Source: a virus | Lineage: Duplodnaviria; Heunggongvirae; Uroviricota; Caudoviricetes | IMG/VR virus record: IMGVR_UViG_2579779007_000007 | Length of the DNA: 35,575 nt | Reading direction: 5' to 3' (one strand) | In this document: positions 1-35,575 of the stretch, piece by piece | Position numbering within the stretch: position 1 is the stretch's first letter | Layout: each line of letters begins with the position of its first letter | Program-made: the position numbers and the translations under genes | The notes under the pieces: generated by a model | Seen by the model: the letters and a program-made list of their open reading frames with translations, nothing else | What the model was told of the DNA's origin: nothing | Database searches by the model: none

Positions 1-21
1 ATGCGAGAGACAGTCGAAATT

Positions 22-351
22 ATGCGTTATCCCGTCACTCTTACACCCGCGCCGGAAGGCGGTTATATGGTTTCTTTTGTGGATATCCCTGAAGCGTTGA
101 CCCAGGGCGAAACTGTCGCTGAAGCGATGGAAGCGGCAAAAGATGCTTTACTGACCGCATTTGATTTTTATTTTGAAGATAACGAGCTTATCCCGTTACC
201 TTCGCCATTAAATAGTCATGATCACTTTATTGAAGTACCTTTGAGCGTCGCCTCTAAGGTATTGCTGTTAAATGCTTTTTTACAGTCAGAAATCACTCAG
301 CAAGAGTTAGCCAGGCGAATTGGCAACCCGAATGTAGTCAACCCAAAATAA
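22..351 (+). CDS. hicB: HicB-family antitoxin, N-terminal domain only; ORF ends after 8 unrelated codons, apparently disrupted by the AT-rich element
   Basis: Translation MRYPVTLTPAPEGGYMVSFVDIPEALTQGETVAEAMEAAKDALL... matches the enterobacterial HicB N-domain as recalled. Start of an Xre-like HTH (ITQQELARRIG) is cut off near nt 331. GC drops from about 50% to about 35% after nt 340. Confidence 0.6.
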   Translation: MRYPVTLTPAPEGGYMVSFVDIPEALTQGETVAEAMEAAKDALLTAFDFYFEDNELIPLPSPLNSHDHFIEVPLSVASKVLLLNAFLQSEITQQELARRIGNPNVVNPK

Positions 352-583
352 CTAAAAATTTTGCAATAAAAAGCCCCATCTCAAGGACAAGGCTTAGAAA
401 TCAACTAATTAACATAGTTTCCAGATCAAAGGGGTTATAATGAAATCCATAAAAGGTGATCTGTTAGCTGGGTGCTGTATATCTAAAATGTTACTTAATT
501 AATATCGTTCTGGTGGTTAGCTTTCATCGCATCCCACCATTTTTGAGTAATCTTCATGCTATTGAATTGCATCATTTCACCTC

Positions 584-1363
584 TTACTCTGCGTCTACCA
601 TGTCACATGCAAATTGAGTGTGTTTATATTCAGAATCAAATTTTGGTTCAATTACTTCAAGACGCATGTCACCTTTTTTGCTTACCCAGATGTTATAAGT
701 GTTAACACGTCCAATAGCATCCTGTTTGGATTTACCTTCCATTGCGTTTGGATTCTCTTTAGATGGCTTGAGACTTGATTTATAAACATCATACTTGTCG
801 GAATACACAAAAGATACAGGAACATCGTCTACCATTTTGATCTTAAGTTTACCGCCGTTATTATCAAAAGTTTTGTTTCCGTAGAGTTTATCTTTTACAG
901 CTTCTGTTTCCTCACCATCGATAACTTTCCATGTAAATTTTGTAGTACATGCGTAAATCGCGGTAACATTCAGTTTCTTTACTTCTTCCTGTTTCGGTTG
1001 TTCTTCTTCAATCTTCGCAGAAGTCTCTGAATCGCTCTCTGACGCGGTTTCTTCTTTAGATAATACATTCATCAAGTTTTGGATTTGAGCGTTGTATACA
1101 GCCTCCAGTGGCTGAATCTGCCCGATATTGATCATTGTATCACGAACAGTTTTATTCCAGTTGCGTTGCTCTTGTTTAAGAGACGGATCAATCTTAACAG
1201 CCTTAACATATACTTCATGAAGTTTAGAATCCAGTGCGGAGATTGACTCATTAGCACAAATAAACTTCTCTGATTTGGTTATAGCCTTAGTGCAATCAAA
1301 GGACGCAGCATCAGCACCGAAAGCAGTAGCAGAAAGCACGATAGCAGCGATAATGTTTTTCAT
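584..1363 (-). CDS. secreted protein with N-terminal DUF1311 (LprI-like, lysozyme-inhibitor family) domain and an unknown C-terminal domain
   Basis: 259 aa ORF with signal peptide MKNIIAAIVLSATAFGADAA. Motif C..A.T..E..IC...L..LD..L...Y followed by QR.W...RD is typical of DUF1311. RBS AGAGG upstream. Confidence 0.5.
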   Translation of the reverse strand: MKNIIAAIVLSATAFGADAASFDCTKAITKSEKFICANESISALDSKLHEVYVKAVKIDPSLKQEQRNWNKTVRDTMINIGQIQPLEAVYNAQIQNLMNVLSKEETASESDSETSAKIEEEQPKQEEVKKLNVTAIYACTTKFTWKVIDGEETEAVKDKLYGNKTFDNNGGKLKIKMVDDVPVSFVYSDKYDVYKSSLKPSKENPNAMEGKSKQDAIGRVNTYNIWVSKKGDMRLEVIEPKFDSEYKHTQFACDMVDAE

Positions 1364-1721
1364 TTTATACCTCTTTTGGTATGGACTGACTTTTAGATGC
1401 TTACTTTATTGATTTTTGATATTTTTTCAATTATTGGGATGAGATTTAGTAATTAAATTAAGAAATTAATGCTTGACAAATTAAAAAGGTACTGTTCCAC
1501 GGATGAAATAAAGGGAGTTTTCGGCACCCCGGTATTTGATACGCGTGTGAGATTTTAAAACGTGATCAGTGCAGTCCTAGCGCGGTTGCTACGCGACTAT
1601 TAACCCACTTCCTAGCCCTTACCATTACTGGATCTTTCCCTTCGTTAGAATGCGATTTAGGCGCTTAGATTGTGCGTAAAACCAATAAATAAAATTACGC
1701 AAATTTAATGGAGGATAACCA

Positions 1722-2276
1722 ATGAAAGAAGAATTAACCCTTACAGAAATTTCCCGTTTATACGGCTATTCATTGAATGGTGGCGCTAAGCGATGGATAG
1801 AAAGGGGATTGCCATTTAACACCAATACCCGCCGCGTGCCAGCCAAAGAAGGAACAGAATGGGTCTTGAAAAATATTATCAACCCGCTTAAACAAACTTC
1901 TATCAAAGAACAAATCGATGTAGAGAAATTACGCCGTGAACGTGCTTTGGCAGATGCAGCCGAACGAGAGAACCAGGAAAAAATGAATCTCCTGATTCCT
2001 GTCGGTTATGTAGAACAGGAACTAGCGGAATATTGCGGGAAAGTGAAGCAGACTATTTTGCAGATCGCCACAATTGACGTTTTGGAAGTTCTCGAATCTG
2101 CCACCGACCAGAAAACATTGAAGAACAAATTAAGGGAGATCATCGAGCGTCGTTTAAATGAAGTAGGGGACTTGTTCGAAAATGCTGATTTGGGAGAAGA
2201 CGAGGAAGAAGAATTACCATTAATGGATGAACCGGAAGAAGAACCAGAAGAAGACGATGAATTTGATGTGTCTTAA
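1722..2276 (+). CDS. lambda Nu1-like terminase small subunit (putative)
   Basis: 184 aa. N-terminal winged-HTH-like segment, central EKLRRE..AL.DA segment resembling lambda Nu1, acidic C-terminus. RBS GGAGG. Pairs by family with the gpA-type large terminase at 8493. Confidence 0.5.
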   Translation: MKEELTLTEISRLYGYSLNGGAKRWIERGLPFNTNTRRVPAKEGTEWVLKNIINPLKQTSIKEQIDVEKLRRERALADAAERENQEKMNLLIPVGYVEQELAEYCGKVKQTILQIATIDVLEVLESATDQKTLKNKLREIIERRLNEVGDLFENADLGEDEEEELPLMDEPEEEPEEDDEFDVS

Positions 2277-2327
2277 AATTTCTATACTAAATACATATGT
2301 GAAAGATGTTGAGCTGGTCAACGTCTA

Positions 2328-2363
2328 CGGGGGAGAACATCCCCCGCTTAACCTTTTTCTTAT
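2328..2363 (+). terminator. putative intrinsic terminator after the Nu1-like gene
   Basis: CGGGGG-agaacat-CCCCCG hairpin followed by a T-rich tract that begins 7 nt after the stem. Confidence 0.35.
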
Positions 2364-2377
2364 TTGAGGATTTACCT

Positions 2378-2479
2378 ATGGTTGAATTTTTGATTTATCT
2401 TACTGTAGGATTAACTATCGTATATTCACTGGCACATATTGGCATTTCTGCTGTGTGTAACGCTTTCAAGTATCATTAA
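2378..2479 (+). CDS. small hydrophobic peptide (33 aa, one predicted TM helix)
   Basis: Manual translation MVEFLIYLTVGLTIVYSLAHIGISAVCNAFKYH, with GAGGA about 8 nt upstream. Below the 60-aa ORF-track cutoff. Confidence 0.3.
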   Translation: MVEFLIYLTVGLTIVYSLAHIGISAVCNAFKYH

Positions 2480-2532
2480 TTAAATCGATGAATTGAACTA
2501 TAGATGATGGTCGTGTTCAAAGAGGATTATCT

Positions 2533-2706
2533 ATGGATCTTTTTGTCTACTTTGCTACTCTGCTGTTTTTGACTATCGTCGCTGGCATTAAATTGATTTT
2601 TATATCGCTGGTGGTGTTTTTCAAATTTCTAATCGGTACGCCTTACGGCTGGGTATGCTTCTTTTTGTTTATTCTTTTTAGTTGCTGTAAAAAGGATACT
2701 AAATAA
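2533..2706 (+). CDS. small membrane protein (57 aa, two predicted TM helices)
   Basis: Manual translation MDLFVYFATLLFLTIVAGIKLIFISLVVFFKFLIGTPYGWVCFFLFILFSCCKKDTK, with AGAGGA 7 nt upstream. Confidence 0.35.
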   Translation: MDLFVYFATLLFLTIVAGIKLIFISLVVFFKFLIGTPYGWVCFFLFILFSCCKKDTK

Positions 2707-2864
2707 TAGTGTAATCTGCCTTTTCTCCTTATGGTTATTAACAGGGGATCTTCTTTGAGGATTCCCGATTAAAAGCCATAAAACACACTCCAGTACAGTG
2801 TTTTCATAGTCAGTGATCTATACAACACAAAAACATAACAAGTATAGATTGAGTATTAATCCTC

Positions 2865-2890
2865 CCGCCCCTTCGGGGCGGTTATTTTTC
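2865..2890 (+). terminator. intrinsic terminator
   Basis: CCGCCCC-ttcg-GGGGCGG hairpin followed by TTATTTTT. Confidence 0.6.
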
Positions 2891-2966
2891 TGGCTTTAAA
2901 GAATAATGTAGCATTATGTTCATTATAACCTCATCTTTGTTGTGCAAACCTAACCTAAACTTACTA

Positions 2967-2992
2967 GGGACTCTTCGGAGTCCCTTTTTTTT
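2967..2992 (+). terminator. intrinsic terminator, possibly bidirectional
   Basis: GGGACTC-ttcg-GAGTCCC hairpin followed by eight T. It abuts the stop codon of the minus-strand gene 2991..3233. Confidence 0.6.
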
Positions 2993-3233
2993 ATGCAACA
3001 ATTCGAAGTGTAAGTTTCTTATGTTGTGTAGGTTTAGTTTCATTTCGCCACTCAGGGAATACATGATCCATCATAACCGCATTAGTCTCATCAATCAGCT
3101 TTAAGGACTTTCTCAACGCCTTATTATCAGCTTTAAGAGTTTTAATCTCTGATTCCATCGCTACCATTCTTTCTTTCATTTTGGTAATTTCTAACATCAG
3201 ATTACCCAGAAATTCTTTGTTTTGATTCATCAT
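2991..3233 (-). CDS. hypothetical coiled-coil protein (80 aa)
   Basis: ORF with RBS GAGGGGTGAA. Heptad-rich sequence. Lies 16 nt downstream of the 333-aa gene on the same strand. Confidence 0.45.
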   Translation of the reverse strand: MMNQNKEFLGNLMLEITKMKERMVAMESEIKTLKADNKALRKSLKLIDETNAVMMDHVFPEWRNETKPTQHKKLTLRIVA

Positions 3234-3248
3234 AGATTCACCCCTCTA

Positions 3249-4250
3249 TTAAGCTGCGTATGCGTAGGCGCTGTAGTTGGTGTCGTAGATAGCGTCATGC
3301 AGTGCCATCTGTGCTTCGCGGATCTCGTCTTCGTTTACTTCAATCTCTTCTTGTTCTTCTTCGGTATCTTCCCAAGTGGTTTTGAATTTAGCCATAAAGT
3401 TATTGCGCAGGGATTCAAAGTTAGTAACAGGTGCGGATTTTTCTTCAACCGGAACTACTACCGGATCAGCTTCTTTCTGTTCTTCCTGTTCTACTTTTTC
3501 ACCATTACCCCAGCGATAGTTAAGGAGTTCTTCCAGTTCTTCATCAATGGATTTTTCTTCAACTGCTTCAACTTCAACCGCTGCTACTTCGAAAGTGGTT
3601 TCCTGTGCTGCCAGTTCAGCTTTCAGAGATGCGTTTTCAGCTTCCAGTTCAGCAATGCGTGCTTTCAGTGCTTCAACTTCGGAAGATTCAACCACTGCAA
3701 CTTCTTCTTTAACTTCTTCAACTACTACCGGAGCAACTTCTTTCTGTGCTTCTTTTTTGCAGAAGAAGGAGGAAGTAACCTGTAATGCGTGGTTGTAGAA
3801 GGAACCGCCTTTAGCGGTGTTAACAGTACCAGAAACATCCTTTACAGTGGATTCGGTAGCAACAGTACGGAAGCGTTTTGCGACTTCCTGGGTCTCTACG
3901 CCGTATTCGTTACGCTTGCTCTTGTGATGCATTACAGCACGGAAGCCGGAAGCAGTTTTAACAACAGCCAGATAGTAAGTTTCATCGGCTTTAACAGCAC
4001 GAGCGAAGCAATAAACGGATTCACCTTCTACCAGTGTAGGTTTAACGTGACGTTTGTCGAAACGGTTAGTGATCTGCCATTCAGCACCGTCTTTGATGCC
4101 AGCATTCTGACGCATTTCGGTCAGAGTCTTACCGGATACTACTTCAAAGGATTTGTCTTGTTTGCTTGCTTTACCTTCCATGACGGTAATGTTCAGTTTG
4201 CCGTTGGATTTAATAAACAGGTTGAAGGTGATGCGCTTAGAATTTTTCAT
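3249..4250 (-). CDS. hypothetical protein: N-terminal globular domain, central coiled coil (EALKARIAELEAENASLKAEL), acidic C-terminal region
   Basis: 333 aa ORF with RBS GGAG. Coding-like composition. No family recognised. Confidence 0.6.
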   Translation of the reverse strand: MKNSKRITFNLFIKSNGKLNITVMEGKASKQDKSFEVVSGKTLTEMRQNAGIKDGAEWQITNRFDKRHVKPTLVEGESVYCFARAVKADETYYLAVVKTASGFRAVMHHKSKRNEYGVETQEVAKRFRTVATESTVKDVSGTVNTAKGGSFYNHALQVTSSFFCKKEAQKEVAPVVVEEVKEEVAVVESSEVEALKARIAELEAENASLKAELAAQETTFEVAAVEVEAVEEKSIDEELEELLNYRWGNGEKVEQEEQKEADPVVVPVEEKSAPVTNFESLRNNFMAKFKTTWEDTEEEQEEIEVNEDEIREAQMALHDAIYDTNYSAYAYAA

Positions 4251-4295
4251 TTATAAATACTCCTGAATGCTGTGTTAGTTTTAATTGTTCATATC

Positions 4296-4330
4296 AAAAG
4301 CCTCCTTGCGCCAACAGGGAGGCTTTTTTA
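4296..4330. terminator. bidirectional terminator-like hairpin between the 60-aa and 333-aa genes
   Basis: AAAA-GCCTCC-ttgcgccaacag-GGAGGC-TTTTTT: an A-run before and a T-run after the stem. Confidence 0.4.
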
Positions 4331-4367
4331 TTTTTAAAGCCATCATATAATTCTCAGTGAAAGGTTA

Positions 4368-4550
4368 TTACCAGACCTCGGCGGTAATCTTTACTTTAAT
4401 ATCATACTTCTTTAAGAGTTTGTGGAAGGTTGATTGATCAATACCTTCACCTTTAAACCATTCACCCATCACTACATCAGGTGTCAGTTCAAAATAACGC
4501 TTTGCCATTTCTAAAACGATTTCACGAGTGAACTTAACAGGTCGTGCCAT
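4368..4550 (-). CDS. small HTH DNA-binding protein (60 aa)
   Basis: Strong RBS AGGAGGA. Pattern FTREIVLEMAKRY...GIDQSTFHKLLKKY resembles IS/phage-type HTH. Confidence 0.5.
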   Translation of the reverse strand: MARPVKFTREIVLEMAKRYFELTPDVVMGEWFKGEGIDQSTFHKLLKKYDIKVKITAEVW

Positions 4551-4907
4551 CTTATATCCTCCTAAATCTGGAATAATGATTTCTTAAAAAAGAGCTTTTC
4601 GCTCTGAACAATTCTATTTATAAAATGTTTTTCGAAAAACCCTGTAAAACCACTGTATATCCGATCAGTGGGAGCACGAATTGCTAAAGAGAAGATTAAT
4701 AATTAATCAATTCGTACATTATTCAATCGAATAAGCACTGTATGTTTAGCCAGTTCTGTATGAATTAACAGTGAGTCAGGGGATTTTCAGAAGTGAACAA
4801 TCATTTCATGCATGTATTTATACACGAAAAAATCTTGCGTATCATCAATATGGGGATTGTTTCGAAAATTTCAACCCCTACCAACGAGAAAAAGCATAAA
4901 ATAATCC

Positions 4908-4921
4908 TTGACAGTTGTCAA
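4908..4921. promoter_or_regulatory. palindrome TTGACA-gt-TGTCAA (back-to-back -35-like hexamers or operator)
   Basis: Perfect 6-bp arms. A leftward -10 candidate TATGCT lies 17 bp away on the minus strand, positioned to drive the 4550-to-2991 cassette. Confidence 0.3.
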
Positions 4922-4946
4922 TACACTTGATCTAAGCGAGAAATGA

Positions 4947-4969
4947 CTATCAAAATTTTTGTGTGAAAA
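4947..4969. repeat. direct repeat copy 1: CTATCAAAATTTTTG-TGTGAAAA
   Basis: Near-identical 22-23 bp copy at 5096..5117. A DnaA-box-like TTATCAACC sits between them at 4983..4991. Confidence 0.5.
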
Positions 4970-5095
4970 TGGCGGATAACGATTATCAACCTTTATAACC
5001 TATTATAGCACGGCGACCTTTTGATAATTCTTTTTAAATCATGCATTTACGGCGGTTTTTGGTGATTTTCTGGTTAAATAATATACAAGAATTTT

Positions 5096-5117
5096 CTATC
5101 AAAATTTTTGATGAAAA
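5096..5117. repeat. direct repeat copy 2: CTATCAAAATTTTTG-ATGAAAA
   Basis: See copy 1. This copy directly abuts the iteron array. Confidence 0.5.
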
Positions 5118-5118
5118 A

Positions 5119-5239
5119 CCTACACTACAAACCTACGCTTTAAAGGGATTGGCCTACACTACACTAGCCAGTAAACCTACACTATAACACCCTCAAACCT
5201 ACACTATGAAACCTACACACCTACACTAACCCTACACTT
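5119..5239. repeat. iteron array: about 8 direct copies of CCTACAC(T/G)(A/T) in about 120 bp
   Basis: Copies start at 5119, 5132 (variant), 5153, 5176, 5198, 5212, 5220 and 5231. Several spacings are 21-23 bp. Preceded by an AT-rich tract, inside a 1.27-kb stretch with no ORF of 60 aa or more. Confidence 0.7.
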
Positions 5240-5584
5240 CAATCTCATAAGTGTATGATCTTGAAAGACATTTCACCCCACAGACCATAGAATATAAAAT
5301 TCGAACTAACGTTCTCCTTTTTGCTCGTTTTCTCTCACTACGTTCAAGAAAGATCTCGCAAAAAGAATACGGCGTAGCCGTGCGCGAAGCGCCCATCAAC
5401 ACCTTCTAAGACCTGCAAGCAGGATTCGAAAGGGATTGGATAGTTCGCTTCGCTCACGTTCACGCCTACGGCGTTCACTCGCTTTTGAAAGGATTTTCTT
5501 AGAAAGGGATTTAATACTAGTTACTAACTGATTCTAGTAAACGAACGAAGTGAGTAACAATCACTTTCTAGAAAGGTATTGGTT

Positions 5585-5613
5585 ATCCCTTCGGGATTGC
5601 AACCTTCGGTTGC
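5585..5613 (+). other. two tandem GC-stem hairpins with TTC(G) loops (candidate structured RNA element)
   Basis: ATCCC-ttc-GGGAT immediately followed by GCAACC-ttc-GGTTGC. No clean T-run follows. Confidence 0.35.
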
Positions 5614-5817
5614 TAAATTGCTTCCTGATTATTATTTCTCCAAAAGAAAGATTCTTATATTCTAAAGATACTTCTTCGTTTTGATGATGATTTAATCAAA
5701 CCATGAAGGAGGGCTTTAGCCCGACTGAATACAATCACCTTTCATAATAACAAGAATTTTCTCTTTATAAATAATAGTGAACTTACTTGATTCACTTTCT
5801 TTTAGAGGATTTCCACT

Positions 5818-6285
5818 ATGAACCATAAAATGACTACCACTACTCCTTTTATCCTTCTGGGTCTGGATTCTGATAGCTTCCACAATGACAAGTTAATGAA
5901 GATGTTCCGTGAACGTGGTTATAACATCCTTTTCAACTCTGATGAATCCCATTTCTCTAGTGCATGGTATGCGTTTTACCGTAATAAGAAGCCGACCATT
6001 GTAGTTAACTGCTTCACCGATGAAGAACGCTTAAAGTACCAGGATCTACCAGCAATTATTGTCCGTGATGATCTGCCGTTTCAAGTCCGTTCCGGTGACA
6101 TTGATCTGGGTAGCTTCGTTACTGTCTATGAACTGGATGAAGCAATGTTTAACTACGGCAAAGAAACCGCTCAGGAAGCCCCAGAAGAAGATGAACAAGA
6201 CGAAGATGACGACGACTACGCACCAATCTGTTTTTCTTCTCAGAATGGCTTCTACGGTTACGACGAAGGCTTAGATATGCTGTAA
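5818..6285 (+). CDS. hypothetical acidic protein (155 aa)
   Basis: RBS AGAGGA. N-terminal alpha/beta-like segment (PFILLGLDSDSF...), then a strongly acidic stretch EEDEQDEDDDDY. Confidence 0.55.
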   Translation: MNHKMTTTTPFILLGLDSDSFHNDKLMKMFRERGYNILFNSDESHFSSAWYAFYRNKKPTIVVNCFTDEERLKYQDLPAIIVRDDLPFQVRSGDIDLGSFVTVYELDEAMFNYGKETAQEAPEEDEQDEDDDDYAPICFSSQNGFYGYDEGLDML

Positions 6286-6320
6286 GTTAGGTCAACCCTT
6301 TGGCGTCTTGTCAAGGGGTA

Positions 6321-6349
6321 TTGACAAAAATTTCTGACTTTTTTATGAT
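6321..6349 (+). promoter_or_regulatory. sigma70-like promoter TTGACA-17 bp-TATGAT
   Basis: Consensus -35, 17-bp spacer, 5/6 match at -10. An inverted TTGTCAA lies just upstream (6309..6315). Positioned to drive the 6408 ORF and the Rha gene. Confidence 0.5.
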
Positions 6350-6407
6350 TGTCGCACTTGACAACTTTAAACCTATTTGACCTAGATTTGTAAATGGGAT
6401 GTTAATT

Positions 6408-6554
6408 ATGAACACTACTAAGAAAATTGATGGACGTAAAACCCCGAACCGCAAACCGTGGACCCCAAACCTGAATTTCTCAATGGTTGACTTCCATGAA
6501 CGCCAGCGTCGCATTCAAGAAGAAATTGATCGCGCGATTGCTGAATCTAAATGA
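6408..6554 (+). CDS. small basic protein (48 aa), hypothetical
   Basis: Manual translation MNTTKKIDGRKTPNRKPWTPNLNFSMVDFHERQRRIQEEIDRAIAESK. Its start region resembles the Rha start (ttaattatgaaYact...). Confidence 0.3.
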   Translation: MNTTKKIDGRKTPNRKPWTPNLNFSMVDFHERQRRIQEEIDRAIAESK

Positions 6555-6580
6555 GATAAAAACTTCTTATAAATAAAATT

Positions 6581-6602
6581 GTTCCGGTGATGCTGCCGGA
6601 AC
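6581..6602 (+). promoter_or_regulatory. perfect hairpin GTTCCGG-tgatgctg-CCGGAAC just upstream of the Rha RBS
   Basis: 7-bp perfect stem with no T-run after it, so possibly an attenuator, processing site or protein-binding palindrome. Confidence 0.3.
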
Positions 6603-6651
6603 TAGGAGGATCAATATCATTATCGCAAAACCGTTTAAGGGGAATTTAATT

Positions 6652-7458
6652 ATGAATACTGTTACTGCTATGAATACTACTAAAACCGCTTCCGTGTCTC
6701 TGGTTGTTGATAACACCAAACCGCTGACCATGTCTTCTCGTCAGATCGCTGAATTTACCGGAAAGAAACACTTTCACGTAAAACGCGACATTCGCGAAAT
6801 GCTGATTACCTTAGAATTAGATGAATCCAAATTTGGATGCATCTTTTTTGATCAATATGGACGCGAGCAAACAGAATATCACTTGAATGAAGAACTGACT
6901 CTGACTCTTGTCACTGGTTACAATATCCAGATGCGAAACGCGGTTATTCAGGAATGGAAGCGACTGAAAGAAGAAAATGAAAAACTTCGCTCTACTCCGG
7001 TTAACCCGTATGCAGACTTTGAAGAAACCGACTGGATCGAACTGGCGTTAAAGAAAACTCGCGAGAACAAGCAACTGATTACTCTACATCATCGCAAATC
7101 CGTAGATAGCCATTCAATGACGCGTTTGTTAGGTGCTAAAAAGGGCGCTACGAAGGTTAAAGAAGCACTGACGGCCTTACGTACTGCCGGATACATTGAG
7201 CGCGTCTATGATGAAAATAACAAGCCGTGTGGGTATGTTGCTAATGATTCCGCGATACCGTTTTGCAGCATGAACGCTCACTATCAACTTTCTTTCACTG
7301 TTGATGTGCTTCCGGTGCTGGTTGAATTGGGTGTTCTTGAAGAAGAACAAAAAGCAGCTTTGACACTGCCTAAACCGAATAACACGATCATGATTCAGAA
7401 TAAAGCGACTATCATGATTCGTCAGAATGTTGGATCGCTAGAACACTTCGGACTGTAA
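6652..7458 (+). CDS. rha: Rha-family phage regulatory protein (antirepressor-like)
   Basis: 268 aa. N-terminal SSRQIAEFTGKKHFHVKRDIREM matches the Rha-domain signature. RBS AAGGGG. Confidence 0.7.
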   Translation: MNTVTAMNTTKTASVSLVVDNTKPLTMSSRQIAEFTGKKHFHVKRDIREMLITLELDESKFGCIFFDQYGREQTEYHLNEELTLTLVTGYNIQMRNAVIQEWKRLKEENEKLRSTPVNPYADFEETDWIELALKKTRENKQLITLHHRKSVDSHSMTRLLGAKKGATKVKEALTALRTAGYIERVYDENNKPCGYVANDSAIPFCSMNAHYQLSFTVDVLPVLVELGVLEEEQKAALTLPKPNNTIMIQNKATIMIRQNVGSLEHFGL

Positions 7459-7466
7459 TAATTTTT

Positions 7467-7491
7467 GCCCCTGAATTTCAGGGGCTTTTTT
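7467..7491 (+). terminator. intrinsic terminator after rha
   Basis: GCCCCTGAA-(a)-TTCAGGGGC followed by TTTTTT. Confidence 0.7.
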
Positions 7492-7503
7492 GTATCTGTA
7501 GGT

Positions 7504-7532
7504 ATAAAAAAAGCCAACCCCGAAGGATTGGC
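7504..7532 (-). terminator. intrinsic terminator for the minus-strand 85-aa gene
   Basis: On the minus strand: GGCCAATCC-ttcg-GGGTTGGC followed by seven U. Convergent with the rha terminator. Confidence 0.5.
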
Positions 7533-7540
7533 CTAGAGAA

Positions 7541-7798
7541 TCAAATTCCTGTTGCTTCTACCATTTCACCATCAACCTGAACAAAGAATTTCAAATCAAC
7601 TTTATGAAGGGATTTGTATAGCTGGGCTATGGATAAGCCATGCTCATTTAATACCCGCTCTTTGTTCTCTTTACCTTTCGGTGCTTGATAGTACGCTTTT
7701 ACAATCGCTGCCAGTTGTTCACGATTAAAACGGGCAGGGCGACCGCGAGTAGCTTTAGTAGTCATAGTCATTTTCTCCAAATTAAAGTGAATGTTCAC
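7541..7798 (-). CDS. small DNA-binding protein (85 aa), HTH-like
   Basis: TRGRPARFNREQLAAIVKAYY...GLSIAQLYKSL pattern. Starts 2 nt after the stop of the upstream 201-aa gene. Confidence 0.5.
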   Translation of the reverse strand: MNIHFNLEKMTMTTKATRGRPARFNREQLAAIVKAYYQAPKGKENKERVLNEHGLSIAQLYKSLHKVDLKFFVQVDGEMVEATGI

Positions 7799-7800
7799 CT

Positions 7801-8406
7801 TTATTTAGAGGACTTACATTTTATCGGAAAAAGTTCTCCATCGTCAACCGACATAAAGAACTCTGCCTTAATCCCGTACTTCTTCAACCGTGAATAATAT
7901 GTACCCCGACTAATATCAACCTTGCGCAGCACTTCGAAGAACTCTTTAGGATTCCTGTAATAGTGGCTATATCGCACGTTAGCGAGTTCTACAAACAATT
8001 CCCTTGTATCACCATAGCCTTTCTTGAAAGCCACGTTACGATAGCGTGTAATGGCATGATTCAATCTCTTCTGTTTAAGCACTTCCCTGATCGGCTTCCA
8101 CTGCAACCGATAGATAGGACCGTCATCAATGCGATAATAACGCTTGATATCAAAATCAAACCAATCTCGGACTCTCCGAAACTCTGTATGTGATGTTCTA
8201 TGCTTCTTAAAGAAGTTGTGAACGTCTCTATAGCCATTATCACGGTAAAATTCTATTAAAATCTCTTTCGCTTCCTCACGGCTAAACCCAGATGTTGTGT
8301 AATCGGTCTTTAAGTGCTTATGTTTTACTGGCAAACGATATTCATGATCGGTACAACAAGACAAGGCTAATTCTACTTCATCTCTTTGTTGCTGATTAAT
8401 TAGCAT
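7801..8406 (-). CDS. hypothetical basic protein (201 aa) with C-terminal HTH-like segment
   Basis: Rich in R/K/Y. C-terminal ISRGTYYSRLKKYG is HTH-like. Divergent from the large terminase gene. Confidence 0.55.
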   Translation of the reverse strand: MLINQQQRDEVELALSCCTDHEYRLPVKHKHLKTDYTTSGFSREEAKEILIEFYRDNGYRDVHNFFKKHRTSHTEFRRVRDWFDFDIKRYYRIDDGPIYRLQWKPIREVLKQKRLNHAITRYRNVAFKKGYGDTRELFVELANVRYSHYYRNPKEFFEVLRKVDISRGTYYSRLKKYGIKAEFFMSVDDGELFPIKCKSSK

Positions 8407-8492
8407 ACACCCTCCTTAAATCTTAATACCGTATTTATCAAAATATCAACAATTTAATAAATACCTTCATATTTCGTAATGAGGGTAATTAC

Positions 8493-10400
8493 ATGAAACT
8501 GATTTCTAATAAGGCAAAATTAAAAAAGATTCTCAGAAATGCAGCCAAATATATTACGCCACCGCCTAAACTCCTTCCATCGGAATGGTGCGAAGCGAAT
8601 CTAACGCTAGTCGATGGTCCTCGTGCTGGGGATAAAGTTAAATTGCTGTCATTTCAGAAAGGCATGATTGATGCTCCTTTCCTTGAGAAGAAAAAGAAGT
8701 ACGTTTTTTGTACGAGTGCGCAGATCGGAAAGACGACCATCATGTCAGGGATCATGTTTAACCAGATGGCAAACGATCCGTGTAATATCATTATCGGGCA
8801 AAGTACCGCTAAAGAAGTGGCTATGTACTTGAATACTAAGATCCGTCCTTCTATTGAAGCATGTCCGGCATTACAGGAAGTGGTAACAGATAAGAATGAT
8901 CGTAATGCGGTAAACAACAATAACCAGATTCAGCTAAAAACAAACCATTTCCTTTACATGGTTTCTTTGACCAGTCCTTCAAGTTTGCGCGGGCGTACTG
9001 CCAAGTTAGGGATTGTAGACGAATGCGACGCAGCAACAATCACCGAAGAAGGTTGCCCGGTGGCACTAACTGCAAACCGTTTAACTACCTTTGGTGATGA
9101 AGCTCGATTGATTGTTTCTAGTACCCCGACCAATAAGCTGGGAATCATTAACCAGCAATGGTTATCAAGTGATATGCGTATGTTTTTTGTTCCGTGTCCT
9201 CATTGCGGGGAACACCAGGTGATCGAGTGGGAAAACGTTCAATTTGAATGGCGTAACATTGATGGTAAGAACTTACCCGATCCTGATACCGCTCGTTATA
9301 TTTGCCCCCACTGTAAGAACGCATGGACAGAAGGGGAACGAATCAGGGCAGTAGCGCAAGGCGAGTGGAGAGCAACCCGTGAAAGTGAAGTAGCAGGATT
9401 CTGGATCAGTCGTCTGTATTCACCTTTCAGCACGATCCGCGCTTGTGTGGTTGATTTTAGTCATGCGTGGCAATCCTTTGATTTACAATCCTTTTTTAAC
9501 ACCGTGTTAGGCAAGGTATACGACGATCAGGACACGGCAGTAGAAGCAAATGAACTGGAACAACTCAAAACAGATGTTTCTATCGAGAATATCCCTGATG
9601 ACGTGATTTTCTTGTGTGCGGGTACTGACCAGCAATTAGATCGCGCAGAAACTACGATCATGGGCGTGGCAAAGGATAAGATTTATATTCTGGATCACCG
9701 CAGCTTTTACGATCATAACTGTGAACGATATGAATCACCTGTATGGGATAGATTAATCAACTTCCATAAAACCAAATTTACTACTGTATCGGGTGATCGT
9801 GTTCCTATGCTCGCCAGCTTCCTTGATACATCGAACGGTCGATTCACTCAAGCTGGATACCGTATTTGCGGCAAGTGGAAGAACTTACACGCTATCAAAG
9901 GTAGTTCTGCTGGTAACGCTCCGATCATTCCGGTTAAACCTACCCGCACAGGTGGTCATGAATTGCTTATGCTGGGCGTTAACGTTGGGAAATCCGCTGT
10001 TCGTGAAATGCTGGTTAGAAACCTGAAAGATAATCCTCATATTGGCTTAGAAATATCAGAAACCATTCCTGATGATTATCTCGATCAGCTTTTGAGTGAA
10101 TCCATCAAGCGTACTACTACTGGCGTGCGTTGGGTGAAAAATCCAGGTAGTACCCGAAACGAGGCTCTCGACTGTCTGGTTTATAGCTATGCTGCTTCTC
10201 GCTACGTTCTTTCAAAAATGTCATGGGATAAACTCATTGCAATGAAAGACAGCTTAAACCGTGTTGTCGAAGAATCCGTAGAAGCTCCTAAATCGCAATC
10301 TGACGAGCAAATCGAAGAAAATAAGCCAATCACACGACCACAACGTAAAAACATCGCCAGACGCCCAAATAGAGGCCGTAGCTGGGTAACATCGTTCTAA
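8493..10400 (+). CDS. terL: terminase large subunit, lambda gpA family
   Basis: 635 aa. Recalled gpA-family blocks: [45 protein letters not shown]. Confidence 0.9.
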
Positions 10401-10472
10401 TAACTCGCCGTCCTTCGGGGCGGCTTACTCCTAAATATTGTTAATCCAATAACAATTAAATAAGGGGTAATT

Positions 10473-10967
10473 ATGAGTTTAGAACTAATTCCCTTAGTAA
10501 TTCGTAAAGGTGAAAAAATCACGCTGGCGAATGAAGAGGGTGTAACAATTCAGGTAGGAAATAGTAAAGGTATCATTTATCAGGTTGATGATACTCCGGC
10601 TAATCATGAGATTAAAACCTTAGATTTTGCCGAAGGTAAATATACCATCGTAACCACTTTGGAAGAAGAACTGGTATCAATGCAGGAATTAACTGTTTTA
10701 CCAGTATTCGCCAAACAATCCAAAAAAGAATATCTGCGGGAAACTATCGCCTTAATCGAGCAAGTTATTTTCGCCCGTTTATCTGGGGACGAAGCCGCAT
10801 TATCTCAAATGACAGTGAAAGGGAATACTTTCGCCTATGAGTCATTAGGTGTTCTCCAGCAATTAAAGACTGATTATGAACGTCAGTTATCAAAATTAAT
10901 TCAAGCCGAACGACGTAAACAGGGAATTAGCCCGATTAAAAATATTAAAGTACGTCTTACGCGATAA
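10473..10967 (+). CDS. hypothetical head-associated protein (164 aa)
   Basis: Sits between terminase and portal, with the AAGGGGTAAT-type RBS common to the late genes. Confidence 0.55.
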   Translation: MSLELIPLVIRKGEKITLANEEGVTIQVGNSKGIIYQVDDTPANHEIKTLDFAEGKYTIVTTLEEELVSMQELTVLPVFAKQSKKEYLRETIALIEQVIFARLSGDEAALSQMTVKGNTFAYESLGVLQQLKTDYERQLSKLIQAERRKQGISPIKNIKVRLTR

Positions 10968-10977
10968 GGGGTAAATC

Positions 10978-12489
10978 ATGTTTAATCTTTTTCGACGCAA
11001 AAAGGCGGTAGAAACTCCAGTTAAAACTAATCACCGCCAACAACAACCAAAAATTTTCATCGACAAACAAGTAGAAAAATTTCAGAAAGATTTGTCTAAG
11101 CGTTCTTTGGGCTTAGTCGGTGATCGAATTGATGGGCAGCTTCAACAAGATACTATCACCGGAACGTTCAATAAGGCTCTCAAATCGAACGGTAAGCGCC
11201 TTTATGATCAGGGTCGTACTCTGGCCTTAAACACTTCCGTAGGCAGTCGATACACGCAATACATCACCGATATGGTGGTAGGTACTGGCCTAGATCCGAA
11301 GCCGTCAATCGTTAAATCAAATGGCAAACTTGATAGCGCACTGAATAAGCAGATCGAGAATGCTTTCTGGAAGTGGGCGCAGAATGCTAAACGCTTCTCT
11401 CGTAACGGTCGCTTTAACTTCCGTGAATTGCTGGTAATGGCTGAACGTGAGCGCGTTATGGGTGGTGAGTGTTTCATCGTTTTAACTAAAGAAAACAATG
11501 AGTTAAATGTTTCTATCCTGTCTGCTGATAAGTGCGACTGGACTCTCAACCGTGAAGTGAGCAAAGAACGTGCGATATATCAAGGTGTGGAGTATGCCGT
11601 AGAAACGATGAAGCCCGTGGCATACTGGTTTCGTAAAGTCAACCTACTGACTCAGACCTACACTGGTGATAACTATCGCGTCGATGCTTCGCAAGTATGC
11701 CATTATTATCAACCGCTTACCGCCGAATCCCTGCGTGGTGTGACTGACTTCCTGCCAGTGATTAAGGATATCGCACATCAAGATGCATTCCGCGAAACTG
11801 CGATCATCCAGAAACGCATTGCAGCTAGCTCTATGGGCTTTATCGAACGTCCGAAAGATTCTGGTGACGATTTTGATACTGGTGAAGAGGATGAACAATA
11901 TCAAGCGCCGGAAGTAGTACAGGACTTTGCACCGGGTACTATTCAGGAATTGCCGGAAGGGGCAACGATTAAGTCAATTCAGAGCGCCCAAAGTGGCGAT
12001 GACTTTAACAGCTTCAATGATGCGATGTTTACTAGCGTATCAATGGGCTTAGGCGTGTTTAAACAGGGCTTAACTGGTGATACCAGCCAGATCAACTACA
12101 GCGCAGCCCGCTACGGCGAATTGCTTCAACGCACACGAGTTAAAGCACTGCAAAACAAATTAATTGAAACAGTGGTATTGCCAATTTTTGAAGCATATCT
12201 ACGCCATTATTCCGCGCGTGGTATTGTTCCGATTCGTATTACTGCAATTCCGCATATTATCGACAACACTACTATTATTCGTCCGCGTTTTGAATCCGTC
12301 GATCCTATTAAAGACGTAAACGCTGATATTGCTTTAATTGATAAAGGACTTAAATCACGTACTGCCGTTATATTAGAACGTGGTGATGATCCTGAAAAAG
12401 TATTCTCAGAGATTCAAGCCGAAAAGAGCGCACTAAATATTATCGTTGATGGTGAGGGTGAAGAAAAAAATTCCCCAGCCGATCCCTAA
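10978..12489 (+). CDS. portal protein (lambda gpB-like)
   Basis: 503 aa, position after terminase, C-terminal block resembling lambda-type portals. Confidence 0.8.
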   Translation: MFNLFRRKKAVETPVKTNHRQQQPKIFIDKQVEKFQKDLSKRSLGLVGDRIDGQLQQDTITGTFNKALKSNGKRLYDQGRTLALNTSVGSRYTQYITDMVVGTGLDPKPSIVKSNGKLDSALNKQIENAFWKWAQNAKRFSRNGRFNFRELLVMAERERVMGGECFIVLTKENNELNVSILSADKCDWTLNREVSKERAIYQGVEYAVETMKPVAYWFRKVNLLTQTYTGDNYRVDASQVCHYYQPLTAESLRGVTDFLPVIKDIAHQDAFRETAIIQKRIAASSMGFIERPKDSGDDFDTGEEDEQYQAPEVVQDFAPGTIQELPEGATIKSIQSAQSGDDFNSFNDAMFTSVSMGLGVFKQGLTGDTSQINYSAARYGELLQRTRVKALQNKLIETVVLPIFEAYLRHYSARGIVPIRITAIPHIIDNTTIIRPRFESVDPIKDVNADIALIDKGLKSRTAVILERGDDPEKVFSEIQAEKSALNIIVDGEGEEKNSPADP

Positions 12490-12534
12490 TAACCAACGGG
12501 GGCGCAATGCCCCCAATTAATTAAAGGTGATTAA

Positions 12535-14547
12535 ATGCTTAAATTTCGCCGCGATCTTAACGGTTACGGTGGAGTTATTAATGAAGGGCATAACGATCAA
12601 TACGAATTTGAAATTGCTTTCTCAAGTACACAGCCTTATCAGCGCCAATTTTGGGATGAGCAAAATCAAGAAATGGTGGTATTAGATGAAATTCTGGTAC
12701 ATACACCGGAAGCGGTTGATCTGTCTCGTCTGAATAATAACGCTCCGTTGCTGTTCAATCACAATTTCGATAATCACATTGGTGTAGTTTGTAACGCTCG
12801 AATCGATGCGGATAACGTAGGTCGTGCTCTGGTTAAGTTCTCCAAGCATGGGACTTTGGCTAATGATATTCGTAATAAAGTCATTGAAGGTACGATGGAA
12901 AAAATTTCGGTCGGCTATGACATTAAAGAATATCACATCGACTACACCAAAGGACAATTGATTGTTACTAAGTGGGCACCCTATGAACTCTCATTTGTCA
13001 CCGTTCCCGCAGACGATACGGTCGGTTTAAATCGCTCTCTAAATACTATCACAGTTAATTTGGAGGCTAAACGCGATATGACTAAAGAACAAATCGAAGA
13101 AATCAAAGAAGAACAAGAACCCGCTCAGGTTGAAGAAACTCCGGTAGAAGAAAATAAAGAACCGGAAGTTGAAGAAACTCAAGAGCGCCAAGTTGAAGAG
13201 AATAAAGAAGATGAAAATCTCGAAGACGGAAAAGACGCTGAACATCCTGAAAGTGTTGATGATGATAGTTCAACTGTTCGGGAAACAGAAGAAGTAAAAG
13301 AAGAACGTGAAGCTGCTCCGGTTGAAGAAGAAAAAACCGAGGAAGTGGCTGAACGTTCCGAAGAAGACGAATTAGAAATTCGCGAAATTGCACGCGAGTT
13401 AAATATTAACGAAGACGATGAAGAATTTAAACGCGCATTGGCAAATAAAGAAATTACGCCGGAAGCATTCCGCACTAAGGCACTAAATAACATTACCAAT
13501 GCTCAACGTAATAACGAACAAATTAATAAGGAACAAATCATGGAAAAAACTTTCGATCTTAATAACGTAATCCGCTCCCTGGTAGATGGCGACGTGCTCG
13601 GCGCTAACGAAGCTGAATATTCCGCAATGGCTGCTACTGCAACTATGCAGCGTGGTCGTGCTGCTCGTGGTGGCTCTGTATTCGTTCCGGCTGCTGCTAT
13701 GCGTGCTGCTGCTGATGGCAACACCAAAGCTAATCTGGTTGCTATCACTGACGAAAAACTGATGACTGAATCCTACATCGAAATGCTGATGCCTCAGAGT
13801 GTTTTAGGCCGCCTCGGGGTGACTGTTTATAGTGGCTTGACTTCTCCGACCGCTATTCCAAAAATGACTAAATCCAGCGTTGACGCTTTCGGATTCGTAG
13901 ATGAAAATGGCGCTGCCCCCGAGTCACATGCGGAATTTTCGAACGTGAAACTGTCTCCGAAAACTTTTGCTGGTGGCAACCCGATCAGCCGTCAGTCGCT
14001 GAAAACCGTTCCGGGCATCGCTACCCTGATCACCGATCACATTAACAAATCTGTTCGGATCAAACTGGAACAACTGATTCTGTCTGATAAAGAAAATGCT
14101 CGTGGTCCGGCTGGTCTGGTTAAGCAACTGGTAGACGCTAGCCGCGTTACCAAGAAAGCTGCTTTCTCTTATAAAGATTTCCTCAAGGAGATTGCTCAGC
14201 TTACGGACGCTGGCGTTCCTGCTCAGGCGATCAAGTTTGCGATGAGCGGTGCAACTGCTGCTGAACTGGAATCTACCCTGAAAGATAACGGCGTTTCCGG
14301 TTATATCATCGAAAACGGCAAACTGGCTGGTTACGAAGTAGTTACTTCTGGCGTTATTCCGGCAGATCACATCGTTCTGGGTGACTTCTCCGGTATTACC
14401 ATCGGTGAGTGGGGCGGTCTGGAACTTGACATGGATCTAACTACATATCGGGATCGTGGGGCGGTAGTGCCTAGAATCTTTGTAGATTTGGACTACGTTG
14501 TAGCACAGCCGGAAGCGCTGAAAGTTCTTCACATCTCCGCTGACTGA
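12535..14547 (+). CDS. fused prohead protease (HK97/S78-like) - acidic scaffold-like linker - HK97-fold major capsid protein
   Basis: 670 aa. Residues 1-170 match the S78 prohead protease pattern, residues about 180-330 are E-rich, the C-terminal 340 aa are HK97-MCP-like. Ends with TGA. Confidence 0.8.
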   Translation: MLKFRRDLNGYGGVINEGHNDQYEFEIAFSSTQPYQRQFWDEQNQEMVVLDEILVHTPEAVDLSRLNNNAPLLFNHNFDNHIGVVCNARIDADNVGRALVKFSKHGTLANDIRNKVIEGTMEKISVGYDIKEYHIDYTKGQLIVTKWAPYELSFVTVPADDTVGLNRSLNTITVNLEAKRDMTKEQIEEIKEEQEPAQVEETPVEENKEPEVEETQERQVEENKEDENLEDGKDAEHPESVDDDSSTVRETEEVKEEREAAPVEEEKTEEVAERSEEDELEIREIARELNINEDDEEFKRALANKEITPEAFRTKALNNITNAQRNNEQINKEQIMEKTFDLNNVIRSLVDGDVLGANEAEYSAMAATATMQRGRAARGGSVFVPAAAMRAAADGNTKANLVAITDEKLMTESYIEMLMPQSVLGRLGVTVYSGLTSPTAIPKMTKSSVDAFGFVDENGAAPESHAEFSNVKLSPKTFAGGNPISRQSLKTVPGIATLITDHINKSVRIKLEQLILSDKENARGPAGLVKQLVDASRVTKKAAFSYKDFLKEIAQLTDAGVPAQAIKFAMSGATAAELESTLKDNGVSGYIIENGKLAGYEVVTSGVIPADHIVLGDFSGITIGEWGGLELDMDLTTYRDRGAVVPRIFVDLDYVVAQPEALKVLHISAD

Positions 14548-14676
14548 ACTAGCGTAGAACCTTCTGAACCTTCCCCCGATTTGGGGGAAGAAAATCTGAT
14601 TCCATCTCAGGAAGAAGAAGTTCAAGAGGTTACGGCGAAAGCCACAGTTAAAAAACAACGTAAAACTAAAGAATAA
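14548..14676 (+). other. in-frame 42-codon extension after the capsid TGA (candidate readthrough segment)
   Basis: Same frame as 12535..14547, no ATG. Encodes TSVEPSEPSPDLGEENLIPSQEEEVQEVTAKATVKKQRKTKE, then TAA. Confidence 0.45.
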
Positions 14677-14681
14677 TAATT

Positions 14682-14710
14682 AGCCCTGCCTTAACGGTGG
14701 GGCTTTTTTG
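14682..14710 (+). terminator. intrinsic terminator after the capsid extension
   Basis: AGCCCTGCC-ttaac-GGTGGGGCT followed by TTTTTT. Near-identical copy at 20632..20660. Confidence 0.7.
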
Positions 14711-14739
14711 TATGTAAATACTCCATAAAGGGGGTAACT

Positions 14740-15030
14740 ATGTTCAAATTATCAGAATCACAATTATCAAGAATGTTTAAGAGTGCTCCTGTATTTTCGG
14801 TGGAAGGTGGTAAATCAATTCGTGCTTATCATGAAATTACCACTACCGACGAACAAGGGGTAATTACAGAATCAGAATTTCTATTTTGTCGTGAGGGAGA
14901 CTTAAATCAGGGTGATGTTGTCATTGTAGACGGTGAACGCTTCAAAGTTCAATACGTTAAGCGCAATGGTGATAATACTTCTGATTGCTTTATTGCTCGT
15001 GCAGGGGGTACACATGCTCGCTACCGTTAA
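14740..15030 (+). CDS. head-tail connector/adaptor protein (putative, 96 aa)
   Basis: Position after capsid gene, RBS AAGGGGGTAA. Confidence 0.55.
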   Translation: MFKLSESQLSRMFKSAPVFSVEGGKSIRAYHEITTTDEQGVITESEFLFCREGDLNQGDVVIVDGERFKVQYVKRNGDNTSDCFIARAGGTHARYR

Positions 15031-15439
15031 TAATATGCCTAGACTGAAAATCAAACGCGCCTTGCAGGATATTATCGAACAAGATTTAGGTCTGGCTTTA
15101 AACGTAGAACAAACTCAGCAAGGCTTTATTAGTGATGACGTGGTTTGTTGGATTACCGGAATGAATGAGACTTACAATAGGGTCCGTGGTGGTAATGCAA
15201 TGCAAGCTGAATGCGTTATCGAAATGCAGTTGTATTCTCAGAATCATGAAACCAAAATTCATGAGGGTATTTGCCAGATAATCCAGATTCAGCCAGATAA
15301 CCCACGTTTTAAAGATTTGGGCTTCTCAATTTCAGATATCACTCCAGTAGCCTCTAATACCGATTATGACGATGATTCTAGTGATGGGGGTATCGTTGGG
15401 ACACTTAGCCTTAAATTTTCTTATCTAGCGCGTTTTTAA
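15014..15439 (+). CDS. head-tail joining / tail completion protein (putative, 141 aa)
   Basis: Start chosen at the ATG preceded by AGGGGG, overlapping the upstream stop. The ORF-track start at 14933 is probably too far upstream. Confidence 0.5.
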   Translation: MLATVNNMPRLKIKRALQDIIEQDLGLALNVEQTQQGFISDDVVCWITGMNETYNRVRGGNAMQAECVIEMQLYSQNHETKIHEGICQIIQIQPDNPRFKDLGFSISDITPVASNTDYDDDSSDGGIVGTLSLKFSYLARF

Positions 15440-15448
15440 GGGGTAATA

Positions 15449-16282
15449 ATGAATATTACACAAGATAACTTAGATATTTTCACTGGATCACATGTTGAAG
15501 TGTCGATCTCTAACCAGATAGACAATCAGGTCGACTTTTTCGATCCTAGCTTTAGTTCTATGGAGAACATCGCAGCATTCCCTACGCTAACCGAATCCAC
15601 AGAGATAGAAACTCTGGAAGAGTACGATCAGGACGCTACGGGGAAACTTGCTGGTTATCGTAGACTGGAACCGACAACACTCACATTAAACCGTGTTCTT
15701 GACGATGAACATCAAGCAATGTTGATGAAAGCGGTAGAGGATAAAACACCTTTACGCTTCCGTATGTTCTATGTTGTGAACTCTGGCTATAGTGCTGCTA
15801 ACACTGGTTACTATGTCATCTATGACGCTTATGTCACTAGTCACAAAACCCGTGGCGCAGATAACAAAGCTGTAACACTGGAATTTAAACTTGAACCAGA
15901 TGGCGGGATTTTGGCAAGGGGTATAGCGACCGAGGGAAAAATTCTGCGACAAGGGGATTATGGCGTAGGTGCAGGTGTACATCCATTCACGGGTCCAATT
16001 GATAGTGATGCTTTAGCAGGAAACCGTTTCGTAACTTACAAGGGAACTGCTAGCGGTAATCCATACTCAGCCGACACATCATTAATTCACCTTCAAGCTA
16101 ATGAGCATGGCGCATGGCAATTAACCTGTAATACTTCCGGTGCACCACGTTTACGTGTCCGAAATATTCAGGAAAACGGTCGCTCTGAATGGATCAAGGT
16201 ATATTCCACCAATGAGAAACCGACACCTAGCGAAATTGGCGCAGTGGCTAAGACTGACCGGATCGATTTCGGCGAATACTAA
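15449..16282 (+). CDS. tail-tube-like protein with C-terminal fibre-like extension (paralog of the 20030 gene)
   Basis: 277 aa. N-terminus (NLDIFTGSHV...GKL...LTLT) aligns with the 156-aa protein at 20030. C-terminus carries KPTPSEIGA, also present in the tail fibre. Confidence 0.55.
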   Translation: MNITQDNLDIFTGSHVEVSISNQIDNQVDFFDPSFSSMENIAAFPTLTESTEIETLEEYDQDATGKLAGYRRLEPTTLTLNRVLDDEHQAMLMKAVEDKTPLRFRMFYVVNSGYSAANTGYYVIYDAYVTSHKTRGADNKAVTLEFKLEPDGGILARGIATEGKILRQGDYGVGAGVHPFTGPIDSDALAGNRFVTYKGTASGNPYSADTSLIHLQANEHGAWQLTCNTSGAPRLRVRNIQENGRSEWIKVYSTNEKPTPSEIGAVAKTDRIDFGEY

Positions 16283-16315
16283 AGGATTCTCCTACCTAAA
16301 TAAAACATGAACGTT

Positions 16316-16346
16316 GGGAGGTTAACGCCTCCCTTATTCCTGTTTT
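16316..16346 (+). terminator. putative intrinsic terminator
   Basis: GGGAGG-ttaacg-CCTCCC followed by a T-rich tract. Confidence 0.45.
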
Positions 16347-16364
16347 ATAGTGAGGTGATTCTAG

Positions 16365-19300
16365 ATGCAATCAATCCAATTTAAACGCACACAAACGGCT
16401 GGTAAAAAGCCGACGCCGGAACAATTATCACAGGGTGAGATCGCCTTACAACTGGCGGACCATGTGATTTACACCAAAGACAAAAATAATAACGTAGTCC
16501 AAATTAGTGTTTCTCCAGAAAAACACGCTGAACTTAACACTAAAGTAGACAATAACAAAACTAGCACTGACCGTGTTATTGCTTCCAACAAACAAGAGGC
16601 CGCTAATAATCTGGCTAGTGCTAAAGCTGAACTGAATCAGACTATTACCACGAAAGATACAGCGACCAATAAGCGCATTGATGCTACCAACACCACTGTT
16701 AGTAACTTAACCCAGACAGTTACGGCAAATAAAACCGATGCCGACACTAAGATCAATAACCTTACGGGGACCGTATCTGCGAATAAGACCGCAATTGAAA
16801 GAACCGTTGCCGCAAACAAATCTGATGCAGATAGCAAACATGCAGCTTTAACGAAAACGGTCACTGACAATAACACCGCGATTAACAACAAGGTTAATAC
16901 CACTAACACCAACGTTAGCAACTTAACTAAAACTGTTACTGCAAATAAAACCGATGCAGATAACAAAATTTCTAGCTTAACTAGCGCGGTTGCAGCTAAC
17001 AAGACAGCGATCGAAAAGACTGTTTCCGACAATAAGAAAGACGCGGATACTAAGATTACCAATCTTACTGGCACTGTTAATAGCAACCATACCGCAATTA
17101 ACAACAAGGTAGACCAGAATAAATCTTCTACTGATGCCGCAATTGCAGCCGCTAACAAACGAATTGATGGTATTGAAGGTAGCAATGATGCTCTTTACAT
17201 CAAGAAGAATACCAATACTAAGCATGGTGGGTATCTGTTAAGCAAGACAGCTAACTATCTGGAAGACCAGACATCACGAGATCTTAACTACTTTGGTGCT
17301 TTCCGTACCAATGGTCAAGATGGACTCATGGATCTAACTCTTAACGTTCCTCACTCTTCCGGTAAAGCGCACGGTCGCGGATTTACTTTCCGTTATGCGT
17401 CTGGTGGATCTCGTGTTGAAACCTATGGTTTTGATAGAGAAGGACAGAAGAACTTTAGCTATAAGATGTATCACGAAGGTGATAAACCGACTCCTGCTGA
17501 AATTGGCGCATATACCAAAGGCGAAATTGATAAGATGTTTATTAAAAATGTCACAATGTCTGTTCCTTCTGGTAGTGAATCCCGTGCTTATTTCAAGATT
17601 GCTACGGCTACGATCCCACAAAATGGTCGTATGGTAATGCTTCGTATCTTCGGTGGTAATGGTTATAACGTTAACTCCTATGATCAGGTTGATTTCCTTG
17701 AAATTGTTATCCGTAGTGGTAACGATAGACCTAAAGGTGTTAGTGTTGCTGCATATCGTCGAAATGCTCTTAACGTTCATCAAGTATTTGCGGTTAATAC
17801 TTCCGGTGATAACTACGACATTTACGTTAACTACGGTCGTTATACTGATAACGTTATTGTCGAATATGGTAAGACTAGCGGTGTTTCACTGACTGTTCAT
17901 GACACCCCAGATATGACTAACGTTAAGCCGTCTACTGGTGTTACAGATGGACGTGTTATTACAATGTTCAATACCGAAAACAAGGCCGGAACGTTGATGT
18001 TTGATAATAACGGTCAGGGAACATATGATATTGTCAGTTTGAATAACGATTCAGGTACTGGTAAAAAATATCTGCGTAAATTCCGTAGTAAAGCCGCAGA
18101 AACAATCTGGCATGAAACTGTTCAAGGTAACGTATATCGTTTAGCGACTGGCACTACCGATTCTAGCGAAGTTCTACGAATCACTGGTCGCACTATGTAT
18201 ACTGGTAAAGCTGTTTTTGATGCCGGATCTAATACTATTCGTATGCAGCGACCGAATGGTCAAAGTAACTATTTGGAATATTGGGATAACCGTAACGGTG
18301 CAAATAAACGTCAAGGTTGGATCGGTTATGGAAATGCCGATACTAACGCTATGCAGATGTATAACGATAGCGGTACTAACAATATTGGCTTAGAACAAAG
18401 CGGTCAAATCTCTCTGAATACTGGATCTACTAAAGTAGTTTATACCAACGGCGAGTATGTATCTGCTAACTCAAATGCATTCCGTATGATTTACGGTAAC
18501 TATGGTGCATTCTGGCGTAATGATGGTCAAAACGTATATTTTCTGTCTACTGCCGAAAATGATAAATTTGGTGGTTGGAACGGCTATCGTCCATTCATTT
18601 ACAATCTGGGTAGCGGTAATGTTACTTTGGGTGGTGATGGTAACGAAGGTGCATTAGTCTTAGAACGTGCAAGTCGTGCAGCTCGTTTTGCTGGAAACGC
18701 TTTCATCAAAGGTCAACATTTAACACTTGATGCTGGTGCTGGACAATCCCGCGACTATTTCCGTTTTAACCATTGGGGTGATAGCAATAACGCTCGCGAC
18801 AACATTCTATATCTCGAAGACAGCAAAGGACGCCATTTCAGCACCGAACGTAATATGGCTACAGGTGCATTAAAAGCATACTTCTTAGGAGATCTTGAAG
18901 TTGCTGGTCAAATGCGATGGGGTAAGAATACCGGACAATCTAGCTTCAATATTCGTGCATGGGGTAATGATACTCGTAAACAAGTATTAGAATGCGCAGA
19001 TGAAAGCGGCTGGCATTTCTACACACAGCGTGCTGGCGGTCCTGATACTACCGCAATCGAGTTTAGCGTAAACGGTAAAATTAACGCTCCCCGACTGTCT
19101 ATTAGTCAGGATGCAACCATTCCTAAGTTTAATAGCGGTTTTGGTGTTGGTGTTGCTAACGGATTGGGTGGAAATTCTATTGTTTTAGGCGATAGTGATA
19201 CTGGATTTAAACAAAACGGTGATGGTGTCCTTGATACCTACGCTAATAACGTTAATGTTGTTCGCCATACGTCAGGCGGTGTTACATTTAACCGTCGTGT

Positions 19301-19973
19301 TGTTGTTGCTAACAAAAATGGTTTAGGTTATTCCGATATCTCTGATGTAACTCGTGACCGTGCTCCATTCCTGGTTAACATGGATAGTATTAAGGGGTCT
19401 GCTGCATATTTCCCGATCATCGCTGGTTACAGTAACTTAGGTGATGTTGGTTATCGTCAGTCCTTCGAGTTTGGTTGGACGGGTAGCGGGTCGAATAGCA
19501 CATGGCGTACTGGTATTATCCGTATGCGTGGCGATAACGCCAACGGGCAGCAAGCACGCTGGGAATTTACTATGGATGGTGATTTTACCTGCCCCCGTAA
19601 CGGTAGCTTTAACGATGTTTACATTCGCTCTGACTCCCGTTTGAAGATTAACAAGGAAGAATTACAGGACGGCGCATTAGAGAAAGTAAACTCCCTGAAA
19701 GTCTACACCTACGATAAAGTTAAATCTCTTTCAGATGACACAGTGGTTAAACGCGAAGTAGGTATTATTGCTCAGGATCTGGAAGAAGTGTTGCCGGAAG
19801 CAGTAGGTATTCAATCCACCGAAGATCCAGAACAACCGGAAGCAATTAAGACTATTTCTAACTCTGCTGTTAATGCCTTGATTATTAAAGCGATTCAGGA
19901 AATGGACGCCAAATATCAAGCTAAGATTGAAGCATTGACTAAAGAGATTGCCGAACTCAAAGCAACTAAATAA
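16365..19973 (+). CDS. long tail fibre with C-terminal S74 intramolecular-chaperone domain
   Basis: 1202 aa. Repetitive shaft, KPTPAEIGAY motif, C-terminal YIRSDSRLKINKEEL... matching the autoproteolytic chaperone domain of T5 pb1 and endosialidase-type fibres. Confidence 0.85.
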   Translation: MQSIQFKRTQTAGKKPTPEQLSQGEIALQLADHVIYTKDKNNNVVQISVSPEKHAELNTKVDNNKTSTDRVIASNKQEAANNLASAKAELNQTITTKDTATNKRIDATNTTVSNLTQTVTANKTDADTKINNLTGTVSANKTAIERTVAANKSDADSKHAALTKTVTDNNTAINNKVNTTNTNVSNLTKTVTANKTDADNKISSLTSAVAANKTAIEKTVSDNKKDADTKITNLTGTVNSNHTAINNKVDQNKSSTDAAIAAANKRIDGIEGSNDALYIKKNTNTKHGGYLLSKTANYLEDQTSRDLNYFGAFRTNGQDGLMDLTLNVPHSSGKAHGRGFTFRYASGGSRVETYGFDREGQKNFSYKMYHEGDKPTPAEIGAYTKGEIDKMFIKNVTMSVPSGSESRAYFKIATATIPQNGRMVMLRIFGGNGYNVNSYDQVDFLEIVIRSGNDRPKGVSVAAYRRNALNVHQVFAVNTSGDNYDIYVNYGRYTDNVIVEYGKTSGVSLTVHDTPDMTNVKPSTGVTDGRVITMFNTENKAGTLMFDNNGQGTYDIVSLNNDSGTGKKYLRKFRSKAAETIWHETVQGNVYRLATGTTDSSEVLRITGRTMYTGKAVFDAGSNTIRMQRPNGQSNYLEYWDNRNGANKRQGWIGYGNADTNAMQMYNDSGTNNIGLEQSGQISLNTGSTKVVYTNGEYVSANSNAFRMIYGNYGAFWRNDGQNVYFLSTAENDKFGGWNGYRPFIYNLGSGNVTLGGDGNEGALVLERASRAARFAGNAFIKGQHLTLDAGAGQSRDYFRFNHWGDSNNARDNILYLEDSKGRHFSTERNMATGALKAYFLGDLEVAGQMRWGKNTGQSSFNIRAWGNDTRKQVLECADESGWHFYTQRAGGPDTTAIEFSVNGKINAPRLSISQDATIPKFNSGFGVGVANGLGGNSIVLGDSDTGFKQNGDGVLDTYANNVNVVRHTSGGVTFNRRVVVANKNGLGYSDISDVTRDRAPFLVNMDSIKGSAAYFPIIAGYSNLGDVGYRQSFEFGWTGSGSNSTWRTGIIRMRGDNANGQQARWEFTMDGDFTCPRNGSFNDVYIRSDSRLKINKEELQDGALEKVNSLKVYTYDKVKSLSDDTVVKREVGIIAQDLEEVLPEAVGIQSTEDPEQPEAIKTISNSAVNALIIKAIQEMDAKYQAKIEALTKEIAELKATK
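16640..17170 (+). repeat. intragenic tandem repeats encoding two ~69-aa shaft repeats
   Basis: Repeated NLT.TVTANKTDAD.KI..LT..V.ANKTAIE.TV. The low-complexity repeats create the spurious antisense ORF 16637..17185. Confidence 0.6.
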
Positions 19974-19980
19974 TAAAAGT

Positions 19981-19999
19981 CGGGGGACTAGTTCCCCCG
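19981..19999 (+). other. stem-loop after the fibre gene (weak terminator candidate)
   Basis: CGGGGGA-ctagt-TCCCCCG with no clean T-run. Confidence 0.3.
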
Positions 20000-20029
20000 T
20001 AATAACAATTTTAATTAAGGGGTAATTCT

Positions 20030-20500
20030 ATGTCTCAATTTAATGATATTTTTACTGGTGGTCTGGTAAGTCTGTTCTATCACGCTGATACCACTAACAC
20101 CGCTCTCGATCACTCCGGTTACGAAGAAATTAAAGAGTGTGCTGGTTTTCCTGAAACTGGTATCGAGCGCGGTACTGTAGAAGTTAAATCCTTCTCTTCT
20201 CAGTATAACCGTAAGCTGGTAGGGAAGCTGAACGTTCCTGATCTGACTCTTACGGTGAATTACATCCCCGGGGAGAGTGTCCATGAGAAGCTCATAAAGG
20301 CTGCCGAAGACGGTACTCGAATTCAGATTAAGATTGAATACTATGTTGATGCAGCAAAACAGACTGGTATTCGCACCGCTTTCAACGGCTTCATTTCTAA
20401 AGTTGCTATGAACGGTGGCGATGAAGAAGTGGTAACTAAAGAGTTTACCTTCGCGGTGGACGGAAAGCCGATCAAACAGGAAATCTTCACTGCCGGATGA
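20030..20500 (+). CDS. major tail tube protein (putative)
   Basis: 156 aa, upstream of the chaperone and tape-measure genes. Paralogous to the N-domain of 15449..16282. Ends with TGA. Confidence 0.6.
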   Translation: MSQFNDIFTGGLVSLFYHADTTNTALDHSGYEEIKECAGFPETGIERGTVEVKSFSSQYNRKLVGKLNVPDLTLTVNYIPGESVHEKLIKAAEDGTRIQIKIEYYVDAAKQTGIRTAFNGFISKVAMNGGDEEVVTKEFTFAVDGKPIKQEIFTAG

Positions 20501-20626
20501 ACTAACGAAGAACTTCCTTTAATAGAACCGGAACCACTACCGGAACATGAAGCGGTGGTGATTCCAGAAGTAGAAGAAGTTACGGCGAAAGCCACAGCAA
20601 AACGAGGCCGCAAGGCTAAGAATTAA
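20501..20626 (+). other. in-frame 41-codon extension after the tail-tube TGA (candidate readthrough segment)
   Basis: Same frame as 20030..20500, no in-frame ATG. Encodes TNEELPLIEPEPLPEHEAVVIPEVEEVTAKATAKRGRKAKN, then TAA. Confidence 0.45.
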
Positions 20627-20631
20627 TTTTA

Positions 20632-20660
20632 AGCCCTGCCTTAATGGTGGGGCTTTTTTA
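20632..20660 (+). terminator. intrinsic terminator after the tail-tube extension
   Basis: AGCCCTGCC-ttaat-GGTGGGGCT followed by TTTTTT. Confidence 0.7.
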
Positions 20661-20674
20661 TTGGAGTAATCAAA

Positions 20675-21181
20675 ATGGCAAATGTCGTTAAAGTTCCTGG
20701 CTGGATCGGGTCATCTGCTGTATCGGTGACGGGTAAGCGATGGATGAAAGAAGCACTAACAGCTTTAAAAGTTCCGGCTCCGCGTAATATGTCGGCAATG
20801 GCTGGTCGTGGTATGGATACGGTTGTAGCTACTGCTGCATGGTCTACTTCATTGGGTAATAACTGGGGGGTAACTGCTTCAAACTATCCTGTTTCCGGTA
20901 TGCAAAGCAAAGGATCTATGGAGAACCCCGAAAACGTGGGCGTAGGGCGTCTGATTGGCGTTATCGTTGGTCAATTCAATGGCGGTACTCCTACTATGGC
21001 TGTATATCTCCAGAACGGTAGAGCGGGGAATATAACCGTTAATTTGGGTGGTGCTACTGTCACTGTTCCTTATAACAGTATGCAAAGTGGTTTTCATTAC
21101 TATTGGTTAAGCAATCCTCCGGCTGCTTTCCTCAATAACATTAAGAAGACTGGCACTAAGCAGACTTTGAAAATCTCTTAA
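20675..21181 (+). CDS. hypothetical tail-associated protein (168 aa)
   Basis: ORF with RBS GGAG, located between tail tube and chaperone genes. Confidence 0.5.
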   Translation: MANVVKVPGWIGSSAVSVTGKRWMKEALTALKVPAPRNMSAMAGRGMDTVVATAAWSTSLGNNWGVTASNYPVSGMQSKGSMENPENVGVGRLIGVIVGQFNGGTPTMAVYLQNGRAGNITVNLGGATVTVPYNSMQSGFHYYWLSNPPAAFLNNIKKTGTKQTLKIS

Positions 21182-21223
21182 ATTCTAAATAAACATATCG
21201 AATTAACTTAAGAGGAAACAAGA

Positions 21224-21532
21224 ATGAATATTAATGAAATGCTGAAAGCTCTTTCTCCGAAACGCGAATCTCTGACCATCGGTGGATTCACTTTCTATGC
21301 TCGCCCTATGTCAGTAAAAGAATTTAACGAACATGTTTTCAATACCGATAAAGATGACCGTGATGAACGTTCTATTCTTCGTTGTATTGAAGATGAAGAC
21401 GGTAAACCAGTATTTGAATCTATGGAACAAGTTAAGGCACTGTATACTAACGTCCGCAGTGAATTAATCGGTTTGGTTGCTCAAGCGTCATTGATGCAAG
21501 ATCCGGCAGTAATTGAAAACGAGGTAAAGTAA
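21224..21532 (+). CDS. tail assembly chaperone (gpG-like, putative)
   Basis: 102 aa acidic protein immediately upstream of the tape measure region. Confidence 0.5.
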   Translation: MNINEMLKALSPKRESLTIGGFTFYARPMSVKEFNEHVFNTDKDDRDERSILRCIEDEDGKPVFESMEQVKALYTNVRSELIGLVAQASLMQDPAVIENEVK

Positions 21533-21561
21533 ACCCGCTTCTGTGTTTCTATTTCCGGCAA

Positions 21562-21903
21562 ATGATGAGATCGGGGCTTAGTAAAGATGAAATGGATAAT
21601 ATGCCAATCACTCTGTTTTGGAAATTATATATTTTCGACACCTACTTAGAACCACAAAGCCCCGCGTTTCATGATATGCAGAATGCGATGTTGCAATATT
21701 CCATGTATATGACGTCGCAAGGAATGACACGCGAAACTGCACGCAAACTCAAGCCTAGCCAATTCCAATTAATTAGAGAAGAAAAACTCTTTAAAACTAA
21801 AGAAGAACTGGAAGAAATTGCACGCAAGAAAGAAGAAGAACGTAAAGCGGCAATGCTGAACATGTTTGATCCATCTTTGCTTGAGAAACTCAGAAGCGGT
21901 TAA
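21562..21903 (+). CDS. tail assembly protein (gpT-like position, putative)
   Basis: 113 aa. Its frame is open from 21517, overlapping the end of the previous gene by about 15 nt, but no canonical slippery heptamer is visible. Confidence 0.4.
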   Translation: MMRSGLSKDEMDNMPITLFWKLYIFDTYLEPQSPAFHDMQNAMLQYSMYMTSQGMTRETARKLKPSQFQLIREEKLFKTKEELEEIARKKEEERKAAMLNMFDPSLLEKLRSG

Positions 21904-21914
21904 AGGGGTAATTT

Positions 21915-24347
21915 ATGACAAAACATATAGTAACAATAGAAGGGGATAATAAAGGTCTAAGGAGAAGTACCAATGAAGCCGCCGACCTTCTCGATAGTTT
22001 GTCTGAAAAGGCAAGTAATATTGATTTTGGTGGTGGCTTATCTGGTCTGACTGGATCTCTTCGTGGGATCGCTGGCTCTGCTGGTTTGGCTGCTGGTGGT
22101 ATCGGCTTAGTTGCGACCGCAGTGGTTGCAGCCGCTAAAGCTGGCGCGGAATACGTTAAACAATATTCAGAAGTATCTAAGGCGACCGGACTCTCGATTG
22201 AATCCCTTCAAAGACTGGAAAAGGAATTTTCTGGTACTGGCCTAACAGTTGAAAAATTCGGTGATATCAACAAAGACACCTTAGATAAGATGGGTGATGC
22301 ATGGGCTAACGGTGGTGGTATTGCTGATGACTTAGAATCGGTTGGTCTTAAGTTAGAAAACTATGCTCACTTCATGACTGATCCGCAAGGTGGTATGAAA
22401 GCGGCGATCCAAGTGTTCTATGACATGAAGAAAGCCGGAAAATCAATGGCTGAAATCAAGTTCATGATGGAATCTTTAGCCAGTGATTCAAGTCATATGA
22501 CCAGCCAGCTTGAGAAATATAATAGTGCTCAAGAGGCGATGATCGCTATTCAGAATCAATCTGTTAACGTCACCGAAGAAAACGCTAAAAAATATGATAA
22601 ATTTTCTCAGAATATTAATAAGCTGGAAAATAACCTGAAAGGCGCAGCCATGACCATTTCTGGTCCTTTGGTTGATAGCTTAAACTGGTTATTTGACTGG
22701 TTTAATATTGATTGGGAAAAGAGTTCTCTATTCAGGGCATTAGATCGACTGAATAAAGAAGGCAAGACCGCAACTGGTGGTATTCTTAACGCCAACCATA
22801 AAGACGCTCAAAAGATTATTGACAAGTACAATAAAGAAAAGCGTTGGAATAATCTGGCAGATTGGGAAAAGGCCGCGATACGTGGTGCTGGTGTCGACCC
22901 TCGTACTGCTGGCTTTGATGTTGAAGGATTTAAGAAACGTTTTGGTGGGTCTTATAAAACTTCAAGTGGTGCTCTGATTGTCGTAGATGCAGGTGAACAT
23001 CTAACACGCAAGGCAGATCCTAACACTGATTTGACTATACCAAATAAACCAGTAAGACCAGAATCATTGGGTAAATCTGGCAACGAGAAGAAAGCCGAGG
23101 AAGAAGCCAAAAAGAAAGCGGAAGAGGCAGCTAAAAAGGCTAAGGAAGCCGCAGAAAAAGCACAGAAAGCACGCGAGGATGCAATCAAGCGACTGAATGC
23201 ACTTGATGTTAAATTGCAAGGGCAAGTTGCAGCGTCTATCACTTCTCAAAATAGCCAGTTGCAAAACAGCTTAAAAGATGTGAACGACGCGTTAGCTCTG
23301 GGCTTAATCTCTCAGGAAGACGCAGCCGCGAAACGCCAGGCGCTAATCGATCAGAATACTGAAAACGTTTATAAAATGATGTTGGGTGCTGATCCGATTG
23401 ATGCTCTGAATGCTTTAACACAATTGCAACAAATCAGGGACAACGAGCTAGAAAGCCATAAACGTTTACTTGATGGTAAAGCTATCTCCTACGAAGAATA
23501 TATGCGTCGTGTGAACGATACCGAGCAAAACTATTCTCAGATTGAAAATTCTTTACAGGGAATGGATGGTTATAAAACCAATCAATTAACTAGTGGTTAT
23601 GATTATCAAGACTCAAATAATCCGTTTGCTAAATTTAATGCAATCGATAAAGAGAAATCGGATGCTGAACAAGATTATAAGACCGATAAACTCAAGATTG
23701 ACGGTATTAATGATCCGGCTAAACGGATGGCTGCATTAGAAAAACTCAATGAAAACCATCAAAAACGGATGGCTGCAATTGAAAAGAAATATGCTGATGC
23801 TCGTCAGTCAATAGCTGATGATATGTATGGCGGTTTTGCTGCTGCAATGACTCTCTTCGGGCAGGAAAACACTAAAGCTATGCAGATGGCTTTCAATGCT
23901 CATAAGGCATTCTCCATTGGACAAGCGACGGTGAACATGTGGACGGCTGCTACCGATGCATGGAACGATCCGACCAACGTCACCACAGGTCAAAAAATTG
24001 CTGCTGCTGCATTGGCTGTTTCTCAGAACATGGGGAACATCGCAAACATCAAGTCTACTAACGTTAGCGGTATGGCTCATGATGGTATCGATAACATCCC
24101 TCGTGAGGGTACATGGTTGCTTGATAAGGGTGAACGAGTAGTTGATCAGCGTACTAACGGTGATTTGAAAGACTTCTTATCTGCTCAAAAATCAGGCGGT
24201 GGTAACTCTCAGCCGATTGAAGTTAATGCGCCTTTGAACATTAACGGCAATGTTAATAGCTCAGACAAGATGGTTATGGATGCTATCAAACGTCACGCTA
24301 AGTTAGTTGCTCAGGCGGTAGAAGACGCACAGCGTCGTAAGATGTAA
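21915..24347 (+). CDS. tail tape measure protein
   Basis: 810 aa. N-terminal Gly/Ala-rich hydrophobic segment, long coiled-coil and K/E-rich regions, position before tail-tip genes. Confidence 0.85.
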   Translation: MTKHIVTIEGDNKGLRRSTNEAADLLDSLSEKASNIDFGGGLSGLTGSLRGIAGSAGLAAGGIGLVATAVVAAAKAGAEYVKQYSEVSKATGLSIESLQRLEKEFSGTGLTVEKFGDINKDTLDKMGDAWANGGGIADDLESVGLKLENYAHFMTDPQGGMKAAIQVFYDMKKAGKSMAEIKFMMESLASDSSHMTSQLEKYNSAQEAMIAIQNQSVNVTEENAKKYDKFSQNINKLENNLKGAAMTISGPLVDSLNWLFDWFNIDWEKSSLFRALDRLNKEGKTATGGILNANHKDAQKIIDKYNKEKRWNNLADWEKAAIRGAGVDPRTAGFDVEGFKKRFGGSYKTSSGALIVVDAGEHLTRKADPNTDLTIPNKPVRPESLGKSGNEKKAEEEAKKKAEEAAKKAKEAAEKAQKAREDAIKRLNALDVKLQGQVAASITSQNSQLQNSLKDVNDALALGLISQEDAAAKRQALIDQNTENVYKMMLGADPIDALNALTQLQQIRDNELESHKRLLDGKAISYEEYMRRVNDTEQNYSQIENSLQGMDGYKTNQLTSGYDYQDSNNPFAKFNAIDKEKSDAEQDYKTDKLKIDGINDPAKRMAALEKLNENHQKRMAAIEKKYADARQSIADDMYGGFAAAMTLFGQENTKAMQMAFNAHKAFSIGQATVNMWTAATDAWNDPTNVTTGQKIAAAALAVSQNMGNIANIKSTNVSGMAHDGIDNIPREGTWLLDKGERVVDQRTNGDLKDFLSAQKSGGGNSQPIEVNAPLNINGNVNSSDKMVMDAIKRHAKLVAQAVEDAQRRKM

Positions 24348-24352
24348 TTAAA

Positions 24353-24397
24353 AGCCCTCATAGTGATAAATAATCATAAAACTATGGGGGCTTTTTC
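24353..24397 (+). terminator. long-stem hairpin plus T-run between tape measure and tail-tip genes
   Basis: 11-bp stem AGCCCTCATAG...CTATGGGGGCT with an 18-nt loop, then TTTTT. Confidence 0.4.
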
Positions 24398-24398
24398 T

Positions 24399-24959
24399 AT
24401 GTTCAAATCCAAGAATATTAAAATCACAGATTTTACTCTTAAATCAAAACAACCTTTCTTCAAGGCGCAATCTATCTCCGGTAAGTTCCAGCGTCGCTTT
24501 ACTGGCATCCATTTTTACGAAGCAGAATTTACCGCGAATTACATGGCTCAGGATATTAACGAAGTAAAAGAATTTGTAGCACGTCACCTTTTTGGTCGTC
24601 CTTTTAGTGTGCCACTGTCTTACTTTTCAAAATATACAGGTGATGTACGCCAGATGGTAACGGCTGCTGCTGGTACTGCTCGCGGTGGGCGTAAGGTGAG
24701 AATCTCCAACTTCACCGGAACACTGAAAGCGGGAACTGTCATCCAGTTTGAGAACCACAAGAAAATCTACACGATCACCGAAGACGTGAAATCAGGTGGT
24801 GAAATGAAACTCTTCCCTAACTTGCGTCAGAACGTCCTGGCGGGTGAGGTGATCAAGTATCAGAACGTAGAAGGTGAATTTGTTCTCAAAACTGAAAATA
24901 TCGATTGGAAGATCGCCCAGATTGGCAAGATGAAATTCGAATTAGTGGAGAATGTATAA
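24399..24959 (+). CDS. minor/distal tail protein (gpM-like position)
   Basis: Start placed at the ATG after the hairpin (MFKSKNIKITDF...). The ORF-track start at 24363 lies inside the hairpin. Confidence 0.5.
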   Translation: MFKSKNIKITDFTLKSKQPFFKAQSISGKFQRRFTGIHFYEAEFTANYMAQDINEVKEFVARHLFGRPFSVPLSYFSKYTGDVRQMVTAAAGTARGGRKVRISNFTGTLKAGTVIQFENHKKIYTITEDVKSGGEMKLFPNLRQNVLAGEVIKYQNVEGEFVLKTENIDWKIAQIGKMKFELVENV

Positions 24960-25612
24960 TGGCAACTATTCAGGAATCATTCAGCAAACTATGCACTAAT
25001 CTTGACTTCATCGAGGTCTACAACGACCAGACAGGTCAGAACGTGTCTAGATTGACGCTACCGCAGCTTTTTTCCACTGGATCGATGTTTCACATTATCG
25101 AAGTGATTACAGCGTCAGGGGACGTTCTACGGCTTACTGATGGGTATTTCGATTTGGACTATAACGGATTTACGTATCTCGCAACGGGTGATTTTCTTCA
25201 AATCTCATCGAATACCGAAGAGAAGGAGATCAACAACAACGGGATCAACGTAACCGTTTCTAACGTTCGCGAAGAATACATTACTCTCATTCGAAACAAG
25301 CAATTCGATAAATCAGATGTGAAAATCGAGATGGTGTTCCTGAACCCCAACACGGGCAAAGTTGAAACCACTTACCCTGTTTTCCGTGGGGTAGTCGATT
25401 CCATCGGGATTAACATCGAACATGAAGATGATGAGTGTAAAAACGAATCAGAATTTCAGCTTAATAGTATCTGGGAAGTTCTAGATAAAAACGCTCGTAG
25501 TCATGCCTCCGATGGTATCCACCGATCCTATGTTGGAAACGAGAACGATCTATTCTTCTCTCGTGCCGGGAAGTGGCAAAGCGAGTCGAAGTGGTTTAGC
25601 TCTAAGAAATAA
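24959..25612 (+). CDS. minor tail protein (gpL-like position)
   Basis: ATG overlaps the upstream TAA (TAATG) and gives MATIQESF... Call is by gene order. Confidence 0.5.
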   Translation: MATIQESFSKLCTNLDFIEVYNDQTGQNVSRLTLPQLFSTGSMFHIIEVITASGDVLRLTDGYFDLDYNGFTYLATGDFLQISSNTEEKEINNNGINVTVSNVREEYITLIRNKQFDKSDVKIEMVFLNPNTGKVETTYPVFRGVVDSIGINIEHEDDECKNESEFQLNSIWEVLDKNARSHASDGIHRSYVGNENDLFFSRAGKWQSESKWFSSKK

Positions 25613-25658
25613 TCCCTTCTCCCTAAGCCTAGTAAATAACAGCATGGAGGTATTCAAC

Positions 25659-26078
25659 ATGCTAAAAACTAGGCTTATCACCGATTACATCAATTCTTTA
25701 ATAGGTCAGGAGTTCGTTCAGGGTGAGAATGATTGCAATCTCATTGCATGTAAGATCATCGATATTCTCGCTGGTACTGACCTATATAATTCTCTTTATA
25801 AAAAATATTCAACTAAAGAAGAAGGCTTGAAAATCTGCAAAGAATTAAGCGGGTATTCAAATATCCTTCAACCAATTAAGAAACATTTCAAATTAGTCAC
25901 TGATGATTTACAGGACGGCGACTTACTGGTCACAGCCCACAAATTAGGAAACCGTAATTATTATTCCGTAGTTCCTCATTATTCCGGTTATGGCCTCGTT
26001 GAAGAAGATGGTATCTGGATGACCATTCCTGTTTCAGACATTGACTATGAACAAGTTTATAGATTCGGGGGTGAATAA
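25659..26078 (+). CDS. tail assembly protein with NlpC/P60-like Cys-His motif (gpK-like)
   Basis: Start at the ATG preceded by GGAGG. Motifs QGENDCNLIAC and VVPHYSGYG. Stop overlaps the next start. Confidence 0.5.
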   Translation: MLKTRLITDYINSLIGQEFVQGENDCNLIACKIIDILAGTDLYNSLYKKYSTKEEGLKICKELSGYSNILQPIKKHFKLVTDDLQDGDLLVTAHKLGNRNYYSVVPHYSGYGLVEEDGIWMTIPVSDIDYEQVYRFGGE

Positions 26079-29000
26079 TGGGATTTGAAATATTAGTAGG
26101 CGCGGTTATTGCTGGTGCGTCTGCTGGGATGGCTGCTGCTGCAACATTTTCTGTTATGACCGCAGTCGCTATCGGTATGGCTGCTGGTGCAATGACCTTG
26201 ATCGCTTCCACTGTAGGCGCACCAAAAACACCGAAAGTACAAAGCCCAGATAATGCGGTGACACTAGGAACATCAAACGATCCGAAGACAGTATTACCCG
26301 TTCTTTTCGGTACTACCCGCACGGGTGCAATCTGCGTTTACAAGGCAATTTCTAAGCAAGAAAACAATAAGTTAGTGCAAATCTTCGCTATTGCCGAGGG
26401 TGAAATCGACCATTACAAAGCACTCTTTATTGATAATAAAAATGTTCTTGTTGGTAAGAACATGACGATCCGTGATGGTATTCTCGATAAGGGCAACATT
26501 AAAGAAGAATATCGTAAAGTATTAGAAGTCGAGTTCCGCACGGGCAAGAATCCTAACACCGCTTTGTCGCTGGCAAAACGTCACTTAGGGTCAGACTGGA
26601 ACGACAACTACAAAGGCAATGGTATTGCAACCATGTGTATTGTGTTACGTCGTGATGACAAATCTCTTGCTGCTGGTGTTGATATTCTCCAGCCTAATAG
26701 CCAGGTGGCAGTAGACGTTTGCGGGTTAAAGATTCGTAACCTTGAAACCAATGCTATTGAGGCTAGCACTAACGGCGTGGACCAGATTTTCCATTATCTG
26801 ACAAATACAAAATATGGTCTTAGTGTACCAATTGAAAACATCAACGTTGATTCATTCCTGAAAGTACGTAAACAAGTACGCCAGATGGACCTACATTCAA
26901 ACGGTGCATGTGATCCGAACGCCAGCTTTAAAGAGAACTTGACCAGTCTTATGCAGACTTTCGGCGGGGTGATGTTCGAATCCTTCGGAAGAATTACCCT
27001 GAAACTGGATGCTCCTGATATTGTTAAGCATACCTTCAATGAAGACAATATTATGATGGGTAAGGTATCACTGAAAACAGGTGGCACTAACGGTTATTTC
27101 AATACCATTAACGCGATGTATCAAGAACCATCAATCGACTATTCAGAGCAAATGCTACGTTATCCGGCTGATGCTGAAAACGATGCTACTATTCGTCAAG
27201 ATGGTCGAATTATCGCTAAAGATATTGAATATCGTTTTGTTAAGTCTAAAGCCCAGATTGATAAACTTGCGAGTATTGAACGAAATAAATCTCGTATCAC
27301 TCAGGTTATCAGCTTTATGACTACTGACGCATTCACTGCCGAAGTTTGGGATGTTATCAGCGTAACCTATGATGAATTGAAACTGAATAATTCCTTATGG
27401 CGTATTACTGCAATTGATCGCTCGATTGATTCTGGTATTGCTGGGATGATGACTATCACCGCTACAGAATATAATTCTCAGGTTTATACTGACCTGAACT
27501 ATGCGGCTAACCCAGATAACCGACCAAGTGGTTTACCGGATTCAATGACAGTACAGAAGCCTACTAATTTCAGAATTAAGGCAACTGGCGAGACGATTTA
27601 CGGTAAAAACGTTACTTTGACATGGGATGCGCCGGAAGATTTTAACCGTTATGGTTTTCAGATTGATTACCGTGTAAGCGGATCACCTAACTGGATTAAG
27701 CTGGGACAGACTTCACAGCAAATTTTCAGTGTCAATGCACTGGCAAAAGATCGTTCTTATGATTACCGAGTTTGTGCTTTCGGTATCATCGCTCGATCCG
27801 ATTGGGTAGAACTGGTTAACCAGAATCCGACTGTTACCTATGAATTGCCGACTCCGGTTATTCGAATCAAAAATCAGGGTAGCACGCCTGGTACTTTCGA
27901 AGGCAATGATCTGATTATCGAATGGGAAAATCAGCAACAATTAGATGTTGAGATCAACGGTGAAACTAACAAGTTTAGTGACCTGTTTGAAGCATACATT
28001 ATCAAGGTGACTAACAAGGCTGGTAAGTCTATTCAGTACCGTACCCGCGATCCTGAATCATGGACTTATACGCTTGATATGAACCAGTTTAACGGCCTTT
28101 CGCGTCAACTGACGGTAGAAGTATCAGCTAAGGGCTATAACAACTCAGAGAGCGCCCCAGCGCGTTTAGTGGCTATCAACCCACAACATAAGCCAATGAA
28201 AGGTTTTAGTGCGCGTGGTGGCTTTAATACTGCGTTTGTTAGCTGGGCGGATGACGTAGAACATGACTATGCAGGGTCAATCATCCAGTATGCAACCGAC
28301 AACACTTTCTCAGATGCAAGGGCAGTAAGTACGAATAGTGTTAGCCATACTTCCTTTGATATTGCTGACGGTGATTATTATATCCGTGGTGCTCACTACG
28401 ATATTTTCGGTATGGATGATGCTGTTTGGTCTGAACCGTATTTCATGCAAATGAAATCTACCATTAGCTGGGACGATCAGGACAAAGAAGCACTGGAAGA
28501 TCTGATCGGTTTACAAGATCGCTTAGATGAAACTATCGCGGATGCTATTAAGCAAGCTGGCGCTAATGCCGATGCTAAAATTGATGCAATGCATAAGCAA
28601 ATCACTACCGAGACGGGTAAAACTGTTCAAGCCTCAGCCGATACCTTAAAGAGTCTGATTGCTTCTGGTGATAAGGCAAGTTCAACTAAGATTGATCAGG
28701 TTAAAGCTGAACTGAAAGGCGATATCACCAAAGAAGTTAGCGCCTCCGCTACAACCCTGAAACAAGCTATTGCTACCAGTGAAGCAGCAAGCGCAAGTAA
28801 GATTGACCAAGTTCGGGTAGAAATGGATGGCAAGATTGCTGGTGTGAATCAGGAAGCGGACGTTAAGATCGATGCTTTGAAAGGAACCATTAACAGCAAA
28901 TACAATCTAGCGGTTAATGCAGATGGTCGCGTGGCTGGTATTCACATGAGCGCAACTAACGATCCGGCACAACCGACTAAAATCATCTTTACGGCTGATA

Positions 29001-29854
29001 AAATTGCTGTAGCTCCGCAGAACGGGACCGATGTTTGCCCGTTTGGTATCGAAGGTAACAAGGTTTATCTCGATAATGCGATGATTCGTAATGCTGCAAT
29101 TGGCACAGCCCAGATTAATGATGCGGCAATTACTACCGCTAAGATCGGCAATGCTGCAATTAACAGCGCGAAGATTCAGGACGGGGCGATCACCAATGCG
29201 AAGATCGTAAACGGTGCTATTGATAACGCCAAAATTGGTAACTATATCCAGTCTTCCAACTGGAACGGATCAACCGGATGGCATATCAACAAGAACGGGT
29301 CCGCTACGTTCATGAACGCTACCGTTAAAGGTAATATCACGGCTGATTCTGGTACTCTGAACAACGTCACGATTAACTCTAGCTGTGTTATTAAGGGTAT
29401 GCTTGAAGCTACTCAGGTTAAGGGTGATTTCGTTAAGGTGATTGGTCGTAAGTTCCCACACCGTGATGTTAACGTTGATAATGGTTATGGCGGCTATCCG
29501 CAAGGTACAGTAACCGTTCGCGTTGAAGATGATCACAAGTTCGATCGTCAAATCGTTATTCCGGCGATTAGTTTTGGTGGATTGCGAGCGCGTGAAGGGT
29601 CGAACAATAATACCTATTACGACACCTGTCGCCTGATTGTTCGTAAGAATGGGTCAGAGTTGTATAATAGGGCGTATGGCGGTAATACTGGTCTTTACTC
29701 AGGTGTTATTGATATGCCAGCGGGTAAAGGTGCTGTGACCTTGACCTTTGAAGTGCAATCAAGCGCAATCAACAACTGGACGCCTAGCACATGGATCAGT
29801 GATTTAACTGTAATGGTAACTAAAAAAGCCACTACGGGTATTACTGTTTCTTAA
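26078..29854 (+). CDS. central tail fibre / host specificity protein: gpI C-domain-like N-terminus fused to gpJ-like body
   Basis: 1258 aa. N-terminal Gly/Ala-rich hydrophobic segment plus PVLFGTTRTG resembles the lambda gpI C-terminal half. FN3-like repeats. C-terminal DDHKFDRQIVIPA...VIDMPAGKGAVTLTF...VMVTKKATTGITVS resembles the lambda J receptor-binding domain. Confidence 0.85.
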   Translation: MGFEILVGAVIAGASAGMAAAATFSVMTAVAIGMAAGAMTLIASTVGAPKTPKVQSPDNAVTLGTSNDPKTVLPVLFGTTRTGAICVYKAISKQENNKLVQIFAIAEGEIDHYKALFIDNKNVLVGKNMTIRDGILDKGNIKEEYRKVLEVEFRTGKNPNTALSLAKRHLGSDWNDNYKGNGIATMCIVLRRDDKSLAAGVDILQPNSQVAVDVCGLKIRNLETNAIEASTNGVDQIFHYLTNTKYGLSVPIENINVDSFLKVRKQVRQMDLHSNGACDPNASFKENLTSLMQTFGGVMFESFGRITLKLDAPDIVKHTFNEDNIMMGKVSLKTGGTNGYFNTINAMYQEPSIDYSEQMLRYPADAENDATIRQDGRIIAKDIEYRFVKSKAQIDKLASIERNKSRITQVISFMTTDAFTAEVWDVISVTYDELKLNNSLWRITAIDRSIDSGIAGMMTITATEYNSQVYTDLNYAANPDNRPSGLPDSMTVQKPTNFRIKATGETIYGKNVTLTWDAPEDFNRYGFQIDYRVSGSPNWIKLGQTSQQIFSVNALAKDRSYDYRVCAFGIIARSDWVELVNQNPTVTYELPTPVIRIKNQGSTPGTFEGNDLIIEWENQQQLDVEINGETNKFSDLFEAYIIKVTNKAGKSIQYRTRDPESWTYTLDMNQFNGLSRQLTVEVSAKGYNNSESAPARLVAINPQHKPMKGFSARGGFNTAFVSWADDVEHDYAGSIIQYATDNTFSDARAVSTNSVSHTSFDIADGDYYIRGAHYDIFGMDDAVWSEPYFMQMKSTISWDDQDKEALEDLIGLQDRLDETIADAIKQAGANADAKIDAMHKQITTETGKTVQASADTLKSLIASGDKASSTKIDQVKAELKGDITKEVSASATTLKQAIATSEAASASKIDQVRVEMDGKIAGVNQEADVKIDALKGTINSKYNLAVNADGRVAGIHMSATNDPAQPTKIIFTADKIAVAPQNGTDVCPFGIEGNKVYLDNAMIRNAAIGTAQINDAAITTAKIGNAAINSAKIQDGAITNAKIVNGAIDNAKIGNYIQSSNWNGSTGWHINKNGSATFMNATVKGNITADSGTLNNVTINSSCVIKGMLEATQVKGDFVKVIGRKFPHRDVNVDNGYGGYPQGTVTVRVEDDHKFDRQIVIPAISFGGLRAREGSNNNTYYDTCRLIVRKNGSELYNRAYGGNTGLYSGVIDMPAGKGAVTLTFEVQSSAINNWTPSTWISDLTVMVTKKATTGITVS

Positions 29855-29873
29855 AAATTTAATTTTAATAATT

Positions 29874-29916
29874 AATCCCGCTTAATTCTTTTGAGTTAGG
29901 CGGGATTATTTTTATC
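29874..29916 (+). terminator. strong intrinsic terminator after the J-like gene
   Basis: Roughly 15-bp stem (AATCCCGCTTAATTC...GAGTTAGGCGGGATT) followed by TATTTTTAT. Confidence 0.65.
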
Positions 29917-29958
29917 TAAATAATTCTGCCATTAAATTATAAAAATATCGGGGGCGTA

Positions 29959-30237
29959 ATGACTGAAATTATATATGGCGGTATCGGTGTTATCGCCTTA
30001 ATTTGCGGTGGTCTTTGGAGACTTCACCGAAATCAATTAGCAACTGAAAATAGATTGTCGAAATTGGAATCCAGCGACGCATTGTTAAACCAGAAGTTTG
30101 AGACGATGCAGAATAACCATACTCAGATTGCTGAACGTGTTTACCAAATGGAACAAACACTACACGGTATAGAGAAGAAAGTGGTTGCGATGGACGCCAA
30201 ATTTGACCAAGTTCTCGACATACTCAAACAAAAATAA
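29959..30237 (+). CDS. membrane protein with N-terminal TM helix and coiled coil (holin- or i-spanin-like)
   Basis: 92 aa: IIYGGIGVIALICGGLW followed by a heptad-rich region. RBS GGGGG. Confidence 0.5.
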   Translation: MTEIIYGGIGVIALICGGLWRLHRNQLATENRLSKLESSDALLNQKFETMQNNHTQIAERVYQMEQTLHGIEKKVVAMDAKFDQVLDILKQK

Positions 30238-30255
30238 TAATAAAGGGGTGAATAT

Positions 30256-30426
30256 ATGAAGAATAAACTTAAGAAATATTTTGGTTATCTCTTGATTGTC
30301 GCCCTCACTTATAACGTAGCTATTAGACCTCTGCTAACGTCCTTTGGGCTTGAACTCCCGGCTATGACCGTGGATGAACAATTGCTAAGGACACTGGCGG
30401 GGGTCTTTTCGTTATTAGGGGGCTAA
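30256..30426 (+). CDS. small membrane protein (56 aa), holin-like candidate
   Basis: Manual translation MKNKLKKYFGYLLIVALTYNVAIRPLL... RBS AGGGGTG. Stop is 1 nt before the next start. Confidence 0.4.
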   Translation: MKNKLKKYFGYLLIVALTYNVAIRPLLTSFGLELPAMTVDEQLLRTLAGVFSLLGG

Positions 30427-30427
30427 C

Positions 30428-31111
30428 ATGGCAACCAGTACCAATAAACGAAACGCTCTAAGGACTAAGAAAGCGTTACGGCAATGGTCTGAAAAGGCAA
30501 CCGATACATTCGAAAAGGCACTAGGGGAAGGGGCGATCTTTGCTTCCAGAGCACTCCAGAAGAAGATTAACAAGAATGTTGATAGACCTACTCGATGGAC
30601 TCAGCAAGCTGTAGGTAATACCAACTACAAGAACCGATCAGGGACGAGACACCAAATCTTCATCAAGGGCGCAAGGGATAAGGACAAGAAGATCGGCAGT
30701 CAGGATGACTATCTGAAACACTATTTCGATGGGGGAAAAATCAATAAGCTAGTTCCAATCGCCAACGGTAAGGTCTTAGACGCCCACGGGAACATTAAGG
30801 CCATCAAAGGCGGTAAGATGATGCGTAACATCGAAAACGGCAACTTCATCAAGGTAGAGAACAAGGAAGGGACTTTTATCATGAAGAAGTACAAGCCTAA
30901 GAAATCCCGAACCAAACGCGCTAAGAATGGATCGGCGGTGGCAAAACGTCGCTTAGAGAAACGCATACAGAAACAGAGTAAGCGAATCGTTGCCGTTAAA
31001 TCGGATAAAATTTCTACTCGTTATTCGACGCTAGGATCGTGGGAAAGCAACGAGGAAATGATGCTTAAGAACATTAATAAGCACATTAAATCGCGCATGA
31101 GATACGTTTAA
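30428..31111 (+). CDS. hypothetical highly basic protein (227 aa)
   Basis: Very K/R-rich ORF with no family recognised, placed among the lysis genes. Confidence 0.6.
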   Translation: MATSTNKRNALRTKKALRQWSEKATDTFEKALGEGAIFASRALQKKINKNVDRPTRWTQQAVGNTNYKNRSGTRHQIFIKGARDKDKKIGSQDDYLKHYFDGGKINKLVPIANGKVLDAHGNIKAIKGGKMMRNIENGNFIKVENKEGTFIMKKYKPKKSRTKRAKNGSAVAKRRLEKRIQKQSKRIVAVKSDKISTRYSTLGSWESNEEMMLKNINKHIKSRMRYV

Positions 31112-31149
31112 TCCATAAATACCCTCATAGAATCTTATGGGGGTATAAC

Positions 31150-31497
31150 ATGGCTAAAAATATTTTCACTGAATTTCCTACTTATCCGGTCGATCAGCTT
31201 TCCGGTATTTTTATTAATGGCATTAGTCCAGAATCAATGACTTATGATTTTGAGGCGAAGAGAGTTAAACATAAACAATATAAAGAATGTATCCGTGACC
31301 ATGAAAAGGGGACCGTGTTTTGTGTCGCTACATTGGCTAAACGTCCTAAGTATCGTTTTCGTGTCGGGCAAGAAGTCGATGTAGTTAATCCTTATAGCTT
31401 TAATTGTCTGGGCGATGCACGCGCGGTGTGTGTAGGTACTGCTCCTTATTATATCAAGGGTATGCGCTTTATTGGTTATATCTTCGAAATGATCTAA
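31150..31497 (+). CDS. hypothetical protein (115 aa)
   Basis: ORF with RBS GGGGGTATAA. Confidence 0.55.
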   Translation: MAKNIFTEFPTYPVDQLSGIFINGISPESMTYDFEAKRVKHKQYKECIRDHEKGTVFCVATLAKRPKYRFRVGQEVDVVNPYSFNCLGDARAVCVGTAPYYIKGMRFIGYIFEMI

Positions 31498-31506
31498 GGG
31501 GGTAAT

Positions 31507-31860
31507 ATGTTAAGCAAACATTTTTCTCGCAAGGAATTTAAATGTAAATGCGGAAAATGTGATTATGATACAATCGACGCTGAATTACTGGTAATTCTTG
31601 AGGATGTACGAGAGCACTTCGGTAAACCAGTGATTATTAACAGTGGCAACCGTTGCCCGACTCATAACAAGAATGTAGGCGGGGCAGCCAATAGCTATCA
31701 CGTTCGAGGCCGTGCGGCTGACATTGTTATCAAGGGTGTCTCACCTGATATTGTTCATGCTTATCTTGATGGGAAATATCCTACTCAATACGGCTTAGGA
31801 AAATATAAAACATTTACGCATATCGATTCCAGATCAAAAAAATCACGGTGGAATGGATAA
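31507..31860 (+). CDS. peptidase M15-family peptidoglycan peptidase (putative endolysin)
   Basis: 117 aa. SYHVRGRAADI and a downstream His match the M15 zinc-peptidase H..G.A.D pattern, the class that includes T5-type endolysins. Confidence 0.65.
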   Translation: MLSKHFSRKEFKCKCGKCDYDTIDAELLVILEDVREHFGKPVIINSGNRCPTHNKNVGGAANSYHVRGRAADIVIKGVSPDIVHAYLDGKYPTQYGLGKYKTFTHIDSRSKKSRWNG

Positions 31861-31864
31861 AACA

Positions 31865-31892
31865 AAAGCGCCTCTGGTGGGCGCTTTTTTGT
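31865..31892 (+). terminator. intrinsic terminator after the endolysin
   Basis: AAAGCGCC-tctggtg-GGCGCTTT followed by TTTTTT. Confidence 0.65.
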
Positions 31893-32071
31893 TAGAATAT
31901 GCTGGCGACGTTAGCTATATTTCTGACCATTTTTTCATTATAGACAAATATACCGCAGACGATAAAGTCGTTTTTGACGAAGTAGATCCGTCTCTGGTTG
32001 AAGTAATGAAAGAACCGGAAGACCTAGAGCTTGATTTAAGCCAATTATAGACTCTCTAACGCAATTAAATT

Positions 32072-32100
32072 AAAAAGGGGTACGGATGTACCCCTTAAAG
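32072..32100. terminator. bidirectional hairpin between convergent transcription units
   Basis: AAAAA-GGGGTAC-ggat-GTACCCC-TTAAAG. Confidence 0.45.
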
Positions 32101-32132
32101 CGTTTGGTTCGTTATACGGCGATTTAGGCCGC

Positions 32133-32390
32133 CTATGATTTATTTTCTTGTTCTATGAAAATCTTTCTCACCTCATCAGAATAAATGTCTAGTGATTCCT
32201 CATAACATTTTCTGTATTCATCGTAATTACTGGTGGTCTTTTGACATAGCAATTTCAATGTCTTATGTGCTCCATCAATGAAAGCATCTTCTCTATAGGT
32301 TAGCGGTCTACGCATTTCTTGGTCTACGGTTGCCAATGCCAAGCAAGAATTCATAGATAAAATCAAACCTAAAATCTTAATCATCTTCAT
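32133..32390 (-). CDS. small secreted protein (signal peptide, about 85 aa)
   Basis: MKMIKILGLILSMNSCLALA-TVDQ... Begins 4 nt after the recombinase stop on the same strand. The ORF-track start at 32405 is a TTG. Confidence 0.5.
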   Translation of the reverse strand: MKMIKILGLILSMNSCLALATVDQEMRRPLTYREDAFIDGAHKTLKLLCQKTTSNYDEYRKCYEESLDIYSDEVRKIFIEQENKS

Positions 32391-32394
32391 TAGC

Positions 32395-34074
32395 TTAAAT
32401 TCCAAATTCTTGTAATGGACCTGGTATTTCTTCTTCTGGTTTCCAGTTCTTATCTGTCAGCATGTCTAAACATGGATGCAGAACAAGCCCGTTACTCTCC
32501 AGAATCTGCCTATCATTGATAGTCTTCAAATCAACGAAGATCCGGCCTTTCCTCGGTCCTCTTGAATTTTCTATTACAACTCTCTGGGTCTTGCCATCGA
32601 TGTATTCCAGTACAAACAAGTTTTTGTACTTGTCAATCCTGCTACACCCGATCCGTTTTAGAGCTTGCTTAATCTTAAACCGGACCTTAATGCGATCCTC
32701 GTTGTAAACATCTTCTAAATCAAATTCTGCGAGCTTCTCCCAGCCTTGAGAGTCAACAGAATACATTTCCTCTTCTGCCATCTTAAGTTGATTGTAGAGT
32801 GTTTCACGCTCGCTATTGAGGGTAGTAATCTGATCGGCTAGCTCCTTCGTTGCTCCTGTCATAGCAGAAAGGGTAATCAGGTTATCAATCTTGCGTGATA
32901 TTTCATCAATCTGTACTTTCAAAGCCGGAACCGGATTAGCCTTATCTTCAGCAATCCAGATTTTATCAGCCAGCAATTGCAATACAGCTTTCTCTAATTG
33001 GTCGCCGCGAAAACTCCAGTTTGTATGCACACATTCAATACGACTAGAGCGCATTGCATCGCATGAATAACGATATTGGTTAGGCCGTCTGTTTGTTCCT
33101 TTCACCTTAACCATAGCGGAACCGCAATGTTCACATTTCAATAGACCAACACCACTAAGCAAGGGAATAGGTTTAGCTTCTTCTTTGTCTCCAAAGTTAC
33201 ATGCTCTAACACCAATGCTTTTCTTAAGGTGATAAAACTCAGCGTCATCTAGCACACGAGGATAATAATCCTTTAACTCATACTTAACGCCATCTACAGA
33301 GATTTCCTTGATACCAATCAAAGCGCGGGTATGGAACAACCTTTCAATCATTGCCCGTGACCAGTTTGAATGCCTCTTGTGACTTGCGGCTGGTGGTGGT
33401 GTGTATGTCGCGTTAAGGTGATCCAGTATCTCGGCGGTTGACCGTCCATTCCTGCGTAATTCCACAACTTCCTGAACAATAGGGAAGAAGACCGGATGAG
33501 GAAGCACATAACCAGATGTGGTATCAGTCCACCACATATTCTTTCCAATTTCCTCGATTGCAACAGCCGGATTTTGTGGATTTTCTTGATGAGCTTTAAT
33601 CTTAATCAGTGCGCTTGAGTTAGTACGATTGCGCTTAGTCTGGCTTTCCTCATTACCACGGATGAATAAAAGGATGGAGAACATCAGGTCCATCGGGTTA
33701 GCGGTAACAGTATCAAGCGAGTAGATCTTGTTATCCATGCCAGTAACAATGGTTATCCCCCTACGGATGATTGAAAGGAATAACTCCTGCGCACTGACAA
33801 TATCGGCACGGGATAAACGGTCCAAGTTTTCGATGAATAGCCAGCTACCAACAGGAACGGATCTACCTATTGCATCAAGGAAACGAGATAGCGCCCCTGT
33901 TTTGGAGTTAGCACCCTTAAACGCAGATACACCCAGATCCTGATAATCATTTACCAGTTCAAGGTCATACTTTACCGCAATCTCTCTAGCCATCCTGATT
34001 TGTCGTTCATAACTCGAACCATCATTCTGACGCATAGACGAGAAGCGAATATACGAATACAGTTTAGTTTTCAT
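32395..34074 (-). CDS. large serine recombinase (candidate integrase)
   Basis: About 560 aa. N-terminal resolvase-type motif YIRFSSMRQ, recombinase domain, zinc-ribbon cysteines (CEHCGSAM...YRYSC), C-terminal coiled coil. ATG start at 34074; the ORF track uses a TTG at 34089. Confidence 0.85.
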   Translation of the reverse strand: MKTKLYSYIRFSSMRQNDGSSYERQIRMAREIAVKYDLELVNDYQDLGVSAFKGANSKTGALSRFLDAIGRSVPVGSWLFIENLDRLSRADIVSAQELFLSIIRRGITIVTGMDNKIYSLDTVTANPMDLMFSILLFIRGNEESQTKRNRTNSSALIKIKAHQENPQNPAVAIEEIGKNMWWTDTTSGYVLPHPVFFPIVQEVVELRRNGRSTAEILDHLNATYTPPPAASHKRHSNWSRAMIERLFHTRALIGIKEISVDGVKYELKDYYPRVLDDAEFYHLKKSIGVRACNFGDKEEAKPIPLLSGVGLLKCEHCGSAMVKVKGTNRRPNQYRYSCDAMRSSRIECVHTNWSFRGDQLEKAVLQLLADKIWIAEDKANPVPALKVQIDEISRKIDNLITLSAMTGATKELADQITTLNSERETLYNQLKMAEEEMYSVDSQGWEKLAEFDLEDVYNEDRIKVRFKIKQALKRIGCSRIDKYKNLFVLEYIDGKTQRVVIENSRGPRKGRIFVDLKTINDRQILESNGLVLHPCLDMLTDKNWKPEEEIPGPLQEFGI

Positions 34075-34081
34075 ACCATTT

Positions 34082-34123
34082 CCAAACAAAAACGCCCCTA
34101 CCGCGTATTATAACGATAGGGGC
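34082..34123 (-). terminator. minus-strand terminator upstream of the recombinase
   Basis: On the minus strand: GCCCCTATCG-loop-CGGTAGGGGC followed by GUUUUUGUUUGG. The loop contains TATAAT. Confidence 0.4.
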
Positions 34124-34137
34124 TAGGTGATTAAAGA

Positions 34138-34557
34138 TTAAAGAATTTCACGGCAGCTAATCAGGGAATAAGACGTATCACCTTTTTTAACATCAAATAT
34201 AGGCGCGCCATCTACAGAATGCAGATATTTGATGTAGGATTTACCATCTTCGGAACCATAATATTCTTCTTTCTCGTTCTTATCTTCTTTCAGTTTTGGG
34301 CTTTTGATTGTTTTATCAAATACCGGATCGTTGAAAGCAAATTGACTATTATCATCATTCACTCGAACCTTTACACCGATAAAACCACGGTATTTGCCAG
34401 ACGGCGCATGATAATAACGGTCGCCATCACTCAGGTAGCGTGTATCATCTCCTTTATATTCGAAGTAGGAATTGCACACATAATAGGTATAGGTATTAGC
34501 ATTCGCAGCACCAACCAAACCCAGAGCAAGAACAACACCAGCGATAATCTTTTTCAT
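34138..34557 (-). CDS. secreted hypothetical protein (139 aa)
   Basis: Signal peptide MKKIIAGVVLALGLVGAANA. RBS AGAGGA. Confidence 0.6.
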   Translation of the reverse strand: MKKIIAGVVLALGLVGAANANTYTYYVCNSYFEYKGDDTRYLSDGDRYYHAPSGKYRGFIGVKVRVNDDNSQFAFNDPVFDKTIKSPKLKEDKNEKEEYYGSEDGKSYIKYLHSVDGAPIFDVKKGDTSYSLISCREIL

Positions 34558-34602
34558 AGTAGAATTTCCTCTTGTTGTTTGAATTACGATATATTTATAT
34601 CA

Positions 34603-34725
34603 TTAAAAGTTAATGCTAATAATCAGACCAAACACAACCGCACCAATCAAATCAATCCAGTTAATACACAGCGAATATTCTTTCTTGAATGTCTTAGATG
34701 AAATGCCATCATGAAATTGTTTCAT
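34603..34725 (-). CDS. possible small membrane peptide (40 aa)
   Basis: Manual translation MKQFHDGISSKTFKKEYSLCINWIDLIGAVVFGLIISINF. RBS-like GGGGTGA very close to the ATG. Confidence 0.2.
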   Translation of the reverse strand: MKQFHDGISSKTFKKEYSLCINWIDLIGAVVFGLIISINF

Positions 34726-34865
34726 TGCTCACCCCATACTAACGACAATATAAGAAAGACTAATCATGGTTGTGAGACTACCTCCCACGAATGAGATAAA
34801 AGCTAACATGTTTGATTCTCCATTTAAAAAGCGGTGGGAATTACACCCACCAAATTAGAAATTAA

Positions 34866-35303
34866 TTAAGCGCGAACGATGGTCAGAGTATCCAGCAAAC
34901 CTTTTTCGTATAATTCGAAACACGTTTTATATTGCTCAATCTTCCAACCGTAGCGGGTGATCTTATTCAGTAGAATAATCACGGTATTCTCATCTAGGTA
35001 TTGTCCTTGCTTACCAATTACATATGACTCGCGGGATAGTCTCAGCTTACGGAAACCTTTAACACCTAATTCCTTAGCCACCGCTTTAACCTCGTTAATC
35101 TCACCTTCTGCGGCTACATATTCAGCGTCGATAATCTCAGTTGATGATCTCAGTGCTACCAGAACTAAGGCCATTGCTTCTTCTTCGGTACGAGCAACAC
35201 CAGCTTTCTCGAAAGTCATCTCACCAAATTTACGAGTCATAATATTGAACATTGTCTGTATTCCGTTTAAATCGGCGGGAATAGTACCCGCCAAATTAGA
35301 CAT
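34866..35303 (-). CDS. hypothetical protein (145 aa)
   Basis: ORF whose start overlaps the upstream stop (TAATG). Confidence 0.55.
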   Translation of the reverse strand: MSNLAGTIPADLNGIQTMFNIMTRKFGEMTFEKAGVARTEEEAMALVLVALRSSTEIIDAEYVAAEGEINEVKAVAKELGVKGFRKLRLSRESYVIGKQGQYLDENTVIILLNKITRYGWKIEQYKTCFELYEKGLLDTLTIVRA

Positions 35304-35575
35304 TACTTCTTGCTGATAAACTCTTTAGCGATAAAGTTGATTACTTCTTTCAGCTTCTTGTCTGTATCGATGCACGCTGGTAATTCTTCTTTAATATCCT
35401 GCGGCAGATACACATTGCCTTTAAAGTGGAGGAAACCATCATTACCAATCATGTAGGAGAACATCCATTCACAATCGTTATCCGCTTCCCAGAACGCCAC
35501 GGTCTCATCCCCAATCAAGGTAATGTCCATGTTGCGACGCGCTGCGTAGTTGATGATTGCTTTACCGATGTTCAT
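35303..35575 (-). CDS. hypothetical protein (at least 90 aa; may extend beyond the window edge)
   Basis: ORF reaches the window boundary. Confidence 0.45.
   Translation of the reverse strand: MNIGKAIINYAARRNMDITLIGDETVAFWEADNDCEWMFSYMIGNDGFLHFKGNVYLPQDIKEELPACIDTDKKLKEVINFIAKEFISKK

Follow-up and report, generated by a model that had tools for sequence, protein, structure and literature searches.

A TGA-A stop and in-frame extension on the tail tube gene of a tailed temperate phage, and their counterpart on its capsid gene: a candidate readthrough cassette

The tail tube gene and the frame beyond its stop

Does a reading frame that runs on for 41 codons beyond the TGA of a tail tube gene, and that has a counterpart beyond the TGA of the capsid gene of the same phage, serve to lengthen a fraction of both proteins? 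The question was addressed in an E. coli prophage, within a window of 35,575 nucleotides, a term used here for the whole stretch of DNA that was analysed, and by comparison with related genomes. The first-pass annotation had described a tube gene ending in TGA at 20498-20500, followed by 41 sense codons, a TAA at 20624-20626 and then a terminator; its coordinates and peptide were reproduced exactly. The features around the tube gene were as follows.

20030-20497, + strand: tail tube protein coding region of 156 codons, lambda gpV N-domain type (PHROG, Pfam, Foldseek); 20030-20500 with its TGA
20498-20501, + strand: UGA-A stop signal (TGA with A at +4, next codon ACT), a candidate leaky stop
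20501-20578, + strand: proximal extension TNEELPLIEPEPLPEHEAVVIPEVEE, an acidic, proline-rich spacer of net charge -9
20579-20623, + strand: distal extension VTAKATAKRGRKAKN, a basic tail of net charge +6
20579-20597, + strand: 19-nt core GTTACGGCGAAAGCCACAG, holding a GGC-GAAA-GCC mini hairpin, near-invariant DNA in both the tube and the capsid gene
20624-20626, + strand: TAA closing the extended frame, TAA in all relatives
20631-20661, + strand: tube intrinsic terminator with a 10-bp stem, 5-nt loop and T-run (hairpin 20631-20655), 4 nt past the TAA
20675-21181, + strand: gp38-type adhesin gene (Pfam Gp38_N, PHROG 1121)

The gene at 20030-20500 encodes a lambda-type tail tube protein, on which sequence, fold and position agree. 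The protein matched PHROG 158 (E=2e-21) and Pfam PF16461 (26.4 bits, above the 26.1 cutoff), and fell just under the cutoff for PF16460 (27.9 bits, cutoff 28.4). A sequence search of solved structures gave no match, so a fold search was needed. Foldseek returned the lambda gpV tube structures 8k36 and 7t2e (E~1e-6, probability 1.0). Mean pLDDT in the AF2 model of the relative P0001 was 82-93 in blocks outside the loop at 46-68, and the protein has the length of the lambda gpV N-domain (1-156). The tube gene is followed in the window by the chaperone genes, for which Pfam matches were weak and below cutoff, and then by the tape measure gene; in relatives it lies directly upstream of the tail assembly chaperone. 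A DNA search of the phage collection for close cultured relatives returned none, with only a gp38 fragment matched. At the protein level the nearest isolate was DCP80 (43-46% identity).

The 41 codons beyond the TGA encode TNEELPLIEPEPLPEHEAVVIPEVEEVTAKATAKRGRKAKN. The tube gene was not exceptional for the length of its open post-stop frame, as at least 41 open codons were present past the stop in 6 of the 36 window genes, in four of them because the next gene lies in the same frame. An open frame not beyond chance was rejected as sole evidence, and its significance rests on comparison with relatives.

The tube extension was predicted to be disordered, with pLDDT below 50 across most of its length in the AF2 model of P0001, and it gave no Pfam match at E<=10. 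An Ig-like or FN3 decoration domain, which is folded and of approximately 80-100 residues, was rejected on these grounds and on the length of 41 residues. An AT-hook was likewise rejected. The tube tail KRGRKAK has no proline and did not match Pfam AT_hook, and the capsid variant KKVGRPPKAK scored 13.3 bits against a cutoff of 17.4 (E=0.079), a resemblance only.

The capsid gene, the shared cassette and the stop codon

The first-pass annotation had also proposed that the capsid and tube extensions have the same architecture, and that one homologous, optional C-terminal peptide follows a TGA in two unrelated, abundant structural proteins. The capsid features were as follows.

12535-14547, + strand: prohead protease, scaffold and major capsid fusion gene, ending in TGA-A (14545-14547); Pfam Peptidase_S78 and Phage_capsid, PHROG 617 (E=7e-94)
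14548-14679, + strand: paralogous capsid extension of 42 codons, then tandem TAA TAA
14682-14709, + strand: capsid cassette terminator, second-best + strand site in 12000-25000; repeat families D3 and D8

The likeness of architecture was borne out. The 42-codon capsid extension is in frame, and its distal part VTAKATVKKQRKTKE is common with the tail of the tube extension. The two terminators are near-identical, that of the tube gene being the top-ranked terminator-like + strand site in 12000-25000, and the two 3' cassettes match each other as a direct repeat of 94 nt with 79% identity (repeat family D3). As a statement about sequence, the claim of one shared peptide on two proteins was strengthened. 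The duplicated portable unit is the whole cassette, with stop codon and terminator included.

Stop usage in the window was dominated by TAA (31/36 genes). The only two TGA-A stops were those of the capsid and tube genes, which are also the sole TGA stops from the terminase to the lysis genes. Among relatives, TGA was followed by A in all 31 tube genes examined and in all 35 in-frame capsid copies. At the tube gene TGA ACT was invariant (24 IMG/VR relatives, one ENA contig and 6 complete E. coli genomes) and the preceding codon varied (GGA, TCT, GGT or GCT). At the capsid gene, TGA was followed by A in 32/32 in-frame IMG/VR relatives, with ACU or AAU as the next codon. Every extension-bearing in-frame gene carried TGA-A, the stop being never a sense codon and never TAA, and every extension-less allele of either gene ended in TAA. 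The extension-less tube set comprised E. coli alleles at approximately 60% and 72% identity and alleles from Salmonella, Providencia, Edwardsiella and Atlantibacter; the capsid set comprised Salmonella and Atlantibacter. The tube extension was confined to one tube-gene allele. With a capsid profile, a scan of GTDB genomes gave one locus only, in Atlantibacter.

Among bacterial stop signals UGA-A is the leakiest. In the Qbeta record (NC_001890) the leaky stop of the coat gene lies in TAC TGA ACT GCA, with the same TGA ACT hexamer as both the tube and the capsid site of the window, and the annotation puts the chance of readthrough at 5%. In E. coli, UGA with a following A is reported to be prone to misreading by tRNA-Trp (Engelberg-Kulka 1981, as cited in PMC5289835). 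Readthrough of a UGA reporter in wild-type E. coli was approximately 2% at 37 °C and 4% at 25 °C (PMC10570021), published levels being those of reporters in the K-12-derived laboratory strains BW25113 and MG1655. Both genes have a weak stop in a readthrough-prone context. No readthrough-stimulating RNA structure was conserved 3' of the stop, the predicted hairpins 25-50 nt downstream being lost in natural variants, so the stop context alone would have to suffice. A suppressor tRNA was also sought, and there was no tRNA gene in the window. Natural E. coli isolates have a more active RF2, so readthrough could be lower there.

A gp38-type gene followed the tube gene in 12/12 extension-bearing alleles checked and was missing from that position in 14/14 extension-less ones (E. 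coli, Providencia, Salmonella and Atlantibacter). The gp38-like gene seen in Edwardsiella is upstream of the tube gene.

Constraint on the extension and competing explanations

The first-pass reading depended on an extension that is constrained across related genomes, and such constraint was found among relatives that are not phylogenetically independent. Frame 0 was open in all 33 haplotypes (15/15 tube, 18/18 capsid), and frames +1 and +2 were open in none. No antisense frame was open in every haplotype, and the one that was mostly open differed between tube and capsid. The extension was 36, 39, 40 or 41 codons long in tube relatives, always followed by TAA. In the capsid gene it was 28, 42, 43, 44 or 45 codons in E. 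coli relatives and 25 in Providencia, always in frame. All length differences, across approximately 7 indel events, were multiples of 3.

Diversity in the first 60 nt of the tube extension (pi 0.16-0.18) was similar to that of the gene body. The capsid proximal spacer was more variable than its gene body, and the range over spacers was pi 0.16-0.42. In all haplotypes the proximal spacer nonetheless stayed acidic and proline-rich, in frame and stop-free, and the diverged variant FEEQPQPIQDEPTVIPE kept its E/P/Q character. Between the tube and capsid paralogues, basic positions of the tail were kept through synonymous or R/K changes (CGA/AAA, CGC/CGT, AAG/AAA) while neighbouring positions changed. 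The tail variants were KRSRKAKD, KKVGRPPKAK and KKERKTKAK, and KRRKSK in Providencia. The Providencia capsid extension TNEELPEEEPLPVATEKSTKRRKSK, which follows TGA ACT, also kept the basic positions. Variable sites at codon positions 1, 2 and 3 numbered 11, 9 and 14 in the extension and 41, 38 and 114 in the gene body. This weak codon-position bias points to a loose amino-acid constraint, mainly on frame, composition and basic residues. Overall, the post-stop frame appears to evolve as coding sequence, with the stop conserved as a stop.

No constitutive fusion or sense revertant was found in a profile search of 5.8 billion proteins, the sole match being a miscalled 33-residue ORF. The 198-residue 'fusion' P0001, an apparent Trp-codon variant, was discarded; its DNA has TGA, which the gene caller evidently read as Trp (code 4). 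If the extension is translated, the locus would point to a systematic blind spot of annotation: approximately 170 nt at this site are left unannotated by PGAP, and other pipelines yield the code-4 'fusion' and the spurious 33-residue ORF.

The stretch of least diversity ran from the distal extension to the terminator inclusive (pi 0.004-0.05), and a 30-nt block over the tube terminator T-run had pi 0.016 in relatives. The six codons of the 19-nt core carried no synonymous change in any IMG/VR copy, tube or capsid, and nonsynonymous changes were rare; one complete E. coli genome had the core variant VTEKST. An exact-match scan of IMG/VR located the core in this prophage family only, at most twice per contig. 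The absence of synonymous variation in the core and the conservation peak at the terminator suggest an additional or alternative constraint at the nucleotide level, or gene conversion. Going by these alignments, distal nucleotide-level conservation exceeds what protein coding alone explains. What is conserved might on that account be an element, of RNA or DNA, with which the two late messages of highest expression end at their 3' side. It could be a terminator together with a stabiliser upstream of it, a site of processing or of antitermination, or a small RNA derived from the 3' end, and the open frame would then be incidental. Duplication of the cassette along with its terminator fits such an element, as do the mini hairpin inside the core, the hairpin GGTGG...CCACC of the GRPP variants with its apparently compensatory form GGCGG...CCGCC, and folds including the terminator (z-scores -3.1 and -4.6). 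However, it leaves unexplained why the variable proximal 60-90 nt never lose frame, why indels are of whole codons and the frame is open in sense only in 33/33 haplotypes, why basic residues survive codon changes, and why extension is paired with TGA-A and its absence with TAA. Rfam gave no match anywhere in the window, the larger predicted hairpins vary among relatives, and the core has no complementary site within the window. An element with an incidental frame was judged improbable; an RNA element could also act alongside translation, as a further layer of constraint.

The extensions might alternatively be relics, in which nonsense mutations truncated longer ancestral C-termini and left behind codons that have yet to decay. 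Short constitutive basic tails do occur in the Edwardsiella tube protein (...VIPEAVAAKEK) and in distant or Salmonella capsids (...PAEAKAAKQ, ...EASKAK). Yet approximately 65 sequences, from both genes and from E. coli as well as Providencia, keep the TGA, over gene bodies of up to approximately 15-20% protein divergence, and the many substitutions and approximately 7 indels in the extension include no frameshift or stop. It is also unlikely that two independent nonsense mutations would give the same leaky UGA ACU context, and sense-codon revertants were absent from the 5.8 billion proteins; the relic was considered very unlikely. Hardly credible, on the same scale, is that the region encodes something else, namely a separately initiated small protein, an antisense gene or a selenocysteine site. 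Minus-strand ORFs do lie over the extensions (20341-20613 and 14437-14658), a database entry annotates the 33-residue ORF from an in-frame TTG within the capsid extension, and UGA doubles as a selenocysteine codon. Against these, neither start codon nor ribosome-binding site is conserved in the variants and the short capsid form has no in-frame start; no antisense frame is open in all haplotypes, the favoured one differing by gene; and a selenocysteine site would be expected to show a conserved hairpin 3' of the UGA (SECIS), where no hairpin is conserved and the downstream sequences differ between the genes and among variants. The lack of any tRNA gene within the window also counts against this explanation.

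Proposed mechanism and comparison with known systems

Programmed UGA readthrough that adds one portable 3' cassette to the tube and capsid proteins is the probable explanation of the patterns described above. In this cassette a leaky UGA-A would come first, followed by the acidic proline-rich spacer and the short basic tail, with a tight TAA and then a strong terminator to close it. Most ribosomes would stop at the UGA and release the normal 156-residue tube protein; we infer that a small fraction, probably a few percent, would insert an amino acid there and add 41 residues. The inserted residue would most likely be Trp, from near-cognate tRNA-Trp, with the expected junction ...EIFTAG-W-TNEELPLIEPEPLPEHEAVVIPEVEEVTAK. 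Extended subunits would co-assemble with normal tube subunits, and each virion would bear a handful of flexible, positively tipped tethers on its tail. Because the C-terminus faces outward in lambda-type tubes, the tethers are proposed to be carried on the tail exterior. Such display, in line with the common display or tagging function suggested in the first-pass annotation, would be compatible with the outward position of C-terminal additions on tube proteins of the lambda type: both the Ig domain at the C-terminus of gpV and the fusions of lambda-foo display are on the outside of the tube (PMC8718954, PMC6260602). In the head, the same logic would apply to the capsid protein. The capsid C-terminus is exposed outside in T7 display, and by likeness an outward C-terminus would be expected here.

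The tethers would most likely act by sticking weakly, through electrostatic attraction, to polyanionic surfaces such as LPS, capsule, DNA or mucus, with a substoichiometric dose proposed because full occupancy would be harmful. A more ambitious version is put forward tentatively and regarded as doubtful. It holds that a mobile 'leaky-stop display cassette' recombines between structural genes and places a few sticky tethers on head and tail of a temperate siphophage, with the dose set by host UGA readthrough. The cassette would most likely have moved from the capsid gene onto one tail-tube allele, the capsid gene being taken as the source because the cassette is phylogenetically wider there. 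Host UGA readthrough varies with temperature and cAMP, so the virion surface would, if this version is true, report host physiology. Relatives would arrive at an equivalent outcome through -1 frameshifting or constitutive short tails, and the capsid family would then form a natural series for asking why a surface peptide has to be kept at a limited dose. As a further possibility, the tether docks a T4-like long tail fibre with its gp38 adhesin, the gene for which is strictly linked to the tube cassette.

If readthrough operates as proposed, programmed readthrough would extend to tailed dsDNA phages, and a recoding signal would be seen to travel together with its payload as a single module. The locus would offer a simple natural system (TGA to TAA or TGG) on why low surface-peptide occupancy is selected, and low-copy phage display in E. 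coli could take the cassette as a naturally occurring template.

Recoding into long and short forms is already known for the head and tail proteins of phages, where it takes place by frameshifting. The Listeria phages PSA, A118 and A500 produce C-extended forms of the capsid (Cps) and tail shaft (Tsh) proteins by recoding near the 3' end (PMC5009743). These use +1 or -1 frameshifting at slippery or proline codons, whereas in-frame stop readthrough is proposed here, and the Cps and Tsh extensions are not described as one shared cassette. A frameshift origin was rejected for the present extensions, which lie in frame 0 directly past the stop with frames +1 and +2 closed in every haplotype. T7/T3 capsid protein 10B, SPP1 gp17.1* and frameshift-appended Ig-like domains are substoichiometric, outward C-terminal additions to major head or tail-tube proteins; several of them can be dispensed with, and weak adhesion to surfaces is their supposed role (PMC5009743, PMC8718954). 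That class depends on frameshifting and is mostly folded (Ig/FN3), in contrast to the short, charged, predicted unstructured peptide here, which has no Pfam domain.

Lambda gpV shares the point of attachment, the C-terminus of a tube domain of approximately 156 residues that faces outside. Its Ig domain is constitutive and folded, unlike the tube extension, and lambda-foo, in which low-copy gpV fusions are tolerated (PMC8718954, PMC6260602), is man-made. Among capsid relatives, sequence inspection identified a homologous extension ARVIPTGREEVSVKSGRKPKTDN in the -1 frame of an Edwardsiella prophage capsid, and basic tails in the -1 frame of the distant capsids L065, L066 and DCP80. The motifs GTA_AAG, A_AAA_AAG or GAA_AAG precede these tails, making these relatives candidates for -1 frameshifting where readthrough is proposed here; such frameshift variants are not known to have been described.

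No report of stop-codon readthrough in tailed-phage structural genes was found in the literature, and to our knowledge utilised readthrough in bacterial viruses is essentially the textbook case of Qbeta. The A1 protein of Qbeta, like the present case, involves an E. coli virus and a UGA that ends the major coat gene within the hexamer TGA ACT (NC_001890). A1 results from readthrough at a few percent, and this C-extended minor capsid protein enters the virion, whereas the extended forms here are predicted from the genes. Qbeta is an ssRNA levivirus and the present phage a tailed, dsDNA, temperate one. The Qbeta extension is folded and has a role in infection. It spans approximately 200 residues, compared with 41 predicted disordered residues here, and the two extensions have no homology. 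Unlike in Qbeta, two unrelated genes here carry one cassette.

Prophage setting and the two gene ends

The window comprises nearly all of a siphophage-type prophage of ~35 kb. A 901-nt query around the tube gene was 100% identical to E. coli CE0007a (NZ_CP119011), where the prophage is inserted in hicB. Of 5426 complete E. coli genomes, 22 contain related sequence. The hicB antitoxin gene, adjoining hicA, is interrupted by the prophage (window ends; 123-431 and 35716-35832 of relative L069), and a large serine-type recombinase is encoded at the right end (32395-34089, minus strand). The late genes are ordered as follows.

8493-10400, lambda-type large terminase
10978-12489, portal
12535-14547, protease-scaffold-capsid fusion
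between the capsid fusion and the 277-residue tube-like protein, head-tail connectors
15449-16282, tube-like protein, 277 residues
16365-19973, T4-like long tail fibre
20030-20500, tail tube protein, 156 residues
20675-21181, gp38-type adhesin
between the gp38-type adhesin and the tape measure, G/T-type chaperones
21915-24347, tape measure protein

The N-terminal half of the 277-residue protein (15449-16282) weakly matched the same PHROG as the tail tube protein (E=5.5e-8), and in every relative its gene keeps its place after the head-tail connectors and before the fibre genes. The stretch 13050-13400, which separates the protease domain from the capsid domain, is extremely acidic, E/P/V-rich and internally repetitive (repeat families D4 and D7), and is presumably the scaffold or delta region. 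The chaperone gene 21224-21532 ends in GAG GTA AAG TAA (21521-21532); the -1 frame is open to 21903 and overlaps the G gene by four codons only. Expression of the G/T-type chaperone pair apparently involves a -1 shift at GAG GTA AAG TAA, whose GTA AAG motif is retained by the E. coli, Salmonella, Providencia and Edwardsiella relatives.

The first-pass annotation had placed a 41-codon in-frame extension behind the tube gene, and its coordinates and peptide were exact (TGA 20498-20500, 41 sense codons, TAA 20624-20626). This TAA is followed at 20631-20655 by the region's best terminator-like hairpin. Behind the TGA of the capsid gene (14545-14547) come 42 in-frame codons, then TAA TAA and a terminator almost identical to that of the tube gene. 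As a direct repeat, the two 3' ends match at 79% identity over 94 nt and share an identical 19-mer, GTTACGGCGAAAGCCACAG. Taken alone, a 41-codon open run after a stop is not remarkable: at least 41 open codons follow the stop in 6 of the 36 window genes, in 4 of them since the next gene shares the frame. As for the stops themselves, TAA is used by 31 of the 36 genes; the only two TGA-A stops of the window, and the sole TGA stops of the terminase-to-lysis block, are those of the capsid and tube genes. The extended tube product would consist of the tube domain, one inserted residue, a 26-residue spacer (net charge -9) and a 15-residue tail (net charge +6).

Both extensions are omitted by PGAP annotation, and the cassette has caused annotation artefacts in L070 (an ENA contig) and in the database proteins P0001 and P0029. 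One pipeline took the TGA as Trp, giving a 198-residue tube 'fusion'; another started a 33-residue ORF at an in-frame TTG within the capsid extension. The 198-residue entry was rejected as a constitutive fusion because its DNA has TGA. A profile of the extension peptide, searched against 5.8 billion proteins, matched solely the miscalled 33-residue ORF.

Stop codon, reading frame and probable readthrough

UGA readthrough probably makes the extended proteins. Three tube-gene alleles occur among prophages with the capsid cassette. TGA-A and the extension are present in every case of the 84-100% allele; the ~60% allele ends in TAA-T and the 72% allele in TAA TAA, each running directly into a different terminator. 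Tube genes without an in-frame extension (Salmonella, Providencia, Edwardsiella, Atlantibacter) were all TAA-ended, as were capsid genes without one (Salmonella, Atlantibacter and more distant relatives). Highly expressed bacterial genes prefer TAA, and UGA followed by A is reported to be especially liable to misreading by tRNA-Trp in E. coli (PMC5289835). Reporter readthrough of UGA in wild-type E. coli is ~2% at 37 °C to 4% at 25 °C and is cAMP-controlled (PMC10570021). The leaky stop in the Qbeta coat-gene record reads TAC TGA ACT GCA, sharing the TGA ACT hexamer. No sampled sequence had a sense codon in place of the TGA.

Tube genes were sampled from 24 IMG/VR relatives, one ENA contig and six complete E. 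coli genomes from different countries. TGA ACT was found in all of them, though the codon before it varies, and every extension is in frame (36, 39, 40 or 41 codons, then TAA). All 32 in-frame capsid relatives have TGA then A (ACT or AAT), with extensions of 28, 42, 43, 44 or 45 codons. A Providencia prophage capsid gene reads TGA ACT AAC GAA GAG ... and specifies a diverged in-frame extension, TNEELPEEEPLPVATEKSTKRRKSK. The sense frame was open in 15/15 tube and 18/18 capsid distinct haplotypes and the other two sense frames in 0; no antisense frame was open in all haplotypes, and the two genes have different best antisense frames.

Variability over the first 60-90 nt (pi 0.16-0.42) is close to that of the gene body in the tube extension and exceeds that of the body in the capsid copy; these nucleotides still keep the frame and an acidic, proline-rich composition. 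At the four K/R positions of the basic tail, codon changes between the paralogues are synonymous or exchange R and K, while adjacent positions vary. Variable sites at codon positions 1/2/3 numbered 11/9/14 in the extension against 41/38/114 in the body, a weak third-position bias that fits a loosely constrained disordered peptide.

Spread of the cassette and its invariant core

Of the two, the capsid cassette is the more widespread: both E. coli and Providencia have it, and Edwardsiella has a homologue in the -1 frame. At its start the tube cassette resembles the short capsid and Providencia forms (TGA A[CA]T AAC GAA GA[AG] [CT]T[TG] CC), and it ends in the same terminator as the capsid cassette. 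Because of this distribution and the shared start and terminator, the whole unit, including stop codon and terminator, was most likely copied from a capsid gene to one tube allele. A gp38 adhesin gene lies downstream in 12/12 extension-bearing loci versus 0/14 extension-less ones (E. coli, Providencia, Salmonella, Atlantibacter); in Edwardsiella a gp38-like gene precedes the tube gene. The fibre gene, the tube gene with its extension and the adhesin gene behave as one exchangeable mosaic block (16365-21181; loci L121-L144 of relatives), the alternative blocks having the ~60% or 72% tube allele without extension or gp38. Flanking genes are 80-99% identical among E. coli loci. In two relatives with the 72% allele (L115/L116), the 3' end, GCT GAA TAA TAA AATTAGCC, looks like a capsid-type cassette with the extension precisely deleted between GAA|TGA and GAA|TAATAA, which suggests that a cassette was gained and lost.

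Peptide-level constraint alone does not account for the 19-nt core (20579-20597; 14629-14647). It showed 0 synonymous changes in any IMG/VR copy of either gene, where ~8 variable sites are expected from gene-body third-position variability (62-73% of codons), and conservation increases toward the terminator. A VTEKST variant, similar to the Providencia form, was seen in one complete genome. The invariance could be due to gene conversion between the capsid and tube copies, to recent spread of the cassette or to a second, RNA-level function. Hints of the last are a GNRA-type GGC-GAAA-GCC mini hairpin within the 19-mer and, in capsid GRPP variants, a hairpin GGTGG-GACGT-CCACC with a possibly compensatory GGCGG...CCGCC form (L033, L035); Rfam gave no match, and no complementary target of the core was found within the window.

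Basic tails also occur elsewhere in the capsid family. Distant relatives have short constitutive Ala/Lys tails (...PAEAKAAKQ, ...EAKSKA, ...EASKAK), and in others a basic tail is encoded in the -1 frame, preceded by A_AAA_AAG, GAA_AAG or GTA_AAG. Capsids of ~41-43% identity (L065/L155, L066/L156, L059/L149, L061/L151 and the nearest cultured isolate, DCP80, L119 4740-4900) are TAA-ended. Motifs such as A_AAA_AAG or GAA_AAG lie a few codons before the stop, and basic tails of 20-35 codons in the -1 frame end at the terminator; between L065 and L066 this tail differs by whole-codon indels and synonymous changes. An Edwardsiella tarda prophage capsid gene (L071 2700-2860; also L158) reads ...TTG GTA AAG CAA GGG TGA, and its -1 frame encodes ARVIPTGREEVSVKSGRKPKTDN, a homologue of the E. 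coli extension, up to the terminator. Here -1 frameshifting may have replaced readthrough, or the copy may have decayed; the GTA AAG is also the conserved motif at which the G/T chaperone shift is placed in this group of phages. These sequence comparisons suggest that the capsid family has long had an optional basic tail and has arrived at it through different recoding routes, as likewise noted for Ig-like domains (PMC5009743).

Position, possible function and known systems

In the AlphaFold model of P0001, mean pLDDT of the tube core was 82-93 outside a long loop and most of the extension was <50. The model matched lambda gpV tubes and other siphophage tube proteins. The N-domain of gpV comprises residues 1-156 and its C-terminal Ig domain points outward, so the tube extension begins where lambda attaches its external domain; truncated gpV with engineered C-terminal fusions has given low-copy display (PMC8718954, PMC6260602). 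Assuming 2-4% readthrough, ~415 subunits in a T=7 head and ~175 tube subunits (810-residue tape measure), a virion would carry, as a rough estimate, 8-17 extended capsid and 3-7 extended tube subunits.

The extensions may, tentatively, serve low-copy external display, as a flexible, positively tipped tether adhering weakly to polyanionic surfaces; judging from other recoded decorations, the leaky stop would hold occupancy low. As a speculative alternative, the extensions may be linked to long-fibre docking, for which the gp38 linkage is the sole hint. Likeness to an AT-hook was weak (capsid variant 13.3 bits, below the 17.4 cutoff; no match for the tube tail) and this assignment was rejected.

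No description of stop-codon readthrough in tailed-phage structural genes was found in the full-text literature searched, an absence that is not proof of novelty. The proposed mechanism works like that of Qbeta A1; biologically, the cassette resembles T7 10B and the Listeria phages in which capsid and tail proteins each have a long form. The extension lies in frame 0, unlike the frameshift group, and is not an Ig-type domain.

Follow-up and report, generated by a model that had tools for sequence, protein, structure and literature searches.

The five closely packed plus-strand genes A, B, C, D and E at positions 29,959-31,860 (Table 1) are on balance best read as the late, spanin-less holin/endolysin operon of a temperate siphophage, in which two further genes, C and D, are embedded that likely take no part in lysis. 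The window, by which we mean the whole stretch of 35,575 nucleotides that was analysed, is a complete E. coli prophage integrated in hicB, and the prophage family to which it belongs was found in 56 of 5,426 complete E. coli genomes and also in Salmonella and Providencia. The A-E unit is placed with the tail-tip gene J on one side and a serine integrase on the other; lysis genes between a tail-tip gene and the integrase are the usual layout in temperate Gram-positive siphophages.

Under this reading, E, a soluble M15 zinc peptidase, would build up in the cytoplasm until, at a set time, A and/or B make the inner membrane permeable and so give E access to the murein, where it would cleave the peptide part of the peptidoglycan. 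The outer membrane would be breached by other, non-spanin means, since no spanin is encoded by the phage. We read C and D as late proteins of assembly or packaging that share an operon with the lysis genes, with which they would be co-transcribed and translationally coupled; in Cronusviruses the C family adjoins packaging genes, and it is remotely neck/tail-completion-like.

Table 1. Features of the A-E unit and its immediate surroundings, with positions counted from the first nucleotide of the window.
Feature	Positions	Strand	Description
Intrinsic terminator, J/A intergenic	29,873-29,908	+	16-bp stem and U run; J stop at 29,854; found by terminator scan
CTAAATAAT motif	29,916-29,924	+	43 nt upstream of A; possible late-promoter element
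Gene A	29,959-30,237	+	92 aa, bitopic; predicted N-terminal TM segment at about residues 4-22; coiled-coil tail of about 70 aa
Gene B	30,256-30,426	+	56 aa; four K in the first seven residues; one predicted TM segment; short hydrophobic C-terminus
Gene C	30,428-31,111	+	227 aa, soluble, pI 10.7, net charge +38; starts 1 nt after the B stop
Gene D	31,150-31,497	+	115 aa, soluble; confined to this clade; predicted small beta-barrel
Gene E	31,507-31,860	+	117 aa, zinc peptidase M15 (Peptidase_M15_3); no signal or SAR segment
ORF F	31,853-32,050	+	65 aa, acidic; RefSeq-annotated; weak ribosome-binding site
Intrinsic terminator directly 3' of E	31,864-31,888	+	AAAAGCGCC..GGCGCTTTT then TTTGTT; usable on both strands

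The unit is a transcription unit of its own, with a conserved terminator at each end. The upstream hairpin and its U run recur at the same spot in six related loci (L004, L006, L007, L008, L013 and L015), where changes in both arms preserve the pairing, and in L016 and L011 different hairpins fill the same position. The terminator scan listed the downstream hairpin on the minus strand, and comparison with the relatives showed the plus-strand hairpin and U run; an equivalent hairpin stands immediately 3' of the endolysin gene in L004, L006, L007, L008, L016 and L018. A promoter scan upstream of A found no sigma-70-like promoter for the unit. Nine of ten related loci have the motif [CT]TAAATA upstream of their A homologue, and ten of the eleven CTAAATA-type copies in the window are on the plus strand, several of them just 5' of late genes; their total count in the window was not above that of shuffled sequences, so there is no enrichment, and we offer the copy upstream of A as a weak lead to a late-promoter element of the unit.

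All five genes carry GGGG(G) ribosome-binding sites, and dN/dS against relatives was 0.06-0.21 wherever dS was measurable, which indicates purifying selection on each of them and leads us to accept all five as real genes. ORF F is doubtful and lies outside the unit, because it spans the terminator after E, has a weak ribosome-binding site and is not conserved in the relatives. A first-pass annotation of this DNA, made from its letters and open reading frames, had placed A, B, C and E exactly where we find them and was right about these four members of the cassette, and it had omitted D, which lies between C and E.

By homology, E is the endolysin of this phage. It matches PF08291 with 97 bits (cut-off 23.2; E 8.8e-28) over profile positions 1-108 of 108, and the PHROG endolysin family phrog_894 at 1.7e-45. 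Residues 63-72, SYHVRGRAAD (SxHxxGxAxD), align with NSRHMYGHAAD of the Zn D-Ala-D-Ala carboxypeptidase of Streptomyces albus (PDB 1LBU, MEROPS M15A), which is the catalytic prototype for the family, and the second metal-motif His is in THID at residues 104-107. The N-terminus is not hydrophobic, and the maximum hydrophobicity window of the protein reaches only 0.9. The first-pass annotation was correct in calling the putative endolysin a small M15 peptidase. Such an enzyme is not unusual as an endolysin, and a tblastn search with E found relatives in 762 phage records. The best relatives, 60-64% identical over the full length and annotated as endolysins, belong to SP6-like Autographiviridae of Proteus, Klebsiella, Citrobacter, Pectobacterium and Salmonella. 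These enzymes (Proteus phages PM85, PM93 and Pm5460, Klebsiella K1-type phages, UAB_Phi78) are, like E, single-domain proteins of about 117 aa, with the same SxHxxGxAxD and C-terminal His motifs and no export signal. In PM93, the one SP6-like relative that we read, small membrane proteins and an o-spanin with a lipobox come after the endolysin, whereas E is the last gene of its operon and has nothing spanin-like behind it.

The size and location by which holins are recognised (small, at least one TM segment, beside the endolysin) apply to A and B alike. In A, the hydrophobic stretch covers residues 4-20 (Kyte-Doolittle 2.0), and the remainder matches generic coiled-coil families only. An acidic MTE precedes the TM segment and WRLHRNQ follows it, and by the positive-inside rule this charge distribution predicts an N-out/C-in protein with a cytoplasmic coiled coil; an acidic or neutral N-terminus with basic residues after the TM segment is found in the A homologues of all four clades. 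Homologues of A are restricted to this prophage clade, and the diverged ones in L016, L018 and L011 align with it. The PHROG and Pfam matches of the window protein were weak and composition-prone (phrog_12015 at 4e-5, the Rz-like phrog_739 at 0.036), and it had no match to DUF2730 (PF10805)/phrog_736 at E<=0.1. The L018 homologue matches phrog_1296, annotated 'holin', at 2e-7 and the Mu gp25 family, phrog_736, at 7.4e-4, and it carries a precomputed PF10805 match graded 'faint'; the A family aligned with Mu gp25 in hhalign gave a weak in-register match (P 0.019).

The releasin gp25 of Mu is a 99-aa N-out/C-in protein with a 73-aa cytoplasmic domain (PMC9239132). A is similar in size and is predicted to have 3-4 periplasmic residues, an N-terminal TM segment and some 70 aa in the cytoplasm; it too is encoded within five genes of the endolysin gene, and the juxtamembrane pattern GG.W...R....ER...LE occurs in both proteins in register. 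The known role of releasin is, however, the release of SAR endolysins, and E is soluble. DUF2730 proteins have been found paired with cytoplasmic endolysins too, and among surveyed phages the domain was confined to transposable Mu-like phages (PMC9239132); the viral-contig loci that we obtained for the DUF2730 profile (n=17) were all 94-100% identical to Mu. A second likeness is to Lcc6 of LambdaSo (Shewanella), a bitopic, lysis-essential protein with a TM segment and 43 cytoplasmic residues that works with a holin and in this resembles A plus B next to the endolysin, although its gene lies away from the lysis genes, its partners are a pinholin and a SAR endolysin, and sequence similarity is absent. 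In the XhlA/XhlB/XlyA system of Bacillus PBSX, a small bitopic protein with a cytoplasmic tail likewise acts with a holin and is needed for lysis; XhlA has its TM segment at the C-terminus, unlike A, and the two are not similar in sequence.

Within the clade, no gene of the unit is better conserved than B (69-84% identity, dN/dS 0.11-0.21). Its TM segment is weak, its net charge is about +3, and it has a conserved [YW]N..[AV]..P motif. No annotated relatives of B were found; proteins from three clades matched phrog_2024, a family of unknown function, weakly (0.0054, 1.1e-6 and 4e-4). We regard A as a candidate holin or releasin-like holin accessory and B as a candidate holin or antiholin, their topologies and the choice of A or B as the holin being predictions from sequence. 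Elsewhere in the window, an unannotated, very hydrophobic ORF with two TM domains and a good ribosome-binding site at 2,533-2,706 could be the real holin, as could a 94-aa protein with three TM domains that occupies this slot in ETEC1717.

Synteny in the order A-B-C-D-endolysin extends over prophages of E. coli, Salmonella and Providencia, the two more distant clades L016 and L018, and phage DCP80. While the order of A-B-C-D is conserved, the endolysin varies, being an M15_3 peptidase, an M15_4 peptidase or a GH24 lysozyme, all of them soluble. DNA and protein searches of 50,697 phage records with A, C, D and the whole region returned nothing except for E, and Pfam, NCBIfam and PHROGs gave A-D no more than weak or composition-driven matches. 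This endolysin swapping, gene D and the flanking terminators are the most informative features of the locus, and all three had been missed by the first-pass annotation. C and D are tightly coupled to B and E and stay in place through the endolysin swaps, which a role of the two in lysis would also predict.

The very basic protein of 227 aa, which had been noted inside the cassette as having no known role, is there as described, with 57 K+R against 19 D+E and no TM segment, and it does have relatives, since it falls into the phrog_1924/Cronusvirus gp44-gp49 family. C is the fastest evolving of the five genes (34-75% identity to relatives), and its AlphaFold model is poor (pLDDT 43.5). It matches phrog_1924 weakly, at 3.7e-4 (positions 29-189 of 237), as do six of its nine distant homologues in the phage records searched, and a seventh matches at 2.4e-33. 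Aligned with R4C gp49 in hhalign, the C family profile reached a probability of 96.6% (E 5.6e-10); R4C gp49 matches phrog_1924 at 2e-48 and phrog_27 (Neck1/tail completion) at 3.6e-5, and P0017 matches phrog_27 at 0.0055. C is homologous to the Cronusvirus 'minor tail proteins', gp44 of RcCronus and gp49 of vB_DshS-R4C, over its N-terminal 115 or so residues, and the motifs ..DRPT.FT.. and YL..GGx..P..(Y/H)GN are present in C too. The enterobacterial C proteins differ by a long K/R-rich insert and by gene position, the gp44/gp49 gene being the last before cos and TerS, whereas C is located between membrane proteins and the endolysin.

The prophage has a capsid, portal and terminase of Cronusvirus type, with about 30% identity of the capsid to Cronusviruses, phiHAP-1 and VP882 in tblastn; the TerS-like protein had no relatives among species-representative genomes. 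Identification of C as lambda gpZ or HK97 gp10 was rejected, as hhalign of the C family against both gave a probability below 0.1%, and the links to phrog_27 are indirect, through R4C gp49 and P0017. A PDB sequence search with the C family returned nothing, and the PDB has no entry for R4C gp49 itself. The name 'minor tail protein' is for this family a matter of annotation only, and none of the 12 structural proteins observed in virions of R4C is gp49 (PMC10276861). Membership of this family favours a virion-assembly or packaging role over one in lysis, and C is probably an assembly or packaging protein and not a lysis effector. D may likewise be a late assembly or packaging protein that shares the operon; it was also considered as a tail terminator, and this was rejected in view of the lack of hhalign similarity to HK97 gp11 or to the R4C terminator gp18.

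Such affinities raise the alternative that the locus is not primarily a lysis cassette, with A-D being tail or neck accessory and assembly genes and the holin of E encoded elsewhere, for example among the ORFs at 2,306-2,706. The unit does come directly after J, the C family carries the label 'minor tail' and a remote likeness to Neck1, the weak fold-search matches of D include many tube, neck and hub proteins, and the tail terminator gene of the related phage R4C is downstream of its tail-tip genes (PMC10276861); the holin-like hydrophobic ORF at 2,533-2,706 and its three-TM-domain counterpart in ETEC1717 also fit. We nevertheless consider this alternative unlikely. A conserved terminator separates J from A, and in L016 and L018 extra tail-type genes have come to lie between the two while A-B-C-D-endolysin is still contiguous. 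The unit further contains two small membrane proteins without an evident virion role, a diverged A homologue matches a holin PHROG at 2e-7, and the 2,306-2,706 slot differs among close relatives, as accessory (moron) genes do.

For the preferred reading of a spanin-less lysis operon, the lipoprotein search is central. The first-pass annotation had reported no o-spanin and proposed a search of all frames, including embedded ones; we carried this out. Neither the six frames of 29,800-32,450, nor the ORFs of the window as a whole, nor the cassettes of nine relatives contained a credible lipoprotein signal. The few lipobox pattern matches in the whole window were either antisense within large genes or left only six residues after the Cys. 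As positive controls, the o-spanins of Proteus phage PM93 and of Mu (gp23.1) were recovered by the same screen. A minus-strand ORF, G (32,133-32,405), was considered as a lipoprotein on account of its ..LSMNSC.. sequence and rejected, as a signal peptidase I site (ALA|TV) fits better and as it is located on the integrase strand, outside the operon. No ORF of the window joins an N-terminal lipoprotein signal to a C-terminal TM segment in the manner of the unimolecular spanin T1 gp11, and PHROG scans of the 20 other ORFs examined gave no further endolysin, holin or spanin. This is the only recognisable lysis locus of the phage, and its proposed make-up of two small membrane proteins and an M15 endolysin, with no spanin of either kind, is supported. 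[quoted passage not shown]

In spanin-less phages a cationic protein made in the cytoplasm can replace the spanins, the example being the disruptin gp28 of phiKT, a 56-aa, LL-37-like protein with a net charge of +7 (bioRxiv 10.1101/515445). The present prophage shares with phiKT a Gram-negative host, the absence of a candidate spanin lipoprotein and a signal-less cationic protein in the lysis cassette. In another conceivable reading, A-B-C-D would be a modular and so far undescribed machinery by which temperate siphophages of enterobacteria lyse their hosts independently of spanins, open to any soluble endolysin (M15_3, M15_4 or GH24); C, a polycationic protein of 180-240 aa coupled translationally to B, perhaps with D, would replace the spanin or perform another lysis step. 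After the holin and E have acted, C would bind the anionic inner face or the LPS of the outer membrane and destabilise it, as a large-protein analogue of gp28. This we hold to be improbable. In its favour, spanins are absent from the window and the nine related cassettes, the +38 charge and lack of a TM segment in C fit, C begins 1 nt after the B stop and overlaps B in L016 and L018, A-D stay together while the endolysin family changes, and a conserved terminator parts the unit from the tail genes. However, C is four times the size of gp28, with which it is compared by size and charge, and it lacks the predicted character of an amphipathic helical peptide, its model being poor. Its N-terminal 115 residues are common to Cronusvirus gp44/gp49, which are encoded beside TerS and not in a lysis cassette, the family is remotely similar to neck proteins, and C evolves faster than any other gene of the unit. 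A disruptin would be expected to be a cationic, amphipathic-helical peptide of less than about 80 aa; C shares the positive charge but has 227 aa, and B reaches only about +3. That A is an i-spanin, as the first-pass annotation had entertained, either as half of a degenerate or unconventional spanin or with an unrecognised non-lipoprotein outer-membrane partner (B or D), is very improbable: a TM segment with a coiled coil is i-spanin architecture, and the Rz-like phrog_739 is matched weakly by the window protein (0.036) and its L018 (1.3e-4) and L011 (1e-3) homologues, but these coiled-coil matches are composition-prone, because the same proteins match many unrelated coiled-coil families, the charge distribution predicts a cytoplasmic coiled coil in all four clades, as in Mu releasin gp25, the tail of 70 residues is short compared with Rz, and there is no lipobox partner, embedded or separate, in any frame.

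For the 15% or so of phages of Gram-negative hosts that have no spanins and must still pass the outer membrane, only one disruptin has, to our knowledge, been described. As a compact, terminator-bracketed set of five genes, the A-E unit can be cloned whole and dissected by the standard lambda Rz/Rz1 complementation assay. The pairing of a releasin-like membrane protein with a soluble endolysin has been noted for DUF2730 proteins. If C and D are assembly proteins, the locus would simply be an ordinary spanin-less lysis operon whose genes stand in an unusual order.

The lysis locus proved to be a unit of five plus-strand genes (A-E) bracketed by two hairpin terminators (see table). Both hairpins were kept at equivalent positions in relatives, the one upstream of A with paired changes in both arms. 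All five genes are preceded by G-rich ribosome-binding sites and were judged genuine because dN/dS against relatives was 0.06-0.21 wherever dS was unsaturated. Only 1 nt separates the B stop from the C start, and in other clades the B/C, C/D and D/E pairs overlap. The first-pass annotation had delimited a real locus correctly but had missed gene D; ORF F is doubtful because it spans the terminator 3' of E and is missing from relatives.

Features of the prophage discussed in the text, with positions in the window
Feature	Position	Strand	Description
LprI-family gene	584-1363	-	secreted protein, 259 aa; phrog_14799, 8.5e-114
TerS-like gene	1722-2276		phrog_57, 1.5e-11
First small hydrophobic ORF	2306-2479	+	unannotated
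Second small hydrophobic ORF	2533-2706	+	unannotated; 57 aa
Large terminase gene	8493-10400		lambda-A type
Fibre gene	16365-19973		1,202 aa
Adhesin gene	20675-21181		168 aa; phrog_1121, 2.9e-35
First hairpin	29873-29908		16 bp, with U run; between tail-tip gene J and A
A	29959-30237	+	92 aa; hydrophobic residues 4-20, remainder matches generic coiled-coil models only
B	30256-30426	+	56 aa; basic N-terminus, one weak TM
C	30428-31111	+	227 aa; pI 10.7; 57 K+R vs 19 D+E
D	31150-31497	+	115 aa
E	31507-31860	+	117 aa; Peptidase_M15_3, 8.8e-28; phrog_894 'endolysin', 1.7e-45
Second hairpin	31864-31888		with U run; directly 3' of E
ORF F	31853-32050		RefSeq annotation
Small secreted ORF	32133-32405	-	unannotated; 90 aa
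Integrase gene	32395-34089	opposite to late genes	large serine recombinase, 564 aa

The 35.6-kb window is a complete prophage with a G+C content of about 41%, and the locus region matched the E. coli H2 and CE0007a chromosomes at 100% identity; among 5,426 complete E. coli genomes, 56 carried it. In H2 the prophage splits hicB, the antitoxin gene of a hicAB toxin-antitoxin pair, with the 5' part at positions 1-351, the 3' part beyond the right end (locus L001, 25813-25932) and hicA intact beside the left end. From left to right, the late genes encode the large terminase, a head-tail joining protein, the portal, a 670-aa capsid protein, neck and tail proteins, the tape measure and a 1,258-aa J-type tail-tip protein, then A-E, after which comes the integrase gene. 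By capsid-protein tblastn the nearest isolated phages were Escherichia phage DCP80 (43% identity) and, at about 30%, the Cronusviruses RcCronus and vB_DshS-R4C and phiHAP-1/VP882.

About 6 kb containing genes on both strands, including a Rha/Ant-like regulator, separates the TerS-like gene from the large terminase gene, and the 8-kb early region of the window contained no recognisable gene for a repressor or for replication. The LprI-family gene (PGAP, lysozyme inhibitor LprI family protein) is possibly an accessory (moron) gene; the endolysin that the phage itself encodes is of the peptidase rather than the lysozyme kind. The small ORF overlapping the integrase gene stop by 11 nt had no family match; with a signal peptide (…LSMNSCLALA-TV) and four further cysteines, it may encode a secreted accessory protein. 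The fibre gene and RB49-type T-even gp37, the distal long-tail-fibre gene, are 73-84% identical at the DNA level over about 1-2 kb, and the gene downstream encodes a gp38-like tail-fibre adhesin; from these sequences, receptor-binding modules look to have been exchanged recently between a temperate lambda-J-type siphophage and virulent T4-like myophages.

The T4 late promoter consensus is TATAAATA, and a resembling motif, CTAAATA, occurs on the plus strand at 2287, 10431, 12433, 16296, 19966, 21185 and 29916. Ten of 11 copies are on that strand, six or seven sit 20-105 nt upstream of late genes and two directly follow a terminator hairpin; the total in the window was not above that of shuffles (11 observed vs 7.75 expected). 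The copy upstream of A is kept in relatives, with an exact TATAAATA in Providencia.

Homologues of A, C and D were limited to one prophage clade from E. coli, Salmonella and Providencia, and an exhaustive profile search with C returned only 12 representatives. All loci from that search shared the order J-type tail tip, A-B-C-D and endolysin, followed by the end of the late region. Two more distant clades hold A-D with another endolysin, a Peptidase_M15_4 enzyme (L016) or a GH24 lysozyme (L018), and in DCP80 an endonuclease VII gene and a reverse-oriented gene break up A-D and the endolysin is of T4-lysozyme type. An N-terminal hydrophobic segment was absent from all these endolysins. Based on the conserved order and the differing soluble endolysins, we concluded that A-D are conserved as a block, with soluble endolysins attached interchangeably.

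DCP80 (PQ671644.1, 141 kb) is filed under Straboviridae/Gaprivervirus, and its positions 1925-9539 carry this siphophage family's capsid, J-type tail tip, A-B-C-D and TerS-like genes alongside genes of T4 type (endonuclease VII, motA); the record is an assembly chimera or else a genuine mosaic. Immediately after the lysis operon, relatives (L004 11643-13448, L006 11946-13883, L008 10739-12244) have T4-type genes for recombination (UvsW helicase, UvsY), and a T4_Cef-like gene lies in the tail region of one clade (L018 400-573); the window has none of these.

The endolysin E is a small M15 peptidase, as first proposed, and not an unusual one: tblastn found relatives in 762 phage records, the best being annotated endolysins of SP6-like podophages (60-64% identity, full length). 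E also aligned with the zinc D-Ala-D-Ala carboxypeptidase of Streptomyces albus (1LBU) across the SxHxxGxAxD motif. In the SP6-like phage PM93, genes for membrane proteins and for a lipobox o-spanin come after the endolysin gene, whereas here E closes the unit and the terminator comes next. No ORF with a lipoprotein signal was found in six frames of 29800-32450 or, by the same screen, in nine related cassettes, and no credible one anywhere in the window; the positive controls, the o-spanins of Proteus phage PM93 and Mu, were recovered. The reported lack of an o-spanin was confirmed; the endolysin of the region is ordinary, and the lack of a spanin is a known minority condition.

On balance, we favour A-E as a spanin-less holin/endolysin operon that also carries two non-lysis late genes, C and D. 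C is indeed the extremely basic protein described inside the cassette, and its match to phrog_1924, whose 'minor tail protein' label is annotation only, was weak (3.7e-4) and nearly full-length. Seven of nine distant C homologues matched phrog_1924, and the one that did so at 2.4e-33 resembles gp44 of Rhodobacter phage RcCronus. The C family profile aligned with gp49 of Cronusvirus R4C (hhalign probability 96.6%), which itself matched phrog_1924 (2e-48) and phrog_27 'tail completion or Neck1' (3.6e-5). In both Cronusviruses the C-family gene is the last before cos and the small terminase, and RcCronus has a SAR-type endolysin just past the terminase genes. A cryo-EM study of R4C listed 12 structural proteins, gp49 not among them, and showed that phages of this lineage carry their tail terminator gene downstream of those for the tail tip (PMC10276861). 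Direct comparison of C with lambda gpZ and HK97 gp10 revealed no similarity, and structure prediction of C gave no usable model. We consider it unlikely that A-D are a purely structural block with the holin elsewhere.

Under the main alternative in mechanism, to which we give slightly less credence still, the missing outer-membrane step would fall to C, perhaps together with D. This has a parallel in phiKT, a phage without spanins whose gp28 is a cationic disruptin (bioRxiv 10.1101/515445), and fits the tight coupling of C to B, the retention of A-D while the endolysin is swapped and the separation of the unit from the tail operon, but how large C is and where its Cronusvirus homologues are encoded count against it.

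In the favoured spanin-less holin/endolysin operon, the endolysins, being soluble, need a hole-forming holin, and the two small membrane proteins correctly noted in the cassette, A (N-terminal TM plus coiled coil) and B, are the candidates within the unit. B is kept in each of the four clades, its TM containing the motif [YW]N..[AV]..P, and matches phrog_2024 alone. The N-terminus of A is acidic (MTE) and is followed by a TM and then WRLHRNQ, a pattern common to homologues in other clades, and by the positive-inside rule its coiled coil of about 70 residues is predicted to be cytoplasmic. This predicted architecture is that described for the Mu gp25 'releasin', the DUF2730 prototype (99 aa, N-out/C-in, 73 cytoplasmic residues), whose family also occurs with cytoplasmic endolysins (PMC9239132). 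The window's A had no DUF2730 match and aligned weakly with gp25 by hhalign (P 0.019), in register across the juxtamembrane motif; its L018 homologue matched phrog_1296 'holin' (2e-7) and phrog_736, the family of gp25 (7.4e-4). A and its homologues also matched spanin PHROGs of Rz type, as well as many coiled-coil families unrelated to one another, so composition contributes to these matches. That A is a degenerate spanin seems very improbable.

The TerS-like gene is followed by two small hydrophobic ORFs, and the second, extremely hydrophobic with about two TMDs, a C-terminal KKDTK and a good RBS (AGAGGA), is a further holin candidate outside the unit. Both are kept in E. coli PEC41 and the second in a 90%-identical relative, while ETEC1717 has a 94-aa three-TMD protein in their place; this difference between close relatives suggests an accessory gene, but the ORF may be the holin. 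Lcc6 of LambdaSo shows that lysis can require small bitopic membrane proteins other than holin, endolysin and spanin (bioRxiv 10.1101/2024.01.23.576932). The new elements here are the conserved A-B-C-D module, bracketed by terminators and combined with exchangeable endolysins; its two embedded genes, C and D; and the pairing of a releasin-like membrane protein, A, with soluble endolysins.

Follow-up and report, generated by a model that had tools for sequence, protein, structure and literature searches.

Background

The closest described systems are the serine integrases of phages phiC31, Bxb1 and TP901-1 and the Listeria A118/LI integrase, which share one domain order, with a coiled coil inserted in the zinc ribbon, and recombine an imperfectly palindromic attP of about 50 bp with a shorter attB around a non-palindromic centre. 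The reaction runs in one direction, a recombination directionality factor being needed for excision. Some elements of this kind are intragenic: the Listeria phages phi10403S/A118 lie in comK and, in Bacillus subtilis, SPbeta lies in spsM through SprA and skin lies in sigK through SpoIVCA. The Hin/Gin/Cin/Pin invertases are of about 190 amino acids, carry a C-terminal HTH, and flip a DNA segment bounded by crossover sites in inverted orientation. In lambdoid phages, integration is carried out by a separate tyrosine integrase, so that the YbcK-type LSR genes next to it, in the late region, are not the integrase of these phages.

The DNA analysed here, a stretch of 35,575 nucleotides referred to as the window, is an Escherichia coli prophage inserted within hicB. 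It encodes a large serine recombinase (LSR) that is, as judged by the comparisons below, very probably the integrase of this prophage and appears to be of the ordinary phage kind. The domain order, the position of the coiled coil, the imperfectly palindromic attP, the shorter attB and the non-palindromic centre are all shared with the phiC31, Bxb1, TP901-1 and A118 type, whereas the enterobacterial host, the extra beta-rich C-terminal domain, and the spacing of about 1.5 kb between int and attP, taken up by variable accessory genes, set it apart. As with the comK, spsM and sigK elements, a coding sequence is split that attL and attR together rebuild; unlike those elements, the present one gives no sign of regulated excision without lysis as a switch, and the split gene encodes an antitoxin. 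A literature search for hicB, ycdX or codB with prophage, integration site or serine recombinase returned nothing on this element. The features are collected in Table 1.

Table 1. Features of the hicB prophage; nucleotide positions refer to the window, and residue positions to the LSR
Feature	Position	Strand	Remarks
Truncated hicB (hicB')	22..351	+	HicB residues 1-101 plus 8 phage-encoded residues (NPNVVNPK), then stop
attL	294..353		host B arm, core TTGGCAA (320-326), phage P' arm (327-353)
Intrinsic terminator of the int unit	32065..32096	-	at convergence with the late operon; 9-bp stem and T-run
Sublineage-specific 262-bp insertion	32131..32392	-	between LSR stop and terminator; alignment of 8 loci
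85-aa ORF, orphan accessory gene	32133..32390	-	predicted signal peptide; two Cys in mature part
LSR, probable prophage integrase, 559 aa	32395..34074	-	Pfam, PHROG, alignment, AlphaFold, Foldseek
LSR catalytic domain	residues about 1-153		Ser12, Arg10, Asp85, Arg86, Arg89
LSR recombinase domain	residues about 198-286
LSR zinc ribbon	residues about 310-368
LSR coiled coil	residues about 382-450		predicted, AlphaFold
LSR C-terminal beta-rich domain	residues about 460-559		conserved
Upstream hairpin	34094..34123	-	11-bp stem and T-run; 20 nt upstream of LSR start codon
139-aa secreted protein, variable accessory gene	34138..34557	-	just upstream of int
Two small genes between int and attR	34866..35575	-	145 aa (PHROG 14908) and 90 aa (PHROG 6147)

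Domain structure of the recombinase

The open reading frame of the LSR gene (32395..34089, minus strand) encodes 564 amino acids from a TTG start. The ATG at 34074 is likely the true start, since the same start is annotated by PGAP and the N-terminus that it specifies, MKTKLYSYIRFSS, is conserved in all relatives. The protein carries the motif YIRFSSMRQ and matched the Pfam families Resolvase (PF00239, E=2e-14), Recombinase (PF07508, E=1.5e-7) and Zn_ribbon_recom (PF13408, E=1.6e-9), while its best PHROG was PHROG 95, ‘integrase’ (E=3e-58). Alignment of 39 homologues revealed that Y8, R10, Q16, D85, R86 and R89 are invariant and that S12 is retained in at least 90%; the zinc-ribbon residues Cys314, Cys317, Cys338 and Cys348 are invariant in all 39. 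In the AlphaFold model (mean pLDDT 80), helices 382-406 and 410-450 form a long hairpin, the predicted coiled coil. A Foldseek search of the PDB retrieved 9dxd, 9dxf, 9rah, 9y66 and 9dxh (E from 6e-16 to 1.5e-13, over 560-650 alignment columns) as well as 4kis (E=4e-9); the matches to 9dxd, 9rah and 4kis are full-length matches to serine integrase-att complexes. TM-scores were low (0.2-0.4), as flexible linkage between domains would predict. Identity to any LSR of solved structure is only about 13-16%, so that residue-level inferences from these structures are weak, and a sequence search of the PDB matched the catalytic domain alone (E=5e-4). In its catalytic domain, recombinase domain, zinc ribbon, coiled coil and overall fold, the protein is thus a large serine recombinase, and the initial annotation, which had described one of about 560 amino acids with YIRFSSMRQ, a zinc ribbon and a coiled coil, was correct in each respect. 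Identity as a small serine invertase of the Hin/Gin/Cin/Pin group was rejected on the length of 559 amino acids, the presence of recombinase and zinc-ribbon domains, and the lack of a suitable inverted-repeat pair in the window.

In the phage collection, the LSR is closest to YbcK-type genes of E. coli phages of the lambdoid group and to the serine recombinases of Burkholderia phages Bcep176 (gp53) and Bcep22, with identities of 27-31% along more than 80% of its length. These relatives are too distant for function to be transferred, and differ in that the LSR here is the sole recombinase of its element.

Attachment sites and crossover

The attachment core was determined by comparing attL, attR in NZ_CP119011.1 (strain CE0007a), which is near-identical to the window over the 4 kb compared, and the empty site in hicB of strain C600. 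Sequence shared with the host runs as far as 326 at the left end and, at the right end, starts again from the equivalent of 320, defining the core as TTGGCAA and the insert as 35,293 bp. The left junction (320-326) lies about 32.07 kb from the LSR stop, in agreement with the distance of about 32 kb given earlier. That annotation had also considered that the right boundary might lie just beyond the window and had advised extending the sequence rightward, which indeed located it: in NZ_CP119011.1 the 3' fragment of hicB follows the last phage gene at window-equivalent 35613, placing the attR core 38 bp past the window end and about 1.5 kb from the LSR. The relatives seen so far, of E. coli and Salmonella alike, share this arrangement, the LSR being about 1.5 kb from attR and the insertion always within a host gene. 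No tRNA and no Rfam family was found as a target.

The crossover dinucleotide is inferred to be AA at 325-326, on the strength of three comparisons. A variant phage at the same hicB site (L019) has the core AAACCTAAA, which coincides with the window core at AA alone; in a sister phage in ycdX the host overlap is exactly AA; and the reconstructed attP, predicted as GTTATTGTGGGTACATGATATTTGGCAACCCGAATGTAGTCAACCCAAAATAAC, has a dyad score of 19/30 when centred on AA, against at most 13 at the 29 other centres. By this comparative reading, the att sites share no long core, attP is imperfectly palindromic about the 2-bp crossover, and attB is shorter and less symmetric than attP (about 50 bp), with a non-palindromic central dinucleotide. 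In the codB-type site the centre of symmetry falls at CA, yet a second codB lysogen reads TA there in attR. A ZD-motif register in attB, in which GTTA..GG of the B arm is shifted 7 bp towards the centre relative to that of the P arm, is not claimed, since it was seen by eye and in one arm only.

Consequences for hicB

The attB is intragenic, and the crossover falls at codon 102. By reference to the intact hicB of C600 (L002 1522-1938), the 37 C-terminal residues of native HicB (138 aa) are lost from hicB', which PGAP tags ‘missing C-terminus’. Since attL and attR together reconstitute the intact hicB of the empty site, excision would restore the gene exactly. As read from the sequence, this is one of two features that characterise a prophage acting as a regulatory switch (active lysogeny), the other being a regulated excision that turns the host gene on without lysis. 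Nonetheless, sister phages split the unrelated genes ycdX and codB, which suggests that the choice of host gene is incidental. The split antitoxin keeps its toxin-neutralising N-domain and loses its DNA-binding and dimerisation end, while the toxin gene hicA is left. HicAB regulation may accordingly be rewired in lysogens, in at least one of which hicA is decaying, although this reading is weaker than that of a retargeting series, discussed below. In about 0.5% of complete E. coli genomes, a prophage truncates the HicB antitoxin.

Target choice among relatives

Syntenic relatives were found in about 60 of 5,426 complete E. coli genomes, about 30 of them in hicB, 27 in ycdX and at least two in codB. 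The LSRs of the three types, each type in its own host gene, are 72-93% identical. Among the target-diagnostic LSR residues, 0/23 lie in the catalytic domain and 18/23 in 176-351, whereas all 27 residues that separate two catalytic alleles lie in 15-140, irrespective of target. At the level of sequence, then, the host gene used is shown to follow LSR residues 154-368, i.e., the recombinase domain and zinc ribbon, and the catalytic-domain alleles appear to have been shuffled independently of target; it is to be noted that the about 13 sequences compared amount to four or five independent lineages, so that the tracking of target could partly reflect shared recombination history. In two strains, hicB and ycdX are each occupied by a relative, and in the double lysogen BS74R-D each LSR type is found at its own site. 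Between the window type and the ycdX type, attP varies at one base of the left arm and at three of the right; the integrases of the hicB and ycdX types are set apart by about 22 fixed residues, all outside the catalytic domain, and use different attB sites. It is possible, if somewhat short of an even chance, that the hicB-, ycdX- and codB-type integrases constitute a natural retargeting series, in which a subset of residues would set the choice of attB without disturbing recognition of attP. If so, the hicB/ycdX pair would provide a compact map of LSR retargeting. Serine integrases are tools of genome engineering that are hard to retarget, for which a pair with nearly the same attP and different attB sites is a useful start; in addition, attB, attP and the crossover dinucleotide are now defined for an uncharacterised enterobacterial LSR of which no description was found in the literature searched.

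A systematic survey of LSRs has reported clusters in which closely related orthologues insert into different target gene clusters; it counts a cluster as site-specific if it has 1-3 target clusters, and marks by DUF4368 a multi-targeting clade, in which an orthologue has many unrelated target sites (Durrant et al. 2022, PMC10083194). The present family, with three targets at 72-93% identity, fits the site-specific clusters. Membership in the multi-targeting, transposase-like clade was rejected, as there is no DUF4368 and each of the three targets is tied to its own DNA-binding allele. The attB, the attP, the LSR protein motif and the accession are absent from the supplementary files of that study, a set that may be incomplete, and the tracking of the target by a domain-level mosaic comes from the present analysis.

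Transcriptional surroundings and the inserted ORF

The plus-strand late operon converges on the LSR gene, as had been noted earlier, and ends with an endolysin gene (31507-31860) and a 65-aa ORF that terminates at 32050. The terminator of the int unit (fold -22.3 kcal/mol, z=-3.4) is kept 40-45 nt past the LSR stop in seven relatives, including Salmonella. The hairpin upstream of the gene (-21.7 kcal/mol, z=-4.3) is likewise kept in 7/8 relatives, again including Salmonella, whatever gene precedes it, and we infer that it is a terminator insulating int. Its loop contains a perfect TATAAT at 34112-34107, possibly the -10 element of int's own promoter. The genes beyond it vary: that for the 139-aa protein is replaced by other genes in some relatives, and neither the 145-aa nor the 90-aa gene, the latter starting at the last base of the window, is common to all three relatives compared.

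The initial annotation had regarded the LSR as coupled to a small secreted protein encoded 4 nt after its stop. The adjacency is as described, the stop TAA (32397-32395) being followed by GCTA and then by the ATG at 32390, and the N-terminus, MKMIKILGLILSMNSCLALA followed by TV, resembles, by inspection, a Sec signal peptide. Coupling as a conserved feature of the integrase module did not hold, as the ORF lies in the sublineage-specific insertion, in place of which the other aligned loci read TAAGC followed by GGCCTAAATCG after the LSR stop; the homology of relatives at 94% identity starts at the LSR stop. A Pfam search at E up to 10 returned DUF7938 alone (E=0.1). Kinship with an LprI-family protein of the window (584-1363), suggested by a C-x12-C spacing in both, was unsupported (BLASTP E=6.8).

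Proposed mechanism and alternative explanations

In the model proposed here, whose steps are those of the established large serine recombinase mechanism, LSR dimers would bind attB in hicB and, on the circular phage genome, an imperfectly palindromic attP of roughly 54 bp, Ser12 would cut both sites at the central AA, the subunits would rotate, and religation would generate attL (320-326) and attR (38 bp beyond the window end). Excision should need a directionality factor; none was recognised in the element by Pfam or PHROGs, as the earlier annotation had also remarked. A 60-aa protein encoded at 4368-4550 is the best-conserved small early protein and is mentioned as a lead for a directionality factor only. 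The int gene would form its own transcription unit between the two conserved terminators, and the 85-aa secreted ORF would be recently inserted cargo on the int transcript, outside the recombination system.

The assignment of the LSR as integrase draws together the junctions, the empty site, the crossover, the attP dyad, the domain set and its being the sole recombinase in the element. It has to be weighed against the suggestion that the LSR is an accessory recombinase, either YbcK-like or engaged in control of inversion or resolution, for which one can cite that its closest phage-database relatives (about 30% identity) include YbcK-type genes, some annotated only as hypothetical, that it has a weak secondary match to PHROG 125, ‘DNA invertase’ (E=2e-11), and that three genes separate it from the att site. 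However, a scan of 39 further ORFs against PHROGs, of the 19 at the two element ends also against Pfam, and of the PGAP annotation of the near-identical copy found no other recombinase, tyrosine integrase or excisionase in the 35.3-kb element, and so the tyrosine integrase named earlier as the observation that would overturn the assignment was sought and did not appear. Inverted repeats sought across the whole window were weak and scattered over unrelated genes, the best pairs being 71-90% complementary, and no convincing pair brackets a segment; the idea of an invertible segment was rejected, and the role in inversion or excision control that had been entertained is not supported. Moreover, the insertion site co-varies with the DNA-binding segment of the LSR, and the 2-bp crossover and the palindromic attP read from the junctions are those to be expected if a serine integrase was at work. 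An accessory role is thus extremely improbable and already largely refuted. That the LSR was once an integrase, this copy being the inactive relic of a defective, vertically inherited prophage, is improbable to a lesser degree. No repressor or replication initiator was recognisable in the element, which, with the lack of a recognisable directionality factor, means that it may be defective or rely on unknown functions; decay is plain in several relatives, which have IS insertions or a TerL deletion or have shrunk to a 5.8-kb remnant, and the phage collection holds no close isolated phage (megablast gave a 42-bp match only, and the best terminase is 43% identical). Against this, the LSR reading frame is intact with all catalytic and zinc residues, the packaging, head, tail and lysis module is complete, and strains of cattle, pig, chicken and human origin carry copies that are at least 99.6% identical across the 4-kb right end, although the lysogens differ in serotype and have four ydcR protein alleles among them, a pattern that argues for recent horizontal spread.

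With the LSR taken as the integrase, its downstream neighbour could still be a chance ORF in an inserted non-coding fragment rather than a gene for a secreted protein. This is unlikely, if a little less so than an inactive integrase. The ORF belongs to no Pfam or PHROG family, its homologues form a single tight cluster of 47 members with none outside it, its Shine-Dalgarno is weak, and PGAP left it unannotated in CP119011, all of which would suit a chance frame. However, it fills 258 of the 262 inserted bases, an ORF of at least 80 codons arises in only 0.17% of shuffles of the insertion, the N-terminus of the encoded protein follows the n-h-c order of signal peptides and has an AXA site, the mature part contains two cysteines, and gene callers did call it in other assemblies.

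The recombinase is a phage serine integrase

The large serine recombinase (LSR) of about 560 amino acids that had been read from the sequence alone proved to be real; it is transcribed convergently to the plus-strand late operon, as first described, and matches the Pfam families Resolvase, Recombinase and Zn_ribbon_recom above cut-offs as well as PHROG 95 'integrase' (E=3e-58). Its likely start was placed at the ATG whose equivalent was chosen by PGAP in the near-identical copy NZ_CP119011.1; the N-terminus, MKTKLYSYIRFSS, is kept in all relatives aligned. Across 39 aligned homologues, there was no variation at the catalytic residues R10, D85, R86 and R89 or at the zinc-ribbon cysteines C314, C317, C338 and C348, and S12 was conserved in at least 90%. 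The coiled coil was predicted to be a long helical hairpin at residues 382-450 (AlphaFold model, mean pLDDT 80), and the best PDB matches to the model were full-length serine integrases on att DNA (9dxd and 9rah, E about 1e-15; 4kis, 4e-9); search of the PDB by sequence alone retrieved a single catalytic domain (E=5e-4). The LSR is of a well-known kind, the phage integrases of the serine family that have their attB inside a gene. A beta-rich domain was predicted after the coiled coil, and part of it, KTINDRQILES followed by VLHPC, was invariant in all eight relatives aligned.

Location of the features discussed (window positions unless an accession is given)
Feature	Position	Strand	Remarks
LSR ORF	32395-34089	-	ORF list; likely ATG start 34074, giving 559 aa
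Predicted C-terminal domain of LSR	32395-32700	-	residues about 460-559
Hairpin and T-run upstream of LSR	34123-34094	-	11-bp stem, -21.7 kcal/mol, z=-4.3
Conserved terminator after LSR	32096-32075	-	terminator scan, fold, alignment
Predicted crossover dinucleotide, AA	325-326
Insertion after LSR stop	32131-32392		262 bp
85-aa ORF	32133-32390	-
LprI-family gene	584-1363	-	adjoins attL
40-aa ORF	34603-34725	-	in 308-bp spacer upstream of 139-aa gene
60-aa early protein	4368-4550	-	motif LLKKYDIKV
74-aa early protein	7541-7765	-	motif LHKVDLKFFVQVDG
201-aa early protein	7801-8406	-	motif LKKYGIKAEFFMSVDDG
155-aa early protein	5818-6285
Region without annotated gene	4551-5817		about 1.27 kb
Direct repeat AAACCTACACTA	5116-5242		4-6 copies
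Direct repeat TTAGAAAGGGATT	5425-5585		3 copies
Tail-fibre subunit and adhesin	16365-21181	+	PHROG 1699 (1202 aa); PHROG 1121
Locus L015, holding a prophage remnant	NZ_OY856299.1 2513000-2521000		5.8 kb
Double-lysogen records	NZ_CP063332.1 (L020, L021); NZ_CP157110.1

Prophage boundaries and the crossover point

Window positions 1-326 are E. coli hicB, a gene present in 5,323 of the 5,426 complete genomes, and all that lies beyond is prophage with a G+C content of about 41%. The initial annotation had noted that, if the LSR is the integrase, the right boundary could lie just beyond the window; this was borne out by strain CE0007a (NZ_CP119011.1), the copy of which is near-identical to the window over the 4 kb compared. 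There, the hicB 3' fragment lies within 40 bp of the last phage gene, which is the end gene of the window, and ydcR follows. With strain C600 as the empty reference site, host identity stops on the left at 326 and restarts on the right at the equivalent of window 35613, which places the second junction (attR) 38 bp outside the window and about 1.5 kb from the LSR. The insert is 35,293 bp, TTGGCAA is the core common to both junctions, and comparison of attL and attR with the empty site indicates that excision would restore hicB exactly.

The signature of an LSR is a 2-bp non-palindromic crossover centred in an attP of roughly 50 bp. Three lines of evidence agreed in pointing to AA as this dinucleotide. 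A variant phage at the same hicB site in ETEC1717 (L019) differs in its P' arm, and its core, AAACCTAAA, shares only AA with that of the window; in a ycdX sister phage, the left and right host identities overlap by exactly two bases, AA; and attP, once reconstructed, is imperfectly palindromic, with a dyad score of 19/30 at AA, compared to 13 or less at 29 other centres. The peak recurs in attP of the ycdX, L019 and codB phages, and the symmetry of attB is much lower (8/32). In codB-type attP, the symmetry centre is CA. The base directly 5' of the common AAGGC in codB attR varies between two codB lysogens, GGCAAGG versus GGTAAGG (loci L006 near 6895 and L018 near 5243), where K-12 codB reads GGGTAAGG; either the phages differ in the central dinucleotide, or a mutation came after integration.

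Alternative roles and activity

A role of the LSR in inversion or excision control had been the alternative offered, and a tyrosine integrase with att sites elsewhere in the element had been named as a refuting finding. No tyrosine integrase, nor any other second recombinase, integrase or excisionase, was found in the element by Pfam, PHROGs and PGAP annotation (19 end ORFs by Pfam and PHROGs, 20 middle ORFs by PHROGs alone). The window also contained no inverted-repeat pair fit for an invertase, and no tRNA or Rfam RNA; on these grounds, the accessory-recombinase, invertase and resolvase readings were rejected in favor of the integrase. Evidence on the activity of this copy points both ways. 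In its favor are an intact ORF, complete structural and lysis modules, and the presence of copies at least 99.6% identical over the right-end 4 kb in strains that differ in host, serotype and ydcR allele; against it, a repressor, a replication initiator and a recombination directionality factor (RDF) were not recognisable in the element, and several relatives have decayed.

A natural series of target specificities

Syntenic relatives were found in about 60 of the 5,426 complete E. coli genomes, the LSR adjoining the 3' fragment of hicB in about 30, of ycdX in 27 and of codB in at least two; in every relative inspected, the element lies inside a host gene, with the LSR about 1.5 kb from attR. 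Homologues at ycdX include one from E. coli (86% identical) and one from Salmonella (69%), and the family extends to Shigella, E. fergusonii and Edwardsiella (59%), further homologues being at most 40% identical.

By alignment, the protein is a mosaic. Residues 1-153 occur as two alleles, about 79% identical and common to different targets, with all 27 distinguishing residues within 15-140. Residues 154-368, in contrast, are at least 98% identical within hicB-type enzymes, with identity falling to 81-85% against ycdX types and to about 61% against codB types; of the 23 fixed differences between hicB and ycdX enzymes, none is in the catalytic domain and 18 are in 176-351. Because the small sample comes down to four or five lineages that are independent of one another, part of this pattern may stem from a shared history of recombination. 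Two strains, BS74R-D and UTME-9, are double lysogens in which hicB and ycdX of the same chromosome are each occupied by a relative, so that the two prophages can coexist; in BS74R-D, the diagnostic residues of each LSR match the site at which it lies. It is in this natural specificity series that most of the interest of the LSR lies. Like the present family, LSR clusters with close orthologues using different target genes were described by Durrant et al. 2022 (PMC10083194); the present attB, attP and LSR protein were absent from the supplementary files searched. Literature on hicB, ycdX or codB with prophage terms yielded no description of the element, and none of the isolated phages in the phage collection was a close relative.

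Of the 138 codons of hicB, the one interrupted at the crossover is codon 102, and the lysogen product is HicB 1-101 plus eight phage-derived residues. In E. coli HicB, the N-terminal domain neutralises HicA, and the C-terminal HTH domain with the following beta-strand serves operator binding and dimerisation (review PMC11594946). By inference, the fragment would still neutralise the toxin, as the N-terminal domain is kept, and would be unable to repress the operon, as the HTH end is lost. Lysogens CE0007a and ETEC1717 have an intact hicA gene. In the strain of locus L015, hicA is a frameshifted pseudogene, and the prophage is reduced to a remnant in which both att sites are retained together with the LprI gene, the small ORF and an LSR that is cut short. 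Since sister phages split unrelated genes, the use of an antitoxin gene as target is probably incidental.

Transcription unit and accessory genes

The hairpin and T-run upstream of the LSR gene end 20 nt ahead of its start codon and are kept in seven of eight relatives, Salmonella included, regardless of the upstream gene; the loop contained TATAAT in every case. We infer that the hairpin insulates the gene from upstream transcription, and it may carry the gene's own -10 element. The spacer ahead of the 139-aa gene contains a 40-aa ORF, hydrophobic at its C-terminus, whose conservation is 95% in each of the three relatives compared while the flanking genes vary; PGAP leaves it unannotated in CP119011 and most relatives inspected.

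The coupling of the LSR to a small secreted protein, as originally proposed, held for its spacing: GCTA separates the stop TAA (32397-32395) from the ATG at 32390, so that the 85-aa ORF begins 4 nt past the stop. It did not hold as a conserved association. In seven relatives, the LSR stop is directly followed by GCGGCCTAAATCG and the conserved terminator, and the window has an insertion exactly between stop and GCGGCCTAAATCG, filled by the ORF, of which the three fully compared relatives have no copy. An ORF of this length arose in 0.17% of shuffles of the insertion, which makes a real accessory gene the probable reading; its homologues form one tight cluster, with no family match in Pfam or PHROGs. 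Its nearness to the LSR is an accident of landing place. In relatives (L004, L011, L012, L013, L016, L017), the slot between endolysin and LSR stop is taken up by different cargo, including genes for a GIY-YIG nuclease, a UvsW-like helicase and a UvsY-like protein as well as unassigned genes of 337-390 aa; the slot is an accessory-gene hotspot. None of the three relatives compared has the gene for the secreted LprI-family (lysozyme-inhibitor) protein, which is thus another lineage-specific accessory gene.

Directionality factor, early region and tail

That no RDF was evident still holds for the element after Pfam, PHROG and PGAP screening. The genes between attR and the LSR are poor candidates, being variable among relatives; the best-conserved small early proteins, of 60 aa (80-100% identical in relatives) and 155 aa, are offered as leads only. 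The region without annotated gene, a candidate origin or control region, has iteron-like direct repeats. The early proteins of 60, 74 and 201 aa share a similar C-terminal motif, had no Pfam or PHROG family match, and possibly form a single family of small regulators. In the siphovirus-type tail module, a T4-like long-tail-fibre distal subunit and a gp38-like adhesin flank the tail-tube gene, and both are strongly divergent between relatives.
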